From assembly GCA_000004985.1 (NCBI GenBank), contig GG738897.1: DNA of 64,000 bases. One strand, 5' to 3'. Both the position numbers and the translations under genes were made by a program. Under the pieces are notes generated by a model that saw only the letters and a list, made by a program, of their open reading frames with translations, was not told where the DNA came from and searched no databases. The stretch comes from Naegleria gruberi (lineage: Eukaryota). This document shows, piece by piece, positions 1 through 64,000 of the stretch. Numbering within the stretch: the stretch's first letter is position 1; each line of letters opens with the position of its first letter.

Positions 1-1541
1 TGATGCTTTCAAGATTACATTCCCAAACCAATGATTTAACAGTTATGTCCATTTAATAAGAACAATAATGATGAGTATTATCTTAGAGACAGAGAATTTT
101 ACGAATTTGCTTTGAGATATGATGGAACATTGCAGAGGAAATTCGAAACGATGAATGGTTTGCTTAGCTGTCTCAACAAGGCGATCTGCTTTCAAATATG
201 CAACAGAAGAGAGGAAACAAGACCCACTCACAATTTGAGTGCCACGAAACCAATGAGTTTCTATTGTGATTCTGGAGAGCATGAGCATTATAGTTGGAGT
301 TACATGGTACCTCCTCGTTTACCTTCTTCAGATTTGTTTGATTGCACTATTTTCGATACCTATGCCCACCTTAACAAAGACAATCCTTATCTGTAGTTGA
401 TGCTCATTCAATGTGTCTGTAGTGGCAACTTTACAATAATCTACAATACTTTTATTTTTAATCTATTTCTAGAAACCACTCCCATTGTTGTCAAGTTATT
501 TTCATTTCTGGTTAAAATTTCACTTGACATGATGTTCAAACATACTCAGTGGTTACGATCATTAGGTTGTATCATTTCAATACAATGATTAATTTCAATG
601 CTTCTGGTCGGTACCTTCCTTCTGTTCACATTCGTCTTCTGAAAAGACTTTTCATGACTGAAGATCAATTTGAAACCGTCAACCAGAAACATGGAAGTTT
701 GGAAAAGGTGTCAACAACATCAAAACCGGAAAAAATCTATTTCAGGTCTAACTAATTAAAAGTACAACCTTCCTTACAGATTATCATGCATGCAATTTGG
801 AGATATGAAATCTGCCTAAACACAAATACTAATTTGTGGATGAATTGCCATTCAGATTTTCTTGTTGAAAATAGCTCATTACAAAATATTTGCAATATTT
901 CTCATTGCTGAAATATGGATAGTAGCAACTAGAAAAGTTTCTCCCGAATTTCATACAACCTCATTTCTCCATAGATCTGCGATTCTATTATAATACTTTA
1001 CAATTAATTGTAAGCTCTCACAATAGGTATTCTTTAATGAACTTTGTTCATTATAATTTTAAAGGTATCAAAAACATGCAACACGTTTACACACACACTA
1101 TCTCTCAATTCTTTAATAGTAAGCCACCAAACTCAACAATTTTTTCACAGTTTTAGCATCATTGACCAATTAATCCCAGAATTTACATTTAAATTCAATA
1201 ATTGTAGAGACCTTATATGGAATTAGCTTTTTTTCTTCAATAAGAGTGTTTGAGGCTTAGTATGGAGTGAAATTCATGCCCATAGTTCAAGGGCTGATTA
1301 GGATCTAAAGTCGGTTTTTCTGTTAAAATAAAGTAGAATTTTAATTGTGTTGTTTCACGCATTGCTGCCACTTGTCAGATTGCTCGAAGATTTAATTGAC
1401 TGTTGGCAGAAGTAATTTTCGGCTGTTTTGAAAAAAAAAGAAGAATCATCCTTTATTTGATCAAATACAGATTGCAGATTCTCTCCTCTAATTGTGTTTC
1501 GATTCTTTGTTTCCTCTAATTAATTTGAATAGCTCATCATC

Positions 1542-2557
1542 ATGGATTCTCTAATGTGGTCATTTTCTCAGGAATATAATGTTAAACAACAACCATCTTT
1601 TAAAAACTTCAAGGTTTGTTTTCAAATTCAACTCCATTCTAACTTTTCTTCTCAACATTCCACAACATTCGAATAATATTTATTCACTTGGCTTACCGAT
1701 TTCTATGGGTGCACACATATGATAATTGTTGAATTGTTATTGTTGTGTTTTTACTTTCAACACGTTTGTTGATTGACTTGTGTTAAAACCTTTCGAACAA
1801 TTCTCGTACAAACATGTTACCGACTTCCCTTTTCGATCAACTGACATTTGCGCGCCAAAATCTCATAAATTCCTTCTTAAACCATGATCTTCCTGGGTTT
1901 ACAATGGAAATTTCCATAAATACATCTAATAATGCTCAATTCACACAATAGACGAAAGTTGTTAAGGGAGGTTTTCAATCAGATTGGAAAGCAACTCCAT
2001 CCAATGATTCATCACCTTCTTCACCACCTGCTACTGGTTTAGTTTCCAATAAGAAGAAAAATGTGAAGAAACAAGCAAAGAATGTATTGATCAACACAAC
2101 AAGTTCTTCATTTTTCCCTTCCAGCAACGTAAGCTCAACTTTTGTATTCGAAACTAAACATTCCAAAAAGAATACGAAACAAGCCATGATCAACGCCAAT
2201 CAATTACCTTTACAAATTCCAAAATCAAACCACCATTCCACATCTTTCAATAATGTTCAACTCACCTGCTCTAATGCTCCTCCTAACAGTTTCCAACAAT
2301 TTAACATGTTGGTTTCAACTAAAGTCATTCCATTAGTAGATTATTCCCCAACCAATTTATCAACCCTTTCAAGCAGTTCATCACTTTCGAATACAGTTCA
2401 ATCTCCTGTTACTGAGTTTGATGCTTGTTCAGTTCAGAATAGTCCAAAATTATCAAACGAAACTTGTTTCAATAATACGATACAGAAAATTGAAAAGTCA
2501 AATAAGATGAAGAAACACAATAGAACTGCAATTTCTATCAGAGAATTATTAAATTAA
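1542..2557 (+). CDS. Candidate Ser/Asn/Thr-rich hypothetical protein. Tentative 2-exon model: 1542-1613 and 1952-2557.
   Basis: ATG at 1542 gives 24 codons ending at a GTTTGT donor (1614). An in-frame acceptor cAG at 1950-1951 joins the long ORF that ends with TAA at 2555-2557, which the track reports as 2063..2557. The intron would be 338 nt, longer than others here. No recognisable domain. Confidence 0.3.
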
Positions 2558-2839
2558 TAAACAATAAATCATCTAACGTTTCAGTTGAAAACTTAATATT
2601 TCTTTTGAAAAATGTATACGAAACTGTTTCAGATTGCTGTACTGGAAAGGTATTAGACCAACAACAAGAGGCGCCTCCAAGAAACGATACAGTTTTAATC
2701 AAATTAGAGAACTTTAACGTTTCCATGATATCAAATTCAACACGTTCAATTCCTCAATAATATCACATAAGGTACTTTTTTTACTTGACTGATTCAAAAC
2801 TCGAGAATATCTTTCAGTAAATTATTGAGCCATCATATT

Positions 2840-4511
2840 TCATTCCATTTCTAATTCTCTATTATTCACAATACTCAATATTTTCCTTGCTAATTCAGTC
2901 TCATTTGAAGAAGTTGATGACATCATTCCTTCAATAGTTTCAATGACTCCATAATCTTTGACGGATTGGATTACTGTTTCCTTGAAATGTGAATTCAAAA
3001 GTGCCTCAAGCCCTTGCAAACACATAGGAAAATATATATTGTCTGTAATCATTCCTTGATGGAATACTCCAACAACACTTCTATCGAGTAAATATTTTAC
3101 AACTTTCTCATTTGGCAAATCACAAATGTTTCTCACAGCCCAAAAGGCCTCTTTTTTTACTGAGACAGGTGATTCGTTGTTATTGAGAATGTCCAAAGCT
3201 TGCTGAACTAATCCTGCATCAATTGCCTTTTGCACTTGTGGAACAGTACCAGCAGTAATATTCGATAATATCCAAACAGCTTCCTTTTTCATTCCTTGTT
3301 TGGAATGGTCGAGTATTAGAGGTAATACCTCTAATAGACCTGATTCTAGCACATGATCTGTACTTGTGTCATTTCCAGATCCAATTACATTTCCAAGAAT
3401 ACGAAGAGCAGGACTAAATTAATTTTAAATAAATGAATTCTCTTGTATGCTTACCTTTGCACAGCATAACTGCTACCGTGATTGAGGAATGAAACCACTC
3501 TTTTGGTAACACCAGCATTTATGAACAGTTCTGTGGCTGTGTCATCCAGAGGTCTATCAAGTGCATGGGAGAGAGCCCAACAGGTATCAATAAGAACTTC
3601 TTCGTCAGTCTGGTTCTGGATTAGGTCAATCATTATTGGAAATGCATCTTTGACATATTCTATTGATACACTTGGTTTACCTCTCATCATATTTGCCAAT
3701 GCCCATGTTGCTTAATAAATGATTAAACGAATTGTAATCATATTAACCTACCATTTCTTAAGAAACTTAATCGGTAGGTCGTTGGGTTGGTTTTAAAAAA
3801 TGGTAACATTATTGATAGAGCCCCATGACTCAATACCAAATCTCTGTAACCTACACTGTCACCACAAATATTTCCTAATGCCCAAAAACATTGTTCCACT
3901 AAATCTGCACAACTTCCATTACATTCTATGAGTTTAAGGATTTTTTCAATACATCCCAATGAAACTACATGTTGAGTATGTGCGGATGATCCACTTGAAA
4001 CATTGGTCAATGCCCATACAGCTTCGAATTGTAATAGATTCAAGTTGAATCTAGTAATGGATTGAAGTTTCTTCACATTCGTCCTGGTGCTGCCTTCCGA
4101 AATATTAAAATATTTGGCAACCTCCTGTTCGTCAATGAGTTTAGCTAGCATTGTGGGTATCCCAGAATCAATCACTTGTGTAATCAGTTGATTAGAAATA
4201 TTTGTCAAAATTTTCCTCACTGTAGTAGCATAGTCCAAAATAGTGCTAAAATTATTACCATCCAAATCAAGATAATAACACATAATTCCTAGATTTCGCT
4301 CCGGGAGAGGCAAATCTTTCCTGGTGAGTTCTCTAGAATTGCAAAATCTTGCTCTTGATTTATTCAATAAATTATTTCTAACTTTTTGTTTTTGTAACCA
4401 AACCTCCTTTCTAGATGTTAATTTTGGTTTTCCTTCCTGATGATGATGATGATCGGTACCATTGTAGTTTTCAGTTGATGATAGAATTTCTTCAAAAGTT
4501 GGTCGGCTCAT
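2840..4511 (-). CDS. Importin-alpha (karyopherin alpha) with N-terminal IBB-like basic region and Armadillo repeats. Three exons: 4511-3751, 3710-3455, 3413-2840.
   Basis: ATG at 4511 (plus-strand 'cat' at 4509-4511). ARM repeat motifs such as 'FEAVWALTNVSSGSS', 'FWALGNICGDS', 'WALSHALD', 'PALRILGNVI' and 'AVWILSNITAG' are in the order expected for importin-alpha. Two phase-consistent introns of 40 and 41 nt: GTAGGT...AG at 3750-3711 and GTAAGC...AG at 3454-3414. Stop at 2840. Confidence 0.8.
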
Positions 4512-4848
4512 TTTTTTTAAAGATCGAAGTTTTCTCGTACAAAATTTCTACTAATCAAAGGAAGGACAGTTGTTGATCTCGAGAAAGGAATATTGTTTTA
4601 GATATTTTCGTTTCAGCATTTGATAACTTTCATTTCTCAAGGTGGATTTTTCAAAATTGGCTTGCTATTTTGAGAAGGGATTGTTGTTAAAGAAACTCTG
4701 ATTTCATTTTCAAGATTATACCATTTTCCAACACAAGACAAACTCTACTGATGATAATAAATCATTTAGAATTGGATACTAATCCTCTTCTTCTCACAAT
4801 TTAAACATGAATTAATCTTTGAAAACTTAGAACGTCTAAGACAAAAAA

Positions 4849-6222
4849 ATGCTGCAATACCAAACCGATAATAGTACTAATGAAGAGAATGCACAACCAA
4901 TTAGAAAGCCTACTGAGGAGGTAAAACATGAACTTAAACAAGACCCATTCTTCACACTTAGACACAAAATCGTTTTGGAAGAGGGGAGTATGAGCCAATT
5001 GATAGAACAAAACAACTACTTGGCCAAAAATCCTCCCGAGCAACCAGATGACTTAAGGGATTGGATTTATACACTGTGGATTCTATCTGATATTGGCAAA
5101 GAACCAGCTGCTAATGCACACCAAGCGTTTCTCCTTTCAAAAAAGACAGAGAATGGTCAGTACATAATACCATCAGCTTGTAGGTTAATCGTTAACGCTT
5201 ATGAAGGTTGGAGTAAGGATGAAATAGTTAATGAAATTCTATGTCCACAATCAAAACCAGGAGAGTTTAAACGGGATTTATTGTTGTGCTCTGAAGCTCT
5301 TCTTCTTATTTACATCAAAAAGAGCCTCTTTCTTGATCAAGCTATCAGGTTTTGTTTCATTGCCTCACTGTTCGGCAAGAAGCGTTGCTGGCACCAACTT
5401 CAGTTTCAAATGTTTAAATCAAAGCAAGAACAATCTTATGAAGAAATAATGAAAGATTTAAGAATGCAGGTAACGTATGGTCTCTTGCTTGAAAATCATT
5501 TAGTCCAACATCAACAAAGGATACTAGAGTGTGTCCAAAATGAAAATCAAATATATTTGCCAGAAAAGAAACGAGAACGTGTTACTGAACTGATGAAAGG
5601 ATTGCAACTCGTTACAAAATTGGTAAAGCAAAAAAATAATCCAACTCTGGAACTAGAAGAGCTGATTCTAAACGGTGTTTTAGATGAGGAAAAATTCATG
5701 ATGATTATGGCTTCTAAACCTTCCTTTGCAAACTGCTTACGTTTGTTCTATGCTCTTCCTGGATTGAAATCTTCCATATCAAAAATAAATATTGAAGATG
5801 AATGGGGGGCTGAAGATGGTAAATGTGACGAAAGCAGAACTTGCCTTTCATTTTACTATGTTTCTGCCATTCATGAACGATGGGAACCTAACATATATCA
5901 ATTTGTTATGAGTGAAGCAGATATTACAATGTATGGAGGTGCTATTGAGAATTTAGTCGAGCATTTTATCAAATTAAAAGAAGAGGCATTTGCAATAGCT
6001 CTGTTAGAAGAGTGCGTAAAATTTGAGACACATTTTGTGGAAAATATCTACGAATCAGCCGAAAGAAAGTCAACAGTTTTGTACAAATGTAGAAAGTATT
6101 TGGAGTGGTGCATGAAGTTGAATAATGAAGGAGAACAAGGTTGGCTTGAAAAATTGAATGAAATTGATAAAAAAAGGGAAAACCTTGAAATCAAACATAC
6201 CTGGACTGACAGCGATTACTAA
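4849..6222 (+). CDS. Hypothetical protein, 457 aa. Single exon.
   Basis: Long uninterrupted ORF starting at ATG 4849. Composition and codon use match neighbouring genes. No domain recognised by eye. Confidence 0.45.
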   Translation: MLQYQTDNSTNEENAQPIRKPTEEVKHELKQDPFFTLRHKIVLEEGSMSQLIEQNNYLAKNPPEQPDDLRDWIYTLWILSDIGKEPAANAHQAFLLSKKTENGQYIIPSACRLIVNAYEGWSKDEIVNEILCPQSKPGEFKRDLLLCSEALLLIYIKKSLFLDQAIRFCFIASLFGKKRCWHQLQFQMFKSKQEQSYEEIMKDLRMQVTYGLLLENHLVQHQQRILECVQNENQIYLPEKKRERVTELMKGLQLVTKLVKQKNNPTLELEELILNGVLDEEKFMMIMASKPSFANCLRLFYALPGLKSSISKINIEDEWGAEDGKCDESRTCLSFYYVSAIHERWEPNIYQFVMSEADITMYGGAIENLVEHFIKLKEEAFAIALLEECVKFETHFVENIYESAERKSTVLYKCRKYLEWCMKLNNEGEQGWLEKLNEIDKKRENLEIKHTWTDSDY

Positions 6223-6355
6223 GTGTATAATTGCAATTCCAGAAATTACCTCAAAGCGTTCCTAATTCTTTTACTTAATTGAATTAATTCTCCATAATTT
6301 GAGTATTCCATACTTATTGAAACATTTAAAGGAATTTAGATATTTGTGAAACACT

Positions 6356-7675
6356 TTAAATGTTGCACTTGTTGTTTGGATCCAAATAAAAGTGTTCTCT
6401 CTGTTTTAAATAGTTCAATTTTTGTCTGGACATCCATACACCATTAATATGGAAGAGAACCATTTCATTCTTTCCTGTTTCATCAATTTCTGGTCCCACA
6501 ATAGCTGTGTATTGACACTTATTAGGGAACTTTTGTACTGGAAGATATCCAATTGAGTTTACAAAATCCATGTTACCATTCTTCTTTAATTTAGTAACGA
6601 GAGCGTTAAGAATAGCTTGATCATTGGTTGGTTCGGTTCTTCCATTTGGATTAGGACCATCCAATAAAGAAACGTCAACTGGAATGAACATGGTCAAAAT
6701 ATCAATCAGTATTGGTTTCATCCAAGTTTCTAAAAATTGAATGGACTTTGGTTCTGATTTAACATAATAGACACCAGTATTAATCTTAATATCATCCCTA
6801 TGGAGTGATTCGTAGGTTCCACAAGTTTCAATTTGGAAAATAATGTCGAATTTAGATGTATCTGGATAGGTCCTCATGAAATCTGTTGGATTCTGGAAGA
6901 GAACTACATCCAAATCGCTGAATAGTACATTAAATCCTTTCTTTACACATTTCCATACCATAATAGGTTTCAGCAATGTAACAAATTCCCAATGTTTGGT
7001 AAATAATTCCCTCTGAATAACATTCTCTCCCTTTTCCTTGAATTGTTCCATAAAATTCTTGTAAAACTTTTCGACATCCTTATCCAATTGATCCAATCGA
7101 GTCTCCTCCATAAAATCAATAACCAATTGTGGAATTTCCTTTGGCGTGAATGGAATAATTCTCATCTCTTCCTCTTCTTTAATCATCTCTACAGGAATAT
7201 CAGTCAAACTTGAATAAATCCTCTTTTTCAAATTCTTCATGATGGAACCATCAAGCTCATCCAAATCAACAAAGACAAACAAGACAAAATTATCAATCCT
7301 ATTCTTTTTCAATCCACAAATCCACTGTTTAGCCATAATCCAATAAGTAGGAAGCTTATTTTTCATATCCTCCGAAGATGACGAATCCAAAATTTGTTTT
7401 AAATTCTCCACAGAAAGTAACCCTAGAATTATATCATTTTGCTTTTGTATCTTTTTCAGAGTTTGTGTGGATATAAAGGATGATAATGATGAATCTGTTA
7501 ATATTGGCGCCGATGATTGTATTAAATTATTTTCATCCTTTGAAAGGCTTGTTTCTTGTTGGTAAATTGATGAAGGTTTAATCCACCAAATAATCATCAC
7601 AATAGTCAATATTATTCCCACGATCAAGTACCATCTTTTCCGAGTATTGGATTTGTCTTGATAGGCTTTAAACAT
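6356..7675 (-). CDS. Type II membrane glycosyltransferase. Nucleotide-diphospho-sugar transferase fold (PF03407 / GT77-like).
   Basis: ATG at 7675. N-terminal signal-anchor 'WYLIVGIILTIVMIIWWI'. Catalytic region 'FNVLFSDLDVVLFQNP...DIIFQIETCG...INTGVYYV' resembles the nucleotide-diphospho-sugar transferase family. Confidence 0.55.
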   Translation of the reverse strand: MFKAYQDKSNTRKRWYLIVGIILTIVMIIWWIKPSSIYQQETSLSKDENNLIQSSAPILTDSSLSSFISTQTLKKIQKQNDIILGLLSVENLKQILDSSSSEDMKNKLPTYWIMAKQWICGLKKNRIDNFVLFVFVDLDELDGSIMKNLKKRIYSSLTDIPVEMIKEEEEMRIIPFTPKEIPQLVIDFMEETRLDQLDKDVEKFYKNFMEQFKEKGENVIQRELFTKHWEFVTLLKPIMVWKCVKKGFNVLFSDLDVVLFQNPTDFMRTYPDTSKFDIIFQIETCGTYESLHRDDIKINTGVYYVKSEPKSIQFLETWMKPILIDILTMFIPVDVSLLDGPNPNGRTEPTNDQAILNALVTKLKKNGNMDFVNSIGYLPVQKFPNKCQYTAIVGPEIDETGKNEMVLFHINGVWMSRQKLNYLKQREHFYLDPNNKCNI

Positions 7676-7689
7676 TTTTTTAAATTTAT

Positions 7690-8046
7690 TTACAATTTAA
7701 TATTTATTAAACTGTTACTATTTTGTAATTTTGATTTTGAATTAGACTCCTTACCATTCTTTAAAGGTTGTGGTACAAGTTTAAGTTTCACCCATATCCT
7801 CATGATTTTATTATATGGAGTCTTAATTATTGTAATTAATAGAAAGTATCTTGGTTTGAAGAAGCTATTGAATGCGTTAGGTTTCGTTTTGTTTTCCAGA
7901 GCTTTAGTGAGTCCACCAAGTACTCTCTTTTCAAAGAATTGTTTGTATGTGATACCTGGTTGGACAGAAGTATCATGTTTGATAACATGTCCATTTCCAT
8001 CCACCATGATGTTTTCTCCAATTATTATGATGCATTCCTTTTTCAA
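7690..8046 (-). CDS. Orphan coding exon or small ORF, 118 aa in frame. No in-frame ATG; probably an internal or terminal exon of an unresolved gene.
   Basis: The track ORF starts with TTG (8046-8044). The in-frame stop lies just upstream at about 8080, so an acceptor is likely needed. Protein-like composition ('IIIIGENIMVDGNGHVIKHDTSVQPGITYKQFFEKRVLGGL'). Confidence 0.2.
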   Translation of the reverse strand: MKKECIIIIGENIMVDGNGHVIKHDTSVQPGITYKQFFEKRVLGGLTKALENKTKPNAFNSFFKPRYFLLITIIKTPYNKIMRIWVKLKLVPQPLKNGKESNSKSKLQNSNSLINIKL

Positions 8047-8852
8047 AACATGAAAACGAATTCCGAATTCCTTTCAAATTAGAATTGAAAAGCATGCATG
8101 TTATTTCTGCTCATGATGGTTAAATACCTCATGTATCCTCAATTACATCATCCACATGAAGATCATTTTATGGCCACACACTCTGGCAAAGTTATCAAGC
8201 TCTGTACGTATCTGACATTGTCTCCAAAGGTTCACCTCTTATCACCCTTTTTAGTGAAAAAACATTATCACTGCGTTTGATAATTCAAATCAGGCCATTT
8301 TGATAGGAGTGGAATTGAACTTGAAAGACAAGTATGAAATACATCCCTACAACCGTGTCGCATGTATAAATCTCTTAATACATGAATTGTAGATGTTAAG
8401 GCATGTTATGAATGTTACATCTTTTTTTCTGTAGTTTACAAATTTCAAAGCCACCATCAACAAACAACACATGTTGTGTGTTAATGCGCATGGATCATGT
8501 TGAGAATGAGGTTGTGGTGTGTGATGTTTCGCAGTTAAAGCAGTTATTGGCTTCGTCTTCAATTATAAAAGTGCAATGATATTGCTTTACCTGGCTATTA
8601 GAAACCAAACTTTGAAATTTTAATAATTCCCTTATTCCCTCATATTCCTCTCAATTAAGAAAATTGAATAGTGCTGTAGATGGACACCTTTATTAAGGTA
8701 TCACACTTTCCAATCTCTAGCTCGTAATAATTGTGCTCTAACAGTAAATTCTTCAAGTTCAATCCCACTCCTTTCAGCTAACCCAAAGAATGCCCAATTT
8801 GGTTGTTTTTACCTTCCTATCTGGGAGATAGAACCAATCCCCATTAAAAAAA

Positions 8853-10166
8853 ATGTCGCAACCAAACTATCTCTCAAACTCTGAGAGTAATATTAGCAGT
8901 TACAACAACATTGATGACACATCTATGAGTTCACCAACTTCAATACATGCATCAACACCAGCATCATCATCAACTATTGAATTGTTGGCCACAACAATGT
9001 TTAATAAGGGACTTGATACATGCTCCAGTACCATCCTGATGTATAATGAAGATGCCAAATACGAAGATAAGAATCATGTTGATATCAGCAACGGAACATG
9101 CCAAGAAGACAAACAAAAGCAACAAAACCAAAGCATGGAAGATGGTTTCCATACGTTTAGAAAATTCAGTGTTCCATTCATTGAAGGGATTAAATTCTCA
9201 GCACAGGATGATGAAGAATGTGATTTCAAGTTGATTGGAAAGGAATACAAGTATTCATTATTTGATGGGAAGGATCATTCGGCCATGTATGAGAGATATA
9301 GACCCAGATATCCACCTGCTCTTTTCGATAAGATGATCATGCCCAAGCTGGAAGGATTCGCTTCTAAAGTTGTTGTGGATGTTGCATGTGGACCAGGTAA
9401 TGCAACCTTTGATTTGGCCAAGAGATGTGATTTTGTTATTGGAGCTGATATTTCACAAGCACAGATTGATAAAGCAGAGAGGATTTTAGGAGAACATCGA
9501 GATGAATTTCCAAATCTCATATTTGATTGTGCATGTGCTGAGAATCTTACAGATCTAGTGGAAAAGCATCGATCGACTTTGAAGAAATATCAGCATGAAG
9601 TTTCTCATTCAACATGTGATGATGAGAATAATAGTAATAATCAACAACAGGAAGAGGAGAATTATGAATTTTTTGATTTGATCACAGTTGCATGTTCATT
9701 GCATTGGTTTGATTTTGAAAAGTTCTTTGCTCAGGCAGATAAAGTCCTCAAGAAGGGAGGTTATCTGATTGCATGGACCTATTTTCTCAATACATTTTCG
9801 AATGAGAAGGCAGAGCAGATTATTACTGATTTTTATAATAGTGATGAATTGAAATCTTGTTGGACACCTAGGAAAACATTCTTGGATCACAAATATAGAA
9901 ATATTCCATACGTTCCATATGAGGATAATATGGAATTTGTTACCTTTACCTACTCTTCACAAATACCTTTGGGAGATTACATTGGGTTTTTGAAAACTTT
10001 GAGTGTAGTTCAAAAGTATGGAGACATGTATGGAATTGAAAAGAAGGATCAATTCATGTCACGTCTAACTGCTCAACTCTCTGAAGCTTTGAATATTCAC
10101 AGTGAAGAAGAACTGATGGAATTCAGTTTACCATTCGTTTTCCTCGTAACTAGAAAACACACCTAA
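8853..10166 (+). CDS. Class I SAM-dependent methyltransferase with a Ser/Asn-rich N-terminal extension.
   Basis: ATG at 8853. Motif I 'VVDVACGPGNATFDLA' (GxGxG SAM-binding) followed by 'FVIGADIS' and the post-I acidic residue. About 250-aa MTase core resembling Methyltransf_11 / trans-aconitate MTase-like enzymes. Confidence 0.65.
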   Translation: MSQPNYLSNSESNISSYNNIDDTSMSSPTSIHASTPASSSTIELLATTMFNKGLDTCSSTILMYNEDAKYEDKNHVDISNGTCQEDKQKQQNQSMEDGFHTFRKFSVPFIEGIKFSAQDDEECDFKLIGKEYKYSLFDGKDHSAMYERYRPRYPPALFDKMIMPKLEGFASKVVVDVACGPGNATFDLAKRCDFVIGADISQAQIDKAERILGEHRDEFPNLIFDCACAENLTDLVEKHRSTLKKYQHEVSHSTCDDENNSNNQQQEEENYEFFDLITVACSLHWFDFEKFFAQADKVLKKGGYLIAWTYFLNTFSNEKAEQIITDFYNSDELKSCWTPRKTFLDHKYRNIPYVPYEDNMEFVTFTYSSQIPLGDYIGFLKTLSVVQKYGDMYGIEKKDQFMSRLTAQLSEALNIHSEEELMEFSLPFVFLVTRKHT

Positions 10167-10584
10167 TTCTGAAATCTTTCTCTAACTCAATCACCATTAT
10201 CAGCTTTTTGAATACTGCAAAATCTAGGAGAATTTACAAATCATCTAGCAAGCTACGCTTAACCAATACCAAGGAATAATGATTTCATATTTCAGAATTG
10301 AAAATCATTCTCGAGCAACTTTTGTAATTCATGAATCTCACAAACTAAACACCTCAAAGGCTCTTCTTCAAAAACCAAATTGAACCAATAAATTGAATTA
10401 CAATGACAGTATCCAACTTCAATTTGCAGGATTTTGCTCGATTTTCAAAAACTCACAGCACAAAAACGAATAAATAGCAAGAAGAATCGTGCTTGCGGAG
10501 ATTCATAAATAAATAATAATTTGCCGCAAAAAAACAACACCACAACAATCACCACATCTATTAACTCCGATTGTTTAATTGATA

Positions 10585-13500
10585 ATGAAAATGGAGGAGG
10601 AACAAGATGTTTCCTCCATGTCGCAACAACAATCGAGTGGTGCAAGAATAAGTGAAGAAGAAGTTATTATAGAAGGGGAAGAAGTGATGGTTCCGATGAC
10701 GTCCATGGAAGAAGAAAACAATACTCTTCTAATACCTAATTATGAACATTTCCCTTCCGATGATGATAGTGTGGAGAGGGAAAATTCTCATCGAGACATG
10801 ATAGACAATTTTAAAGATGGAATTGATATATCATCACCTGAAGATTATGAACATTCGAGTGGGATCATTTCAAAGCTTTTCTTTTCCTTCCTTGATCCAC
10901 TGATTAAGGTTGGTTATAAGAAGGGAGGCAGGAATGATAAACCCTTCGCTGGTATTGTTCAATTAATTAGAAAATTATTAATTTATTTGAAAATAAGGAA
11001 GGAAAATCAAGAGATTGAGGATAATTTTGAAGGATTGCAACACTCTGATATTCCCAAATTACCAAAACATATTCAGACCGATAATATTTATCCAATATTT
11101 GAAAAGAGTTTTAAACATGTCTATCTTAAAAAGAGGAGATACTATTCGGAGGCTGGAAATTTATGGAGTAGTAATGGAACTCTGTTAATTAGAGTTATAG
11201 AGAAGGTATTTAGGTGGAGAGGATTTTATTCTATTGCTCTTTGGAGGATTATTTCAATTATTGCGACATATATTGCACCATTAATTTTGTACATTTTGTT
11301 GGAAGCTATTAGAACTCATTCAAGTGAGGATTCTAATATTAATGTTAATAAGAATCAAACGGAACCAATTCAGAATTCAACACTACCTTTATACTTTATG
11401 GGAATTACTTATATGGAAAATTCCTCTTCAATTGTAAATGCCACATTAATTGAGTCATATCTGCCTCTGTCTAATATTTATTTCCAATTCTCATTGCTAT
11501 GCTTCCTCTTTATTTCTAGCTCTTTCTCATTTATATTTCAACAACACTACTTTTTTGGAAGTTGTAAAGTATGGTTGGGAGTTAAAAATTCTCTACAGGC
11601 ATCAATATTTCAAAAATTAACAAGAATAACTCCCTCAGCAAGAAGCAAGTTTGAAAGTGGAGAGTTGACCAATTTATTTTCTACGGATACTAACAGATTA
11701 GCTGGTGTGATTATTGAACTACACGATCTGTGGTTAACACCAATTATGATTATTGTTGGAATGACTCTAATTATTCTCTTCTTTGGATTTAGTGCAGTGG
11801 CTGGTATTTTAGCCATGATTGCTTTTGCTCCAGTTCTAGGAGTGCTTGCTAAACTATTGACAAAAATTGAAACTGAATTGTCCAAACACAAAGACGAAAG
11901 AATTAAGGTTATGAGTGAAATTTTGAACGGTATCAGAATTGTTAAATTCTTTGTTTTTGAAGACAAAATGAAGGAACGTGTCTATGATGCCAGAGCTAAG
12001 GAATATCAAGGTTTAAGAAAAGGAGCTCTCATAAGATGTTTCCAATTACTAACTTCAGCCACCACCTCAGTTGTTGGAAGTGGTGTTACCTTCATTTCTC
12101 ATTACTATATGGGTGGTGAATTAACCATGTCGAATATGTTCACTGGACTAGTACTTTTCGAAACTTTCAGAACTCCTCTTTTCAACTATCCTAATTATCT
12201 TTCAATGGCAGTAACTGCATACGTAAGTGCTAAGAGAATTGGTAATTTCCTCTTTGCTGATGAAATTACCTCACTGCCTCACGATCCAGAAAATAAGTCA
12301 AATCTCTTCAAAGCAGAAGAAAACAAAGACCTAAATGATAGTATCTCAAGTCCGCTAGTTGATTTTGCAATCAAGTTTAAGAATGCAACCATATCATGGG
12401 GTGAGCATTCAAGCCCAATTCTCAAGAATATTAACTTGACTCTCGAAAAAGGAAAACTCTATTGTTTGATTGGTAATACTGGTTCAGGTAAAAGTAGTTT
12501 ATTTTCCTCAATTTATGGTGATACAGTTATTGTCAATGGCTCCGTCTCTGTAAATCCATACTCCAAACTTACACTCAGTGATGAAAATCCTTGGATGATC
12601 AATGGAACTGTAAGAGAAAACATAATATTCGACAAATCTCTTGACTTTGATTCTGAAAAATATGAAAAGGTTTTGGATGTATGTCAGCTTCGTTCTGACT
12701 TGGCAGGTTTCCAAAATTATGACCAATCTGAAATTGGTTACTCTGGCATTAACCTCTCCCTAGGTCAAAAACATAGAATAGGTTTGGCCAGAGCTTGTTA
12801 CTCCAACTCGGATATTATCTTGATGGATTCCTCACTAAATTCAATCGATGCTCGTCTCTGTAAGAAAATATTCAGAGATTGCATTATGGATTACCTTAAG
12901 GATAGAACTAGAATACTCATTACACACTCACTGCAATTGTTGAAAATGGCTGATGAAGTTATTGTCTTGCAGCAAGGTGAGATTGTAGCCAAGGGTCCTC
13001 TCAAAGATATTATGGATTCATATGATTTTTCCAAGTTGATTACTGAAGACGATAACAATGAAAAAAGTGAAGAATCGTCTCCAGAAATTTCTGAAGAAAA
13101 ACCCAAATCAAAGACAACTGAGAAAGGATCTGAATCTAAAGGAAAGCTTGTCCTGAATGAAGAGAGAACCACTGGTAATATTTCATGGGGTATATTCTAT
13201 GATTATTTGAAAGAATATGGCATTTCATTAATCTTGTTGTGCATTTTCCTTTCTTTTGCATCACTTGGTACTAAATTACTGAGTCAGATGTGGATTTCCT
13301 TTATGAATATGAACACATTCCAAATGTCCATTGCCAATTATGTTTGGATTTATCTAGTGATTGGATGTCTTGATTCCCTCATTCTATTTATCAGAAGTGG
13401 TTTCTACTCGTATGGTTCTCTTAAAAGCTCACTCAAACTCCACAACAAAATGTTGGAAGGTGTTTTAAGGGCTCCAATTTTATTCTTCGATCAAAATCCT

Positions 13501-14943
13501 GTTGGACGTATTCTGAACAGATTTACACAAGATATCAATGCCACTGACAATGAAATGTTATTCACCATACCAGTGGCTATTAATATTATTCTAAACATTC
13601 TCCTGACCATCATTCTGATTTCTACAATCACTCCATTATTCCTTGTTGTAATTGTACCTATTGGATTGGTCTTTTATCTCATTCAGATTTATTATAGAGT
13701 TAGCTCGAGAGAAATTAGAAGATTAGAGTCAATTGCAAGAAGTCCAAGTTTATCACACTTCTCATCGTGTCTCCAAGGTATTAACACAATTAAGGCACTA
13801 CTAGTTCATGAACAAATATTCCATGATTGTAATAGAAAGATTGATTTTGCTACCAAACATTCACATTTCCGTTTTGCAATTAACAGATGGTTGGGTATTA
13901 GAATTCAAGTTTTAGCCCAAATTGTGGTTTTCTTTACAGCCTTGTTTGCCATTATTGCAAGACATACTACTACTTATATTGCACCATCTCTTTTAGCTCT
14001 TTCTATTACTTACTCACTTCAGTTGACTGATAATTTTACCTTCCTTATCAGATACTTTGTAGATTTAGAAAGCTCAATGACCAGTGTTGAACGTATTGTT
14101 CACTATTGTAATAATATTGATTCGGAAGCACCAACTGAACAGGAGGATGATCCTAGTCCAGAAGAATGGCCTTCAGAGGGTCGTATTGAAGCTACCAATT
14201 TCTCAGTAAGATACAGATCTGATTTGGATCCTGTATTGAAATCGATTAACTTTACTATTGATCCAGGAACAAAGGTAGGAATTGTTGGAAGAAGTGGCTC
14301 TGGAAAGAGTAGTTTGCTGATATCACTTTTTAGATTCCTTGAAGCAGATAGTGGAAATATCAAAATTGATGGTTATAACATTTCAGATATTGGATTGAAA
14401 AGATTGAGACAATCACTCTTGATTATTCCTCAACAACCAGTACTGTTCACTGGTACTATCAGATATAATTTGGACATTTTTAATGAATTTACAGATAAGG
14501 AAATATGGTCAGCTCTAGAACGTGTTCATTTGAAGAATAAGATTAGATCTATGGAAAAGAAATTGGATGAACCTGTAACAGAAAATGGAGGTAACTTTTC
14601 CATCGGTGAAAGACAACTAGTCTCGCTAGCCAGATGCATATTAAGAAAGGCCAAAATTATTATTTTCGATGAGAGTACTGCCTTTGTGGATCATCAAGCT
14701 GATGCTCTAGTTCAAAAAATTGTAAGAGAAGAATTTAAACATGCCACAATCATCACTGTAGCCCACAGACTTGACACAATTATTGATTCTGATAAAATCA
14801 TTGTCATGGAATTTGGTGAAATATTGGAGGTTGGATCTCCAAAGGAATTATTGAAACAAGAAGACAGTAACTTTTACAAGTTGGTTAAGGAAACTGGTAA
14901 AAATTATTCATCCTTCCTCAAACAACAAGCATTCAAAGAATAA
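10585..14943 (+). CDS. ABC transporter, subfamily C (MRP-like). Full transporter TMD1-NBD1-TMD2-NBD2. Single exon.
   Basis: First ATG at 10585; the track ORF starts at TTG 10579. Two Walker A motifs ('GNTGSGKSSL', 'GRSGSGKSSL'). Two ABC signatures ('LSLGQKHRIGLARA', 'FSIGERQLVSLARC'). Two Walker B/D-loop motifs ('ILMDSSLNSID', 'IIIFDESTAFVD'). Conserved ABCC N-terminal motif 'ISKLFFSFLDPLIKVGYKK'. Two blocks of 5-6 TM helices. Confidence 0.85.
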   Translation: MKMEEEQDVSSMSQQQSSGARISEEEVIIEGEEVMVPMTSMEEENNTLLIPNYEHFPSDDDSVERENSHRDMIDNFKDGIDISSPEDYEHSSGIISKLFFSFLDPLIKVGYKKGGRNDKPFAGIVQLIRKLLIYLKIRKENQEIEDNFEGLQHSDIPKLPKHIQTDNIYPIFEKSFKHVYLKKRRYYSEAGNLWSSNGTLLIRVIEKVFRWRGFYSIALWRIISIIATYIAPLILYILLEAIRTHSSEDSNINVNKNQTEPIQNSTLPLYFMGITYMENSSSIVNATLIESYLPLSNIYFQFSLLCFLFISSSFSFIFQQHYFFGSCKVWLGVKNSLQASIFQKLTRITPSARSKFESGELTNLFSTDTNRLAGVIIELHDLWLTPIMIIVGMTLIILFFGFSAVAGILAMIAFAPVLGVLAKLLTKIETELSKHKDERIKVMSEILNGIRIVKFFVFEDKMKERVYDARAKEYQGLRKGALIRCFQLLTSATTSVVGSGVTFISHYYMGGELTMSNMFTGLVLFETFRTPLFNYPNYLSMAVTAYVSAKRIGNFLFADEITSLPHDPENKSNLFKAEENKDLNDSISSPLVDFAIKFKNATISWGEHSSPILKNINLTLEKGKLYCLIGNTGSGKSSLFSSIYGDTVIVNGSVSVNPYSKLTLSDENPWMINGTVRENIIFDKSLDFDSEKYEKVLDVCQLRSDLAGFQNYDQSEIGYSGINLSLGQKHRIGLARACYSNSDIILMDSSLNSIDARLCKKIFRDCIMDYLKDRTRILITHSLQLLKMADEVIVLQQGEIVAKGPLKDIMDSYDFSKLITEDDNNEKSEESSPEISEEKPKSKTTEKGSESKGKLVLNEERTTGNISWGIFYDYLKEYGISLILLCIFLSFASLGTKLLSQMWISFMNMNTFQMSIANYVWIYLVIGCLDSLILFIRSGFYSYGSLKSSLKLHNKMLEGVLRAPILFFDQNPVGRILNRFTQDINATDNEMLFTIPVAINIILNILLTIILISTITPLFLVVIVPIGLVFYLIQIYYRVSSREIRRLESIARSPSLSHFSSCLQGINTIKALLVHEQIFHDCNRKIDFATKHSHFRFAINRWLGIRIQVLAQIVVFFTALFAIIARHTTTYIAPSLLALSITYSLQLTDNFTFLIRYFVDLESSMTSVERIVHYCNNIDSEAPTEQEDDPSPEEWPSEGRIEATNFSVRYRSDLDPVLKSINFTIDPGTKVGIVGRSGSGKSSLLISLFRFLEADSGNIKIDGYNISDIGLKRLRQSLLIIPQQPVLFTGTIRYNLDIFNEFTDKEIWSALERVHLKNKIRSMEKKLDEPVTENGGNFSIGERQLVSLARCILRKAKIIIFDESTAFVDHQADALVQKIVREEFKHATIITVAHRLDTIIDSDKIIVMEFGEILEVGSPKELLKQEDSNFYKLVKETGKNYSSFLKQQAFKE

Positions 14944-15030
14944 AATGTCATCTTTATTTAAAATATATTTTATTTATTATTATTTGAAAATAAGAGTACA
15001 AACAAGGAATATTTACAAGAATAGGGAATG

Positions 15031-17974
15031 CTAATGATAAATGTTTTTCTTAACATTCTTCTTCCTCTTCTTTTGGATCTTTCCAACTGAACCAGAACTA
15101 TAGGAGTCATCTGCCAATGTAGGACTGTTATCAGATGGGAAAGACCAAGGGGAAGGTGGACTGACACCCAAAAGAATATTTCCTGGAGAAGTCAAGTAGG
15201 AAACTTCTTCCTTTCCGTCAATATCGTTCATAGAGGAAAGTGAATTAGGCTTTCTAATCTTCTTTCTGCCCAATGAGGTAGGAACTGGAGGAGCTGAGTT
15301 TGGTGTTGGTGGAGGAGCAAGCTTTTTAGCGGATTGCTTTTGCTTATTCTTGTGTTTCTTCTTTTGCTTATTATTATAGGAAGAACTGGCAAAGTGAGAA
15401 TGGTAATAAGTGGAAAATGGAAGAGCATATTCTGATTGTTCATAAAATCCTGATCCTTCTTGTTGTCTGAAAAGTTTTCTGAGATCCTTCAGCTCTTGTT
15501 TAAGATCTGAGGAGAGATCCTTTTTGTAATTGTTGGTTTTTCTTACCTTTGACATGTTGTGAACTATAAAATAAGTGCATGTTTCCCTCAAATGCTTCAC
15601 ATCATATGAATCAGCAATGCTAAATATGGTGGAGGCATTTCCTGGGTGAATCTTCTTTTCAATAACACTTTGACACATTAGAGATAATCTTTCAAGTTGA
15701 TAGACTTCTGCAGCAACAAGAAGTTCTACTGAAATATCAAAGTTGATGGACACATTTCCACTATACAAATATTGAAGTACTAACTTGAAAACCTGAGGTC
15801 TAATGCCAGTAAGTTCAAATTCATCAATTTTGGTCATACCAATTGAATGTTGTTGTTGTGGTTTGTTGGAAAGCATCCTACGGAAGAATTTGGATCTAGA
15901 ATTGAGAATACATCTATGACAGGCAATCCTTTCTTTTTCAGCACCAACACTAAACAAAACGTCGCAATTAGATTGATCAGAATTAATAAAAGTAGTAGTA
16001 CTAAGAACAGTACTGAAAATATTACCACCATCTTGAGTTGAGACTGACATTGGAGAAGTGATTGAATAATTATCATCCTCATCTGATGAGTCATCATTCT
16101 CACTTTGAGATGCAGAGACATATTGACTAAAGTCAAAATGGGCCTTTGAGCTACTCGGAGGAGAATCGAGGCGATCTTGATCTTCATTCTTCTCCAATAA
16201 GAGGCTCTTTTCTGTAGATTCATAAAGTTTCTTCATGTCCGTATAGAGGGTTGGAGCAGGGATAGATGTGGTAAAATCTGAATCTAAATGTTTTGAGCAT
16301 AGAGCAAATAGTCTATCCAGTGAAAATGCAACTGCTAAGAAAATTAGCTCATAAATGCAACATCTTATATCTACATCAACTGGAATATCCTCTCCATCCA
16401 ACAAACCGACTCGGTCTGTATATAAATATTCAAGTAATCCTCTGAATCCGTAGCTCTTTACCTTTTCTGATTTTTGTTTTAATTCTTCATATTTCTCTGT
16501 TGCCTTGTGCTTTTTCTTTTTCATTAGAGCGTCTGCAGCATCACCTACGTTAACAATATCGTTAGATGATAGCCTCATACATTCTCTATATAAAAGAGGA
16601 GCACGGGCATATATTATTGGTCTGTGTGCATGGTAGAATTGGCCATTATATTCTAGAATAGTATCTGAATAATCTTCCGAGTCAATTAGAGAACTTAAAT
16701 CACTAGTTAGTGTGGATCTTCCACAATCAATTGGCTCAATCCCTCTTATTCCTGTTTCTAAAGTGTAGACATTATTGGATATTTGGGTACTGGAATCATT
16801 TTCTGCAAATTTTCCACCAATTATCCAAAGCTTGGTTCCAGCCATTTGAGCTGAATGACCAACAAGAGATGGTGGGGCAGGGGAGTTCTTATCTACATAG
16901 GGTTTTTCAATATCCCATCTAAAGTGTTCCAAATCTAAAACCATCAAATCATTAGAATGGGAGTGAGCATTAACCAAACCACCAAATACAATCATCTTGT
17001 TGGCAATAATATTGGCAGTGTGGTGGACTCTCTTCGCAGAGTCAGTTGTACCTTCAATTTTGATATGCTTCCAAGTGAGAGTATCAAGATCAAGACTGTA
17101 CAAATCATTGAACAAGTGTTGATCATTACCACCTCCGAAAATGTAAAGAGAATTATTGTAGTGGACACAAGTGTGACCATATCTTGGAGAAGGTTTAACA
17201 CCCTGAGTCTTTTCTCTAACCCAAGTGTTTGATTCCGTATCAATCACCATGAGATCATTGAAATAGTTAGTACCATCAGTACCACCGAATATATACATCT
17301 TGGTTCCATCAATAACATTGGTAGTGTGGCTGTTTGTCAATATTAATCAAGATAGCAGCACCAAGCATTCAAAGGAAAAATCGTTACGAAGGAAATGTGA
17401 AAAAGTAACCAATCAAAGGGTTAATTGTTGTTGTGTGAATAAATTGTTATTGTTGTAAACAAGTTTGTACTTACCCGTAGAGTGCAGGAAGAATATCTTG
17501 AGCAGAGTGTCTGGCTGAACACTTGACTTTCAACCACTCCATACTTTCGATATCGAATCTGTAGAGTGAGTTGCTTGCAGTACCTTTTTCTAATTGTCCA
17601 CCATAGATATACAGAGTACATTTAGAGACTTGGGTCATGGTATGTTGGGAAAGTTTTGGTAGTTTTGCATTAGGGAATAGTTCATAGTCGTTTCTGTTGA
17701 GTTTCTCTGGTTTAATAGTACGAATACCTGTTGGTTTGATTGCCTTCTTCCTTCTGAGAATTTTAATAACATCATTCAAGCAGTGATACTCTCCAGATTC
17801 CAAGTTGTACACTACAAAGGAGTTGCTAAAGTGTTGTCCTTCAGCTTTATCAGCCCCTCCATAGATGTACATGTATTGTTTGTTGATAATTACAGAGGAG
17901 TGAAAATACCTCTGCAATTGATTGTCATTGCAGCTTTTCCAAAAAGAACCTAATAATCTAGCAATCCATATCAT
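15031..17974 (-). CDS. Kelch-repeat protein with two BTB domains (LZTR1-like architecture). Two exons: 17974-17475 and 17329-15031.
   Basis: ATG at 17974. Repeated Kelch signatures ('YIYGG', 'LYIYGGQ', 'MYIFGGTDG', 'LYIFGGGND', 'IVFGGL', 'LWIIGGK'). Then two BTB-like segments ('SDTILEYNGQFYHAHRPIIYARAPLL', 'CDVLFSVGAEKERIACHRCILNSRSKFF'). Phase-consistent intron GTAAGT (17474) ... cAG (17330), 145 nt. Confidence 0.65.
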
Positions 17975-18288
17975 AGTTTAATTAATATATAAAGTATATA
18001 GATGAAATATAAATAATATAAAAATGTATAATAATAATACTATTAAAGTGTAAGTGTGATGATGAAGTGAAATTTATAGAAGCATATGGCTTGCGGTATT
18101 AGATAATTTAATATATAATTGTTATGATGATGATATGATAATAATAATATTAGGCTTTGCTACTCCAATCTAAAAAAACGTTAAAATCAATCCAATAATA
18201 AAAACAAAATATCCACAAAATAATACTAATAAACGAATGTTCTAGTGATGATAATTTGTTATAGTTGAAGTGATGATGAATGAAACGA

Positions 18289-18306
18289 TATTGTTGTTGT
18301 TGTTGG
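18289..18306. repeat. (TTG)6 microsatellite in the bidirectional intergenic region.
   Basis: Direct read: ttgttgttgttgttgttg. Confidence 0.8.
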
Positions 18307-18834
18307 GGGTATTTGTTATGATAGTGTTGTTGTACAACGGCAGCAAGGAGGACAAGAGAGGTGACGACGAGAAAAAATTTTTAATTACAACAACTTTAAA
18401 AATAGAACACAAGCGTTTTTGTAGGCAAAAAAGCAAACTGTAAAATTCAATTTAAGAGTTCTGGAAAAAAGTCCTCACTTTTGAAAATAAACTTTGTTGG
18501 GTGCAATTTGTGATCTGACATCCACCATAGAATAGAAGGCACAATAACACGAATCAAGCACTTGGTTGGTTCAAAAAATGTTTCAATCGTAGCATGTGGA
18601 TATTGAAGATTGCATGTGGATTTTAACTCATGAAGGTTGATTTAAATTGAAGAATTCACTTGCTAACTGAAAGGTGGTTCCATGGAGAGATGGCAATGTC
18701 AGTAACAATCTTAATTCGTGAAAATGTATCTGTGCTTTTATTTGTTGAATTCTTGTGAAAATTAGAACTGAAGAAAATCGTTCTAATTCTACTAGAAATT
18801 CGAACCGTTACATGTAATAAAACACAATTAAAAA

Positions 18835-19668
18835 ATGAAGAGAAAGGGAGTCATGACTATTGGTGATTTGCTGAAAGCCAAACACAATGATCAAAAGCCA
18901 GAGCTGTCAATCCAAGAACCAAACAAGAAGAAACAAAAGATTATTGGCCGAACTCTTGGATCATTGACAGAAGAATCAAAACTTGTAACAATTCAACCAA
19001 GCAACAGCAAAGACAAAACACAACATCAATATAAAACTGAAATGCTTATCAATGATGAAAATGGAGCCCAAGTTTCATTCATTTCGAATTTTGTCTCGAA
19101 ACCAGACTCGAAAGTACTCTTCAACAAGATTCTCTCCACTTGCACTTGGAAAACCAAAACTTATAATTATGGAGGGAAGGACGTGATATCACCTCGAGAA
19201 TTTTGTGGCATTTCTTCTCAGAGTGAATGGAGCAAAATACCAGAGCTTATCTCTCTCAAGGAACGAATTGAAAAGTTCACAAATCACACCTTCACTTATT
19301 GTTTCATTAACAAGTACAAGGATGGAAATGATTCAATATATTGGCATTCAGATAAAGAGAAGGGACTCAAGAAGGGATGTCCAATCGTATCGATTTCTCT
19401 TGGTAGGTAAATCAATTATTGGCTTACTTGACATTACTTGAATTATTCATTTTCAACAATAGGCCAAGAAAGGGATTTTCAATTTAGACCAAAAATATCT
19501 AAGAATTCCAAGCAACAGAAGGATGGAAACATCATTGAAAAGAACCTTCCCGATGGTTCAATGGTTGTTATGAATTATGAAACTCAAGAATACTATGAAC
19601 ACTCCTTACCAAAAAGAAGAAATATTCACAACATTCGTCTGAATCTCACATTTCGAAATTACGTATAA
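18835..19668 (+). CDS. AlkB-family 2OG-Fe(II) dioxygenase (ALKBH2/3-like DNA/RNA demethylase). Two exons: 18835-19402 and 19463-19668.
   Basis: ATG at 18835. HxD motif in 'IYWHSDKEKGL'. Second His in 'YYEHSLPKRR'. C-terminal Arg motif 'RLNLTFR'. Intron GTAGGT (19403) ... tAG (19462), 60 nt, phase-consistent. Confidence 0.7.
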
Positions 19669-20171
19669 ATTTTTTCTCTTGACCTCTCTCAACCCTTAAT
19701 AAATTACTTGACCGTAATGTTCTCTCTCGCTGAAGCATCTTTAACGCTCCGTAACGAACTCGCTTTTAGTGAGAAAATGTGCGAAGAATCAAGTACAAAT
19801 ATGTCTTTCTGTTTGCATTGGGAAAGTTTAAGCGCAACAACAGGAAGAGACCCGTTTTGAAATTCCTCACAGGATATCAATAATAGCAGACGCAATAAGC
19901 CAGCCTCGATTGAAAAATTCACTTTATGTGTGGTGATTTTTGCCCAGTATTTCAATAACATTGCCTCCAAGAAATAATCTACTTTGGTCGGCTATCGACT
20001 TTTTTGACCAAGCAGTTAATAAAGTCAACTATTGTTCTATGAGTGGTTCATCTCCAACAGAAAAAAAATTGAATAAGCCTCACTTCTCTTCATATTTATA
20101 CAAGTATATGGAACGAATATTGTTTCCCGAACAAGAATAACTATTAAATTATTGTAGTATTAAAATCAAAC

Positions 20172-23010
20172 ATGACTAGGGTACATCCAATGGTTCCTCA
20201 GGGTTCTGATAAAGAGGTAACTGAATTACGCCACTCTTTCGACACACCAATTTCTAATGTGAGGAATATTCCACTTAGAGTGCTTCACGACTCGATGGAA
20301 GTTAAGGAAAACAGCAACAACCTACAACCACACACTTCGTTTCTTCACGAGGATTACACATCTCAACATGATTTTCAATCAGGATCAAATTTGAATGTAT
20401 CTGGTAGGAATGGAGGCAAATTGAGTGGAGTAAAGAAGAAATATTCAATGAAACATCACTCTACTCATGAAACGAGTCATCTTAATATATCGATCAAAAC
20501 ATGTCTGATTGCATTGATTGCCTTTCTTGAAATTTTAACAGTCCTAACCTTGTCTAGTATATGGATTTCGTGTTTCCTTCCCTCCATGCTCAAGTGGGGG
20601 TCTTCAGTAAGAGAAAAGAGTTTTGATAACATTATACAATTCACAAGGTCCACATTGAAGGAACTGGCTCTGGTGACAGAAACAGAGAGGGAGCTGTTAT
20701 CAGATAACTTTGACCCTTACAATACACAGCTTGTTGAAAAACACATGTTCAGACTATTCAAAAATGAGCTAGTGAGACATCCATCTCTACCTGTAACCTT
20801 GTATTTAGGTGACCACACACGATACAATTACGGTGTTATGCAAATGGATGAAAATACTTTGGCAGCTTTTAACATGGATTCATACTACTATTGTCAAGAT
20901 TACCTGAATAATGATTTGTGCGTTAGAAACAACACACCTGATGAGGTATTGGGTGAGTTTGATATGACACCAATTTTGGAGGCTGCAAGTCAAGCACCTG
21001 GCGGGTCACGATTCACATTGAGTTATGCTGACATTTCATTGCCTAGTATCACATTCATCACATTACTATCAATGGTGAAAAATTCTACAAATCCTTCTGA
21101 TTTTATCTTTTGGATTGGCTACGATGTCTCTGTTCAGTCTTTTTCAATATATCTGAACTCTATCACAAAGGATACTCCTGGAGCAATTGCCTTTACTATA
21201 GAAGTTATGACTGATTATCTTATATCGAGTAAGTCTCATCATTGAATTTTAACTGTTTCTGTAACTATTAAATAGATTACAATCCAGATGTATCTGTAGC
21301 ATCTTGGGATGAAAATGAAGAGGAAACAAGAGTGACAGCTCGTACAGTAACTGATAATGGAACCAATCTCATTGCTGAACATGTTTACAAACTGTATCCA
21401 AATTTAACCGATATAACTTGTAATGAGAAAATATTGATGGAAGTAGATGGATACTATATTTCCATGTATCGATTATGTACTAATGAGAACATTGATTGGC
21501 TTATTGTTTTTGCTGAACCAACAATGAATTTTATGGAAGCAATCATTGTTGCTGTAAGCGCTGCTCTAGGTTCAAGTCTAGTTATCATTATTATTAGTAT
21601 TGGTATCGGAGTTTACATTGCCTTCAAGATTATTCAGCCATTCTATGATTTGATATTTAACTTTAGTGAGGTTTCAGAAATGAAACTTGAAGGACTTTCT
21701 TTTGAGACGAGCGTTTTCAGAGAAGTTCAAATTCTTCAGGGACATTTTAAGGGGATGGTTGAAAAAATCAAACTCTATCGTTGGTAAGTTGGACGAGGTT
21801 TCACAATCAAATTCTAATTTTCATGTTAGCTTTATTCCAAGCCATTTAATTTCAAAGATTGATGGAGAAGGAGAGGATACAGAAAAGAGCAGAAAATCAA
21901 AAGAATCACAAAGTAAGAATAGCCTTTCTTTCGAGAAAAAGATTGAAACTTCAGACAGTTTTACAAGTATCGTCAGTATAAAGAAACCTCAGGTAGATAC
22001 AATGGCAAGGTTTGCTCTTCATTTGGAGAGTAGAAGAGTTACCTTTGCATGTCTTCACATAGAGGGAATGGGTCGCTGTATCACAACAAGCTCCTACACA
22101 GAAATAGTCAGCATTTTGAGTGAAATATTCAAGTATGTGTACGATATTAGTAAATTGAGTGGAGGTTCTGTTGGAAACTTTGAAAGCGAAACTGTATTGA
22201 TTTCATTCAATTCCAATGCAGAGACGTCTGCAGCAGAGAAGAAGGCAGTAGTGTTTGCATCACAAACAGTTAAAAAGCTAAATGGGTTGAGTACCCTTAA
22301 GAAATCAATCAGTGGAAGGTCGTCGGAAAAGCCAATTGTTTTCAGAGCATCTGTCCTGTCTCAATATTGTTGTTGCGGTAACTTGGGAACGAATGAATTT
22401 AAGAATTTCACGATTGTGGGAAGTTTCAAACAAAACTTGATCATGATGATTGAGCTGGCCCTTCGATTGAATATTGAACTTGTTGTAACAGAAGATATTC
22501 GTACCAAGACTAATATTGTCTTCCAACACCGATACGTAGATACATTACAATTCTTAACTGAGACGCAGTATGGACTTCCTGAGCTAGATATATCAATATT
22601 CAAAAATTGGGTTTTCTCTCAAGCTGTTGAATATGGCAACTTGAATGTTTCGATGGAAACAGCCAACAATTCCTTCCTTAAACAAAACACTGATGTCAAC
22701 ATTTACGAATATGGAGAATTTATGGAGATAAAAGATGATGGTAAGTTCAATAGATTCTCAATCAAGTTATTTATTTGGCAACATTAAAGAATGGATGTAC
22801 GAATTGGAGGAAAAGAAGAAGAGAAATGAATGGCAGCCATACATTAATGCAACAAGTTTGTATTGGGAAAGGAAGTGTGATGAAGCAATTGCAATTCTGA
22901 ATGAGTTCTTGGATAAATCAATAGAGAATGGAAAGGCTGACTTGCCAACCATTAATTTACTGGAAAAGATTAAGAGACAAATTGATAAGGAACAAGAAAG
23001 CACACAATAA
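20172..23010 (+). CDS. Two-TM receptor-type protein with a class III nucleotidyl-cyclase-like, possibly catalytically degenerate, cytoplasmic domain. Four exons: 20172-21228, 21276-21783, 21830-22740, 22790-23010.
   Basis: ATG at 20172. TM1 'CLIALIAFLEILTVLTLSSIWISCF'. About 300-aa extracytoplasmic region. TM2 'AIIVAVSAALGSSLVIIIISIGIGVYIAF'. Then a cyclase-homology-like segment ('VTFACLHIEGMG...GGSVGNFESETVLISFNS'). Three phase-consistent introns of 47, 46 and 49 nt, each GTAAGT...AG. The canonical metal-binding Asp residues appear substituted. Confidence 0.5.
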
Positions 23011-23776
23011 CTGGAAACAACTTTAGAATTCAAAAGAAACTATTTCATGTGTGATGATTAACACCGACAGGTAATTGAATACTTCTCTCAAACTAAAACA
23101 GAAAGCTAACAAACTAACATTAGTAAAGTTTATCTCTTTTTATTCAGCATTTTCACTTTCCTTATGCACATTTATTACAAATTGCCCTGAACAAACTCAG
23201 TTCCTCCAATCAACAACCTCACCTTGAGTTTACAATGACAATGTCGCTGTTTTGATCGAACCAAATTCAGTAATTTTGGTTGTCAAACAATTTTTCTCTC
23301 TCCATTATGCATACAACAAGGCTCTTGTAAACTCTGATTCTTATGTTCAAGTTGTGGCTCCGAGGCAAAAGAGATACGACCAAAGCATCACATAAAAAAA
23401 ATCCTGTAACATAAAACAACAATAACTTGTAAACAATGTATGTTTTTTTAAATATTTGATCTAGGTGTTTGCTTACTGAGAGATCCTGATCTTGTGAATG
23501 GACAATTTTAATTTACTGATGATGATGATTCATATATTTGTGGTGGTAACCTATATGATCTTGCTTTGTCTGATGATGATATTTGGTTAATATGGCGAAT
23601 TTTGTGTTTGGACCATTGTCAACCATATTTGCTCTTCTATACAACAAAAATCCATTCATATTCTATTTGTGTATGATGATGTTAATATTATCCTCCACCA
23701 ATTCAATAATAATATATTAATAATATAATATTGATGGTATGATGATGATGATAAATTGTGTGATCAATGACCAAAT

Positions 23777-25564
23777 ATGAAACAGATGAAGAGATCCATT
23801 GTACAATTAGCCAAGGCTCAAACTAAGTCTACCACTGCTGCTGCCTTCTCCAACACCTTTGTTAATCAACAACGTACCAAGAAGGTTGATGTTAAGGTCA
23901 AGAAACTTTTCATTGGTGGTGAATTTGTTGAAGGAAAGGAAGGAAAGAAATTCTCTGTATACAATCCAGCAACTGAAGAAGAAATTTGTCAAATTTCCGA
24001 AGCCACTGCTGCTGATGTTGATGATGCAGTTCGTGTTGCTAGAAATACCTTTGAAAACGTCTGGAGAAATTATGCACCATCCCAACGTGTTCGTCTCATG
24101 AATAAGTGGGCTGATTTGATTGAAAGAGATGCTGATTATATTGCTGATTTAGAATGTATTGATAATGGTAAGCCACGTGATATGGTCAGAAATGTTGACA
24201 TTTACTTGGTTCTCCAATGTATTAGATACTATGCTGGTTGGGCTGATAAGATTAACGGTAAGACCATTCCAGTTGACTCTGACTTCTTTGCCTACACTCA
24301 AAGAGAACCAGTTGGTGTTTGTGGTCAAATTGTTCCATGGAATTTCCCATTGGTTTGTTTCTTTTTAATTATTTTCTAATTATTTTAATTTTTTAATTTA
24401 ATTTTTTTTTTAAATATTTTAATATTTTAATTAAATTTATCAAGTTGATGGCTGTAAGTAGAATAGTAAAGAATTATGAAATAATTAACACAAATTCTAT
24501 AGACTTGGAAGTGGGCACCATGTTTGGCAACTGGTAACGTTTCCATTTTGAAGACTGCTGAACAAACTCCATTGTCTGCATTGTACGTTGCTAAATTGGC
24601 TCATGAAGCTGGATTCCCACCAGGAGTCATTCAAGTTTTGAGTGGTTTTGGTGAAACTGTTGGTAATGCATTGACTCATCACATGGATGTTGATAAGATT
24701 TCATTCACTGGTAGCACTGAAGTTGGTAAAAAGATTCTTGGAGCTTCTTCCAAGACTAATTTGAAGAGAGTTACTCTTGAACTCGGTGGTAAATCAGCAT
24801 TGATTGTCATGGGTGATGTTAAGGATCGTGCCACTCTTGAAAAGGCTGTCAATATTGCCAATCAAGGTACCTTCTTCAATCAAGGTCAAGTTTGTACTTG
24901 TTCATCTCGTGTCTTTGTTGCCTCCAATATTTATGAAGATTTCTTGAAGATTTCTAAGGAACTTGCTGAAAAGAGAGTTGTTGGTAACCCATTCGATTCC
25001 AAGACTGAACAAGGTGCTCAAGTCAGTGAAGAACAATTCAACAAGATTATGAGCTACATTGAATATGGTAAGAATAATACTAGACTTGTCACTGGTGGTG
25101 AACGTGCCCATGCCAAGGGTTACTTTGTTAAGCCAACTGTCTTTGCTGATGTTGAAGATACTCATAAGATTGCTCAAGAAGAAATCTTTGGACCAGTTAT
25201 GAGTGTTTTGAAGTTTGATCATGATAATGTTGAAGATGCTATCAGAAGAGCCAACAAGTCTGAATATGGTTTGGCTGCTGGTGTCATTACTCATGATCTC
25301 AACCAAGCTCACAGAGTTGTAAGTTTATTATTTTTAAATTTTTTCTAATTTTCACTAATTATCATTCATTTACAGACATCGGGTCTTAGAGCCGGAACTA
25401 TTTGGGTAAACACATGGAATGCTTTCTTCAGTAATATTGAATTCGGTGGTTACAAGATGTCTGGTCAAGGTAGAGATTTGGGTGAACATGCTTTGGATGA
25501 ATATACTGAAAATAAGTCTGTCATTACTCATATCCCAGGTTTGAAACGTCCATACAAGTTTTAA
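23777..25564 (+). CDS. Aldehyde dehydrogenase (ALDH1/2 family) with predicted mitochondrial presequence. Three exons: 23777-24352, 24503-25318, 25376-25564.
   Basis: ATG at 23777. Basic/hydroxylated N-terminal presequence. Conserved 'VGVCGQIVPWNFPL' | 'TWKWAPCLATGN'. Catalytic 'ELGGKS', 'GQVCTCSSR' (active-site Cys) and 'EEIFGPV'. Introns GTTTGT...AG (150 nt) and GTAAGT...AG (57 nt). Confidence 0.85.
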
Positions 25565-25694
25565 ATTATTTTGAATAAATGGTATTGTAAAATCAAATAT
25601 TCAAGCAATTCTATTTGGTTGTTTCGGAGTGTAAATAGTGTATAGAATTAACCCAAGAGCTCACTTGCCTTTTAAAGAAGAATAAGAAAAAACA

Positions 25695-28600
25695 ATGCGA
25701 ACACAAATACTCTGTATTTTTATTATTAATGCCATTCTCCTTGCCATCACAACACAAACAACTGTCCATTCACAAAATCCTCCTGAAAATCCTTCATGTA
25801 CTTCACAATTTCTTGTGAATAATGAAATTTCAAAAGCTATGGAATATTTACAGTTCAATATGTTCATGATGATGACTTCGGAATTTGATGATCATCAACA
25901 GGATTTTTCATCGTCACAAGCGAGAAATGTGAAGAATTGCAGTTTGGCAAATCCGTGTGAAAATTTAACACAAATTCTCTCAGTACTGAACAAGACACTT
26001 GTGGAAGATAATTTTAACTTTTATAATCGGTCAACTGAGAGGCTGGTAGTTTTGAATATTAATTTATTGAATGATATTTTGGATACAACTGAACATTTTA
26101 TTGAAACTCCAATAATTTCTGGTTTGAATTATATTTTCAAATTTAAGAGCGTATCAGATTCGGATAGAAATTTGATTCAATTGAAATGGAAGGGATCTTA
26201 TGATCGATCCTATGTATTGACAAGACCAGATATTAAGTGGTTTTACTTTGAGAATGTGACACTTAATTTATTTAGATTGAATAATACGGATGTTGCAAAT
26301 CTTGGTTTTTGTAATTGCTTAATTGTGGATACGTGGTTGAATTTTGTAACGAATAGAGATTTTTATATTGAAAAGAGTCAATTGATTAGATCAATTATTT
26401 ATGCAACTACAAATTTGTGGTTCTATGACAGATCAGAAACCATTAAATATGGAGAATATTATGTGACAGGTTTGACAGCTATTTATAATAATAGTGAAAT
26501 TCATGAAACACGACTCAGATGGACAGTCAGCAGTGTTACAAATCTAATAATTGAAAATTCATTATTTGAAGATTTTTTGGTGGAAATGACCTTCAAACAA
26601 GTGACAAATGTTCTCATTCGAAACTCCACCTTTATTCGTGATTATTTGGATTATAAGGAAGAGTCAGTGAATGCACTTCAAGGAAATTCATTTCGTGTTA
26701 TTAATTGCACCTTTCAACATGCTTATTCATTCCTTTTTGTGAGATCTTATATTTTTGTTTCAATTGATAGCTCAATTGTTTCTAATAATCAGCTGATGAA
26801 GGAGAATTTAATTAGTGTTTTCTATGGGATTATTGCAATTCAGAGTTGTATCACTGTTATGGTTTCCAATTCTCAATTTTCAAACAATGAAGGTTATGAA
26901 AGAGCTTCTGCACTTTACTTGTCAGATGTCAATGTATTCCATGTGAGAAATTGCCAGTTCACTAACAATTCTGCCTCCAGCATCTTCTCAAATAGTTATC
27001 CTAATAGAATGTTTGATAATGATAAGTCTTATTACTGGTATACTGTTTCCAATTGCAAATTCGAAGGAAATACCTGTAACAAGGAAGGTTGTGGAATTTA
27101 CATTTCTGACTCAATTGACCTGACAATTCAAAACAATATTTTCCTGAATAACACAGCTCAATATGGTGGAGCAGCTCTCTTTATCAAAATTGGAGCCAGA
27201 GCTGTAATTTTAAATAATTTATTTATTGGAAATAAGGTACTTTACAATAATTTATTACGACAACCTGCTAGTACTTTCTATTATGGAGGCGGAGGAGCTG
27301 TTTCTATAATTACTACTCAATTGGGACTTTCAGAAAGCAAACTATTGGCAAATACTTTCATTAATAACGAAGCTCTCTATGGTGGTTCATTATTTTTTGT
27401 TAGGGAATCTTTGGTGGAAATTTCCAATTCAACATTTATTGGAAATAAGGCAAAGAGAGGAGGAGCCATGTTTTACTATTCACCAAGTGTAGAACAAACT
27501 GAAATATTTGATAATGTGTTTAAGGAAAATGTTGCAGAAATTGGAAATGATTTATTGACAAGTGTCGTTGCTTTGGATTGGGATAATAGTACTGTACATC
27601 ATGTCAAACCGGGTGATGCTATTTCATTGGATGTAAAGACATTCGAATTGGGTGGATTACTTATTCCAACAAATACTGAAAATTTCACAGTCTTTACTGA
27701 TAACCCAAGTGTTTATTTGGATTTTTTACAGAACGAAACCTCATTTACAATATCCATGTATTTAATGGGTGATGTTACACCAAATTCCTATGGAAATTTC
27801 ACACTATTCCTTGATAGCAATCCAGCAATTACCTTTTTTCATTATTCCATCAATTCATGTGGGGAAGGAAATGAATTGAGAGTAATTGGTAAGAATCAGA
27901 TGGCCGTTTTGAAATGTGTGCCATCTCCTGCTAGCCTACTACCTCTAATTCTATCAGTTTCCATTCCAGTTGGTGTTTTTATTGCCATAGTGAGTGTTTT
28001 TATTGGAATAATTTTGGGCATGGTTGGAATTCCAAAAATTAATAATATAAAACGACGATTGAATCTATTGCAGGAAAAGGAGAGTGCCGAGCAGAGTGTT
28101 GAGCAGAAGATTATTGATAAGAAGGTGGTATTCAATATGAACGATGAAGGTGACTTTAAGGAGCCATTACTGAAAAACTATGAACTGGAAGATCCAATAT
28201 TTCGTTTTATCATTTCTCCAAAGGATATTGACATTGTAAAGAAGGTAGCAGAAGGAGGGTATGTAGTTGTGTGTTTATTGTAACAATTCACTAACAATTT
28301 GATAAGAAATGGAGTGGTTTACAAGGGAACGTGGAAAGGAATTGAAGTTGCCATTAAGACTATTAAGGCAAAGAATGAAAGTAGAGACGATTTTGAGAAT
28401 GAAATTTCACTTCTCGCCTCTATTAGAAATCCACATATTTTGAATTTTTATGGAGTTTGTGTGACGGAGAATGAAACATTTATGATTACAGAGTTTTTGG
28501 AGAATGGAAGTTTGGAGGGGATTATTTATTTGAGTAGGATTGGTCAATTCAAACTCTCATTCCATGAAAAATTGAGAATTTTATATGAAGTAGCTATTGG

Positions 28601-29244
28601 AATGGATTATTTACATTCGTTAACACCAAAAATTGTTCACAGAGATTTGGTAAGTTTCGAATTTTGAAAATCTGCCTCAAATTTACATTTTCTATTAGAA
28701 ACCTGGGAATATTCTATTGGATAAGGATATGCATTGCAAAGTATGTGATTTTGGTCTTTCCAGAACTGTAAATCAAAATACCAATCACTCAATTACAAGA
28801 AATGTTGGTACATTATTCTACCTTAGCCCAGAAATGTTTGAAATTGATCAAACCAAAGTTGATCCTCACAATGTTTCTAAAATAGATACCTATAGTTTTG
28901 GAATAATCATGTGGGAACTTTTCTTTGAGCTAGCTCCATTCACTGAAAATAGGAAAACTGTTCGAATGTTACATGAAGATGAGAATTCTAACAATTTGAA
29001 CACAATTAACATGTTACATTTGGTATCAAAGGGAAAGAGACCTTCCATTCCATTCGAATCTATAGAGGAAGTTAGAGAATGGTTACTTATTTATGAGGAG
29101 GATAAGAAATTCAAAGGAGCTAATATTGTTTTGGAATATTTTGAATTGACTAAACAGTGTTGGAGTGAACAGCCAAGTACTAGACCAGAATTTAATGTGA
29201 TTGTCAAAAAACTTTACAATTTCATGGAAAGAATCAAGCAGTAA
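25695..29244 (+). CDS. Receptor-like protein kinase. Signal peptide, then about 750-aa ectodomain of Pmp-type parallel beta-helix repeats, a single TM, and a cytoplasmic TKL-like kinase. Three exons: 25695-28258, 28307-28649, 28699-29244.
   Basis: ATG at 25695. Signal peptide 'ILCIFIINAILLAITTQT'. Repeated 'NNxAxxGGA' motifs ('NNTAQYGGAALFI', 'NNEALYGGSLFFV', 'GNKAKRGGAMFYY'). TM 'LLPLILSVSIPVGVFIAIVSVFIGIILGMV'. Kinase subdomains: G-loop 'VAEGG|NGVVYKG', 'VAIKTIK', 'HRDL|KPGNILL', 'CDFGLSR', 'SFGIIMWELF'. Two phase-consistent introns of 48 and 49 nt: GTATGT...AG and GTAAGT...AG. Confidence 0.65.
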
Positions 29245-29405
29245 ATTACTTTGAATCCACAACTTGCTGAGTGAACAATTAGTTTTGTAAACTATACGAG
29301 CTCAATAGTGAATGAATGAACTTGAATTCTAAAAATAAACTTCTTCATCTTTAAATTTTACGTTAAAACTCAAACTTGAAAAGAAAACAAAAAAAAATAA
29401 CACAA

Positions 29406-29933
29406 ATGTCGACCACCACCGCAACTACTTCTGACCCACCTGCTATTATAAACAACGCCACCCCTAGCCAATCTCCAACTCTTGAAATTACAATGACATT
29501 CAGAGCAGAGCCAAAGAAACGATCGATAAAACTTGAAGATCCTCAAAAAACATTTCACATGATGATTGTGTGGGATAAGACGAAACCAGAAAATCATCAA
29601 TTGGAATATACTACCATTATGAATGATTTGAAAAAGTTACTCTCTGAAAATAATAATACCATCTATTTCATTCCTAGAATTGCTTGTACCAATTCGACGT
29701 ATGGTGAGGTCGATGATTGGTTGACTGATTATATACTAAAGCTCAGAAATGAAAAGTCGTGGATTCATTGTGAAAAGGATCTTGATAGCAGAGTAGAGGG
29801 ACAAGTTGGTGATTATAATTTGTTTGCACACATTTCGAGGAGAATGATTGAGGAGGGAAGTCCATTGAGGAATTCACTGTCTAATGTTGCTGGACAAGTA
29901 ATCAAAATTAATATTGTAAACTATAAGAAGTAA
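29406..29933 (+). CDS. Hypothetical small protein, about 175 aa.
   Basis: ORF with ATG at 29406; the track starts at TTG 29376. No recognised domain. Confidence 0.35.
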   Translation: MSTTTATTSDPPAIINNATPSQSPTLEITMTFRAEPKKRSIKLEDPQKTFHMMIVWDKTKPENHQLEYTTIMNDLKKLLSENNNTIYFIPRIACTNSTYGEVDDWLTDYILKLRNEKSWIHCEKDLDSRVEGQVGDYNLFAHISRRMIEEGSPLRNSLSNVAGQVIKINIVNYKK

Positions 29934-30398
29934 ATTAAGGAGAAGGAAAAAGAATCCTTTTCTTCATGTAGCACTTTGTAAAAGATAACACAGTTTAAAC
30001 TTTACAAAAATATTTACAGTGCACTGTAGAATAAAAAAATCTTCAAAGATTTCACTGAAAATATGCCGAAATGCAAATGTTTAGCTTGTATACCCAACCA
30101 ATGGGAATATCTGAAACAGAGACGCTGTTTACAAAAGCGAGTTATGCAACAAGAATTGTTTCCAATTCTGTGGACACATTAGATTAGAAATAGTTCCTTA
30201 AAGTATTATCACTACACTGGCAATGAAACATTTACTTCTCAAATATACTCCTTAAAGTCTTTTTGGCGTTTTACATTCCGGTTGTAAAACGAAACGGACT
30301 ACCATTTAAGGAATCGAATAGTTTTCTAGTGGGACCTTCATAAAAACATTTAAACGCTTAAAATCTTGCAAAAGCGAAAAGAAACTGTTAAGAAAAAT

Positions 30399-31703
30399 AT
30401 GAAACTTTGTATCTTGCTTGTTGCTGCTCTTTGTTTAGTTTTTGGTTTCGTCCACTGTCAATGGAGTCAAAAGAATTACGACCAATTCCAATCCATGCAT
30501 GTTCCTTTGCATGCAGATAATGCAAATTGGTTCAACCAATTCCAAGCTCCAAACTTTCTCTACACCCAAACCATTTTAGATTCCCTCATTGTTGATGTAA
30601 AGAATAATCAAGCTCTCGTTGCTTTACAATATCACACAGAGTTGGCTTTATTGAAAATCAACATGTTGAATGGTGCTTATCAATATGTGAATGTTTCTGC
30701 AGGTGAAATCCATGAAAACTTACATTATGTCTCCTCAGTAATTGATAGTAACAACTACTATTACATCTTGTTGGATAATGAGAAGGATAATAAGGCATAT
30801 CTATTTAAGGTTAATGTTCTTGGAGTTGGTAAGAGTCAAGTGTCTTTCTTACCAATGGGAGGGGTAACTGCTATGGTTTACTCTGAAATGTTTGATTCCA
30901 TTGTTATTAGCTCACACGATGGAGTTATTTCATTGGATTGTAAAACTCTTTCCCAAAATTGGAAATTGCAGTTGAAAGACCAATCAAAGATTCACTTGTT
31001 GACACAAGAACTCAACACTGAGTACATTTACATTTCCTTCATGGACAGTTTGGTCAGTAGAATCCATGTTGAGAATGGCAAAATCTCTGGACAAATCAAA
31101 CTTCATAACGGTACCATTGCCTCTATCAGTAAGTTCAAGAACGATCCAAATGGATTCCTTGTTGCAACCATCACTAATGATGTGGAGATGACTGATTACA
31201 TTGCCTTCTTCAATATTGATAAGCAAGTCTCTACTCAAAACAAATTGCTCGTTCAAAATATCAGAGGATCTTTCCATCAAGCTTATTGTAATCCTGCTAT
31301 TGGTTTCTTCAATAATACTAAACAAGGTGGAGAATACAATGCTGTTGTTTCATGTGGATTGTTGCAAAGATCACCAATTTATACCACCAACTTTATATTG
31401 AGCTTGAAATTCACTGTAAACCAATTCAATGCTATTGACATGCATCAAATGTGGGAAAAGAAAGTTGATGAGGAGAACTTGCAATTTGTTGCTTACAATC
31501 AAGATTTGAATCAAATTGTAACCACTGATACTGAATATTTACTTGTTGATAGCGTTACTGGTAGAGTTCTCAAGACATTTAAATCTAACATCTTGAATAG
31601 TCCAAATGGTGTTAATGGATTCAAATATTTGACTGATAACAATGGAAAGATTTATGCCATTGGTGTTGACCCAAGTCAATTAATTTCGTTTGAATCTTTG
31701 TAA
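30399..31703 (+). CDS. Secreted hypothetical protein with N-terminal signal peptide.
   Basis: ATG at 30399. Signal peptide 'MKLCILLVAALCLVFGFVHC'. 434-aa ORF rich in beta-strand-like segments. No catalytic motif recognised. Confidence 0.45.
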   Translation: MKLCILLVAALCLVFGFVHCQWSQKNYDQFQSMHVPLHADNANWFNQFQAPNFLYTQTILDSLIVDVKNNQALVALQYHTELALLKINMLNGAYQYVNVSAGEIHENLHYVSSVIDSNNYYYILLDNEKDNKAYLFKVNVLGVGKSQVSFLPMGGVTAMVYSEMFDSIVISSHDGVISLDCKTLSQNWKLQLKDQSKIHLLTQELNTEYIYISFMDSLVSRIHVENGKISGQIKLHNGTIASISKFKNDPNGFLVATITNDVEMTDYIAFFNIDKQVSTQNKLLVQNIRGSFHQAYCNPAIGFFNNTKQGGEYNAVVSCGLLQRSPIYTTNFILSLKFTVNQFNAIDMHQMWEKKVDEENLQFVAYNQDLNQIVTTDTEYLLVDSVTGRVLKTFKSNILNSPNGVNGFKYLTDNNGKIYAIGVDPSQLISFESL

Positions 31704-31709
31704 TAAAAA

Positions 31710-34478
31710 TTAGTGTTGTTCCTTTGGAAGCGCATGTCTTTTGTGTTTTTGTTTCTTTTCACTTTGATTCTTTAACTTTTTATCAATACGCTTCAAGTGT
31801 TCCACCAATTGTTGGTTAACGGCATTGTGGCTGATATTGTTTTCAACCCAAATACGTGCATTTCTACCCATCTTTTTAGATTCTTTTCTGTTGGCATAAA
31901 CTTGTCTCAATAAATGCCTCAAGTGTCTAACCTTTGGTATAACGAATTCTTGATCAGGTTTTCTCTTTTCAATATCTATTAAGTATGAATTATTATCATT
32001 CATAAATTCTAATTGACCGCCATATCTTGTACCTATTGTTGGAAGACCCATAGACATAGCCTCAGCAAATGGTAGGCCGTAACCTTCACCACGAGTGGCA
32101 AGGACAAAGCAATCCATGAGATGGTACAATTGAGGCATGACAGTTGTTGGAATAACATGTGACATAATATTGACAAATGGAAGATCATCTTTGGTCAGCT
32201 CAGGATGTTTCATCAAGAAAGCTTGACGTACTTTGTCGATTTCCATTTCTACCACCTCTTCATCTCTTCCATTAGGATGCATAAAGATGTAAGTTTGAAT
32301 ATGTAGAGTTACATCCTTTACCTTTGCAAACTCTGAAAAGTAGGCATTGAGCAAGTATTCAGGACCCTTTCTTTCCTCATACTTGAACACAGAGAAGAAA
32401 TGGTAATGGTTAGGTCTGTAATCCAATTGTTTAACAATCTTCTTCACTTGACTAACAGACAAGTATTTTGAATAGTTAGGGCTGTAAAATTCGATATCAA
32501 CAGGTTCTGGAACCACAAAAATCTTATCTGGGTCAACACCATAGGTATTAATTAGAGGATCAACAAGAAAACTACTTGGAAGCCACAATTCATCAACATA
32601 TTTCAAATTATGAATCCAAACTTCTGATAAAATTTCAGTTTCAGCCATACTTCTTCCAATCTTATATCTTGGAATACCTTCCAAATGAACCAATCCTTTG
32701 TAAGGATGTTGTTTTGGATAACGTTCAGGAGGTTTGTGTGAAATAAATATATCAATCATTGGGCTAACATATGTCTTGGAGATGAGACGATCCATAGCTT
32801 CAAATTTGAAGCTTTCTAAACCTAGACACATATCCTCTCTACCTGTGATGATTCTCAAATTAGGTACTCTTGATTCAATATCAAGATCAGTCACAAACTC
32901 CATAGTTTCAATAAACCACCCACTGCAACTTCCAGCACCAAAATCCCAAACAACAGAAAGATTTGTTTGGTTGTTAGGTCTTGATTGGCTGTTGATATTC
33001 ATTACTTCCTTCATAGTATCCTTATACTTTTTAAGGAAACCTTTACGTTGGCCTTTAGAATAGGAATTGAATGGTATAAACTTGGAAGCTGTTTTTGGGG
33101 GCTTTTCAAACTTGTTAACTGCTTCAGTTTTTTCTGGTTGTTTCTTGTTCTTATTCTTCAGAGAGTTGAAGAATGCAAAAGAATCCTGTGATGTTTCTTC
33201 CTTGGCTTCAACTTTAGGAACAGAGTAAGGTACAATCACTGAAAAATCATTATAAGTAGCATCATGATTAAATATAACTTTCTTTTCCTTTTTAAATAAT
33301 TCCAAGCATAATTGTAATTCGTTGAGGTCTCTTCCACCAAAATCATCAAGTCTTATCTCCTTAAATTCTGATTTCTTAATAAATGAACCAGCCAAACCAG
33401 TACAAAAACTGTATTGGTAAGTTTTGGAAGTTTTTGGAAGGGCAAAGTAGTTTCTTCCTCTCTTGTGATGGAATGGTGCAGGTATGTTGTCATCTCTTTT
33501 TGAGAGTCTGTAAGACATGCTATAAATGTTAAATGATACATCACTTTCACGTTTAACATCAGTATTATAGGTTGGTAATTGTGTATAAATGTCAATTGGA
33601 TAGACTGAAAGGGATCCCATCACTGCTGCATCTGTATTGCATTTCAGTAATTTCAACTTGATATCAAATATTTCATAGCTTGTTAATTCTGGTTGAAGAA
33701 TTGTAACAGAATGTGGTAAGAAGAAAATATAATCTCCACTTGATTTCTTCAATCCTGTTGTGAGTAATTCCAGTTCGTGCTTTAAATTTTCCACTTCAAC
33801 TACTTGTTTTTGAACTGATCTCAAATGGGTTGGAATTACAGCTTGTCCCTTCGTTTTGAAAACAATCCATTCTATTGAAACACTCTTATCAAATGCTTGG
33901 TTTCTAATATAATTAAAATCAGACTCCCTTAAACTTGTAGTAACCAATATACTAATCTTTGTGTTTTTCAAAGGTGTTCCTAAAGGAGTTTGACATTCAT
34001 GCAAACCACTTTTAGGAGTGTTAACTAAACTCCTTGATAATCCACTCTGATGATTTAATGTTGTGATCAAGGCCTTGTTTTCAATCACTGTTGAATGCTT
34101 TAGTTTTGAAAGTAAAATTAACATCATGAAGAATAATAAAAATCCCGATACAGCCAAAATCATTAATAACCTTCTACCACAACAACTTCCCTTCCTGACA
34201 AATCCCTCTCTTGTTGATGCAGAAGAATTCTTTTTCCTATTCAAACATGAACAAATTGATACTTTGGATTTTCTAATCGGAATTTGAGATACCGAAGAAG
34301 AACTGCTGAAGGATACTGATGGAGGTGGACCAGTAGTCGATATAGCATCCTCATCATACGCCATACTGCCCCCTTGCTGCTCACGAAGAGAAGATGAAGA
34401 ATTAGTGTGCGTCAGATTTGGATTGCTCATTGTCGAACGCATTGATGATGAAGATGCACCCTGTGGTGAGGAGTACAT
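31710..34478 (-). CDS. Type II membrane glycosyltransferase, GT-B fold (GT4/GT1-like C-terminal domain), 922 aa. Single exon.
   Basis: ATG at 34478. Ser-rich cytoplasmic N-terminus. TM 'LLMILAVSGFLLFFMMLILL'. C-terminal motif 'ATRGEGYGLPFAEAMSMGLPTIGTRYGGQLEF', a GT4-type E-x7-E region. The stop codon is only 6 bp from the stop of the convergent upstream gene. Confidence 0.6.
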   Translation of the reverse strand: MYSSPQGASSSSMRSTMSNPNLTHTNSSSSLREQQGGSMAYDEDAISTTGPPPSVSFSSSSSVSQIPIRKSKVSICSCLNRKKNSSASTREGFVRKGSCCGRRLLMILAVSGFLLFFMMLILLSKLKHSTVIENKALITTLNHQSGLSRSLVNTPKSGLHECQTPLGTPLKNTKISILVTTSLRESDFNYIRNQAFDKSVSIEWIVFKTKGQAVIPTHLRSVQKQVVEVENLKHELELLTTGLKKSSGDYIFFLPHSVTILQPELTSYEIFDIKLKLLKCNTDAAVMGSLSVYPIDIYTQLPTYNTDVKRESDVSFNIYSMSYRLSKRDDNIPAPFHHKRGRNYFALPKTSKTYQYSFCTGLAGSFIKKSEFKEIRLDDFGGRDLNELQLCLELFKKEKKVIFNHDATYNDFSVIVPYSVPKVEAKEETSQDSFAFFNSLKNKNKKQPEKTEAVNKFEKPPKTASKFIPFNSYSKGQRKGFLKKYKDTMKEVMNINSQSRPNNQTNLSVVWDFGAGSCSGWFIETMEFVTDLDIESRVPNLRIITGREDMCLGLESFKFEAMDRLISKTYVSPMIDIFISHKPPERYPKQHPYKGLVHLEGIPRYKIGRSMAETEILSEVWIHNLKYVDELWLPSSFLVDPLINTYGVDPDKIFVVPEPVDIEFYSPNYSKYLSVSQVKKIVKQLDYRPNHYHFFSVFKYEERKGPEYLLNAYFSEFAKVKDVTLHIQTYIFMHPNGRDEEVVEMEIDKVRQAFLMKHPELTKDDLPFVNIMSHVIPTTVMPQLYHLMDCFVLATRGEGYGLPFAEAMSMGLPTIGTRYGGQLEFMNDNNSYLIDIEKRKPDQEFVIPKVRHLRHLLRQVYANRKESKKMGRNARIWVENNISHNAVNQQLVEHLKRIDKKLKNQSEKKQKHKRHALPKEQH

Positions 34479-34821
34479 TTTTTACTTTGAAAAAATCTGG
34501 ATCATCTTTTGAGGAACGGAAAGGGAAAGGATTGAGCTCTGATCTTTGTTCATGAGCCTCTAGTGGAGAGTTAATTTCTCAAGGTAATTATCTCTTCTTA
34601 ACCGGTAAGAAAGTGTGTAACACACTCAATATCAGTCAGTGTTGGCGCCAATTTTTCCTTAATTCTTTTTAAAAAAAAATAACCGAAGAAGGTTGATAGT
34701 AGAATAGAAAACATTCTTCTTGTATTATATCTAGTATCTTTTGAATATTATTATTGTGTTCACATTTGATGCTCAACAAGAATTAGTATTGGCTTCATCA
34801 GTGTCAACAATATCAGTCTGA

Positions 34822-37395
34822 ATGCTGAATAATAAATCCATTCAAGATGAAAAGGGGTTACAAGCTGCCTTAGATAAAAAGAGTCTTCATCAACAAACTA
34901 CTCTTTTCCCTCCGTCATGTTCATCAGAGTCTCTGGATCAATCACCAAATATCCTTCCCTATATTGCCAGGATTTTCGATAATGAAACTATTCAAGAACA
35001 CAAAAGTTATTTAAAATCGAAAGAGGATGTCTATAATCAATTTCTGGCTCCTTATACCGAATCAACAACATCATCAACCCATGCGTCACCTATTTTAGCA
35101 TATAATCAGTTTGAGGATGCTCCGATCTTTGAGGAACCATTACCACCAGAGAACAAGGAAGTCAAAATGCCTCTCCTATTAAAATCCCAGAAAGAGAATG
35201 TCTTTAATTCATCTTTCAAATTTGCAAGTGAGGAAGAAGAAGCAAAGTACTTGGATATGGTGGAAGTAATGACTGAGTATACAGACAGTGATTTCCTCAA
35301 TTCAACATCCTCATCCATTTCCTCAATACGATCTATCTCTTCCATTAAATCCTTGCCAACCAACAATGAAAAAGGAACTATGAAATTTGATGACCCTAAA
35401 AGACCTCTTCTCCAAAAACACAACCATCAGCAACAGCTTATAACAAAAAAGACAGAAAAGAAAAAGAATAATGATACAAGACCTCCTTTCCTTCCTACCT
35501 CAAAGAATGTGACAACTGATGTTCTACCACCTCCACCACCTCCTCCAAAAAAGCTTTACAGCAATATTTCCTCAAAGATCTCTCAAATTTTCAAAAATAC
35601 TCAAAAGAAGTCAAAAAATGATTCTCCCTCCAACTCTTCAGAAAGTGAAGAGTCTCTGCTATTAGTACCTTCAAAAACAAGATCTGTTTCCCCTTCTTCC
35701 TTAAATACCTCCCCTCCAGCAGCACCTGCTAATACAGCGACTAACTTGAAAAAAGTTGTAACCAACGTGAAAAACACCAACTCTGAAAAAACTCAAACGA
35801 CTCACGCTTATCTTAAGAGAAAGAGCATTTCGTTTGTGATATCATCAGCAACTACTTCCAAATCCACAAAGCAATCAACCCCACCAGAGAGATTAACCAA
35901 ACTTAAGGCTGGTCCACGAAAGCAATTACAGAAGAGTGATACCTCTCCAACATTGCTTAAAGAACCTCCAGCATCTTCGCTCAGATCTTCATCTTCCCTC
36001 ATTAGTTCATTCGTAGCTGAATTCAATGAAAGAAAAAAGAAAGTGGAGTTTGTTGCTGGCTCAAACTCTATTGCGACACTGCATGCCATTGAAAGAAAAA
36101 TCAAAGAAAAGTTCCAGATTGATCGAAAGCAAAAGATTGGTTTGAGCTACTTTGACAGGGAGTATAAACAGTGGCTAGAGGTTGATAACATAAAGGAACT
36201 TCAAGGTGCTAAGGTTAAAGTAAGCATTACAGAGGAAAAGAGCGAACCATCTTCAATATCTAGATCAGATTCATCAGCAGGTACTGACAGTCCAAAATCT
36301 CCATTCCGAGACACGTTTGAAATTTCTAAAGGTTGGATTATTATCAAGACATTAGGTGTTGGCAGCTTCGGTAATGTTATGCTTTGTTTTGATTCGAATG
36401 CTAATGAAATGATGGCTGTCAAGAAGATCCTTTACTCAGCAGAGAGTCAAGTCAAGCAAAAGATTGAAAAGGAAACAACTATTATGAAGAGCTTGAATCA
36501 TGAAAATATTGTTCGTTTTAAAGGAGTTGAATTTTCAAATGACTTTTGCTTCATTTTGATGGAGTTCCTTAGTGGTGGTTCCTTGAAACAAGTTCTCAAG
36601 AGAATGAACAAAGGATTATCAGAAGCTGTAGTCCAGTTATACTTGAAACAAATTTTGGTTGCACTGAAATACCTTCATGAGGATAGGGACGAGCCAATCT
36701 ATCACAGAGATCTCAAAAGTGAGAACATCTTACTCAAGAATGCAGAAATCATCAAATTGGCTGACTTTGGAGAAGCCAAATTAATTTGTAAAAATAGCCA
36801 CTTAGATAAATCAAGACAAGATGGATCCCTCACCAAGACTAAAGCAATGACGGGAACAATACCTTTCCTTAGTATTGAACAATTGAGAGGAGAAACTTGT
36901 TATAAGAGAAGCCATATGCCAGACATTTGGAGTTTGGGAATGACCATTCTCGAAATGTTAATAGGAAGAAATATTTGGTTCTCTTTATATCCAGCCAATC
37001 TTACCACAGAATATCAATATGTAGAATTTATGATTAACAATACGCATTTAATTTATGAAAACATTCCGTCTTACATATCTCCTCAATTGAGAGATTTAAT
37101 AACGAAATGCCTTTCTCTGTAAGTAATTTTCTGTCAATTTATCCTAACCAAATACAGAACCCCTGAACAGAGGCCTAAAGCTTCTGAACTACTCCGCCAT
37201 GAATTCTTTGAGCTCGACTTTTCAAAGAATATCAAGAATGACATGTGTGATATTTATAAGCAATTAGACACGATAAGAGAAGAATATCACAAGTTACACC
37301 TTGCCAGATTGCCAACTTACAAGTCTCTAAACAAGGAGAATGAAAACATTGTAAACATGAGCTCTCTATCTTATTCACAGTCATTTTTTGAATAA
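34822..37395 (+). CDS. Ser/Thr protein kinase (STE/MAP3K-like) with Ser-rich N-terminal region and a PB1/ubiquitin-like segment. Two exons: 34822-37118 and 37158-37395.
   Basis: ATG at 34822. Kinase motifs 'LGVGSFGNV', 'MAVKKI', 'HRDLKSENILL', 'ADFGEAK', 'DIWSLGMTILEML'. Intron GTAAGT (37119) ... cAG (37157), 39 nt. It restores the conserved C-terminal '...TPEQRPKASELLRHEFF'. Confidence 0.7.
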
Positions 37396-37652
37396 ATAGT
37401 TAGAGCTTTATTTACATTATAGGGATCTATGTTTAGTATTTTGAGTGTTAATTAAAGAGCTTGGATTTTCTCTCTCTTTGATTTCGTTTTTGCATTCATC
37501 ATTCTTTGTTAGATTAGTGAGTAGTGCAGTAGCATTTTTAGAAACTCTCTTGTTTGAATGCTGTGCTAGAGGCATTAGTGAGGGAATAGCATCCATTTTG
37601 AGTATTAAATTTTGTGCATTCATGTTGAGCGAAATATTGTACAGGCATGCTG

Positions 37653-38969
37653 TCAGATATTCTTTGGATTTGATGTTGACACCTGCTTCAGAGTGATCAA
37701 ATCAAGCAATTCTGTTACAATACCAATCTCAAGGAGTGCCTTCTCTCCTTCCTTAATTTCAGAACAGATACATGAGATCATGATTGAAAAATCCAAGCAC
37801 TTTCTGTAGGTGCTTTCTTCTTGATAAATTGGAATTGATAGAATCTCCGTTTCAAGGAGTTTATACACCTGAATGAGTCCATTTCTGTCATTGACAAAGT
37901 ATTCAACCATACTTTCTTCTTTAGTGAGTAAGGTAACCAGACATGAAAGAACCTTTTCCACGCTCTTTATGTCTTTTTCCTTCAATACGCTTTCAAGTAA
38001 TTTGGAGAGAGAAGAAAGAGTTTTGTTAGAAATGCATGAAGCCAAATAATCATTTTGTGAAATGTTCCAAACTGCTGTCGATGCACCAGTTGCCTTCTTT
38101 AAATCTTCACAATTTACCAACTCGATCATTTCTTCGATACATTCCTTAAGGTCATCAGTCAACTCATCAACATGCTCCATAACCATTGACATGCATACAA
38201 GACAATTTCCAGCATCTTCACCTTCCAAACTTGACAGCGCTTCTCCAAGCGCTGGTAAAATATTTGCATTCATGAGTTTTCGAGTAATTTCTTCATCTCT
38301 TTCCACACAAATATTCCAAACACAATTCAATGAGAGCGAAACGATATTAGAATGGAGAGAGTTGAGACCACAAGCTATGGCACTGAACATTTCTTCATTG
38401 TCTCTGATGGATTCAGCTCGATCCATAATGAGATTGGAAATGAGACTAATTGAATTAGTTTGAGCTTCTGTAGAAAGATCGTTTTCAAGTGCTTGACCAA
38501 GAATCTTGAAGATGTTTGAATACTTGATAAAATCTTCTCTGCTCTTTTCATCCTGAACAAGATTGAGTAAGGCACCAGTTGCATACTCAACTGCTAAAGT
38601 TTCGTCTACTTTCTTCTTCAATAAACGACAAACTTCTGAAACACCACCCTGTGCAACTATTTCTTCTCTACATTCATCATTATTAGAAACGTTCAATAGA
38701 ATGCCACATATTCTTGGATCCAAACTATCATGTAGCAACTCTAACAATGTGGAAATACCTCCCATTTCTAATAATTCTTCTGCAGTTTCGTCCTCAGTTG
38801 AGAGTGAGAAAATAATGCCAATTACTTTCTTCCATGCAGCTGTCTGTGAGTTCCCTGTTGATAGTTTCTTCTTCAATTCTTTCAAACTCTCTTCAAGAGA
38901 ACCTACAAAATTTGGACGAAACCATTTTAGAAACCAAAGGAACGAATCATTAACGTTGTAATAGGACAT
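37653..38969 (-). CDS. Armadillo/HEAT-type repeat protein, 438 aa.
   Basis: ATG at 38969. Repeated roughly 40-residue helical units with ARM-like 'LLNLV...', 'ALGEALSSL' and 'VWNIS' patterns. Function not assignable. Confidence 0.5.
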   Translation of the reverse strand: MSYYNVNDSFLWFLKWFRPNFVGSLEESLKELKKKLSTGNSQTAAWKKVIGIIFSLSTEDETAEELLEMGGISTLLELLHDSLDPRICGILLNVSNNDECREEIVAQGGVSEVCRLLKKKVDETLAVEYATGALLNLVQDEKSREDFIKYSNIFKILGQALENDLSTEAQTNSISLISNLIMDRAESIRDNEEMFSAIACGLNSLHSNIVSLSLNCVWNICVERDEEITRKLMNANILPALGEALSSLEGEDAGNCLVCMSMVMEHVDELTDDLKECIEEMIELVNCEDLKKATGASTAVWNISQNDYLASCISNKTLSSLSKLLESVLKEKDIKSVEKVLSCLVTLLTKEESMVEYFVNDRNGLIQVYKLLETEILSIPIYQEESTYRKCLDFSIMISCICSEIKEGEKALLEIGIVTELLDLITLKQVSTSNPKNI

Positions 38970-40026
38970 TTAAAGATTAATAATAAAACACTTACTGTGA
39001 TGATTTAAACTCATTCTTTTGTTTTTTTCTGAATTGTCTTTCACACTTCAGTTTTGACCAACGAACAAGAATGAGAAAATTTGGTGTGACCATGTCAACC
39101 CAAAGTAGTAGATAATAACACTTCCTAAAATTGATGACTAGCGATAAAAGGCCATAAATACTTGTTAATGCCTTGATGATTAGTTACAATTCTTACTATT
39201 TAGTATCCTGAAGGTGTTTTTTGATAGTATTATTCAATAATTTGCATTGACCATATCGAGATAAATGGTAACAATGAGGAAATGCTGAATGGCATCCCAA
39301 AACGAGAATCAACAGAAACAGTCACACACTCCTATTGATAAGCACAACAGAGAGAGTTTGTGAATGACAAAACCACCCAGGTATAATCTTCCATCATTTC
39401 AAACAATAGCTTTTTTCATACAGCAAGATTACTCTATTCATCAATAGTGATCAATGAGATTCTGCTCTCGGTCTCATCTGATTGAACATTACATATTTCC
39501 TTGAAAAACCACCTTCTGATCCAACAAAATATTTAAGATTTTTCACAAAGATCACTCCTGAAAACTGTCTGTATCTACAACTGCTCTCAATTCAACTCCT
39601 AACATCTTTAAGGTGAAGGCAAAACCTATCCTCAATGAGTTGGAATTTTAAACAACTTTTGTTTAAAGAGAAGTTTTAGAACTTGTATCATGTATGAAGA
39701 TGTCATCCAATAGTGAGATTGCTATCTTTAACAACATTCATATAGTCAACTGCCTCAACCTTTGCAAAAATTGAAAACAACCCTTTCAAACTTCCTTACT
39801 CCAATTAATCAGGAGCTGTAGATGAATATTAACCTAATACCTTGCAAAATGGAAACGGAAATTTATCTTTATAATAATTGAAGCTTCATGTCGTCGTGGC
39901 ACATATTTACTTTCCTACTCCTCATCAAAGATGTCTTCGTATTGTTGTGAACAGCACAATATCTTCATCACAAGAAGACAGTGGGAATAATTTGTTATTT
40001 ATCGCTCCTTCTCAAAAGCACAAAAA

Positions 40027-41142
40027 ATGTCCCAACAAGAGAATACTCCATCATCACAAGAAAACACAACCAAGACAATATGGTTGGATGGTTGTTTTGA
40101 TATGATGCACTTTGGTCATGCCAATGTTATTAGACAAGCTTATAATTTATTCCCAAATGTTAAACTTCTTGTTGGTGTTCACTCCGATGAAGAAATTTTG
40201 AGACACAAAGGTCCAACTATTATGAAGGCTAATGAACGTTATGAACACGTTAGAAGTTGTAAATGGGTTGATGGTGTTATTGAAGATGCTCCATACGTAA
40301 CCGATCTTGAAATGTTAAAAAAGTATAATGTTGATTATTGTGTCCATGGTGATGACATTTCCTTTGATGAAAATGGAGAAGATTCATACAAGGCTATTAG
40401 ACAAGCTGGTTTGATGATGATTGTACCAAGAACTGAAGGTGTTAGTACAACTGATATTATCGGAAGAATGTTAAAACTTTCAAAATATAGAGAATTAGTT
40501 GCTCAAGGAATTGACCCAAGTGGCATTGAAGAATTAAAGCCACAAAGTGAAGTTGATCAAACTTGCATTTCTCCATACACTCGTACTAGACAACATTATC
40601 CATCAGTTAACCAAATTAATCAATTTGCTGCCAAGACTTCTCCACCTCCACCAGGTGCCAAGATTGTCTATGTTGATGGTGCTTTTGATATGTTCCACAC
40701 TGGTCACATTGAATTTTTGAAGGCTGCTAAAAAGCTTGGTGATTACCTCATTGTTGGTTTGCATGAAGATAAGGTCATTTCACAATTTAAGGGCCCACAT
40801 CACCCAATTATGAATATTCATGAAAGATTATTGAGTGTATTGTCTTGTAGATATGTTGATGATGTCATTATTGGAGCTCCATTCATTGTCACACAAGATT
40901 TGGTTGATGTTATGAAGATTAATATTGTAGTTTCTGGAACTGTTTTGGAACCTGAAGTTAAGGTTGATCCATATGAATTGCCAAAGAAGCTTGGTATTTA
41001 TCATCAAATTGAATCACCATGTAAAGAATTGACCACAACAAATATTATTAACAGAATTATTGATAATGCTAAGAGATATGAAGAAAGAAATGCTAAGAAG
41101 CAAGCTAAGGAAGTTCAAGGTATTGCCAATTTGAACAATTAA
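40027..41142 (+). CDS. Ethanolamine-phosphate cytidylyltransferase (ECT/PCYT2-like) with tandem cytidylyltransferase domains. Single exon.
   Basis: ATG at 40027. Two HxGH motifs ('CFDMMHFGHANVIRQA' and 'GAFDMFHTGHIEFLKAA'), each followed by a CTP-transferase core ('VGVHSDEEI...KGP', 'VGLHEDKVI...KGP'). Confidence 0.85.
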   Translation: MSQQENTPSSQENTTKTIWLDGCFDMMHFGHANVIRQAYNLFPNVKLLVGVHSDEEILRHKGPTIMKANERYEHVRSCKWVDGVIEDAPYVTDLEMLKKYNVDYCVHGDDISFDENGEDSYKAIRQAGLMMIVPRTEGVSTTDIIGRMLKLSKYRELVAQGIDPSGIEELKPQSEVDQTCISPYTRTRQHYPSVNQINQFAAKTSPPPPGAKIVYVDGAFDMFHTGHIEFLKAAKKLGDYLIVGLHEDKVISQFKGPHHPIMNIHERLLSVLSCRYVDDVIIGAPFIVTQDLVDVMKINIVVSGTVLEPEVKVDPYELPKKLGIYHQIESPCKELTTTNIINRIIDNAKRYEERNAKKQAKEVQGIANLNN

Positions 41143-41292
41143 ATTGTATAATAAATTATTTATTTTAATAACATGCACAAGCACTTTGAAATTACAGAAC
41201 TTCAATACTATCCTAATTTATGGTACTAATTGAAACCTGAAGATTAAATGTAAATCCATTTGGCGCCAAATAATAATTAAAAAAAAGTAAAA

Positions 41293-41787
41293 ATGTCTGA
41301 TCAAGGTCCACCACAAGGAACTCAAGAATTAACTGTCTTTGTCCAAAATTTGCTCCACCAAATGGTAAGAAGATCTAGAAAATTTGTGATGATAGAGTAA
41401 TAATAATTAACGGATTTTGTTTTTTCGGAAAATTAATTTTGTGTGGATTGTATTATCAATGATTCATCAAACTATTATTTTGGATTGTTATGATTTGGAA
41501 AATAATTACTGGATAAATGATAAATAGCAAAAAAGATTCCAAGATATGTCTGATACCATTATAAAGAGGAGTATGTTTAAATTATTGTTGAATATTAATT
41601 AAACTAAATAATAATAACTAGTCGATGAAATGGGAACAAGAATCGATGACTTGGAAAAGAGTATTTCAGATCTCATGGAACAAGCCGGTAGTAAGTATTA
41701 TCACATCACACAAATATTAACAAGCACCAAGTCCCTGATGAACAACAAGGAAAGGACTCTTCCACAGATTCATCCACCAACAAATAA
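41293..41787 (+). CDS. Heat shock factor binding protein 1 (HSBP1) homologue. Four small exons: 41293-41364, 41528-41570, 41622-41690, 41732-41787. The last junction is uncertain.
   Basis: Spliced product '[61 protein letters not shown]...'. It aligns along its length with metazoan HSBP1 ('...[42 protein letters not shown]'). Donors GTAAGA, GTATGT, GTAAGT. All three junctions are phase-consistent. Confidence 0.6.
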
Positions 41788-41987
41788 AGATCTCATCTTC
41801 AATTGTATTCAATCTTCATTCTAATCAATGAATGAAGGTTACCTCGTAATGTGCCTCTTTGAAGGACTTTCATCTCCTTCTCTTTTCCGTAGCCTTTTTA
41901 AAAAAATCAACAACAATATCTTGCGTCTTTGTCGGTGCTGATTTTCTCTTGTACTATAAATATCAAATTATTTGGAAAATCATCACA

Positions 41988-43154
41988 ATGATCATTACAT
42001 ATCGAAAGCACTCTAAACCGAACAAGATACAACATGTTTTCTCTCTGGTGGTATTTATGATGGTTTTATCAATGATGTCAATAGTGGTTTCATCTCTTCC
42101 TCTTCTTTCAAAAACAAGAGCTTTACCGGATTTTATTCCTCTCAACTTTAAATCGAGTTATCACTTGGATAATGTTGTACATAGCAAACCTATTTATTTT
42201 GAGTTGGCTCTTTCGCCCAATGAAACTTATCAAGGATTTTCAATTTCAATTTTATGTGATGGTGGAAATGGATGTAGTAATACTTATACTAGCTTGAATG
42301 TGAGTCTTGATCCATACTTGTTATTGGATGGGAAGTCAATGTGGCCATATAATGAATCAACAATTTATCCAGGTTTGACCATTACACAATTCTCAAATCC
42401 TCCATTCAAATCTGGAGTCACCTATTACATTGCATATGCCAGTTCTTCTGATATACCAAGTGCAAGTGTTGCATGTCAATCATTCCCTTCAAATCCTCGT
42501 CAATTAATGATGAATTCAAAGGAAACACTGGTTTCAATCAAGAGAAAAAATCAAAAAAATCTATTTGATTTTTCAGTGTTCGTTCCAATTGCTCACAATA
42601 ATCAAGTTGATGAATTAACAGAACATTACAAATCTCAAGAAAAGGCATTTACCTTATTCAAATCATCTCTCTCACATGTTGCTAATGGAGATTTTTCATT
42701 TGTAAGAAAGAATATTCACCCAAAGCACTACTCATCAGATCACTTAAAACTCAAACACACAGACTTTTGTCGTTCGTTTGAATATAAGGTTTATGAGGAT
42801 CATTCACCTTGGAGAAATATTTGGTCAAAGAAGGAAACAGCTCCACAATCAACAGAATATTTAAAGAAATTCTTCTTGGAAAATCAAGATAAGATGCATT
42901 TAATTTTCGATTCAAGTAACCATAAGGATTTCTGCTCTCTTATTCAAGATGTTCCATTTGGTATTTTCAACTACAGAGCCAATTTCTCTGATAAGAAATC
43001 TGTAACCTTATTTGTAACAATATCTGTAGATGGAGTTGTGGAATATGTCCACTATCCACTGGTTATTACTCCAACAAATGATACTCTCTTTAGCAAGTTC
43101 TCTGATTTCACTCACAGAGTACTTTCCAATATATCAAACTATCTGTTGCACTAA
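41988..43154 (+). CDS. Hypothetical single-pass membrane or secreted protein, about 389 aa.
   Basis: ATG at 41988; the track ORF starts at TTG 41859. Hydrophobic signal/anchor 'VFSLVVFMMVLSMMSIVVSSLPLL' followed by a hydrophilic Cys-containing domain. Confidence 0.4.
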   Translation: MIITYRKHSKPNKIQHVFSLVVFMMVLSMMSIVVSSLPLLSKTRALPDFIPLNFKSSYHLDNVVHSKPIYFELALSPNETYQGFSISILCDGGNGCSNTYTSLNVSLDPYLLLDGKSMWPYNESTIYPGLTITQFSNPPFKSGVTYYIAYASSSDIPSASVACQSFPSNPRQLMMNSKETLVSIKRKNQKNLFDFSVFVPIAHNNQVDELTEHYKSQEKAFTLFKSSLSHVANGDFSFVRKNIHPKHYSSDHLKLKHTDFCRSFEYKVYEDHSPWRNIWSKKETAPQSTEYLKKFFLENQDKMHLIFDSSNHKDFCSLIQDVPFGIFNYRANFSDKKSVTLFVTISVDGVVEYVHYPLVITPTNDTLFSKFSDFTHRVLSNISNYLLH

Positions 43155-43210
43155 AACAAGTTGGTGATCATAATCACCCAGTTATAGCAACGAGTTCAGA
43201 TAAATAAATT

Positions 43211-43618
43211 TTAATTATTATTTTGCACTTCTTGTTTAAATGTTGTTTGTTGTGCTTCTTCAATTCTTTGATAATCATGAAATAAATAGGTAGCCTCCAC
43301 ATCCGAAATTAATCTCAAAAGGTTTTGGCAAGCATCAACCATCGAAGATGCTGTTGTTGATAACTGTAATTCATCCTTTTCATTTTGTGTCTTATTTACA
43401 TATTTATTATTTACTGAAGCAGTATTACTATCCATAACTCGTGATGATTCAACAAGTGTTTCCATCAGTGAAGCTAATCTAGTTGTTTCTCTATCCAATG
43501 TTTCATATCTAGAATCTGTGAGAGAGAACAGATCCTTTCCGAGATGTTGTGCTTTTGTTGTATTTACAACTTCTTGCTTTGGCTGCTGGAGTTGTTGTGT
43601 GGAGGGATTTCTTTGCAT
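43211..43618 (-). CDS. Small helical protein, possibly Mediator subunit Med22/Surf5-like.
   Basis: ATG at 43618, 135 aa. Two predicted amphipathic helices ('TRLASLMETLVESSRV', 'MVDACQNLLRLISDVEATYLF') whose arrangement resembles Med22. Weak evidence. Confidence 0.35.
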   Translation of the reverse strand: MQRNPSTQQLQQPKQEVVNTTKAQHLGKDLFSLTDSRYETLDRETTRLASLMETLVESSRVMDSNTASVNNKYVNKTQNEKDELQLSTTASSMVDACQNLLRLISDVEATYLFHDYQRIEEAQQTTFKQEVQNNN

Positions 43619-43795
43619 TTTTTTAAATTTATTAATAAATTTTTGTTTGATTTATTTTGTTATTAAATCTGTATTATTGATGCTCAGTAGCAAATGATAA
43701 CCAGAAAAAAGTGGTATTACTGAGTGTAAGTTTTGCTTAGGATTAATGACCTAGGTCATGTTCCAGTTCTTTTAAGGTAAAAAGAGGTCAAAAGC

Positions 43796-43879
43796 TCCGA
43801 TGAGACGGAATCGAACCGCCGACCACAGGATAACAGGTACAACTACAGTCCCATGCTCTACCAGCTGAGCTATCATCGG
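43796..43879 (-). tRNA. tRNA-Tyr (anticodon GTA) with an 11-nt intron.
   Basis: Minus-strand read: CCGATGA|TA|GCTC|AGCTGGTA|GAGC|A|TGGGA|CTGTAGA(anticodon loop, interrupted after G37 by TTGTACCTGTT)|TCCTG|TGGTC|GGCGG|TTCGATT|CCGTC|TCATCGG|A. The 7-bp acceptor stem pairs perfectly. Conserved T-loop TTCGATT. The intron sits 1 nt 3' of the anticodon, as in all eukaryotic tRNA-Tyr. Confidence 0.8.
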
Positions 43880-44027
43880 TACATTAATTGGTTTATTTTT
43901 GCCTTTAAAACTTCTAAAAATAAGCAAATTTGATAACACAAGAAGTTCAACTAAACACTGAGTGCTTTGGTGGAATGTGAACATTGTGCTATAAAGTGCA
44001 GACTTGAACTTTACCATGTAGAAAAAA

Positions 44028-46472
44028 ATGCAAGCTCAAGATTGCACCAGTTCATCTCCTTGCGTCGAAAAATTGATCATCGACCTCGGAAAGAAGATTC
44101 AGCAAGGAGAAAACGTTGAGGAAAATTCAAAATTATTGAAGGAATTAGAAATACAAGAAGGATTGCCTCTTTCCCAGAATGTGTCAAATATGTTATATAA
44201 TTTGGATATTATTAAATTTTCGGATGAAGAATCTTTGATAAAATCCGTATTGTATGAAGATGTAAAAATTATGAATGAAAAGAAATTATATGAATGGTTG
44301 GAAAGTAAAATGGAAACTGATAGGGAGTGCATGTTGAGCTATCTTATAAAACCAAAGAGAATTCTTGAAGGAGAAGAGAAGGATCAATTCGAAAGGGTTA
44401 GACTTGGCTCTATTTGTTTGAGAAAGATTATTGAAATGTTGGATCCAATTCTGTTTAATTGGTTTTCATATGAAACTTATCAAGATTTGAGACAATTTTA
44501 TGGAGAATTTACTTGTGACAATTTTCTTCCAAAATCACAAGGTCCAATTTCAACATTCAACTTAATAATGGATTTGTATTGGAGAAAGGAATACTTTACT
44601 TGTTTTTCAATTGGTATTACCTTTTTGGAGAGAACATTGGGCGATTTATTATTACTTGTCTCGAAAAAATCAAAAGATAACCCAAATGATTTGGTTTCAA
44701 TTATCGAAAATTTCAGAGAGTTAAAAATTAATGAGCTGTTGATGGTTGAAGAAATTGAAGAGGCTCTTGGAAAGGAATTTGTATTTATTTTCAGATGTTT
44801 CTCAGGCCCACTACAAGGATTGAATTTAAGAAACGTTTTATGGCATGGATTTTTGGATTCTGAAAATTTCCCTAGATGCTTTGCATCTTTCCTGATCCTT
44901 CTCATCATTAGCATTTCAAAAAGAGAGGAAACCAAGCAAGTATTAGAGAATGCTTCCTCCAAGCAAGTTAGAAGATCTTTCAATACAATGCTGGATATTC
45001 CCGTCAATTCTGGTAATCCATTGAGAAGAGACTTTTCTGATTACATCAAGAATGGAGAACATGCATTGGAAGAGAGTTTTGATTTAATTGATGAGAGCTA
45101 CCTTATACCATACAGAAGTAAGAGAGATTGGAAAAAGTCTATCGAATACTATAGAAATGGGCATATTTTCTTGAGCTTTGTCACTCTCTTCCCACATTTA
45201 GAGCACGCCTTGAGAAGAATGTTTGCCTACTCGAATAATAATTTTGAAAGGCTCTTCTCAGCAGAGACTGACCAAGTTTACACAACATTTGATGAAATTA
45301 TGCACCCTAGCATTGATTATACAGAGGTTTCATCAAATTTGACAGATGGTGGTGATAAGACCTCCACTTGGACATTTGAAAACAGAAACCGTATATTTGA
45401 AGAAATAGGAGATAGCCTCATGTTATCCCTCTTTGATATTCTCTTCTTTAAGGATGGCCCAAGAATAAGAGACAAGTTGAGTCATGGTGTTGTTGATCCA
45501 CATCAAATTTTGGAAATTGAAAATCTGTCTGAGCAGGTAATCGCCATCGTGATGTGCATTATTTTCAATTGTTCCACACTCAATAGAGAAAATCAATCAA
45601 CTAACGAGCTAACCAATAAGATTTTAGAATTAAGAAATAATTTTACCTTTCAAACCTACCATCCCCAAATGAACTTTTTCAAAGAGTTTGACACCACTCT
45701 TGAAAAGTTCAAATCATTTGTTGAAAATACAGTTTCAAAAGCTTATTATTTTAGATATAAGGATGAATTTACAAAGAAATTATTTGAAAAGTATCCAAAT
45801 ACAGAAAGAGGAGAAAAGAGATTTATCGTCAAGCAATCATCAGATTTAGTCAACTTGATTGAAGTCTATAATAAGAGAATGCAAGATATTGGCCACGATT
45901 CAGTTGTATATAGAGATTTGTATCAACACAATATCAAACTTAACATCTTACTTGAAGAACCATCCGAAACAGAAACTATACAAAGTTTGGATTTGGAAAT
46001 GATACAAAATTCATTTGCTACCCTTAAGAAAACCAAAATGAAACCAAGACTTCCATTAACATTTTGTGGAAAAGTTGGAAATATTCAATCGATAGAATTT
46101 ACAAAAATATACAGACTCACAGATATTGTAAAGGCCAGTGGACAATTTGTTGATGAAGTCACTGCACTCTTAGCAGAATTGGAAGAACCAATTTTGAGTA
46201 GAAAGGCCTACTCTAGACATAGAAAGCGTTTCGTCTACACTTGCTACAATATGATTGACTTTTACAATCAATGCATTCTCCAACTTATGGCAGTTGAATT
46301 TTTATCCCTTAGCCCTGTCAACAAAATTGAATTGGACGAAAGAGGAATTATTTTGAGATTGGCTCGAGCAAGTCCACCAAGTGTGAAATCTTCAACATTA
46401 GACAAGATTGAAAAGCTAAATCTCGAATGGAAAACATTTATCCAAAATATCCAACTTGAAAAAAGCCCTTAA
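44028..46472 (+). CDS. Hypothetical 814-aa protein with an internal duplication. Possibly DUF4209/ERMARD-like. Single exon.
   Basis: ATG at 44028. Two related segments ('NLRNVLWHGFLD...FLILLIISI' and 'IRDKLSHGVVDP...VIAIVMCII'), each followed by a hydrophobic stretch. Confidence 0.5.
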   Translation: MQAQDCTSSSPCVEKLIIDLGKKIQQGENVEENSKLLKELEIQEGLPLSQNVSNMLYNLDIIKFSDEESLIKSVLYEDVKIMNEKKLYEWLESKMETDRECMLSYLIKPKRILEGEEKDQFERVRLGSICLRKIIEMLDPILFNWFSYETYQDLRQFYGEFTCDNFLPKSQGPISTFNLIMDLYWRKEYFTCFSIGITFLERTLGDLLLLVSKKSKDNPNDLVSIIENFRELKINELLMVEEIEEALGKEFVFIFRCFSGPLQGLNLRNVLWHGFLDSENFPRCFASFLILLIISISKREETKQVLENASSKQVRRSFNTMLDIPVNSGNPLRRDFSDYIKNGEHALEESFDLIDESYLIPYRSKRDWKKSIEYYRNGHIFLSFVTLFPHLEHALRRMFAYSNNNFERLFSAETDQVYTTFDEIMHPSIDYTEVSSNLTDGGDKTSTWTFENRNRIFEEIGDSLMLSLFDILFFKDGPRIRDKLSHGVVDPHQILEIENLSEQVIAIVMCIIFNCSTLNRENQSTNELTNKILELRNNFTFQTYHPQMNFFKEFDTTLEKFKSFVENTVSKAYYFRYKDEFTKKLFEKYPNTERGEKRFIVKQSSDLVNLIEVYNKRMQDIGHDSVVYRDLYQHNIKLNILLEEPSETETIQSLDLEMIQNSFATLKKTKMKPRLPLTFCGKVGNIQSIEFTKIYRLTDIVKASGQFVDEVTALLAELEEPILSRKAYSRHRKRFVYTCYNMIDFYNQCILQLMAVEFLSLSPVNKIELDERGIILRLARASPPSVKSSTLDKIEKLNLEWKTFIQNIQLEKSP

Positions 46473-46616
46473 TATCTCTCTTAACAACACACTGTATAAC
46501 TGTATAACAATTCATTGAAATTGAAATCAATTTCAGTTATTTCATAAAAATTTACCGCCAAAAAAATTACAGTAAGTTTTTTGCTTTTTTGGCAATATCA
46601 AAACCTTTAAAAAAAA

Positions 46617-48224
46617 ATGGCAAATGTAGCAGCAACTCTTTCATCTTCTTCACCAGTTCGCTCTAGAAAACAAGCTGCTACATCTTCAAATTCAGGGGCG
46701 AATGCTTCCCTCAATATAAGTAACCTCAGTTCCAGTAGTAATTCAACAAGTGTTTATAGAACACACGAATATACGGATCAAGCTCGACATATTAGCTTGA
46801 GTCCCTTCATTTCTCTTCCTCATTTAAATCCGGATAATTCAAATCCAAGTCATACATCGACAAAATCAGCAACAGCTACCCATAGTCCTGAGGCAAACAG
46901 AATTAAGGTGGGAATGGCTAAATTATTGGGATCATTTGATTTGTTGGAACAAGTGGAGATGGAAAAGAGAGATTGGAAAGATGCCATCAAATCATTACAT
47001 AAGAGGTTTGTGTCACCAAGCTTACTTTTCTAATTAGTATTTTGAAAAAAAAGAGGAGAACTACGTACCACCTATGACATGTCTCTACTGCTGACATTAG
47101 CAGGGAGATTGAAAGTATTTTCTGATCCATCAATTCGGTTTTCAAATGAGGAATTGGAGGAAGCCCTTAGGTTTGCATCAATGGAAACTGTAAAGGTTAA
47201 TGATGTTGTATGTGAAGTGGATTATCCAACAAAGAAGCCACAGTATTTTTATGTGGTCCTTAAAGGAAGTATTTCGTTAACATCCTCTCCCTATCCTGCC
47301 TCTTATAAAGTGGGAAAGAGAGGTAGCAGTTTTAGAAGTAACTCTGATTATACATCAGCATCACCAAGATCAAATTTTTCATACAAGAATATTTGTAGTT
47401 TCTTCTCAGGAGATGCTTTTGGAGGTGATTTATGTAATGATGAATATTCAAAGGAAGGATTATGGAAATGGGTTGCAAATGAGGAAAGTGATATATTAAG
47501 GATACCTACGGAAGTTTACAATAACGCTATCAAACCAAAATATGAAAAGGAACTTAAATCAAGAGTTTCCTTTTTGAAGAATTTGGTTGTACCATTGTTT
47601 GGTTATTACAAGCCATCAATGCTTTATGAATTGGCAAAATCATTCTTTGTTCAACATTTACCATCCAGGCACACAATAATCAAACAAGGAAGACCCGGAA
47701 ATATGATGTATTTTATCAAATCAGGAGAAGTTGCTGTTCTAAGGAGACTTAAATTCCAAGACACAGTGGGTGTTAAAACTACTGAGTTTGTTAGATTTGT
47801 GGAGCTGTCAAGATTAAAGCAAAAAGAATATTTTGGAGAGCGAGTTCTCTTGGCATGTGTAAACGAAAACCTAAATGAGTCAAAAACTGACATTAGTATT
47901 TCAAATAATTACTGCTCAAGACTAGCCTCAATTTATACAACCACAGAGACTATTCTGTATTGTATCAATAGAACCAGTTTTTCAAATTGTAAGTGTTAAT
48001 CCATTAGTTCTCAATAACTAGAATCCTCAATAACCCAAACAGTTTTCAATAAGGATGCCATAACTAAAATGCAAAAGTATGCCGATACCTATCCAAGAGA
48101 GAAGGAAATTAGAAAAGTATTTGCAGGTCAACAGGAGTGGCAAAAGTATAAATCGAAATTAATGAGAGAAATAATCGAGAAACCGAAACCAGACGAAATA
48201 CTCTCACCAAGAAATAAAATGTAA
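46617..48224 (+). CDS. Protein with two cyclic-nucleotide-binding (CNB) domains. Three exons: 46617-47005, 47054-47988, 48043-48224.
   Basis: ATG at 46617. CNB hallmarks: 'FGG' and 'YFGERVLL' (FGE motif) preceded by beta-roll segments. Introns GTTTGT...AG (48 nt) and GTAAGT...cAG (54 nt). Both are phase-consistent and join the track ORFs 46617..47033 and 47079..47999 to a downstream 3' exon. Confidence 0.6.
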
Positions 48225-48246
48225 ATAATATAATGAGCTATATAAT

Positions 48247-49223
48247 TTATTGATTCTTCTTACCATCCAAACCTAATTTAGCAAGAATATCCTTAGCTTG
48301 AGGTGGCAATTTAGAAATACCCAAATCAATGTACTTCTTAGATTGATCACAAGCAATCTTGAGAACAGAGTCAATTTCATCTTGTTTCCATTCATAAATT
48401 AATGGGAGAGTGAAGAGGACATTCAAAGCAAGATACAAGAAAGTTTCACCGGCCATCTTTTTACCCAACCAGCTGACAATGAGAACAACAACACCGAAAG
48501 CAAGGGTCTTACCCAATTCCTTACAGCTCAAAATGTCAAGATAATACTTCAAGCCAGAGTTAACGTTTGCAACGATACCAGTGACAATCTTATTGACGAG
48601 TTCTTGACTAATTTCAACATTTTGGAATGGGAAAGTATGACTATTAAAATATGTTAATATATGAATTGGCTCAAAAATAAAACTTACTTTGGATTGTTTT
48701 GAATAATTTTAAAGACAACCATGTAACCAACAGAAATGAGAACTTGAATAAAGACAACCTTGCCAATGAGGTTGACAAGTGTGAATTCATATTTGCAGAG
48801 AAGGAGGAAAAGAGCTTGAATAGCAAGGAAGACTGGGACAGTGACAAAGATATTTCTCCACATGAGAATATCAGCCAAACTTAATTGTTCAACTGGAGTT
48901 TGATCGGTTGGATTAATACTGAAAGGAAGTGGTTGTCCCTTGCTAGATCTTTTAACAGGAGTGGCAGTAAGAGTTGATGTTGGTGTTGTGGTGGCAGCAA
49001 CCTTTGGAGTAGAAGTTGTTGTTGTTGTTGGAGAAGTAGAGGCAACAACTGGTGTAACAACAGCCTTTGGTTTTTCTTCAACTACATCAGCAACAGTTTC
49101 AACAACTGGTGTGATTGTTGCAGGAACTTCTGGTGTAGTAGTAACTGGTGTTGTGGTTTCTTCAACCTTTTCATCATCATCAAGAGCAGTAAAGCTGGTT
49201 TGTTCTAATTCTTCGGCAGACAT
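48247..49223 (-). CDS. Reticulon-like protein (RHD with two hydrophobic hairpins) and a Thr/Pro/Val-rich N-terminal region. Two exons: 49223-48688 and 48640-48247.
   Basis: ATG at 49223. 'LADILMWRN' followed by hairpin 1 ('IFVTVPVFLAIQALFLLL...VVFIQVLISVGYMVVF'). After a 47-nt GTAAGT...tAG intron (48687-48641), hairpin 2 follows ('LAFGVVVLIVSWL...FLYLALNVLFTLPLIY'). Confidence 0.65.
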
Positions 49224-49948
49224 TGTGTTTTGCGTTTTTTGATTTTTTTACAACGATGATTTTATATAAAGCTTAGGAATTTTTTATTTTTAGAGTCCAA
49301 AACGGAAATTAAATAATGAGCGCCAAGACAATTAAAACATATTTGACACTTTTTCATCAAAGACGTGTCTTTAAGAAGAAGAGACATCTTTGAATTTCTA
49401 ATGTCTTAGAATATTTTCGTGTTTTTTACAGTGATATGAAAATTTGATTCATAGTTGAGGTTGTTTTTCAATTTTTGCTCAATATTATCTTTGGTTTTAT
49501 TTGAAAATTGTCCTATTCAATCTTGTTCTTTTTTTGAAAATCTGATTCATTACTCAACATTTTCAAATATACCATTCTATCCATCCATACGGTTACACCA
49601 TCTCTCAAATAATAACATTTTATATGGATTCTTTCTTGTCTCTCAAAATCAAACACCTGATTATAATTCTCTCCACGAGAACTTCGTAGTAAACCAAATT
49701 TCAGAGGCTTGGAAAAAAGAGAATCAAAAATTTTGAATTAAAAAAAATTTTGTTGAACAAGGATCATCAGCTCATCACTGAAGGATAAAACCACAACAAG
49801 AGAGGACAGAAGAAGAACATCAAAAAGTATAATATTGGTTCTCATAAAACGCTTGATTATTGTTCATCATATTTTAAAATTAATTACCGGAACAACGAAT
49901 TATAATTATAATATTATTATTATTTAAATAACAACATATAAATTCATC

Positions 49949-52615
49949 ATGAGTTGGGTTCCAAACGAGCAAGGACTTCAACAAGTCATGGAACTTCTTA
50001 TTAACAGTAGGAAGGGAAGTACACAAATTCAAAAGGAATGTACTCTGAAGTTACAACAATTCAACGATAATGTTCACGATTTCAACAATTATTTGGTACA
50101 CATCTTCTCTAAATGTAAAGAAGTTGATCCAGCTGACAGACAAGCAGCTGGTCTTATTTTGAAAGCTAACTTGAAACAAAAGTTGGTTTCTCTCACTGAT
50201 ATTGAAAAGGAACACTTGAGATTATTGTTATTGGAAGCTCTTGGTGATGATATTCCTTTCATTAGATCAACAGCCGGAACTCTTATTGCTTTCATCTTTT
50301 TTTGGGACCAAATTGAAGCTTGGCCACAATGTATTTCACAACTTTTGACTCTTCTTGGTAATAGTAATAATCAACAACTTGTCGATGGTACAATGGCTTG
50401 TTTATCGAAAGTTTGTGAAGATAACTATGCTCAATTTGAGGGCGATTACGCACAACAGCTCACTGTTCTTATTCCAGTTTTGATTAAATTCATGGAATAT
50501 CCAAATGAAGGTATTAGAAAGAATGCTCTCAGCTCAATCCTCCAATTCTTCCAATTGGATCCAGTTCCTACTGCCATTACTGATAATATGGATGCTTACT
50601 TGAGATCTCTTTTCAATATTGCCAATGATAATTCCGTAACTCTTCGTAAATATGCTTGCCGTGCATTTGTCTTGCTTTTGGACATTCCTCACTATTTGAA
50701 ACAAGCCATTTCTACTGTTATTGAATATATGATTCACTGTACAGCCTCTGATGATGAAACCTTGTCATTGGAAGCTTGCGAATTTTGGACTGTTTTACTC
50801 AGTCTTGATCCAAAGAATCCATGTCAACCATTCTATCCAATTCTCCAAAACCATCTCCCTCAACTTGTTCCAGTTTTATTGAGTAAGATGCAATATTCTG
50901 AATTTGAACAAGCTTCACTTTTACACGATTCTGAAAGACCAGACAGAGATTCTGATATTAACCCATCTGTTTACCACATCAAACCAAAAGACTCTCTCGA
51001 AGAAGAATACGACGACGAAGATGATGAAGACTATGAAGATTTTGATGAAGACGATTTTGGTGGTGATAGTGATTGGTCTTTGAGAAAATGCAGTGCTACT
51101 TCATTGGATTTGTTATCTAACGTTTTTGGATCCTCAATTCTTCCATATTTGTTACCTCAAATTGAACAAAAGATGAATGGTGAAGTTCCATGGCCAGTTA
51201 GAGAAAGTGCAATTTTGGCTTTGGGTGCTGTTTCTGATGGATGCATGACTGGAATGTTGCAACATCTTCCAAAGTTGATCCCATATCTTCTTGCTGTTAT
51301 TAATGACGAAAAGCCATTGGTAAGAAATATTACTTGTTGGTCTTTGAGTAGATATGCCAGATGGATTGTTGAACAACCATTGGACAAGTACTTTGAACCA
51401 GTTTTGGCTGCCATCCTCTCTAAAATGTTAGATAACAACAAGTGTGTTCAAGAGGCTGCCAGTTCTGCATTTGCCACTCTTGAAGAAAATGCCAAGACAC
51501 TTGTCATTCCATACTTGAAGCCAATCTTGGAAACTATTGCTAGTGCTTTCCAAATCTATCAAAAGAAGAATATTTTCATTTTGTACGATGCTATTAGAAC
51601 CTTGGCTGACTCTGTAGGCTCTCATTTGAACAAACCAATCTTTATTCAACTTATCATTCCTCCACTCATTACTAAATGGAATAATTTGATGGATGACGAT
51701 AAGGATTTGTTACCCCTTCTTGAATGTTTAACTGGTGTAGCAGCTGCTCTCCAAAATGGTTTCCACTCATTTGCTGAACCAGTTTTCCACAGATGTATCA
51801 AGATTATTCAAACTATCTTTGAAATTGACCAAAAGAGGCCACAAGAAGCTGACAGAGAATTTGTCATTTGTTCTCTTGACCTCATTGGTGGCATTCTTGA
51901 AGGATTAGGTCCAAATGTCAACCAAATTCTTACTACTTCAAAGTTATTGGATGTCTTGTTCATTTGTATTAAGGACAGATTCTCAGACGTCAGACAAAGT
52001 GGTTTGGGTGTAATTGGTGATTTGGCCAAGAATGGTATTGAATACTTAAAGAATGGTCTTCCTCAATTCCTCCCAATTATTATTGCCAACATTAATCCAA
52101 AGGCCCAATCAGTGTGTAACAATGCTTGTTGGTCTTTCGGTGAAATTACTGTAAAGATTGGTCCAGAAATTGCATCCTACGCCACAGAAATCTTCCCAAA
52201 GATGATTCCAATCCTCAATTCTCCATCTACCAACAACTCCCTTGTAGAAAACTTATCTGTTACCATTGGTAGAATTGCATTGGTTTGTCCACAAATTGTT
52301 GCTCCAAATTTACCAGTTATTTGCAAGAATTTGTGCTTGGGATTGAGCAAGGTTACTAATAAGATTGAAAGAGAACATGGTTATGCTGGATTGTGTGCTG
52401 CTATTAAGGCTAATCCTTCAGGAGCAGTTCAACACTTCTCATTCGTTCTCGATACTATTTCAAACTGCACTGATCCAAGCCAAGAGCTCAAGAATGAATT
52501 TGTGCAAATTCTCCAAGGTTTCAAGCAAGGAATGGGTGATCAAGCTTGGATTTCTTACTTGACAAGTATCCCAGAAGATATTACCCTTAAACTCAGACAA
52601 GATTATAACATTTAA
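49949..52615 (+). CDS. Transportin / importin beta-2 (karyopherin beta-2). Single exon, 888 aa.
   Basis: ATG at 49949. N-terminus 'PNEQGLQQVMELLINS...DFNNYLVHIF' closely parallels transportin-1 ('PDEQGLQQILQLLKES...DFNNYLIFVL'). Acidic H8 loop 'EEEYDDEDDEDYEDFDEDDF'. HEAT repeats throughout. Confidence 0.85.
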   Translation: MSWVPNEQGLQQVMELLINSRKGSTQIQKECTLKLQQFNDNVHDFNNYLVHIFSKCKEVDPADRQAAGLILKANLKQKLVSLTDIEKEHLRLLLLEALGDDIPFIRSTAGTLIAFIFFWDQIEAWPQCISQLLTLLGNSNNQQLVDGTMACLSKVCEDNYAQFEGDYAQQLTVLIPVLIKFMEYPNEGIRKNALSSILQFFQLDPVPTAITDNMDAYLRSLFNIANDNSVTLRKYACRAFVLLLDIPHYLKQAISTVIEYMIHCTASDDETLSLEACEFWTVLLSLDPKNPCQPFYPILQNHLPQLVPVLLSKMQYSEFEQASLLHDSERPDRDSDINPSVYHIKPKDSLEEEYDDEDDEDYEDFDEDDFGGDSDWSLRKCSATSLDLLSNVFGSSILPYLLPQIEQKMNGEVPWPVRESAILALGAVSDGCMTGMLQHLPKLIPYLLAVINDEKPLVRNITCWSLSRYARWIVEQPLDKYFEPVLAAILSKMLDNNKCVQEAASSAFATLEENAKTLVIPYLKPILETIASAFQIYQKKNIFILYDAIRTLADSVGSHLNKPIFIQLIIPPLITKWNNLMDDDKDLLPLLECLTGVAAALQNGFHSFAEPVFHRCIKIIQTIFEIDQKRPQEADREFVICSLDLIGGILEGLGPNVNQILTTSKLLDVLFICIKDRFSDVRQSGLGVIGDLAKNGIEYLKNGLPQFLPIIIANINPKAQSVCNNACWSFGEITVKIGPEIASYATEIFPKMIPILNSPSTNNSLVENLSVTIGRIALVCPQIVAPNLPVICKNLCLGLSKVTNKIEREHGYAGLCAAIKANPSGAVQHFSFVLDTISNCTDPSQELKNEFVQILQGFKQGMGDQAWISYLTSIPEDITLKLRQDYNI

Positions 52616-52788
52616 ACAATGGGATTGAAAGATAATTGATCTAATCCCAAGGATCATTTAAAATAGAATAACTCGCGACAACAACTTTAAATTAATCAAC
52701 ATGAAAACAAGGCACATCAGGACCCTGCCTCAAAACATCAGCATCAACAACCAACATCAGCAATAAAATATTAAATAATCATTAAAAT

Positions 52789-54447
52789 TTATTGATGTTC
52801 TTCTTCGTTATGAGCAACAACATTAAGACCTCTTCTCAAATCAAAGTTGAGCAAATCAGAAACATTATCAACAGCTGAAGTTGGATCATGCTTGTGTGAC
52901 ATAAAGTGACCTTGTAATTCAGCACAAGTAAAACGTCTAATTTCCTTATGTTCTGCGAAAATCTTAGCACAGAATAAATCAGCACAATCGTATTCACGAG
53001 GATAAAAGTTGAGGAACATTTCTCTAGTTTGAATTTCATCAGCAAAGTCAATCAAATATTTTACATCAATTCTGCCAGGCCTAATTAAGGCATCTGGTAA
53101 TCTGTCAATATGATTGGTGGTCATGAACAAAATTCTTCCTTCTTGAGCTACAACGCCATCAATACAATTCAAAAGTCCACCCAGTGTTACGTTTGATCCA
53201 GTTCCATGAGTGGAAAGCTCAGAAACTGAATTATCATCACTTGCTTCAGGTTGGGATGGATGTGGTGGTCTAGTTTGTTTTCGTTCCATCTTAATTGGAG
53301 CAGAAAAACAAGCATCAATATCTTCCAACAGTATTATAGAGTTGAATGGTGTATTCAATAAGAGACTGTTCAAATTATCATCATTGAGATTCTTATTACT
53401 AATATTAATGCAACAAATATTCTTATCCAAGGCACCTGCCAATGCAGTTACTGTACTTGTTTTACCTGTACCAGGTGGTCCCTATTTTGATAATTCAATT
53501 CAAAATTATAAATATTATTAAATATTATCATGATGTTAATAATACTAATACAATATAAAAAATATACTTACATAGAGAAGATAACCTCTTCTGAATGGAA
53601 TACCATGATCGTTATACCACTTTTCAAGTCCAATAAAATTCTTAGCATCCATCAACAACTTTTCGAAAATATTCGATTGTAATTTAACAGTACTAGGTGG
53701 ACGTTTCAATTTTGAAATTCTTGGCTCCCAAAAATCACAATACGAATCTGGAAGATAAATCAATGTTTTACCATGTTTAGATTCCAAATATTTCTGTTGA
53801 CAATCGATAATAAATTCCTTCAAAAAGTTTGGACTTGTTGCCAAACAACTAATTTCAATTTGTTCACTTGGAGAATTTGGTGATGATCCCAAAGATGCAC
53901 CTGATGATAAATTTCTTTCATATGAAATCTTGATAGTTTTTCCTTTAAATTTCAAATAATGAATACCAGGTGATGGAATAAATTTGATTGGAACTGAATG
54001 TTTATCCTTTTCAGAAGGATTATGTTTAAAACTAGAGAAATCAAAATGAGTTTTGGATGCTAAAATAGCCAAATGATTCGAATCTTGACTATAACTATCC
54101 TCAGCCAACCAATACATGAACCAATGATATGCTTCATCATTATTATTAATTTGCAACTTGCTCACAAAATTCTTTTGAAACAAGTAATTAATGGAACTGT
54201 ACCAAAATGTACCAAGTCCCAAACTTCCCAAAAACAAATACAAATGTCCAATATTAATATTCTTTGCAAGGCTGAGAAATTTCTCCCAGAGTGATGAAAG
54301 TGTTCCCGATGATCCAACTCCAACAGCAGCAGCAACAACACTTGCTCCGATTAATCCTGTCGTTGTTGATGGAGTGTTTGTTGTTTGCACGTTGTTTCCG
54401 AGAGTTGGTGATTGAACGAGCGTGGTGCTTGTTAGATTTGTATTCAT
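52789..54447 (-). CDS. Mitochondrial chaperone BCS1 (AAA+ ATPase). Two exons: 54447-53572 and 53481-52789.
   Basis: ATG at 54447; the track ORF starts further upstream at 54528 with a probable non-ATG codon. N-terminal TM segment plus BCS1_N region. '...WYNDHGIPFRRGYLLY|GPPGTGKTSTVTALAGAL' is restored by removing a 90-nt GTAAGT...tAG intron (53571-53482). The Walker A motif is split across the junction. Walker B 'ILLLEDIDA'. Sensor and arginine finger 'TTNHIDRLDPALIRPGRID'. Confidence 0.8.
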
Positions 54448-54541
54448 TTTTTTTAAACTTTTAAAGTTTTCGTAAAATTGATTGAATTTGAAAGAAGCCA
54501 AAAAGGCAACAGTGTTAAAAAATATCAATTATTAAGAGAGT

Positions 54542-55297
54542 TTATTGGATAATCCACTTGGGTTTTCCAATGGAATCGTTAAGGCCATAGATGGGAATGA
54601 TCTGTTGAAAATCTGTCTTGTCATCTCTAACCAATTGCATAATTTCAGGTGTGTTTGGAATTACATAATGAGACCAATAGTCAATTGTCTTTTTCTGTTT
54701 GGTATTCTTATCTTTGAGGTTATTTCCAAGAATAGACCATCCATTACTGGCCTCAATTTCCATACTTCTTGGCACAATCACATTATTATCCATTAATTGA
54801 AATAACTCATCTCTTAATTGCTCTCCATATGGTTGACTAGTTCCAGAATAATCACAACCAGAGAAACAAACATGTAATTTGATAGATCTACATTGTGGAG
54901 CTTCATTTAGATAGGGAGCTAACAATTTGGCTAAGGAATTGGCATTAACAAAGGCCTTCTGTATGGTTGGTCTTACTGGACCAGACGAAAGTAAACCGAA
55001 AGTTCCATCATGAGCATAAATGTGAAGAGAACTGTGTTGATCTTTCAATTCTTTAGTATTTACAAGTAATGGTTGAAATTGCTTTCGGAATTGTTCCTTC
55101 ATGAAATCTACAACCTCATCATCGACTGTTGTTTTATTCTTGTGGTATCGTCCTCTGATTTCTAATGTGCAAACTTTCTTATAGTTTCCATTCTTATATT
55201 TTGTGGTTTTTACACGATGGCTCGATAGGATCAGCTCGTTATTGAGTGCTTTAGAATTGGTGCAAGTGCCATTGTTGGTGAGGATGAGTAGTTGCAT
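54542..55297 (-). CDS. Hypothetical protein, 251 aa.
   Basis: ATG at 55297. Uninterrupted ORF. No domain recognised. Confidence 0.4.
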   Translation of the reverse strand: MQLLILTNNGTCTNSKALNNELILSSHRVKTTKYKNGNYKKVCTLEIRGRYHKNKTTVDDEVVDFMKEQFRKQFQPLLVNTKELKDQHSSLHIYAHDGTFGLLSSGPVRPTIQKAFVNANSLAKLLAPYLNEAPQCRSIKLHVCFSGCDYSGTSQPYGEQLRDELFQLMDNNVIVPRSMEIEASNGWSILGNNLKDKNTKQKKTIDYWSHYVIPNTPEIMQLVRDDKTDFQQIIPIYGLNDSIGKPKWIIQ

Positions 55298-55386
55298 TTC
55301 TTTTTAAATTTTGTTTCTAATATTTTCAATTTTGAAATTGAAATTGTTTTTCATATTGAAATTGATATTTATTTCATGTTAGAAAA

Positions 55387-58298
55387 TTACAATTCCAGAG
55401 ATTTACCTGTTGATTTCTCCCATTGTTTGTATTGTTTAGTTTTTTGTAATCTGGAGAAAGTATCCGAAATATTCATGAATAATTCTGGCCAAAGTAAGTC
55501 AGTAAGAACTTTGACAGTCACAATAGTTGACACTTCACTCAAAATTGTGTCAATATTCTTGGACATGGCATCAAAACCTCCTTCTTCTTCACTCGATTGA
55601 ATGTAAGTGCTATAACTTGGGAAGATTAACTTGTAGAACTTTTTCTTACAATCAGATGATAAGTTAATTTCATATTCTGAATAATTTCTAATAAAATCTC
55701 GTTCAATTTCTCTCAAATCCTCGACGGTAACGAGTGCATTGTAATTGGTATAGTTGGAAGAGATTGTTCTAACCTTTTCCCAAATGAGAATGTTTTCTGA
55801 GGCAAATTCCTTCTCTGCAAAATTTTTGAGTAAACCATAGAAATATCCATCTGAGATCATTAGGTATTCCAATTCGTTTTCTTGATTTTTACGAAAGGCA
55901 ACTTTCTTTTTGGTAACTTGGGCTGCCTTGGAGTTGAAATCCTCTCCCACAGTTGTTCCATTGAGTTTGGCTCCAGAAATGAAATATCCTGTAGATTCTG
56001 GATTAATTACTGACATGTTACAGTTTCTCAAATTGGTATTGATGAATTTAGTGCCTGTAATTAAACACCTTGAAAATATACATTCAGCCATCGAGGAGTT
56101 ACTGAAATTGGCATTGGATAAAGCAGTATTTGTAAAATCGCTTTGATTCAGAATCGTATTGGAAAAGTTTGATGATGATAAATCCATATTTGAAAAGTTG
56201 AATTGTTTCATTGAGCAACCAGATAAGTCAACTCCAAAGAGAGTTTTGGCACTTCTGAGGAATTCTTCATTGACCTTGGCTCTGTTCATTTTGGCATTCG
56301 AAAGTACACAACCAGTTGACTCCGATGCAATATTGGTCAAGTCGCAACCTTTCAAGTTGGTATTTGTGAAATTAGTATTATCAAATAGTGCTCCTGAAAG
56401 ATTGGCTCCTCCCAAGGAACCACCTGTGAGATTGGCAGAGGTAAAGTTGGTATATCTCAAATCACACAAGGTTAAATTGGCATGTGCAAGATTTGCCTTC
56501 TCAAAGGTACAACCTCTAAGATTGCAACCACTAAAGTTAACCTCTGATAAATTCATTCCACTAAAATCAGAGTCTGTTATTTGGATCTTTCTGATATCCA
56601 AATCTTTGAGTGAGACAAGTTTCAAATCAATGTTTGAAAGTTTCACCTCCAAGTTTTCTCTTCTATGATATTCTATGATATTCTTCAGTTCGTAGTGTTT
56701 GATTCTGCTCTTCTTCTTTTCAATCTCAATACCAAACTTGGTGATACTTTCAGTGAGCAAATCGTTGGATTCTAATTGAGATTTGAGTTTTTCCATGTTG
56801 AAACTTGTGGCTACATCAATCAATAATCTTGCAATGTTTGGATTGACTGATATTTTGCCAAATCTAAGCCAATGGAGAATGAGTAAGAATAATTCAACAT
56901 CACAATCAATAAAGTGTTCCTCATCAAAATCTGTAACTTCTTTGAACATTGAAGCCAATGAGGATGTTGGTTCATATTCTGTATTCAACAATGTTGAAAG
57001 AGCTACATTGATAATCTCACCACCAACATCTAATTTTACACATTGTGAGAATTCTTCTCTTGATGACATGAGAACAATATTTGATATTTTGCCCTCCAAT
57101 TCTCTTGATTGAGATGATAAATATTCCAACTTGGATTCCAACTGTTTGATTGACTGATCAAAAACAACTGCCTTTGTTTGACACGTTGATTCTGATTCAT
57201 TGATTTTCTTCTTGAAATATACATCCACTTCCTCAAGATATGAACTGCATTTGCTTTCCATGTGGTTTTTAAAGAATCCTCTCAGTACATAATTTTCACA
57301 TTTCGAACAACGAACCAACAATCCCTCAATCTGTCTCTTTGTAATATCTGAAATATCTGAAAGATTTTCTCCCAAAATTTCATCCCTCTCACAAATATTA
57401 CACTTCTCCATACATTTTAAACATTCAGAACAGAACATATTTCCACAATTGTTATGAGTTTTGGCTTCCAAATCCAAAACTTGTTTACACGATTGACATT
57501 TCAAATCATTAGAAATGTTGCTCAATTGTGAAACAAACACAAAAGGAGATCCACTGTCTTCACTTGAAGATGACAAAGTAAGAGAATCTCTCATTGAAAT
57601 TCTTTCCTTTACGAAATCTTTCTGCATGAGTGAGTCAACCAGAACAGGAGGTGGTGAATCCCCTCCTATTGTATTTCTAAACATTCTTCTTTGAACCACT
57701 AATATTTAACATCATTAGTTTCGAATAATATAGAACCATGAAAAACACAAAAACAATCATTAGAATTGATATCATCATTTCTTGATTATAATCACTTACC
57801 TTCCTCAAAATCTTCCTTGTCATCTTCCAAACTAATAGGTGAAGATGTATTCGAATGTGTATTTGAACTACTCTTGCCATTCACTTCCATAATACTTTTT
57901 CTAAAATTCTCCTGTTGACTATTCATCACAGCAACTCGTGGAGAAATTGATTTTTCACTATTCGATGAAGTTGATGACAATGACGAAGGCGAAGGAGGAG
58001 TAAATGTTGTCATTCGATGTTTCGCATTATTATTATTCGAAACATTATTTCCAACACTTCCAGTCGTTGCCAATGATGATGCACCCGAGGATGATGAAGA
58101 TGAAGATGATGAATCTAATGTTTGTGTTGTTGTTGCACTAATTGTAGAAGAATTTGAAGAATTTAGATTATTGTTGAATACGACAGCTGTTCTTCCTCTT
58201 CTAACTCTCACAATAGGACGAGTGGGTGAATCTGATGCAGTTGATGGGGAGTTTGTATGGTTGATGGTGCTAGGGGAAGGTGGTGTATTCTTGTCCAT
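55387..58298 (-). CDS. Multidomain signalling protein: Ser/Asn-rich N-terminus, Cys-rich RING/B-box-like zinc-finger region, KCTD/T1-type BTB domain, pentapeptide repeats and a C-terminal RGS domain. Two exons: 58298-57800 and 57698-55387.
   Basis: First ATG at 58298; the track ORF starts at GTG 58310. Intron GTAAGT (57799) ... tAG (57699), 101 nt, phase 1. Zinc-finger region 'CQSCKQVLDLEAKTHNNCGNMFCSECLKCMEKCNIC'. BTB 'VKLDVGGEIINVALSTLLNTEYEPTSSLASMF...FIDCDVELFLLILHWLRFGKI'. Pentapeptide repeats 'ANLSGALFDNTNFTNTNLKGCDLTN...'. RGS signature 'FAEKEFASENILIWEKV'. Confidence 0.65.
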
Positions 58299-58949
58299 TT
58301 TCGAATACACTTTACAGAGTTTCGTTTTGTTTCGTTTGTTTTCTTTTTTTGATGGTGAAGAAACTTTCTGGATTTTTGTGGCTTTGTAAAGTGAATGGTT
58401 TGGAACTGATTTGGTTTGTGGATTCGCCCGCTGGAAGTTATTTTGAGTTTAAACTGGAAATTGGTCAACTTGATATTTTAAATATTAAATAGATCTTTAA
58501 TTTAAATACTTTACAGAACATACATGTCGTAAAGCGTTTGTAATAAGTGAAAGGAGTAACAAGGACAATTTCTGGGCTCCTTTTTATTCGAAATAGTCAT
58601 GTTTCGAATACTGTTTGAACTTTCATTACATTGGATAACCCTCAAAAACCTATTCAAATTAAGAATTTTCTTCTTTATTACAAACTAATCAAATAAGAAT
58701 CTAAGGTAATCCACACTTTTTGAAGAAACACTTTCAATATCGCATCTTGATAACACACTTTATCTTTTTCAAAAAACTCAAATTCGTCAATGATGGATAA
58801 ATTAACCCATTTCATCTTGCATCATATCGCAATGTTGGACAATTTTTATGATTCGAATGAGATGACGCTCAAAAACGACAAAAAAAACATCTCTCTCAAT
58901 ATTTAGAGTTCCTAGGATCCTGTATAATAACATCTTGTTCTTCTTGGCA

Positions 58950-60986
58950 ATGAGGTTTTCGTATTTTGTTTCGAATTACTGTTTCTTTTACTTTCTAATA
59001 ATTTTATTGTTTGTGGGTTATTCGAAAGGATACGCCATTTTTCATGATGGAGTGGCTGGTTACTCGAATAGCCAAACAACTGTTCGGAATCTAGACGAAT
59101 CTGTTTCTAATAGTTTTGCTTTGGATCAACTAGAGTATCCTTCCGATAATGATATTGCCTACTTTCCAGCACTCTCTCAGCCCTATTCAGTTCTCTATTT
59201 TCCATTAGATAATACCAACAATGATTTATGTCAACTCAACAAGTCGTCATCTTCTCTTATTCGAAACTTGAATAATGTATGTATGGAATATTTTTGTACA
59301 TGCACTCTGGATAGTAGAGTTTGTAATAATCTGACAAGATCATTACTTTGGGATGACACATTCAGGGATTCGTATTTTTCAATGGTCAACTATTGCATGC
59401 ATTGTAATGGAGAGAATTCTAAAGATTTTAGGACAGAAATTTCCAAATCTAATGGACAGTGCAGTGGGAAATTTCCAAGTTATTCTCAAATTCAACAATC
59501 TTTAATTGGACATTGTAATATGGAGCTATCAGATAGTGAAATTTATTCGATAGTTGCTAATAATCAGTCAAGTGTAAATAATTTGAATATTGGAATTCTG
59601 GATTGGAGGTATTACAAACCAAATCAATATTACTCAAAGAAATATGTAAATAATATGACGATTTCTGATAAGGACAATACCCTTCACTTATTCGAAACTC
59701 TATTCCAAAATCGAAATGAAAATCCAATCCTGTGTTGGTGCAAAAACGAATTATATGGAGGATTTGCCTACAAGTGTGCTGATGCCTACTATAACTTTTT
59801 AGTAAGATTCAAATATATAGGAACTCCTTGGTGGTTCATGTTCTTTTTCACATGCTACTTGATTACAATGACAATTTACAATACAATTCCACTCGTACAT
59901 GCAAAGAATGCTTCTATTAAGAAGAAGATTGAACAGAGGAAATCCAGAGAGGCCAACACTATAAGAATGTATCTAACTATTTATCTGGAAGAATTATTTC
60001 TCACCGATTTGAGACCTTCCATTTTACTATTAATTTATATGGAAAGTTCATTTTTCTTTATTGAAAATATGATTTGTTTCTTGTGGAATTATTCATTCAT
60101 GCATGGTAGCTTGAAGAATATTCAATTGTGGGGCTGCTTTAGAGCTTTGGCAATCTACGCTCTTGGATATGGATTCTCTACATTGATGGTTCAATGGAGT
60201 CATATTGTTGATCTAATCAAATCAAATCAGAGTAAGAAGAAATTGTCCAAGTATAATCTCATTCTGCTCATTTCCATTTATATTTTCAATGCATTTCTGA
60301 TAATAATTGCCATAGTCTTGTGTTCAATTCTCAAGACGAGCGTTTACTTATTTGCTTTAGCTGCTGTTGCCATGATATTGGTTCCAACAATTTTGATAGT
60401 TTCCTTCACAACATATGGAATTGTAATTTATAGACGATTGAAAAGTTACAAGAATGTGAATATTTCACAAATGAGATTTTTCAAGTTTATTCTCGTATTT
60501 AACACTGCCTTATTCTTTGGATTTGTATTGGCCATTATTTTCGTGCCAACCTTTATTTCTACATGGGATATTTTTGGAATGTTTGTTGGTGTATTCAAGA
60601 ATTTCGCCATTGATTCGGCAGGATTATTGGCGACCTACATAATTACCTATATTCTGATCAATGAGAATGAATTCACCAAATGTTATGGAATTAAGGCGTC
60701 TCGTATTCTCATTTGTTCAAACCTTCCTGAATCCAATCCTTCAGTAGTTTCGTCTGCCTTACCTTCTCCTTCTTCTGCCAGAGATAGAGCTCTCTCATCA
60801 ACCTCAACAGCCAATAATCCATCACTGGTAAAACCAGTTTCAACAAATCAATTGGACAATGATGATGAACTGAAGAGAAGCAATACTGTGAGTTCCCTAC
60901 AGACAACAACCACTGCAACCTCCTCATCACCAATGGTCACAACACCAACTGTCTACATTTTGGACGATTCAAAGAATAATATTTGA
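58950..60986 (+). CDS. Seven-transmembrane receptor-like protein with a Cys-rich extracellular N-terminal domain and a Ser-rich C-tail. Single exon.
   Basis: ATG at 58950; the track ORF starts at TTG 58935. Signal peptide. About 280-aa Cys-containing ectodomain. Seven hydrophobic helices ('WWFMFFFTCYLITMTIY', 'ILLLIYMESSFFFIENMICFLW', 'FRALAIYALGYGFSTLMV', 'LILLISIYIFNAFLIIIAIVL', 'LFALAAVAMILVPTILIVSF', 'FILVFNTALFFGFVLAIIFV', 'AIDSAGLLATYIITYILI'). Confidence 0.55.
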   Translation: MRFSYFVSNYCFFYFLIILLFVGYSKGYAIFHDGVAGYSNSQTTVRNLDESVSNSFALDQLEYPSDNDIAYFPALSQPYSVLYFPLDNTNNDLCQLNKSSSSLIRNLNNVCMEYFCTCTLDSRVCNNLTRSLLWDDTFRDSYFSMVNYCMHCNGENSKDFRTEISKSNGQCSGKFPSYSQIQQSLIGHCNMELSDSEIYSIVANNQSSVNNLNIGILDWRYYKPNQYYSKKYVNNMTISDKDNTLHLFETLFQNRNENPILCWCKNELYGGFAYKCADAYYNFLVRFKYIGTPWWFMFFFTCYLITMTIYNTIPLVHAKNASIKKKIEQRKSREANTIRMYLTIYLEELFLTDLRPSILLLIYMESSFFFIENMICFLWNYSFMHGSLKNIQLWGCFRALAIYALGYGFSTLMVQWSHIVDLIKSNQSKKKLSKYNLILLISIYIFNAFLIIIAIVLCSILKTSVYLFALAAVAMILVPTILIVSFTTYGIVIYRRLKSYKNVNISQMRFFKFILVFNTALFFGFVLAIIFVPTFISTWDIFGMFVGVFKNFAIDSAGLLATYIITYILINENEFTKCYGIKASRILICSNLPESNPSVVSSALPSPSSARDRALSSTSTANNPSLVKPVSTNQLDNDDELKRSNTVSSLQTTTTATSSSPMVTTPTVYILDDSKNNI

Positions 60987-61207
60987 GAATTTCAGAAATA
61001 TTCATTCATAGTATTACTTTTCTATGACTATTCCTACAATTATTTAATGGAAAATTCAAAAATTACATCTGGTCAACCTCGACAACCTTAACAACTTTCT
61101 CACTTAAAGGAGTTTTCAAGTGACATATCCGACACTGAAATTAAATGTGCGCTTAATAATTTCCATTCCATTTTAAAATCGATCATTTAAAAGCAAAAAG
61201 GAAAAAA

Positions 61208-62042
61208 ATGTCCAAAGTTCCACGTGATACTGTCGAGATTGGTATTAGAGAATTGAATTCATGGGTTGGTTGGGAGAAGGATACAGAGAACGAGCACGTT
61301 ACTTTGTATTGCAAGAAGGTTTACAAGGAATTGTCAAATCCGAGCATTAAAGTAGGTTTTTCGATTCAAAAGAATTTAAATGATCGATTTGTATGATTTA
61401 ATACATTATCATCGTAATATTTAATTTATTAATAACTTTTTTGATGATTAATAATTGATACATAATGGATAATAATATTAATATTAAATTGATGACATTA
61501 TTGGAACATTTTAGTTTACTGGAGTTGTCAATTATCCTCTTGATGAAGTTTTCGAAGTCTCTAGAAATGTAAAGTACAGAATCCACATGAATGAAACAAC
61601 AGTTGAAGCTAAATGGGTTGAAGAACCTCAACAAGATTCCGAAGGAAAGTCCTATGATGTTTTCTATACTCGTCTTAAGGGTCCAAATGCCCTTGTTTCT
61701 CATCGTGATTTTATCATTGCTCGTGAATGGTGGTATGATGAAGCAAATAAGGCATGGTGGATGATTATGAGAAGTATTCCATATGATGGACCTCAAGGAA
61801 AGGAAGTTAGTGGAGTGATTAGAGGAGAATTTGTGATTCAAGCTTTCAAATTTGAATCTGTAAATGATGGAAAAGCAACCAAGTTCACTATTATGGCTCA
61901 AGTTGAGTATGGAGGTTGGCTTCCATCAGGTGTTATTGGTTTCTTCCAAAAGAAAATTCCATTAGATATGAAAGATAAATTGGAAGCTGGTGTTATTGCT
62001 TTGAAAAAGGATAGACTCCCACCTTTGCCAAACAAAAAGTAG
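61208..62042 (+). CDS. START-domain (StAR-related lipid-transfer / Bet v1-like) protein. Two exons: 61208-61351 and 61515-62042.
   Basis: ATG at 61208. Intron GTAGGT (61352) ... tAG (61514), 163 nt, phase 0. Spliced protein about 224 aa with START-like 'ALVSHRDFIIAREWW' and C-terminal helix. Boundaries are approximate. Confidence 0.65.
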
Positions 62043-62132
62043 AAGCAAAGTTATTTCAAATATTAGTATTTAATCAAATATCTGTAAATAATTGTATCAT
62101 AAAGTATCTGTCACAAATCAAAGAATAAAAAA

Positions 62133-62862
62133 ATGACAATATCTGTAGACGAGAAGGCTCAATCATCAGTAACATCGGGATTAACAAAGGCCCAAAAACA
62201 ATTATTTGATCATGTAAAACCATATATTTTCACGTATGTTTTCATCTATCACTATAATTTTCTAATTTCTTCTCTGCCTGCCATCATGATGTTGACAATT
62301 TAGTTTTGAAATGATTTGTGCAGTGGAAGTTGTACTTTTAGTTTTCGTTCTTTTATCCTCACTGACAACATTCTTCACTTCCATACCTAATTTAAATCAA
62401 GTTGATCATGATTGTTCTGGTCAGTCAATTTATTTTGTAATTTTGGCTTTGGCCATTGTTGCATTGGTTGAAATTATTTCTCTTGCCACAACATTCCAAT
62501 TATCAGTTTATGAAGAGAAGCATCTCCTCACCAATGCACGATCATCCAAAACAAAAGGAACAAGTTTAACTAGTGTATTTTCACTTTCATGTTGGATTGT
62601 CAGATTAGCTTTGATTATTACATCAACTTCATTGATTGAGGGACCAGCTTGTATCAAATCATCAATTTATACTTTGGATTTGCATTATTTTGTTATTGCT
62701 ATGTGGATCTTTTGGGCTGCTTCTGCTCTTTTGATTATTCCAAAGTGGTTTCTTTTTGTCAAGTCAAGGAATATTGTAAACAATCATCATAAGGATAATG
62801 ATCTCACTAAGGTTGTATTGAGTGATGATGAAGAGGAATTACTTTCGAGAAATAGAGAATAA
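62133..62862 (+). CDS. Hypothetical four-TM small membrane protein. Tentative two exons: 62133-62233 and 62304-62862.
   Basis: ATG at 62133. Donor GTATGT (62234) and acceptor tAG (62303) join in frame to the track ORF 62311..62862. Four hydrophobic helices and an acidic C-tail. Confidence 0.35.
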
Positions 62863-63532
62863 ATTAGTGTGTTTCCCTCCAAATGCTTAAATTGCATGAT
62901 CATTAAATTATTGAGTTTATATTTGAGTAATATTCTCTTATCTTCTCTCTTCTAAATCAAGTACTTGGATATCTGTTGCATTTTCAAATATTCTAATTTT
63001 CATAAAAGCAAGATATTTATGGTGGGACAAAGTAAATTGGTTTCTTAATGCTAATTGGCGAATATTTAAAAACAGTAGGTTTATGAACACTACAAAAGTA
63101 CTCCTTTCCAAATGGTTATTTTCATTTTCATAACCAGATCAGAAAATCCTTTCCAATATTGAGCTCTTTTCAATGCCTTTTCATGAATCAACAAAAAGCA
63201 CATTCCATTACTTGCTTCTAATACAAAAACAAAGGAAAATAATAATAGTCCCTTCCCATTCAATCCACAAAAAGACGTTCTTGTTGCTGATCTATCAAAC
63301 ATCCACACAACAACAATTAAACTTCATTTCTAATATTATTAGAAACAACATTCAAACAAAAAATTACTGGCACATCCAACCTGGAATCTCCACAAAGACC
63401 CTCTCATCTCAAAATAAGTTACTGTAACTTCATCGACTTGTCTTTCAACTTTCCAAACGTCAATTGAACGAGAGGAACAATCACTACCATTTGACTTCAA
63501 GTGGTAACAATTTTGGCAATTAATTGCAGCGA

Positions 63533-63545
63533 TTTGAAAAAAAAA
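63533..63545. repeat. Poly(A) homopolymer tract, about 13 nt, in the 3' intergenic region.
   Basis: Direct read: aaaaaaaaaaaa. Confidence 0.6.
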
Positions 63546-64000
63546 AGTCCAACACAAACTAGACACACATAATAACGGTGGTGATTACGAGAGAGGCGTT
63601 TATTGTTGTTCTCTTGCTTGTGGTTCACATTAAAACGACAGTGAACAATTGCTTTTTCGGTTTTAAAGATTACAGCAGCACAATTTTTAGGAGTTTTTTA
63701 TTATTCAACGTTGAAGAAAATATCAAGACAATAAGAGAGTAACAGTTTAAACTTGAAGAAAACAACAGTTTTGAAGAGAATTTATAGTTAGTCTAATATT
63801 GTGATAGAGAATATTTTAACTCTACACTTAAATCAACTCATTCCGATAAGCAATTTTTAGATATTTAGTATCTTCTTTATAGTGTGTATCATCTTTAATA
63901 GTATTCTATAAGAACCTTATCATTAATATACTAATAATAATTGATAATTTGAATGACTTTAACAATGCTATCTAAGAATAGTCCTAATATGATGATGATG

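What the first reader, a model, noticed from the sequence alone, without database searches (positions are those of the whole stretch)
20172..23010. Two-TM receptor with a cyclase-homology domain that looks catalytically degenerate
Four exons give a protein with the topology of receptor-type adenylyl/guanylyl cyclases: TM, extracytoplasmic domain, TM, cyclase-like domain. Three 46-49-nt introns are removed. The positions expected for the metal-binding Asp residues read 'FACLHIEGMG' and 'VGNFESE'. The expected forms are 'F[AS]DIVGFT' and 'IGDxY'. This suggests a pseudo-cyclase or regulatory cyclase-homology domain, or a divergent active site.
Basis: partly seen in the sequence, partly recalled or inferred. 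Interest (0 to 1): 0.55.

Follow-up and report, generated by a model that had tools for sequence, protein, structure and literature searches.

The report
Naegleria receptor with a dead cyclase domain
This Naegleria gruberi gene encodes a membrane receptor built like a ligand-sensing adenylyl/guanylyl cyclase, but four of the six residues needed for catalysis are replaced, and it belongs to a large, conserved, undescribed family of such probably inactive cyclase receptors in Naegleria and its relatives.

Summary
Four exons (20172-21228, 21276-21783, 21830-22740, 22790-23010, + strand) separated by GTAAGT..AG introns of 47, 46 and 49 nt give an 898-aa protein. Its layout is: cytosolic tail, TM1, about 300-aa extracellular domain, TM2, HAMP-like segment, disordered linker, class III cyclase-homology domain (CHD), and one TPR-like hairpin.

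The window is Naegleria gruberi. Pfam does not detect the CHD, but other tests do: phmmer to CyaB gives E=1.8e-7, the family profile gives 9e-12, and the AlphaFold2 model matches CyaB at Foldseek E=2e-13 (TM 0.80).

The catalytic hexad D-K-D-T-N-R reads H598-N638-E642-T716-N724-M728. Among 39 close representative clusters (Naegleria, Willaertia, metagenomes), the first Asp and the Arg are never present.

A metagenomic orthologue (63% identity, same intron positions) keeps the same six residues. In its CHD core pN is 0.23 against pS 0.73, so the domain is under purifying selection.

The extracellular domain, modelled on a 33%-identical homologue, is a double-Cache sensor.

Best reading: a ligand-sensing receptor pseudo-cyclase that signals through dimerisation or partner binding rather than cNMP synthesis. 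The lack of activity is inferred, not shown. Interest is moderate: a new variant of a known kind.

The parts
20172..23010 (+). Whole gene: 4 exons, 898-aa product plus stop codon
   Evidence: Spliced ORF. Junctions supported by paralogue P0001 and by orthologue L001 with identical intron positions.
21229..21275 (+). Intron 1 (47 nt, GTAAGT..AG)
21784..21829 (+). Intron 2 (46 nt, GTAAGT..AG)
22741..22789 (+). Intron 3 (49 nt, GTAAGT..AG)
20172..20492 (+). N-terminal tail, aa 1-107. Poorly conserved and basic next to TM1, so inferred cytosolic.
   Evidence: 32% identity to the orthologue against 63% overall. The start MTRVHP matches the orthologue's MPKVHP and paralogue P0005's MTRITP.
20493..20576 (+). 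TM1 (about aa 108-135)
   Evidence: Kyte-Doolittle scan. 86% identical in the orthologue.
20577..21529 (+). Extracellular sensor domain, aa 136-437 (spans intron 1). Double-Cache fold by homology. Four Cys (C241, C250, C401, C420) lie at family-conserved columns, and there are 4 N-x-S/T sequons.
   Evidence: The AlphaFold2 model of the equivalent domain of homologue P0002 (33% identical) has pLDDT 92.4. All top Foldseek PDB hits are dCache ligand-binding domains: PctD 9e-9, TlpQ, Tlp3, PctA-C, Mlp24, DctB. Cys and sequon conservation.
21530..21643 (+). TM2 (about aa 438-475)
21644..21863 (+). HAMP-like segment plus the conserved 'YRxFIPxHL' helix, aa 476-533 (spans intron 2)
   Evidence: The family profile aligns end to end with the NarQ HAMP domain (residues 176-228), but only at E=0.17. 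P5, E33, F41, F54, P56 and H58 of the segment are invariant in 23 members. 84% identical in the orthologue.
21864..22004 (+). Ser/Lys/Glu-rich linker, aa 534-580, predicted disordered
   Evidence: pLDDT 56-66 with no secondary structure in the model. Poorly conserved, with indels, in P0001 and the orthologue.
22005..22730 (+). Class III (IIIb-like) cyclase-homology domain, aa 581-822, with a variable insert at aa 768-808
   Evidence: sequence; structure: core pLDDT above 90; CyaB 3r5g E=2.4e-13, TM 0.80. The insert is also present in the orthologue.
22056..22058 (+). H598 (CAC) at the position of metal-binding Asp 1
   Evidence: Alignments to CyaC and CyaB. Never Asp in 39 close clusters. His in the orthologue.
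22176..22178 (+). N638 at the position of the substrate-specifying Lys
22188..22190 (+). E642 (GAA) at the position of metal-binding Asp 2
   Evidence: Family residues here are D17, N8, E7, G5. Glu in the orthologue.
22410..22412 (+). T716, the retained class IIIb-type substrate-pocket Thr
22434..22436 (+). N724, the retained transition-state Asn
   Evidence: N in 35 of 37
22446..22448 (+). M728 at the position of the transition-state Arg
   Evidence: CyaB alignment. L or M in 35 of 37 close clusters, never Arg.
22731..23007 (+). C-terminal 'DEWMYEL' motif plus one TPR-like helical hairpin, aa 823-898 (spans intron 3)
   Evidence: The family profile hits consensus TPR proteins and SRP72 TPR at E 1e-5 to 1e-3. 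E12, W13, W26, A44 and D62 of the segment are invariant in 19 members. Paralogues give weak Pfam TPR hits.

Best explanation
The gene encodes a receptor-type pseudo-cyclase of Naegleria gruberi. Its domain order is that of bacterial-type receptor adenylyl cyclases: cytosolic tail, TM1, extracellular double-Cache ligand-binding domain with two probable disulfides, TM2, HAMP-like transducer, class IIIb cyclase-homology domain. Two things are added: a roughly 45-residue disordered linker in front of the CHD and a single TPR-like hairpin behind it.

The CHD keeps the cyclase fold but has lost four of the six catalytic residues: both metal Asp (to His and Glu), the substrate Lys (to Asn) and the transition-state Arg (to Met).

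Shown here: the gene model, the homology and fold of the CHD, the residue substitutions, their recurrence across a large heterolobosean family, and purifying selection on the domain.

Inferred: (i) the protein cannot make cAMP or cGMP by the two-metal mechanism of class III cyclases. (ii) It still senses an extracellular small molecule through the dCache module. (iii) The signal leaves the protein not as a second messenger but through the CHD acting as a dimerisation or regulatory module, either by pairing with and silencing or tuning catalytically competent paralogues, or by presenting the conserved DEWMYEL/TPR surface to a partner. The closest functional analogy is the degenerate GGDEF/EAL receptors of bacteria.
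For: - **Gene model:**
- **Organism:** the neighbouring transportin ORF is 100% identical to the N. gruberi protein.
- **CHD homology:** phmmer to CyaB 1.8e-7; family profile against PDB 9.2e-12 to 5e-7, class III cyclases only; AlphaFold2 core pLDDT above 90; Foldseek top 50 all class III cyclases, best 2.4e-13 with TM 0.80.
- **Residue mapping:** H598, N638, E642, T716, N724, M728.
- **Family scale:** the exhaustive profile search gives 1572 representative clusters at E<=1e-3 and 67 at <=1e-30. Named members come from N. gruberi, N. fowleri, N. lovaniensis and Willaertia magna.
- **Family-wide loss:** in 39 close clusters Asp1 is Y14, H10, L6, F5 and never D, and Arg is L18, M17 and never R. 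Among the best 150 clusters only 2 of 138 have Asp at the first position.
- **Selection:** orthologue L001 keeps H-N-E-T-N-M and all three intron positions. In the CHD core pN is 0.23 against pS 0.73, the same as the extracellular domain.
- **Sensor fold:** dCache fold of the extracellular domain of a 33%-identical homologue.
- **Ancestral state:** a canonical dCache_1 + Guanylate_cyc protein with D-K-D exists in Willaertia (P0150), so the architecture can plausibly be ancestral. Cache1-HAMP-cyclase proteins close to N. gruberi genes are described in PMC6366073.
- **Established knowledge (not tested here):** both Asp coordinate the two catalytic metal ions in class III cyclases, and mutating either one, or the Arg, reduces activity by orders of magnitude.
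Against: - No activity assay exists.
- His and Glu can both bind metals and are conserved in the one orthologue found. T716 and N724 are retained. The domain is as constrained as a working enzyme would be.
- The output mechanism (heterodimerisation or partner recruitment) has no direct support. No partner was identified and no dimer could be modelled.
- The dCache fold was modelled on a homologue, not on the window protein itself.
- The HAMP assignment is not statistically significant (E=0.17).
- The disordered linker between the HAMP-like segment and the CHD is atypical for helix-coupled signal transmission.
Confidence: 0.62

Rival explanations
1. It is a divergent but still active cyclase. 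H598 and E642 form an alternative metal site (for example Mn2+- or Zn2+-dependent), and other residues replace the Lys and Arg.
For: His and Glu are competent metal ligands, and both are conserved in orthologue L001. T716 and N724 are retained. There is strong purifying selection on the CHD.
Against: Among 39 close paralogue clusters the first position is Y, L or F in 25, which cannot ligate a metal, and the second is N, G, A or Q in 15. No conserved replacement site exists at family level. The Arg position is hydrophobic in all of them. Lys is present in 2 of 40. Pfam's cyclase model does not detect the domain at all.
Confidence: 0.12
2. It is the non-catalytic half of an obligate heterodimeric cyclase, as in mammalian C1/C2 or sGC alpha/beta. 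It supplies part of one composite active site and forms a degenerate regulatory pocket on the other side.
For: Class III domains work as head-to-tail dimers (established knowledge). T716 and N724, two of the four 'C2-side' residues, are conserved family-wide. N. gruberi has many cyclase paralogues (PMC9928731) and experimentally active ones (NgPACs, PMC5608697).
Against: It lacks Lys and Arg on the C2 side and both Asp on the C1 side. With a canonical partner both composite sites would therefore be incomplete, so the predicted effect is inhibition rather than complementation. No complementary partner family (Asp pair kept, K/N/R lost) appeared among the 150 nearest clusters. No paralogue is adjacent in the window.
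Confidence: 0.15
3. It is a decaying gene or an artefact of gene prediction. The 'degenerate' residues would then reflect pseudogenisation or a wrong splice model.
For: No protein from this locus is on record in either protein collection. Pfam finds no domain.
Against: The ORF is intact at 898 aa with three canonical introns. The intron positions and all domains are conserved in an orthologue at 63% identity. pN is far below pS in every structured domain. The AlphaFold2 model of the CHD core is confident. Conserved family motifs are intact.
Confidence: 0.03

Closest known systems
Bacterial-type class IIIb receptor adenylyl cyclases (CyaB of P. aeruginosa, PDB 3r5g; CyaC of Spirulina, 1wc0; dCache-HAMP-cyclases of cyanobacteria; Cache1-HAMP-NCIII proteins of Euglena and Naegleria, PMC6366073)
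   Same: Same domain order (TM, dCache, TM, HAMP-like, CHD) and the same CHD fold (TM 0.80 to CyaB). It has the class IIIb hallmark Thr in the FTxxG motif, and the Asn of the VNxAxR helix is kept.
   Different: Both metal Asp, the substrate Lys and the transition-state Arg are replaced. Pfam PF00211 does not reach any score. A disordered linker of about 45 residues separates the HAMP-like segment from the CHD. A conserved DEWMYEL motif and a single TPR-like hairpin follow the CHD.
Degenerate halves of pseudo-heterodimeric cyclases (mammalian tmAC C1/C2 forskolin site; sGC alpha/beta)
   Same: A CHD that has lost part of the catalytic set yet is conserved and presumably dimerises (from established knowledge of these enzymes; sGC structures appear among the fold hits).
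   Different: Those domains each keep a complementary half-set, so that one composite site is active. This CHD lacks essential residues of both half-sets, and no complementary partner was found.
Degenerate GGDEF/EAL receptors of bacteria (e.g. LapD, PelD): pseudoenzyme output domains behind periplasmic sensor and HAMP modules
   Same: The concept is the same: a nucleotide-cyclase-fold domain that has lost catalysis and is retained behind TM/HAMP modules as a binding or regulatory module. This is an analogy from my own knowledge and was not tested.
   Different: A different family (GGDEF, not CHD), different organisms, and there the ligand (c-di-GMP) is known. No nucleotide binding is shown here.
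Paralogues annotated 'Guanylate cyclase domain-containing protein' in N. lovaniensis and N. fowleri, and 'predicted protein' in N. gruberi (e.g. XP_044550760.1, XP_002679537.1)
   Same: Same family and architecture at 30-35% identity. They share the FEN(D), CGNxGT, FTIxxS...NL and DEWMYEL motifs and the same loss of Asp1 and Arg.
   Different: They are different paralogues. No record for this locus itself was found. The automatic names imply enzyme function, which the residues do not support.

Membership tests
Class III nucleotidyl cyclase catalytic domain (CHD; Pfam PF00211 Guanylate_cyc) | Cyclase-homology fold | tested here: met
   AlphaFold2 core pLDDT above 90. Foldseek PDB top 50 are all class III cyclases; CyaB E=2.4e-13, TM (target) 0.80.
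Class III nucleotidyl cyclase catalytic domain (CHD; Pfam PF00211 Guanylate_cyc) | Significant sequence similarity to family members | tested here: met
   phmmer to CyaB 1.8e-7. Family profile against PDB 9.2e-12. 13 of 50 family members hit PF00211.
Class III nucleotidyl cyclase catalytic domain (CHD; Pfam PF00211 Guanylate_cyc) | Score above Pfam's gathering threshold (21.9 bits) | tested here: not met
   No Pfam hit for the window protein even at E<=10. The nearest paralogues score 14-20.9 bits.
Class III nucleotidyl cyclase catalytic domain (CHD; Pfam PF00211 Guanylate_cyc) | Two metal-binding Asp (FxDIxGFT and FxGD) | tested here: not met
   H598 and E642. The orthologue has the same residues.
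Class III nucleotidyl cyclase catalytic domain (CHD; Pfam PF00211 Guanylate_cyc) | Substrate-specifying Lys (or Glu) plus Asp, Thr or Cys | tested here: not met
   Lys is replaced by N638; the class IIIb-type Thr is kept as T716.
Class III nucleotidyl cyclase catalytic domain (CHD; Pfam PF00211 Guanylate_cyc) | Transition-state Asn and Arg (VNxAxR) | tested here: not met
   N724 is kept; Arg is replaced by M728. L or M, never R, in 37 close clusters.
Class III nucleotidyl cyclase catalytic domain (CHD; Pfam PF00211 Guanylate_cyc) | Conversion of ATP or GTP to cAMP or cGMP | not testable with these tools
   Needs an enzyme assay.
dCache_1 extracellular sensor (PF02743) | Long N-terminal helix followed by membrane-distal and membrane-proximal PDC modules between two TM helices | tested here: met
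   Tested on homologue P0002 (33% identical, aligned over the whole domain): pLDDT 92.4, all top Foldseek hits are dCache ligand-binding domains. For the window protein this is inferred by homology.
dCache_1 extracellular sensor (PF02743) | Pfam profile match | tested here: not met
   No hit for the window protein or its 10 nearest paralogues. Distant family members P0150 and P0126 match below the gathering score.
dCache_1 extracellular sensor (PF02743) | Binding of a small-molecule ligand in the distal module | not testable with these tools
   Pocket motifs were not analysed. Needs ligand screening.
HAMP domain (PF00672) | Two amphipathic helices joined by a connector directly after TM2, with conserved Pro in AS1 and Glu at the start of AS2 | tested here: inconclusive
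   The pattern is present (P5 and E33 invariant). The profile aligns to NarQ HAMP residues 176-228 over 52 positions, but at E=0.17. No Pfam hit.
TPR repeat | 34-residue helix-turn-helix with the TPR consensus | tested here: inconclusive
   One hairpin only. The family profile hits consensus-TPR proteins at 1e-5 to 1e-3, with scores partly inflated by repeats in the targets. Paralogues give sub-threshold Pfam TPR hits.
Pseudoenzyme (pseudo-cyclase) | Homologous to an enzyme family, lacks essential catalytic residues, yet is maintained by selection | tested here: met
   Homology. Four of six catalytic residues lost. pN 0.23 against pS 0.73 in the CHD core versus the orthologue. Family-wide conservation of non-catalytic motifs.
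Pseudoenzyme (pseudo-cyclase) | Demonstrated absence of catalytic activity | not testable with these tools
   Needs an assay.

The most novel reading that the evidence does not exclude
Heterolobosean amoebae (Naegleria, Willaertia) carry a large, anciently diversified clade of receptor pseudo-cyclases. Different extracellular or N-terminal sensors (dCache, NIT, ankyrin) sit in front of a catalytically dead CHD and a DEWMYEL/TPR tail. These would form a signalling system that does not make cyclic nucleotides. It could work by ligand-controlled heterodimerisation that gates active cyclase paralogues, or by using the dead CHD as a nucleotide sensor or scaffold. That would be a eukaryotic counterpart of the degenerate GGDEF/EAL receptors of bacteria. 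It would also mean that a sizeable share of the much-quoted 'cyclase' repertoire of Naegleria is not enzymatic.
Probability: 0.3. Interest if true: 0.65.

Novelty: new variant of a known kind. Interest (0 to 1): 0.45.

Why it matters
Naegleria is often cited for an unusually large repertoire of membrane adenylyl/guanylyl cyclases as environmental sensors (at least 81 in the genus pangenome, PMC9928731). If many of these are catalytically dead receptors, counts of 'cyclases' overstate cNMP-generating capacity, and a different signalling logic has been overlooked, such as dominant-negative or allosteric pairing, or scaffold signalling.

The family offers a natural test case for how class III cyclase domains are reused after losing catalysis. 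It would also add a eukaryotic example of a dCache-type receptor whose ligand is unknown. N. fowleri has members of the family, so surface receptors of a lethal pathogen are involved. Automatic names such as 'Guanylate cyclase domain-containing protein' would need qualification.

Tried and rejected
1. **Pfam on the full protein and on exon 3:** no hit even at E<=10. The homology had to be shown by phmmer or profile searches against PDB and by structure.
2. **Exon translations as fragments aligned to P0001:** MAFFT misplaced exon 1 (A1), so exon 1 was dropped from the profile (A2).
3. **Spliced protein in the restricted tools:** Exon 3 was therefore folded for the CHD, and the extracellular domain was folded from homologue P0002.
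4. **The look-up of encoding contigs for window ORFs, P0174 and P0001:** nothing on record, so the N. gruberi annotation around the gene could not be seen. An exact look-up of the 898-aa model and three alternative starts also found nothing.
5. **Search with the canonical Willaertia dCache-cyclase P0150, to collect canonical Naegleria paralogues:** only cyanobacterial-type relatives at about 25% identity were returned. The planned side-by-side comparison with N. gruberi's own canonical cyclases was not achieved.
6. **afdb50 fold library:** unavailable.
7. **Hidden intron in the aa 768-808 insert:** considered and rejected, because there is no GTAAGT-type donor and the insert is present and in frame in the orthologue.
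8. **Second paralogue or canonical cyclase in the window:** none found. No antisense ORF of 90 aa or more overlaps the gene.
9. **Synteny of the upstream region with L001 by tblastx:** no match.
10. **Literature searches for Naegleria pseudo-cyclases or inactive cyclases:** nothing found.
Full report
**Observation**

Reading frames and GTAAGT donors in 20172-23010 give four exons: 20172-21228, 21276-21783, 21830-22740 and 22790-23010. They are separated by introns of 47, 46 and 49 nt. The spliced ORF is 2697 nt, or 898 aa. Hydrophobic segments lie at about aa 108-135 and 438-475.

The splice model has two independent supports. First, a local alignment with the only hit of the word-index search, the Naegleria gruberi protein P0001 (34% identity, E=1.4e-114), runs without disturbance across all three junctions. 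Second, a 3.6-kb metagenome contig (L001, ENA ERZ929261) carries an orthologue. It has GTAAGT..AG introns of 44, 47 and 43 nt at the same three codon positions, 63% protein identity, and a matching start (MPKVHP against MTRVHP).

No antisense ORF of 90 aa or more overlaps the gene, and there is no second copy in the window.

**Organism and surroundings**

The neighbouring intron-less ORF 49949-52612 is 100% identical over 888 aa to N. gruberi transportin. It is 72-79% identical to other Naegleria and 57% to Willaertia. So the window is N. gruberi nuclear DNA, at 31-37% G+C.

Other large ORFs are ordinary eukaryotic genes: an ABC transporter, a Kelch-BTB protein, a beta-helix protein, a glycosyltransferase, a protein kinase, DUF4209, and a pentapeptide-repeat/BTB/RGS protein. 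None is a cyclase.

**Is the C-terminal domain a cyclase-homology domain?**

Pfam finds nothing in the protein even at E<=10. Other tests are clear:

- phmmer against PDB sequences gives P. aeruginosa CyaB at E=1.8e-7 and Spirulina CyaC at about 0.01.
- A profile of 30 family CHDs (A4) raises this to 9.2e-12 (CyaB), 1.4e-9 (Cya2), 2.3e-8 and 5e-7 (CyaC), followed by photoactivated cyclases. All 14 hits are class III cyclases.
- An AlphaFold2 model of exon 3 (aa 523-825, 50-sequence alignment) has pLDDT above 90 through the core.
- Foldseek against the PDB returns only class III cyclases in the top 50. The best is CyaB at E=2.4e-13, TM-score 0.80 normalised to the target.
- 13 of 50 family members reach PF00211 at E<=0.01. 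The nearest paralogues stay just under the gathering score, for example 20.9 against 21.9 bits.

The refutation criterion 'no significant similarity to class III cyclases' is therefore not met.

**Catalytic residues**

The HMMER alignments to CyaC and CyaB place the six residues as follows:

| Canonical residue | Canonical motif | Window protein |
|---|---|---|
| Metal Asp 1 | FSDIxGFT | H598 |
| Substrate Lys | DKFxGD | N638 |
| Metal Asp 2 | DKFxGD | E642 |
| Thr (class IIIb) | FTxIG | T716 |
| Transition-state Asn | VNxAxR | N724 |
| Transition-state Arg | VNxAxR | M728 |

The roles of these residues are established knowledge of class III cyclases, quoted from memory. Four of the six are lost, so the second refutation criterion ('residues are in fact conserved') is also not met.

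**The family**

An exhaustive profile search of 1.84 billion representative proteins found 1572 clusters at E<=1e-3, 325 at <=1e-10 and 67 at <=1e-30. Named members belong to N. gruberi, N. fowleri, N. lovaniensis and Willaertia magna. The more distant Pharyngomonas member still has Asp at the first metal position. The rest are unnamed metagenome proteins. UniProt's automatic name for several is 'Guanylate cyclase domain-containing protein'.

I aligned the 150 best clusters to a model of the window protein and read off the six positions. In the 39 closest clusters:

- Asp1 is Y14, H10, L6, F5 and four others, never Asp.
- Lys is present in 2 of 40.
- Asp2 is D17, N8, E7, G5.
- Thr or Ser is kept in 31 of 37.
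- Asn is kept in 35 of 37.
- Arg is L18, M17, never Arg.

Over all 150 clusters, Asp1 occurs in 2 of 138. The loss of catalytic residues is thus old and family-wide. The residues that replace the metal ligands are not conserved among paralogues, which argues against a new common metal site.

Other motifs are strongly conserved: RF.L, EG[LF], FEN, FN, CGNxGT, K.FT, S...NL, R[YF][VI]D, DEWMYEL.

**Is the domain still under selection?**

Against orthologue L001 the six positions are identical (H, N, E, T, N, M), and the variable insert aa 768-808 is present in frame.

Nei-Gojobori counts for the CHD core (aa 581-767) give pN=0.23 and pS=0.73. The extracellular domain gives 0.21 and 0.73. The HAMP-like segment gives 0.14 and 0.61. 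The N-terminal tail and the linker are much less constrained. Synonymous sites are close to saturation, so the ratio of about 0.1 is only approximate. The contrast is nevertheless plain: this is a maintained domain, not a decaying one.

**The rest of the protein**

- **Extracellular domain.** I therefore modelled the equivalent domain of the N. lovaniensis paralogue P0002 (33% identical, alignable end to end). The model has pLDDT 92.4 and pTM 0.88. All leading Foldseek hits are double-Cache ligand-binding domains of bacterial chemoreceptors and histidine kinases: PctD 9.3e-9, TlpQ, Tlp3, PctA/B/C, Mlp24, DctB. The window protein's four extracellular Cys (C241, C250, C401, C420) all fall on columns that are Cys in 17-18 of 22 family members. 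There are four N-x-S/T sequons. Both features fit an extracytoplasmic location.
- **After TM2.** The very conserved segment KIIQPF...E.xxLQxxFxxM...YRxFIPxHL aligns over 52 positions with the HAMP domain of NarQ, but only at E=0.17. I call it HAMP-like.
- **Linker.** A Ser/Lys/Glu-rich stretch (aa 534-580) is predicted disordered and is poorly conserved.
- **After the CHD.** The invariant EW of DEWMYEL comes first, then one helix hairpin that matches TPR consensus proteins at 1e-5 to 1e-3.

**Relation to canonical enzymes**

A Willaertia protein in the hit list (P0150) has dCache_1, a 56-bit PF00211 match and the canonical D-K-D. Its proximal Cache/TM/HAMP part aligns to exon 2 of the window gene. 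The Euglena genome paper describes a TM-Cache1-HAMP-cyclase subfamily close to N. gruberi genes (PMC6366073). N. gruberi has experimentally active class III cyclases, the NgPACs (PMC5608697). The genus is credited with at least 81 cyclases (PMC9928731).

The simplest history is duplication of a bacterial-type receptor cyclase followed by loss of catalysis in one expanding branch. Degenerate CHDs also sit behind NIT (N. fowleri P0044) and ankyrin modules.

**Mechanism**

Shown: the architecture, the fold, the missing residues, the family-wide pattern and the purifying selection.

Inferred: without both Asp and the Arg, the two-metal mechanism cannot run. A heterodimer with a complete partner would leave both composite sites incomplete, because this subunit lacks essentials of both half-sets.

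I therefore favour a ligand-sensing receptor whose CHD serves as a dimerisation or regulatory module. It could damp or tune active paralogues, or present the DEWMYEL/TPR surface to a partner. I put this at about 0.6.

The rivals are a divergent active site (about 0.12), a contributing half of a heterodimeric enzyme (about 0.15) and a pseudogene or artefact (about 0.03). Only assays can decide among them.

**Novelty and verdict**

The architecture and the domain family are known. Degenerate CHDs are known as halves of pseudo-heterodimers. I found no paper describing a clade of receptor pseudo-cyclases in Naegleria.

No protein from this locus is on record in the collections searched. I cannot tell whether that reflects a gap in annotation or in the collections.

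I rate it a new variant of a known kind, with interest 0.45.

Noticed in passing
window 20172-23010: No identical or near-identical protein from this locus is on record in the 5.8-billion-cluster collection, the 1.84-billion representative set, or by exact look-up of four start variants. The neighbouring transportin is on record at 100% identity. Either the gene is missing from the N. gruberi gene set or the record is not in these collections.
   Followed up: partly
L001 1-3622 (ENA ERZ929261, metagenome contig): An environmental Naegleria-like organism carries the orthologue: 63% identity, same three intron positions, 34% G+C. Its upstream 900 bases show no tblastx similarity to the window's upstream region.
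   Followed up: partly
window 55387-57699 (-): One 770-aa ORF combines pentapeptide repeats, a BTB_2 (K+-channel tetramerisation-type) domain and a weak RGS match. This is an unusual domain combination.
   Followed up: no
window 25695-28283 (+): An 862-aa intron-less ORF has a right-handed beta-helix / NosD-like region. No exact record was found.
   Followed up: no
P0150 (Willaertia magna KAL9647366.1): The only fully canonical dCache-cyclase near this family has, in the word-index search, only cyanobacterial-type dCache-HAMP-cyclases and histidine kinases as relatives, at about 25% identity. This hints at a bacterial origin of the architecture, or at a contaminant contig.
   Followed up: no
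P0044 (N. fowleri), P0089 (metagenome): Degenerate CHDs of the same wider family sit behind other input modules: a NIT sensor domain and N-terminal ankyrin repeats. Sensor swapping therefore seems to have occurred around a dead CHD.
   Followed up: partly
window 21864-22004 (aa 534-580): A Ser/Lys/Glu-rich, poorly conserved and predicted disordered linker interrupts what in canonical HAMP-cyclases is a continuous helical connection. It could be a phosphorylation target. This is unexplained.
   Followed up: no
window 23777-25348 (+) and 18835-19410 (+): The flanking genes look, by eye, like an intron-containing aldehyde dehydrogenase downstream and a 2OG-Fe(II)/AlkB-like oxygenase fragment upstream (translations). 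They were not tested against any library.
   Followed up: no

What the first reader, a model, noticed from the sequence alone, without database searches (positions are those of the whole stretch)
25695..29244. Receptor-like kinase with an ectodomain of Pmp-type beta-helix repeats
Splicing two short introns (48 and 49 nt) joins the 862-aa 'ORF' to the two downstream kinase ORFs. The ectodomain ORF carries a signal peptide and many NNxAxxGGA-type parallel beta-helix (polymorphic-membrane-protein-like) repeats before its TM helix. The G-loop of the kinase is completed only across the first junction (VAEGG|NGVVYKG). That is strong internal evidence that the fusion is real. A Pmp-repeat beta-helix sensor wired directly to a TKL-type kinase is an unusual receptor architecture. 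Pmp repeats are classically bacterial or parasite surface adhesins.
Basis: partly seen in the sequence, partly recalled or inferred. Interest (0 to 1): 0.7.

Follow-up and report, generated by a model that had tools for sequence, protein, structure and literature searches.

The report
Naegleria beta-helix receptor kinase gene
This is a real three-exon gene of the amoeba Naegleria gruberi for a membrane receptor that joins a bacterial-adhesin-like beta-helix outside the cell to a protein kinase inside; the gene model is already public, but it belongs to a sizeable amoeba-specific receptor family that I could not find described in the papers I could search.

Summary
Removing two canonical introns (28259-28306, 48 nt; 28650-28698, 49 nt) joins the three ORFs into a 1150-aa protein. 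It is identical to the public N. gruberi model NAEGRDRAFT_72446 (XP_002672468.1, D2VTW0).

Predicted layout:
- signal peptide
- about 500-residue right-handed parallel beta-helix
- all-beta stalk with two invariant cysteines
- one long transmembrane plus juxtamembrane helix
- intact RD-type, TKL-like Ser/Thr kinase

The fusion has independent support. In N. lovaniensis one uninterrupted exon covers helix end, TM, juxtamembrane and G-loop, and the intron after HRDL sits at the same position.

"Pmp-type" holds at family level. This protein misses Pfam's Chlam_PMP cut-off (16.5 vs 20.6 bits) but passes Beta_helix. 27 of 37 aligned relatives match Chlam_PMP at E<=0.01, and the nearest non-amoeba relatives are Chlam_PMP proteins.

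The gene is one of at least about 35 diverged members in N. gruberi, N. lovaniensis, N. fowleri and Willaertia magna. All 20 whose database names I looked up are labelled hypothetical, predicted or uncharacterized. Function is inferred, not shown: a surface or glycan-sensing receptor kinase.

It is a new ectodomain variant of a known kind of receptor. Interest is moderate.

The parts
25695..28258 (+). Exon 1 (codons 1-854 plus 2 nt): signal peptide, whole ectodomain, TM helix, juxtamembrane segment and the first half of the kinase glycine-rich loop
   Evidence: ORF list; splice reconstruction; identical to P0001
25695..25772 (+). Predicted signal peptide (aa 1-26, MRTQILCIFIINAILLAITTQTTVHS|Q)
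   Evidence: Hydrophobic N-terminal segment seen in the sequence and modelled as helix 2-22. Cleavage site judged by eye only (small residues at -3/-1); no predictor was run.
26037..27554 (+). Right-handed parallel beta-helix (about aa 115-620), preceded by a cap helix (aa 91-104) after the NCSLANPC motif
26868..27590 (+). Block of Pmp-like coils (aa 392-632): eight FxxN motifs, each followed where present by GGAA, GGAV, GGSL or GGAM, mostly 26-28 aa apart
   Evidence: Motif listing and shuffle test; Chlam_PMP sub-threshold at 16.5 bits, E 0.01; family consensus FxxNxAxxxGGAI
27597..27923 (+). Membrane-proximal all-beta stalk (aa 635-743) with the family-invariant cysteines C722 and C741
   Evidence: Invariant columns in the 37-member alignment; strands 635-743 at block pLDDT about 76-90; no Pfam match
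27936..28130 (+). TM helix (about aa 748-779) continuing into a conserved juxtamembrane helix (aa 780-812, RRLxxLxxKExAEQxxExK)
   Evidence: Highest hydropathy in the protein; single helix 745-812 in the model; conserved L789, L792, A798, E799, E803
28259..28306 (+). Intron 1, 48 nt, GTATGT...CTAAC...AG, phase 2, with an in-frame TAA
   Evidence: Absent in the N. lovaniensis relative, where the ORF is continuous.
28307..28649 (+). Exon 2: kinase N-lobe and the start of the C-lobe up to HRDL
28650..28698 (+). Intron 2, 49 nt, GTAAGT...TAG, phase 0, directly after HRDL
   Evidence: An intron at the identical position in N. lovaniensis.
28699..29244 (+). Exon 3: KPGN, DFG, activation segment, rest of the C-lobe, stop codon
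28230..29226 (+). Protein kinase domain (aa 846-1145, interrupted by both introns) with K872, E887, HRDLKPGN (D968, N973), DFG (D986) and GTLFYLSPE
   Evidence: PK_Tyr_Ser-Thr 2.5e-50 and Pkinase 6e-47; catalytic residues invariant or nearly so across the family; best PDB relatives are TKL kinases

Best explanation
The locus is the N. gruberi gene NAEGRDRAFT_72446. It encodes a type I single-pass receptor Ser/Thr kinase.

Shown by the analyses:
- three exons and two short canonical introns
- a long right-handed parallel beta-helix with degenerate Pmp-type (FxxN / GGA) coils
- a cysteine-bearing beta stalk
- one TM helix continuous with a conserved juxtamembrane helix
- a short disordered linker
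- a complete RD-type kinase of TKL character
- membership of a family of at least about 35 diverged genes found only in Naegleria spp. and Willaertia among the sequences examined. Within it, ectodomains are about 20% identical and kinases about 42%.

Inferred, not shown:
- The beta-helix binds an extracellular ligand. This is most plausibly a polysaccharide or a particulate surface such as bacterial prey, substrate or another cell. Pmp-type helices are adhesins and most other members of this fold bind glycans.
- Ligand-driven clustering or dimerisation is relayed through the stalk and the TM-juxtamembrane helix.
- The kinases then phosphorylate each other's activation segments (DFGLSRTVNQNTNHSITRNVGT) and switch on downstream signalling, for example for feeding, adhesion or motility.
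- The rapid divergence of ectodomains on a conserved kinase chassis fits a repertoire of receptors with different specificities.
For: Gene structure. Exact identity to the public model. Introns match the style of the neighbouring gene.

Independent support for the fusion:
- N. lovaniensis exon L001 10717-12480 is one ORF from the beta-helix through TM and G-loop to HRDL, and it has an intron at the same HRDL|K position.
- N. fowleri FDP41_001441 (1077 aa) has the same full layout.
- About 33 further 50%-identity cluster representatives match the family profile end to end.

Pmp relationship: the profile search outside the amoebae returns almost only PF02415-bearing proteins, with the best at 1.7e-46. 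Chlam_PMP matches 27 of 37 family members. The family consensus is FxxNxAxxxGGAI.

Kinase competence: K872, E887, HRD, N973 and DFG are conserved. TKL similarity.

Divergence pattern.
Against: - No transcript, protein or functional data were available, so expression, surface localisation, ligand and kinase activity are all untested.
- This member's Chlam_PMP score is below Pfam's cut-off and it has one strict GGA[ILV] motif.
- The first glycine of the G-loop is Ala (AEGGNG).
- The closest solved beta-helix structures are enzymes rather than receptors. A catalytic ectodomain is therefore not excluded.
- TKL placement rests on similarity ranking, not on a kinome phylogeny.
Confidence: 0.75

Rival explanations
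1. The ectodomain is a membrane-tethered carbohydrate-active enzyme (glycosidase, lyase or epimerase) rather than a sensor. The kinase regulates it or reports on its activity.
Against: Sequence identity to those enzymes is 8-15%. No enzyme family of this fold reaches threshold in Pfam: Pect-lyase and Chondroitinase_B score only E 0.08-0.17. All sequence-level relatives are Pmp-repeat proteins, which are described as adhesins (PMC10715098, PMC6701047). Ectodomain residues are poorly conserved across the family, at about 20% identity, with no invariant acidic residues in the helix.
Confidence: 0.1
2. The main product is a kinase-less, TM-anchored Pmp-like adhesin of 862 aa, made when intron 1 with its in-frame TAA is retained. 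This would be analogous to trichomonad Pmp proteins. The kinase-bearing form would be minor or conditional.
For: Intron 1 holds an in-frame stop 25 nt into the intron, so retention gives exactly the 862-aa ORF. Trichomonad Pmp-like proteins are FxxN/GGA repeats plus one TM domain plus a short tail.
Against: Intron 1 has strong canonical signals (GTATGT, CTAAC branch, AG) like the neighbouring introns. The N. lovaniensis relative has no intron there and must make the fused protein. The downstream kinase exons have no start of their own and keep all catalytic residues. There are no expression data either way.
Confidence: 0.08
3. The ectodomain ORF and the kinase ORFs are two separate genes, or the fusion is an annotation artefact.
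For: Public models of relatives are sometimes split. N. fowleri FDP41_009158 and N. lovaniensis C9374_008798 are separated from their upstream ectodomain ORFs.
Against: The kinase ORFs lack an ATG, beta-strand 1 and the first half of the G-loop unless spliced. Both junctions restore universally conserved kinase motifs. The ORF is continuous in N. lovaniensis. There is an intact full-length copy in N. fowleri. About 35 proteins share the same end-to-end layout. The split models are explained by a one-base frame change and by mis-called introns.
Confidence: 0.02
4. The kinase is a pseudokinase, and the protein acts only as an adhesion or scaffolding molecule.
For: The G-loop begins with Ala instead of Gly (AEGGNG), and there is a roughly 40-residue insert in the C-lobe.
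Against: VAIK Lys, alphaC Glu, HRDLKPGN, DFG and the SPE motif are all present and conserved across 37 members. Several paralogues share the Ala at this position (P0002 AEGGMG, P0009 ASGANG, P0019 AEGASG), while others such as P0010 and P0017 keep Gly (GEG).
Confidence: 0.05

Closest known systems
Single-pass receptor Ser/Thr kinases of the TKL group (plant RLK/Pelle such as CERK1, LYK3 and Pto-type kinases; also the cytoplasmic TKLs CTR1, TAK1 and RIPK2/3)
   Same: The kinase domain is most similar to these among solved structures, with E 3e-36 to about 1e-28. It has an RD-type catalytic loop HRDLKxxN. The overall logic is the same as plant RLKs: signal peptide, variable ectodomain, one TM, juxtamembrane segment, kinase. 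As in plant RLKs, it is a lineage-specific expansion with fast-evolving ectodomains.
   Different: The ectodomain is a Pmp-type parallel beta-helix. To my knowledge this is not one of the described plant or animal receptor-kinase ectodomain classes (LRR, LysM, lectin, malectin, WAK/EGF, DUF26 and others). The host is a heterolobosean amoeba. Descent from the plant RLK/Pelle clade was not tested.
Chlamydial polymorphic membrane proteins (Pmp) and other bacterial Chlam_PMP (PF02415) repeat proteins
   Same: Repeating FxxN and GGA(I/L/V)-type motifs form the coils of a right-handed beta-helix (definition in PMC10715098 and PMC11166332). The family profile finds such proteins as the closest non-amoeba relatives. 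27 of 37 family members match PF02415.
   Different: There is no autotransporter beta-barrel and no Pmp middle domain; none was detected in Pfam. Anchoring is by a eukaryotic-type TM helix. There is a cytoplasmic kinase. This particular protein is below the PF02415 cut-off.
Trichomonad Pmp-like surface proteins (for example T. vaginalis TvPmp)
   Same: These are eukaryotic proteins with N-terminal FxxN/GGA repeats, in which the bacterial C-terminal modules are replaced by a single TM domain (PMC6701047).
   Different: The trichomonad proteins have only a short cytoplasmic tail with endocytic motifs and a conserved ATPITK motif. No kinase is mentioned for them. The Naegleria family carries a full kinase and a conserved Cys-containing stalk.
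Entamoeba histolytica transmembrane kinases (TMKs)
   Same: They are a large amoeba-specific family of single-pass receptor kinases. Members are implicated in phagocytosis of cells and bacteria (PMC8616307). This is the nearest functional analogy for a phagotrophic amoeba.
   Different: From my own knowledge, Entamoeba TMK ectodomains are cysteine-rich CXXC repeats related to the Gal/GalNAc lectin, not beta-helices. They are in a different eukaryotic supergroup. No sequence relationship of the ectodomains was seen here.

Membership tests
Eukaryotic protein kinase superfamily (active kinase) | Pkinase/PK_Tyr_Ser-Thr profile match plus VAIK Lys, alphaC Glu, HRD Asp, catalytic Asn and DFG Asp | tested here: met
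   PF07714 2.5e-50 and PF00069 6e-47. K872, E887, D968, N973 and D986 are present and conserved in the family. Catalytic activity itself was not tested.
TKL (tyrosine-kinase-like) group | Closest similarity to TKL families (MLK, RAF, RIPK, IRAK/RLK) with a Ser/Thr-type catalytic loop HRDLKxxN | tested here: met
   Best PDB matches are CTR1, TAK1, RIPK3, TNNI3K, Pto, CERK1 and RIPK2, with some Tyr kinases interleaved. The loop is HRDLKPGN. Placement is by similarity ranking only; no kinome phylogeny was run.
Conventional protein tyrosine kinases / receptor tyrosine kinases | Catalytic loop HRDLAARN or HRDLRAAN and a P+1 loop of the PxxWxAPE type | tested here: not met
   The sequence has HRDLKPGN and GTLFYLSPE.
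Plant RLK/Pelle (IRAK) clade | Monophyly with plant RLK and animal IRAK/Pelle kinases in a kinase-domain phylogeny | not tested
   Plant RLK fragments appear among sequence hits at 33-41% identity over about half the query. They rank below Naegleria paralogues. No tree was built.
Right-handed parallel beta-helix (pectin-lyase-like fold, PbH1 repeats) | Profile match to Beta_helix / para_beta_helix repeats and a three-dimensional right-handed beta-helix | tested here: met
Chlam_PMP repeat family (PF02415) | Repeated FxxN and GGA(I/L/V) motifs scoring above the Pfam gathering threshold | tested here: inconclusive
   This protein scores 16.5 bits against cut-off 20.6, E 0.01 on the isolated segment. 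It has 8 FxxN in the helix but only 1 strict GGA[ILV], plus GGAA, GGSL and GGAM. At family level, 27 of 37 members match at E<=0.01, best 2.1e-16. Non-amoeba profile hits carry PF02415.
Chlamydial Pmp autotransporters (type V secretion) | C-terminal autotransporter beta-barrel and Pmp middle domain | tested here: not met
   No Autotransporter or Pmp-middle match at E<=1 in Pfam. The C-terminal half is a TM helix plus a kinase.
Trichomonad Pmp-like proteins | FxxN/GGA repeats, then a conserved ATPITK motif, one TM domain and a short tail with endocytic motifs | tested here: not met
   The repeats and single TM domain are present. The ATPITK motif is absent from the protein sequence. The tail is a 370-residue juxtamembrane-plus-kinase module. 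The definition comes from PMC6701047.
Vahlkampfiid beta-helix receptor-kinase family (defined here) | N-terminal C-x5-PC cap, FxxN/GGA coils, stalk with two invariant Cys, TM, LxxLxxKExAE juxtamembrane helix, HRDLKPGN kinase | tested here: met
   All features are present in this protein and in the 37-member alignment. End-to-end profile matches are shown.

The most novel reading that the evidence does not exclude
Heterolobosean amoebae (Naegleria, including the pathogen N. fowleri, and Willaertia) built their own repertoire of surface or pattern-recognition receptors. They did so by capturing a bacterial-type Pmp adhesin beta-helix, possibly through horizontal transfer, and wiring it to a TKL kinase. 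The ectodomains then diversified to recognise different bacterial prey, substrates or host glycans. This would be an independent, convergent invention of the plant-RLK / Entamoeba-TMK strategy with a sensor fold not used by any characterised receptor kinase.
Probability: 0.25. Interest if true: 0.65.

Novelty: new variant of a known kind. Interest (0 to 1): 0.4.

Why it matters
Receptor kinases are the main way plants and animals read their surroundings. Their origins and diversity in free-living protists are poorly charted; the one cross-kingdom survey of transmembrane kinases that I read does not mention Naegleria or beta-helix ectodomains.

This locus shows that a whole group of amoebae uses a parallel beta-helix of the bacterial Pmp-adhesin type as the sensor module of a sizeable receptor-kinase family. 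The family is present in the brain-eating N. fowleri. There, surface receptors that couple contact to signalling are candidate players in feeding on host tissue, and they are exposed to drugs and antibodies.

The work also flags several split or truncated public gene models that hide the family.

The limits are real. The gene model itself is old. The domain hits can be recovered by any routine Pfam scan. Nothing is known about ligand or pathway.

Tried and rejected
The exhaustive profile search was needed for the family survey.
- The afdb50 fold library was not available, so I could not look for the architecture in other eukaryotes by structure.
- The look-up of encoding contigs had no record for the N. 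gruberi paralogue P0017, so its truncated N-terminus could not be repaired.
- Seven literature searches and four of the five papers read in part gave no description of a Naegleria beta-helix or Pmp receptor kinase. The fifth paper described trichomonad Pmp proteins, which have no kinase. The N. gruberi genome paper itself was not found in the library, so its supplement was not checked.
- I checked whether the second kinase in the window (34822-37119) is a paralogue. It is not: about 30% identity over 140 residues, a best Pfam match to Pkinase, and no beta-helix.
- I checked for synteny between the N. gruberi and N. lovaniensis loci. The flanking genes differ, so orthology rests on best similarity only.
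- The origin of the helix was not resolved. The two best non-amoeba relatives lie on metagenomic contigs of unclear origin, one with sparse prokaryote-style gene calls that suggests a eukaryote. No horizontal-transfer claim is made.
Full report
**Source and gene structure.** The window is AT-rich (about 34% G+C) and carries short spliceosomal introns. The 862-aa ORF at 25695-28283 and the two downstream ORFs (28299-28667 and 28717-29244) are on the + strand, the first two in one reading frame and the third in another. Reading the DNA shows two introns:
- GTATGT...CTAAC...AG at 28259-28306 (48 nt, phase 2, with an in-frame TAA)
- GTAAGT...TAG at 28650-28698 (49 nt, phase 0)

Removing them gives a 3453-nt CDS and a 1150-aa protein. 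The first junction rebuilds the glycine-rich loop (VAEGG|NGVVYKG). The second rebuilds the catalytic loop (HRDL|KPGN). The neighbouring aldehyde dehydrogenase gene has introns of the same kind (49 nt and 57 nt, both starting GTAAGT), so the two introns are typical for this genome.

**Identity.** The spliced protein is identical, residue for residue, to a public protein: "predicted protein [Naegleria gruberi]", EFC39724.1 / XP_002672468.1 / UniProt D2VTW0 / NAEGRDRAFT_72446.

**Independent evidence for the fusion.**
- The closest relative is N. lovaniensis C9374_008798 (P0002; 31% identity in the single-protein search and 33% in the profile search over the pre-kinase region, about 45% over well-aligned columns).
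- In its locus, one uninterrupted exon (L001 10717-12480) encodes the end of the beta-helix, the stalk, the TM helix, the juxtamembrane region and the kinase up to HRDL. Junction 1 is simply continuous coding sequence there.
- An intron follows HRDL at exactly the same position as intron 2 here. It is followed by a 22-nt micro-exon and a second intron.
- N. fowleri FDP41_001441 (1077 aa) has the whole layout in one model.
- The kinase ORFs in the window have no ATG and lack the first beta-strand unless spliced.
- The "two separate genes" reading is therefore very unlikely.

**Domains.**
- Pfam finds PK_Tyr_Ser-Thr (2.5e-50), Pkinase (6e-47), Beta_helix (51.7 bits against cut-off 25.9) and NosD (27.9 against 23.6). 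It finds no Chlam_PMP at E<=1 on the full protein.
- NCBIfam adds the parallel beta-helix repeat TIGR03804.
- On the isolated repeat block, Chlam_PMP reaches 16.5 bits, E 0.01. This is below the 20.6-bit cut-off.
- The helix region has 8 FxxN motifs (3.1 expected; 30 of 5000 shuffles reach 8). It has 4 GG[AS][ILVMA] motifs (0.06 expected; 0 of 5000 shuffles). Spacing is mostly 26-28 residues.
- Only one motif is a strict GGA[ILV].

**Structure.**
- An AlphaFold model of the ectodomain, built with a shallow alignment, was confident only for residues 260-620.
- A full-length model built on the 37-member family alignment reached mean pLDDT 80.2. It shows:
  - a signal-peptide helix (2-22)
  - a cap helix (91-104) after the NCSLANPC motif
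  - a continuous strand ladder from about 115 to 620
  - an all-beta stalk (635-743)
  - one long helix (745-812) covering the TM and juxtamembrane segments
  - a disordered linker (801-835 below pLDDT 50)
  - a normal bilobal kinase

**The kinase.**
- K872 (VAIK), E887, HRDLKPGN, DFG and GTLFYLSPE are present, and they are invariant or nearly so across relatives.
- The catalytic loop is of the Ser/Thr type, not the tyrosine-kinase type.
- The best solved relatives are CTR1, TAK1, RIPK3, TNNI3K, Pto, CERK1 and RIPK2. All are TKL-group kinases, with some Tyr kinases interleaved.
- "TKL-type" is supported by similarity. I built no phylogeny.

**A family, not a singleton.**
- A search with the TM-to-kinase part found Naegleria proteins sharing the stalk cysteines, the TM helix, the conserved juxtamembrane motif (LxxLxxKExAEQxIExK) and the kinase.
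- An exhaustive HMMER search with that family profile against 1.84 billion cluster representatives found about 33 more proteins matching the profile end to end. They are 1000-1490 aa long, each with FxxN/GGA motifs, one TM segment and an HRD kinase about 200-270 residues after it.
- I looked up the database names of 20 of these. They are N. gruberi (NAEGRDRAFT_74710, _69813, _61536, _80827; plus _72446 here and the truncated _64576), N. lovaniensis (at least 13 counting P0002 and P0019), N. fowleri (FDP41_007123, _010393, _001441) and Willaertia magna (three). All are labelled hypothetical, predicted or uncharacterized.
- In the 37-member alignment the consensus coils read FxxNxAxxxGGAI. C722 and C741 are invariant. 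An N-terminal C-x5-PC cap motif is conserved.
- Pfam on all 37: kinase in 37 of 37, Chlam_PMP in 27 of 37 at E<=0.01 (best 2.1e-16), Beta_helix in 7 of 37. Two members carry EGF / Teneurin-NHL ectodomains instead.
- Outside the amoebae, the ectodomain profile hits almost only PF02415-bearing proteins, with the best at 1.7e-46.
- "Pmp-type beta-helix" is therefore justified for the family. The window's gene is one of its more degenerate members.
- Among the other 113 of the 150 top hits, none combined at least four GGA[ILV] motifs with a kinase. They were multi-kinase concatenates or giant kinase-less Pmp-repeat proteins.
- Ectodomains are far more diverged than kinases: median 20% versus 42% identity to this protein.

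**Context.** The flanking genes are unrelated housekeeping-type genes: aldehyde dehydrogenase upstream; downstream an unknown 185-aa ORF, a secreted-looking 445-aa protein, a glycosyltransferase and an unrelated kinase. No paralogue lies in the window.

**Mechanism.**
- Shown: the architecture of a type I receptor kinase with all catalytic residues.
- Inferred: the beta-helix binds an extracellular ligand. The stalk and the TM-juxtamembrane helix transmit clustering. The RD kinases activate each other by activation-segment phosphorylation.
- A glycan or cell-surface ligand is the most plausible, for two reasons. Pmp-type helices are adhesins (PMC10715098, PMC11166332, PMC6701047). Most members of the fold bind polysaccharides.
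- The nearest functional analogy is the Entamoeba TMK family, whose members take part in phagocytosis (PMC8616307).
- Rivals are a tethered carbohydrate-active enzyme, a kinase-less isoform made by retention of intron 1, separate genes, and a pseudokinase. They are listed with their evidence, and none is favoured.

**Comparison with the known.** The kinase module and the overall logic are those of single-pass TKL receptor kinases. The sensor module is that of Chlam_PMP repeat proteins, without the autotransporter parts. Trichomonad Pmp-like proteins show the same replacement of bacterial C-terminal modules by a TM helix, but they have only a short tail and no kinase. In the literature available to me I found no description of a Pmp or beta-helix receptor kinase, and none of this Naegleria family. 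The N. gruberi genome paper and its supplement could not be checked.

**Verdict.** The gene model is already public, and its kinase and Beta_helix domains can be recovered by a routine Pfam scan. What appears to be undescribed is the recognition of a vahlkampfiid-wide, diversified family of Pmp-type beta-helix receptor kinases, hidden in part by split gene models. I rate it a new variant of a known kind, of moderate interest (0.4). The ligand, the pathway and the origin of the helix are all open.

Noticed in passing
L001 9225-10716 (N. lovaniensis PYSW02000036.1): The public model C9374_008798 is truncated. The separately called 245-aa 'gene' at 9225-9962 has a signal-like N-terminus and aligns to the N-terminal ectodomain of the N. 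gruberi protein. A frame-shifted stretch at 9835-9972 aligns to residues 172-215. The annotated 137-nt 'intron' at 10580-10716 aligns in frame to coding residues of the N. gruberi protein.
   Followed up: partly
L002 4067-7800 (N. fowleri VFQX01000067.1): FDP41_009158 (kinase half) is split from the upstream 629-aa gene, which has a signal peptide and a beta-helix with a faint Chlam_PMP hit. The split is a one-base frame change near 5940-5960. A second copy, FDP41_001441 (1077 aa), is intact. The frameshift is therefore probably an assembly error or an allelic defect.
   Followed up: partly
L001 12481-12605: In N. lovaniensis the intron after HRDL is followed by a 22-nt micro-exon (KPGNLLL) and then a second intron. 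N. gruberi has a single 49-nt intron at this site.
   Followed up: no
P0004 (L004 6001-10275) and P0108 (Flechtneria rotunda transcript): Pmp-repeat ectodomains are fused to multi-pass membrane modules instead of a kinase. P0004 has a signal peptide, 15 GGA[ILV] motifs and 5 hydrophobic segments at its C-terminal end. It lies on a 1.35-Mb metagenomic contig with sparse gene calls, which may be eukaryotic. P0108, from a green alga, has 8 hydrophobic segments.
   Followed up: no
Alignment A4 (two members, probably P0206 and P0247): Two proteins that match the family's kinase part of the profile, each with one TM segment about 200 residues before the HRD motif, carry EGF / Teneurin-NHL type ectodomains instead of the beta-helix. 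This points to ectodomain swapping on a similar TM-kinase module.
   Followed up: no
window 34822-37119 (+): A second protein kinase gene: a 766-aa ORF with Pkinase 1.3e-50 at residues 507-765 and no beta-helix. It is only about 30% identical to the receptor kinase over 140 residues, so it is not a paralogue of the family.
   Followed up: partly
window 55390-57699 (-): A 770-aa ORF combining a BTB_2 (potassium-channel tetramerisation type) domain with a long run of pentapeptide repeats, a KCTD9-like arrangement.
   Followed up: no
window 30366-31700 (+) and 29376-29930 (+): Immediately downstream of the receptor kinase there is a 445-aa ORF with a hydrophobic N-terminus and only a weak WD40-like Pfam hit, and a 185-aa ORF with no Pfam match. 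The function of both is unknown.
   Followed up: no
window 23777-25563 (+): An aldehyde dehydrogenase gene lies directly upstream, split by short introns (24454-24502 and 25319-25375, and probably one more near 24380-24450). It served here as an internal control for intron style.
   Followed up: partly

What the first reader, a model, noticed from the sequence alone, without database searches (positions are those of the whole stretch)
55387..60986. Head-to-head pair: RING-like/KCTD-BTB/pentapeptide-repeat/RGS fusion protein and a 7TM receptor
The minus-strand gene combines a KCTD-type T1 BTB domain with pentapeptide repeats, a KCTD9-like core. It adds an N-terminal Cys-rich zinc finger and a C-terminal RGS domain (FxxEFSxENxxxW signature). 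This combination suggests a GTPase-accelerating protein coupled to a cullin-3 adaptor-like scaffold. Its start lies about 650 bp from the divergently transcribed 7TM receptor-like gene. The two may share a bidirectional promoter and act in one G-protein pathway.
Basis: partly seen in the sequence, partly recalled or inferred. Interest (0 to 1): 0.7.

Follow-up and report, generated by a model that had tools for sequence, protein, structure and literature searches.

The report
Naegleria BTB–pentapeptide–RGS protein beside 7TM gene
The amoeba Naegleria gruberi has a real but uncharacterised gene joining a G-protein "off-switch" (RGS) domain to a KCTD9-like scaffold. It lies head-to-head with an orphan seven-helix membrane protein gene, but nothing beyond that adjacency links the two, and related species do not share the arrangement.

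Summary
The window is Naegleria gruberi DNA. The minus-strand gene (exons 58298-57800 and 57698-55387, 936 aa) encodes these parts in order:
- a low-complexity N-terminus;
- a degenerate TRAF-like RING (His to Asn at the fourth zinc ligand);
- a TRAF-type zinc finger and a coiled coil;
- a KCTD/T1 BTB domain whose best solved match is KCTD9;
- two pentapeptide-repeat blocks;
- a genuine RGS domain.

The RGS family profile matches only RGS structures (E 4.8e-12). The AlphaFold model has pLDDT 86, and its 50 best fold matches listed are all RGS domains. The Gα-contact residues are conserved.

N. fowleri has an ortholog with zinc finger, BTB, pentapeptide and RGS but no RING. All other relatives of this RGS domain are mostly Naegleria-type 7TM-RGS receptors.

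Two residues needed for Cullin-3 binding in KCTD7 are replaced, so the cullin-adaptor idea is doubtful.

The plus-strand gene (58950-60986) has a signal peptide, a 12-Cys ectodomain and seven helices. It matches no known receptor or transporter family.

The head-to-head arrangement (651 bp) is real. It is absent around the N. fowleri RGS ortholog and the N. lovaniensis 7TM homolog.

Verdict: a lineage-specific RGS architecture, moderately interesting. The pairing is probably coincidental.

The parts
57800..58298 (-). Exon 1 of the RGS-fusion gene (ATG at 58298). It encodes aa 1-166 plus the first base of codon 167, a Ser/Thr/Asn-rich low-complexity N-terminus.
   Evidence: Searches show in-frame splicing. 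The NCBI model P0008 uses the same exon. The N. fowleri ortholog has a comparable low-complexity N-terminus with a shared R-x-R-R motif.
57699..57799 (-). Intron 1 (101 nt, GTAAGT...TAG)
   Evidence: Read directly from the sequence. Removing it restores the reading frame.
55387..57698 (-). Exon 2 of the RGS-fusion gene, including the stop codon at 55387-55389 (aa 167-936)
   Evidence: It is identical to the ENA protein P0001 and 47% identical over 663 aa to the N. fowleri ortholog.
57391..57498 (-). Degenerate RING-like finger (aa 234-269): C-x2-C-x13-C-x-N-x2-C-x2-C-x6-C-x2-C, with Asn where a RING has His
   Evidence: phmmer alignments to the TRAF5, RNF125 and TRAF6 RINGs, E 0.004-0.01. No Pfam RING hit. 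Absent from the N. fowleri ortholog.
57247..57312 (-). TRAF-type zinc finger (aa 296-317): C-x2-C-x11-H-x4-C
   Evidence: Aligns to the first zinc finger of TRAF5 and TRAF6. The Cys/His ligands are invariant in the N. fowleri ortholog. No Pfam zf-TRAF hit.
57073..57165 (-). Probable coiled coil (aa 345-375)
   Evidence: Weak Prefoldin and Sec10_N coiled-coil matches, E about 0.009. The heptad-like sequence is conserved in the ortholog.
56767..57042 (-). KCTD/T1-type BTB domain (aa 386-477)
   Evidence: Pfam BTB_2 at 27.1 bits, above the 21.4 cut-off. Best solved match is the KCTD9 BTB, 5bxh, E 6.2e-6. The equivalents of the KCTD7 Cul3-contact residues M76 and Y131 are Ser and Ser.
55945..56640 (-). 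Two pentapeptide-repeat blocks (aa 520-622 and 656-730). Each is followed by a similar cap motif (ESTG...AK.N).
   Evidence: Pfam Pentapeptide E 5.4e-37, Pentapeptide_4 E 5.3e-26. Repeat register printed.
55414..55878 (-). RGS domain (aa 774-928), with a low-confidence variable insert between helices
   Evidence: Pfam RGS 24.8 bits, above the 23.9 cut-off, when scanned alone. The family profile hits only RGS structures in the PDB, best E 4.8e-12. AF2 pLDDT 86.4. The 50 best Foldseek matches listed are all RGS domains. E, E, N, D and R contact residues are invariant across 37 relatives.
58299..58949 (.). 651-bp divergent intergenic region between the two start codons. It contains three TATTCGAAA sites.
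   Evidence: No Rfam match.
58950..60986 (+). Orphan 7TM membrane protein gene (678 aa). Signal peptide 58950-59030, Cys-rich ectodomain 59031-59819, seven-helix region 59820-60665, Ser/Thr-rich cytoplasmic tail 60666-60983, stop codon 60984-60986.
   Evidence: Homologs were found only in Naegleria (P0005-P0007). No Pfam or PDB sequence match. The AF2 model is poor, pLDDT 40.
54542..55297 (-). Downstream 251-aa ORF. The NCBI model XP_002672540.1 splices it onto the RGS protein through a predicted intron at about 55250-55404. It is more likely a separate gene.
   Evidence: The N. fowleri ortholog ends just after the RGS domain and has no homolog of this ORF nearby. The predicted acceptor is AAG rather than the usual YAG. 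The next tandem gene, BCS1, is also only about 95 nt away.

Best explanation
The minus-strand gene encodes a soluble, probably oligomeric regulator of G-protein signalling that is specific to the Naegleria lineage.

- **RGS domain.** It is of the same sequence type as the RGS domains that Naegleria normally attaches to 7TM receptors. It binds activated G-alpha subunits and accelerates their GTP hydrolysis. This is inferred from conserved contact residues and from measured GAP activity of Naegleria fowleri 7TM-RGS domains.
- **Upstream module.** It consists of a TRAF-type zinc finger, a coiled coil, a KCTD9-like T1 BTB domain and a pentapeptide beta-helix. It most likely acts as a multimerising and targeting scaffold that presents several RGS domains. 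It probably does not act as a canonical Cullin-3 substrate adaptor.
- **RING-like finger.** It is degenerate and dispensable in the lineage.
- **Neighbouring gene.** It encodes a Naegleria-specific orphan seven-helix surface protein of unknown family. Its head-to-head position is most likely an accident of a gene-dense genome, not a functional pairing.
For: **RGS identity is shown.**
- establish the domain by profile and by fold.
- Residues invariant across 37 relatives (E37, E41, N85, D152, R156 of the 176-aa segment) fall in the EFxxEN, E-I-N and D-T-F-x-R motifs. By my recollection of RGS4 numbering these are E83, E87/N88, N128, D163 and R167, the G-alpha switch contacts.

**Relatives and orthology.**
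- An exhaustive HMMER scan of 1.84 billion proteins found 74 relatives. Most are 7TM-RGS proteins: 43 of 49 long ones have at least 5 predicted TM segments.
- Only the N. fowleri cluster (P0010, P0083) shares the BTB and pentapeptide part.
- Orthology is supported by 47% identity over 663 aa and by a shared DUF4209/EMARD_N neighbour.
- N. fowleri 7TM-RGS domains are measured, selective GAPs for Naegleria G-alpha subunits (PMC9283941).

**BTB and RING.**
- The BTB is KCTD-type and closest to KCTD9.
- The Cul3 primary-interface residues are not conserved.
- The RING has His to Asn and is absent from the ortholog.

**The pair is not conserved and not linked.**
- Neighbours differ in N. fowleri and N. 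lovaniensis.
- The neighbour's 7TM region is unrelated to the 7TM-RGS transmembrane domain (hhalign probability 0.13%).
- The surrounding genes are importin-beta, reticulon, BCS1 and START, with only a cNMP-binding gene plausibly in signalling. This is not a G-protein signalling cluster.
Against: - No biochemical or expression data exist for either gene.
- The RGS has Ala where RGS4 has Ser85. It could be a G-alpha-binding effector-type module rather than a GAP.
- The Cul3 argument rests on two aligned columns at about 30% identity and on human Cul3 contacts. Naegleria Cul3 could have co-evolved.
- The oligomeric state was not tested.
- A dense cluster of the 9-mer TATTCGAAA spans the 5' ends of both genes and their spacer: 8 of the window's 10 copies fall within 2 kb, against 0.8 expected for the whole window. 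It could be a shared regulatory feature, which would favour co-regulation.
- Orthology of the 7TM homologs (37-43% identity) is likely but not proven.
- The upstream flank of the fourth homolog (L002) is only 471 nt long.
Confidence: 0.6

Rival explanations
1. Cullin-3 adaptor model. The BTB domain recruits Cul3, and the RGS domain or pentapeptide helix presents activated G-alpha as a ubiquitination substrate. Signalling would then be ended by both GAP action and degradation. The RING-like finger could add a second E3 activity.
For: - The BTB domain is KCTD-type and closest to KCTD9, which sits in the same subfamily as KCTD2, KCTD5 and KCTD17 (PMC9976452).
- KCTD5/Cul3 ubiquitinates G-beta-gamma (PMC10348674), so a KCTD to G-protein link has precedent.
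- The N-terminus resembles TRAF-type E3 ligases.
Against: - The equivalents of KCTD7 M76 and Y131 are Ser/Ser in N. gruberi and Leu/Gln in N. fowleri. Mutation of either residue markedly impairs Cul3 binding in KCTD7. Non-binding KCTDs carry K, R, T or L at the M76 position.
- The RING lacks its His ligand and is deleted in the ortholog.
Confidence: 0.15
2. Functional receptor-regulator pair. The orphan 7TM protein and the RGS fusion are co-regulated from a bidirectional promoter and act together, effectively as a 7TM-RGS receptor split into two polypeptides.
For: - The genes are head-to-head with a 651-bp spacer.
- The RGS domain is of the type otherwise fused to 7TM proteins.
- A TATTCGAAA motif cluster spans both 5' ends and is conserved in a second N. 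gruberi strain.
- The 7TM protein has receptor-like topology and a Cys-rich ectodomain.
- A low-confidence model gives mostly GPCR hits, best E 0.019.
Against: - The arrangement is absent in N. fowleri and N. lovaniensis.
- The 7TM region shows no homology to the 7TM-RGS transmembrane domain or to any Pfam or PDB family.
- The fold hits come from a model with pLDDT 40 and are not reliable.
- Naegleria has over 100 RGS genes, so chance adjacency is plausible.
- The second strain is 98% identical, so motif conservation there carries no weight.
Confidence: 0.1
3. The true protein is the 1165-aa NCBI/JGI model. An intron at about 55250-55404 removes the stop codon and adds the 251-aa downstream ORF as a further C-terminal domain of unknown function.
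For: - It is the deposited model XP_002672540.1.
- The junction has a GT donor and an AG acceptor in frame.
- Only 90 nt separate the stop codon from the next ATG.
Against: - Both N. fowleri annotations of the ortholog end 10-20 residues after the RGS domain.
- No homolog of the 251-aa ORF lies in the N. fowleri locus.
- The acceptor is AAG, not YAG.
- The ORF has its own ATG in an A-rich context, 9 nt after an in-frame stop.
- An equally short spacer of about 95 nt separates that ORF from the BCS1 gene.
Confidence: 0.2
4. The RGS domain is not a GAP. It acts as a G-alpha-GTP docking module, as in RGS-RhoGEF effectors, which would make the BTB-pentapeptide scaffold a downstream effector rather than a terminator.
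For: - Naegleria and Entamoeba RGS-RhoGEFs use a canonical RGS domain as an effector interface (PMC9283941).
- EhRGS-RhoGEF is among the profile hits, E 1.2e-9.
- The Ser85-equivalent residue is Ala in both orthologs.
Against: - The Asn128-equivalent and the other contact residues are invariant.
- The nearest relatives are 7TM-RGS domains, several of which have measured GAP activity.
Confidence: 0.15

Closest known systems
Naegleria/heterolobosean 7TM-RGS proteins (e.g. Nf 7TM RGS1-4, Bosch et al. 2022, PMC9283941; plant AtRGS1 is the classic analogue)
   Same: The RGS domain belongs to the same sequence clade (E 1e-10 to 1e-22, 31-46% identity). It shares the EKEFSxEN, YE[VIL]N and DTFxRLQxT..[YF]..W motifs and a variable insert. 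Members of this clade are measured GAPs for Naegleria G-alpha subunits.
   Different: The window protein has no transmembrane segment. In place of the 7TM region it carries a zinc finger, coiled coil, BTB domain and pentapeptide repeats. The adjacent 7TM gene is not related to the 7TM part of these proteins.
KCTD9 (human) / FIP2 (Arabidopsis) BTB-pentapeptide proteins
   Same: It has a T1-type BTB domain directly followed by pentapeptide repeats. KCTD9 is the best solved BTB match (E 6.2e-6, against 4e-4 or weaker for other KCTDs).
   Different: No KHA N-terminal domain was detected; a TRAF-like RING, zinc finger and coiled coil stand in its place. An RGS domain is appended. The Cul3-contact positions differ: Met/Phe in KCTD9, Ser/Ser here. 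Human KCTD9 did not bind G-beta-gamma in the one survey read (PMC9976452). That FIP2 has this architecture is from memory, not tested here.
KCTD5/2/17 and KCTD8/12/16, G-beta-gamma-directed KCTD proteins
   Same: They are KCTD-type BTB proteins that regulate heterotrimeric G-protein signalling (PMC10348674, PMC9976452).
   Different: Those proteins bind G-beta-gamma through a C-terminal domain that is absent here. The window protein would address G-alpha through an RGS domain. Its BTB similarity to KCTD5 is weak (E 0.017).
TRAF-family RING/zinc-finger/coiled-coil proteins (TRAF5, TRAF6) and RNF125
   Same: The order is the same: RING, linker, C-x2-C-x11-H-x4-C finger, coiled coil. Alignments have E 0.004-0.01.
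   Different: The RING His ligand is Asn. There is no MATH/TRAF-C domain. The RING is absent in the N. fowleri ortholog. No Pfam RING or zf-TRAF hit.
N. fowleri FDP41_010924 (XP_044567658.1, UniProt A0A6A5CC67, 'RGS domain-containing protein')
   Same: It is the ortholog: 47% identity over 663 aa, with the same zinc finger, coiled coil, BTB_2, Pentapeptide and RGS order.
   Different: It lacks the RING-like finger. Its genomic neighbours differ (a D123 gene upstream), and no 7TM gene is adjacent.

Membership tests
RGS domain (Pfam PF00615) | Significant match to the RGS sequence profile | tested here: met
   It scores 20.5 bits (below the 23.9 cut-off) in the whole ORF and 24.8 bits (E 3.1e-5) as an isolated C-terminus. 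The ortholog scores 32.1 bits. A 37-sequence family profile hits 35 PDB sequences, all RGS, best E 4.8e-12.
RGS domain (Pfam PF00615) | All-helical RGS-box fold | tested here: met
   AF2 pLDDT 86.4, pTM 0.78, nine helices. The 50 best Foldseek PDB matches listed are all RGS domains, with probability 0.85-1.00 (0.96 or higher for the top 47) and target-normalised TM-score up to 0.74, although the best E is only 6e-3.
RGS domain (Pfam PF00615) | Conserved G-alpha switch-contact residues (RGS4 E83, S85, E87, N88, N128, D163, R167; numbering recalled from memory) | tested here: met
   EKEFASEN, EINLS and SDTFSRL. The E, E, N, D and R positions are invariant in 37 relatives. The only difference is Ser85 to Ala, shared with the ortholog.
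RGS domain (Pfam PF00615) | GTPase-accelerating activity on G-alpha | not testable with these tools
   Only related N. fowleri 7TM-RGS domains have been assayed (PMC9283941).
KCTD / T1-type BTB | Match to BTB_2 (PF02214) and to solved KCTD BTB domains | tested here: met
   BTB_2 at 27.1 bits, above the 21.4 cut-off. KCTD9 E 6.2e-6, KCTD15 E 4e-4, KCTD1 E 8e-4, KCTD7 E 2e-3.
KCTD / T1-type BTB | Homo-oligomerisation (tetramer or pentamer) | not testable with these tools
   No multimer prediction was available.
Cullin-3 substrate adaptor (KCTD type) | Hydrophobic Cul3 primary-interface residues (KCTD7 M76: M or F in binders; Y131: aromatic in all KCTDs) | tested here: not met
   MAFFT columns give Ser and Ser in N. 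gruberi, Leu and Gln in N. fowleri, Met and Phe in KCTD9, Met and Tyr in KCTD7. The criteria are taken from PMC10348674.
KCTD9/FIP2 subfamily | BTB domain followed by C-terminal pentapeptide repeats | tested here: met
   Pfam domain order is BTB_2 then Pentapeptide. Best BTB match is KCTD9.
KCTD9/FIP2 subfamily | N-terminal KHA domain and no further catalytic or regulatory domains | tested here: not met
   No KHA hit in Pfam scans at E up to 10. The N-terminus is a TRAF-like RING, zinc finger and coiled coil, and the C-terminus carries an RGS domain.
Pentapeptide-repeat proteins | Tandem A(D/N)LXX repeats matching PF00805 and PF13599 | tested here: met
   E 5.4e-37 and 5.3e-26. About 36 pentads in two blocks.
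RING finger (C3HC4) | Eight zinc ligands C-x2-C...C-x-H-x2-C-x2-C...C-x2-C and a profile match | tested here: not met
   Ligand 4 is Asn (CGNMFC, where TRAF5 and TRAF6 have CGHRFC). No Pfam RING family at E up to 10. The element is absent from the ortholog. PDB alignments are borderline, E 0.004-0.01.
TRAF-type zinc finger | C-x2-C-x11-12-H-x3-5-C finger following a RING and preceding a coiled coil | tested here: inconclusive
   The pattern is present and its ligands are invariant in the ortholog. It aligns with the TRAF5 and TRAF6 fingers. There is no Pfam zf-TRAF hit.
G-protein-coupled receptor (for the neighbouring 7TM gene) | Seven TM helices, N-terminus outside | tested here: met
   Signal peptide, 12-Cys ectodomain and seven hydrophobic helices. 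K+R counts are 19 inside and 2 outside. AF2 secondary structure shows the helices.
G-protein-coupled receptor (for the neighbouring 7TM gene) | Sequence or fold homology to a recognised GPCR family | tested here: inconclusive
   No Pfam hit for any of the 4 family members. A profile search of the PDB found nothing. Foldseek with a pLDDT-40 model gives mostly GPCRs, but the best E is 0.019 and the model is unreliable.
7TM-RGS receptor family (for the neighbouring 7TM gene) | Transmembrane domain homologous to that of 7TM-RGS proteins | tested here: not met
   hhalign of the 4-sequence 7TM family against 10 7TM-RGS proteins gives probability 0.13%. The neighbour also lacks an RGS domain.
Conserved divergent gene pair | The same two genes adjacent in related genomes | tested here: not met
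   In N. fowleri locus L004 the ortholog has D123 upstream and an unrelated convergent gene downstream. In N. lovaniensis locus L001 the 7TM homolog sits between adh_short and ornithine decarboxylase genes. No cross-hits to the window apart from the queried genes and a DUF4209/EMARD_N gene.

The most novel reading that the evidence does not exclude
The fusion would be a 'Rosetta stone'. It would show that KCTD9/FIP2-type BTB-pentapeptide scaffolds, whose cellular role is poorly understood, belong to heterotrimeric G-alpha regulation. In Naegleria the scaffold would form a pentamer displaying five RGS domains. It would work in trans with the adjacent orphan 7TM surface protein as a split 7TM-RGS receptor. 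The two genes would be co-regulated through the TATTCGAAA motif cluster that spans their shared 5' region.
Probability: 0.06. Interest if true: 0.7.

Novelty: new variant of a known kind. Interest (0 to 1): 0.35.

Why it matters
RGS proteins with lineage-specific accessory domains are well known, and Naegleria has an unusually large RGS family: 28 7TM-RGS plus 79 other RGS proteins in N. fowleri.

What is new is the combination. A KCTD9-like T1 BTB and pentapeptide scaffold, preceded by a TRAF-like zinc finger and coiled coil, is joined to an RGS domain of the 7TM-RGS type. This combination is conserved between N. gruberi and the pathogen N. fowleri. It was found nowhere else among 1.84 billion representative proteins searched with the RGS domain.

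It gives a concrete, testable physical link between the KCTD family, already tied to G-beta-gamma control in animals, and G-alpha deactivation. It also adds a soluble member to the Naegleria RGS set that has been proposed as a source of drug targets.

The work corrects two public gene models: a truncated 7TM model and a probably over-fused RGS model.

The proposed receptor-regulator pairing, which made the finding look most interesting, is not supported.

Tried and rejected
1. **Word-indexed homolog searches for the fusion protein**. Orthologs appeared only in the exhaustive HMMER scan with the RGS segment.
2. **A query with the pentapeptide region deleted**, sent to the exhaustive scan.
3. 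**AF2 of the 7TM protein with its 4-sequence alignment.** It gave pLDDT 40. The Foldseek result from this model is listed but not relied on.
4. **The idea that the neighbour is a 7TM-RGS receptor that lost its RGS domain.** Rejected by hhalign, probability 0.13%.
5. **Synteny through the Logan homolog L002.** Uninformative, because only 471 nt lie upstream. The N. fowleri 7TM homolog P0007 had no contig on record.
6. **Comparison with a second N. gruberi strain (L003, 98% identical)** to decide intron against intergenic for 55250-55404. Indels show the stretch is non-coding, but that does not separate the two readings.
7. **The 251-aa downstream ORF.** No Pfam or PDB match.
8. **Literature searches by locus tags and accessions.** No papers found. 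No paper describing a BTB-pentapeptide-RGS architecture was found.
9. **Rfam scan of 53-62 kb.** Nothing found.
10. **Longer repeats around the TATTCGAAA sites.** None; the motif is only about 10-11 nt long.

Full report
**Source and gene structures**

The window is AT-rich eukaryotic DNA, about 34% GC. The plus-strand ORF is 100% identical to a Naegleria gruberi predicted protein, XP_002672476.1. The minus-strand ORF belongs to the cluster of N. gruberi XP_002672540.1, NAEGRDRAFT_59210.

The minus-strand gene has two exons. Exon 1 runs 58298-57800. A 101-nt GT...AG intron follows. Exon 2 runs 57698-55387. They join in frame to give 936 aa.

The deposited 1165-aa model goes further. It removes the stop codon with a second predicted intron (about 55404-55250) and appends the next ORF, 251 aa at 54542-55297. 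I consider that fusion doubtful for four reasons:
- Both N. fowleri annotations of the ortholog end just after the RGS domain.
- The N. fowleri locus has no homolog of the 251-aa ORF.
- The predicted acceptor is AAG rather than the usual YAG.
- An equally short spacer of about 95 nt separates that ORF from the next tandem gene, BCS1.

The annotated 7TM model (443 aa) is truncated. The ORF from ATG 58950 adds a signal peptide and a Cys-rich domain that align with the homologs.

Pfam finds Pentapeptide (E 5e-37) and BTB_2 (27.1 bits against a 21.4 cut-off). RGS scores just under its cut-off in the whole ORF (20.5 against 23.9) but above it when the C-terminus is scanned alone (24.8 bits, E 3e-5).

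An exhaustive HMMER scan of 1.84 billion representative proteins with the last 196 residues found 74 relatives. Three results then settle the RGS assignment:
- A 37-sequence alignment of the domain, used as a profile, hits 35 PDB sequences. Every one is an RGS domain, best E 4.8e-12.
- AlphaFold2 with that alignment gives pLDDT 86.4 and pTM 0.78.
- Its 50 best Foldseek PDB matches listed are all RGS domains, with probability 0.85-1.00 (0.96 or higher for the top 47) and target-normalised TM-score up to 0.74. The E-values are modest, 6e-3 at best.

The residues invariant across the family lie in the EFxxEN, E-I-N and D-T-F-x-R motifs. By my recollection of RGS4 numbering these are the G-alpha switch contacts E83, E87/N88, N128, D163 and R167. 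The only departure is Ala for Ser85, shared with the ortholog.

**The rest of the protein**

- *BTB domain.* It is KCTD/T1-type and closest to KCTD9 (5bxh, E 6.2e-6). KCTD15, KCTD1, KCTD7 and KCTD5 follow at 4e-4 to 2e-2.
- *Pentapeptide region.* It forms two blocks, each ending in a similar cap motif.
- *Cys-rich element.* It aligns with the RING plus first zinc finger of TRAF5, RNF125 and TRAF6 (E 0.004-0.01). The alignment shows CGNMFC where RINGs have CGHxFC, so the fourth zinc ligand is Asn. No Pfam RING or zf-TRAF model hits it.
- *Zinc finger and coiled coil.* A C-x2-C-x11-H-x4-C finger and a probable coiled coil follow.

**Conservation**

The best relative, P0010 with P0083 (N. fowleri CAG4719299.1 and XP_044567658.1, 'RGS domain-containing protein'), is 47% identical over 663 aa. 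It has the same zinc finger, coiled coil, BTB_2, Pentapeptide and RGS order, with RGS at 32.1 bits. A DUF4209/EMARD_N gene lies near both copies, which supports positional orthology with rearrangement. The N. fowleri protein lacks the RING-like segment entirely.

Among the other relatives of the RGS domain, none shares the N-terminal, BTB or pentapeptide part. Most are 700-850-aa proteins with a C-terminal RGS domain, and 43 of the 49 long ones have at least 5 predicted TM segments. These are the heterolobosean 7TM-RGS family. The architecture is therefore a Naegleria-lineage invention that re-uses a 7TM-RGS-type RGS domain on a soluble scaffold.

**Mechanism**

N. fowleri encodes 13 G-alpha subunits, 28 7TM-RGS proteins and 79 other RGS proteins. 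Several 7TM-RGS domains are measured, selective GAPs acting through the canonical switch interface (PMC9283941). By homology and conserved contacts, the window protein's RGS domain most likely does the same. This step is inferred, not shown.

For the BTB domain I tested the Cullin-3 idea against published determinants. In the KCTD7-Cul3 structure, M76 and Y131 form the primary hydrophobic interface, and mutating either markedly impairs binding. Binders have M or F at the first position and non-binders have K, R, T or L. The second position is aromatic in all KCTDs (PMC10348674). In a MAFFT alignment these columns read:

| Protein | M76 column | Y131 column |
|---|---|---|
| N. gruberi | Ser | Ser |
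| N. fowleri | Leu | Gln |
| KCTD9 | Met | Phe |
| KCTD7 | Met | Tyr |

. This points away from canonical Cul3 recruitment and toward an oligomerising scaffold role. Two caveats apply: the identity is low, and Naegleria Cul3 may have co-evolved. The degenerate RING that the ortholog lacks argues against a conserved E3 activity.

**The neighbour and the pairing**

The 678-aa product has a signal peptide, a 265-aa ectodomain with 12 Cys invariant in four homologs, seven hydrophobic helices and a Ser/Thr-rich tail. The charge bias is strongly positive-inside, with K+R 19 against 2.

Homologs were found only in Naegleria, one per source. No Pfam family matches any member. A family profile finds nothing in the PDB. 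The family is unrelated to the transmembrane domain of 7TM-RGS proteins (hhalign probability 0.13%).

The AF2 model is poor, pLDDT 40. Its Foldseek hits are mostly GPCRs but are not significant, best E 0.019. I give them little weight. The protein is receptor-like in topology and unclassified in family.

The head-to-head arrangement is not conserved:
- The N. lovaniensis homolog lies between adh_short and ornithine decarboxylase genes, all on one strand.
- The N. fowleri RGS ortholog has a D123 gene 100 nt upstream in tandem and an unrelated convergent gene downstream.
- The window's other genes are importin-beta, reticulon, BCS1 and START, with only a cNMP-binding gene plausibly in signalling. 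They do not form a G-protein signalling cluster.

With over 100 RGS genes per genome, one lying next to a multi-pass membrane protein needs no special explanation.

**An unexplained feature**

The 9-mer TATTCGAAA occurs 10 times in the window, against 0.79 expected and a shuffle maximum of 4. Eight copies lie within 57719-59697. That stretch covers intron 1 and exon 1 of the RGS gene, the spacer (one copy abuts the ATG) and the first 750 nt of the 7TM coding sequence, where the copies sit in three different frames. TTCGAA shows the same clustering.

The motif is only about 10-11 nt long and is not part of a longer repeat. It is retained in a second, 98%-identical strain. No such cluster was seen in the N. 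lovaniensis or Logan loci, and N. fowleri has only two related sites near the ortholog's start. It could be a regulatory site cluster shared by the pair, and it is the only hint in favour of co-regulation. I could not test it.

**Comparison with what is known, and verdict**

Lineage-specific RGS architectures made by domain shuffling are well documented, including an independent RGS radiation in heteroloboseans (PMC3971589). KCTD proteins are established regulators of G-beta-gamma (PMC10348674, PMC9976452). KCTD9 itself did not bind G-beta-gamma in the survey read.

I found no paper describing a BTB-pentapeptide-RGS protein or these loci. Both orthologs exist in databases only as uncharacterised predictions.

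The finding is a real, conserved new variant of a known kind, a multidomain RGS protein. It has moderate interest as a physical link between a KCTD9-like scaffold and G-alpha regulation. The more exciting claims are not supported by the evidence obtainable here: a Cullin-3 adaptor role, and a functional pair with the neighbouring 7TM gene.

Noticed in passing
window 57719-59697 (also 2145 and 2385): There is a dense cluster of the 9-mer TATTCGAAA, often followed by C. Eight of the window's 10 copies fall within 2 kb spanning the 5' parts of both genes and their spacer, against 0.79 copies expected in the whole window. Copies inside coding sequence sit in three different reading frames. All five copies in the overlapping part are retained in a second N. 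gruberi strain. The N. lovaniensis and Logan loci show no such cluster.
   Followed up: partly
window 54542-55404: The public model XP_002672540.1 (1165 aa) splices out the stop codon of the RGS gene and fuses it to a 251-aa downstream ORF. The N. fowleri ortholog, the weak AAG acceptor and the locally short intergenic spacers suggest two separate genes. The 251-aa ORF has no Pfam or PDB match, and no homolog was found in the N. fowleri locus.
   Followed up: partly
window 58950-59654: The public model of the 7TM gene (XP_002672476.1, 443 aa) starts at an internal Met. It omits the signal peptide and most of the Cys-rich ectodomain, both of which align with the N. lovaniensis, N. fowleri and Logan homologs.
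   Followed up: yes
window 55414-55878: The RGS domain scores below the Pfam gathering threshold in the full-length protein (20.5 against 23.9 bits) but above it when scanned alone (24.8 bits). Catalogues built with gathering thresholds on whole proteins could miss this N. gruberi RGS gene.
   Followed up: yes
window 44028-46472 and L004 816-3275: A DUF4209/EMARD_N gene is 56% identical between N. gruberi and N. fowleri. It lies about 9 kb from the RGS-fusion gene in N. gruberi and about 2 kb from it in N. fowleri, in opposite relative orientation. This is loose microsynteny with an inversion and different intervening genes.
   Followed up: partly
window 54529-54541 and 55298-55386; alignment A2: Tandem genes on the minus strand (RGS gene, 251-aa ORF, BCS1) are separated by only about 90-95 nt from stop codon to next ATG. 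These spacers carry the only indels (13, 2 and 19 nt) between two N. gruberi strains that are otherwise 98% identical.
   Followed up: partly
window 52789-54528: The BCS1 homolog is split over two ORFs: BCS1_N at 53545-54528, and AAA plus AAA_lid_BCS1 at 52789-53442. This implies an intron or a frame change of about 100 nt between them.
   Followed up: no
proteins P0011-P0081 (relatives of the RGS domain): The heterolobosean 7TM-RGS proteins share strongly conserved motifs outside the RGS domain: FLFFDDPFYVRIDL before the sixth helix, R..YLRNLY after the third, and CGGN in the seventh. These might define the family better than the weak Pfam RGS scores, several of which fall below the cut-off.
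   Followed up: no
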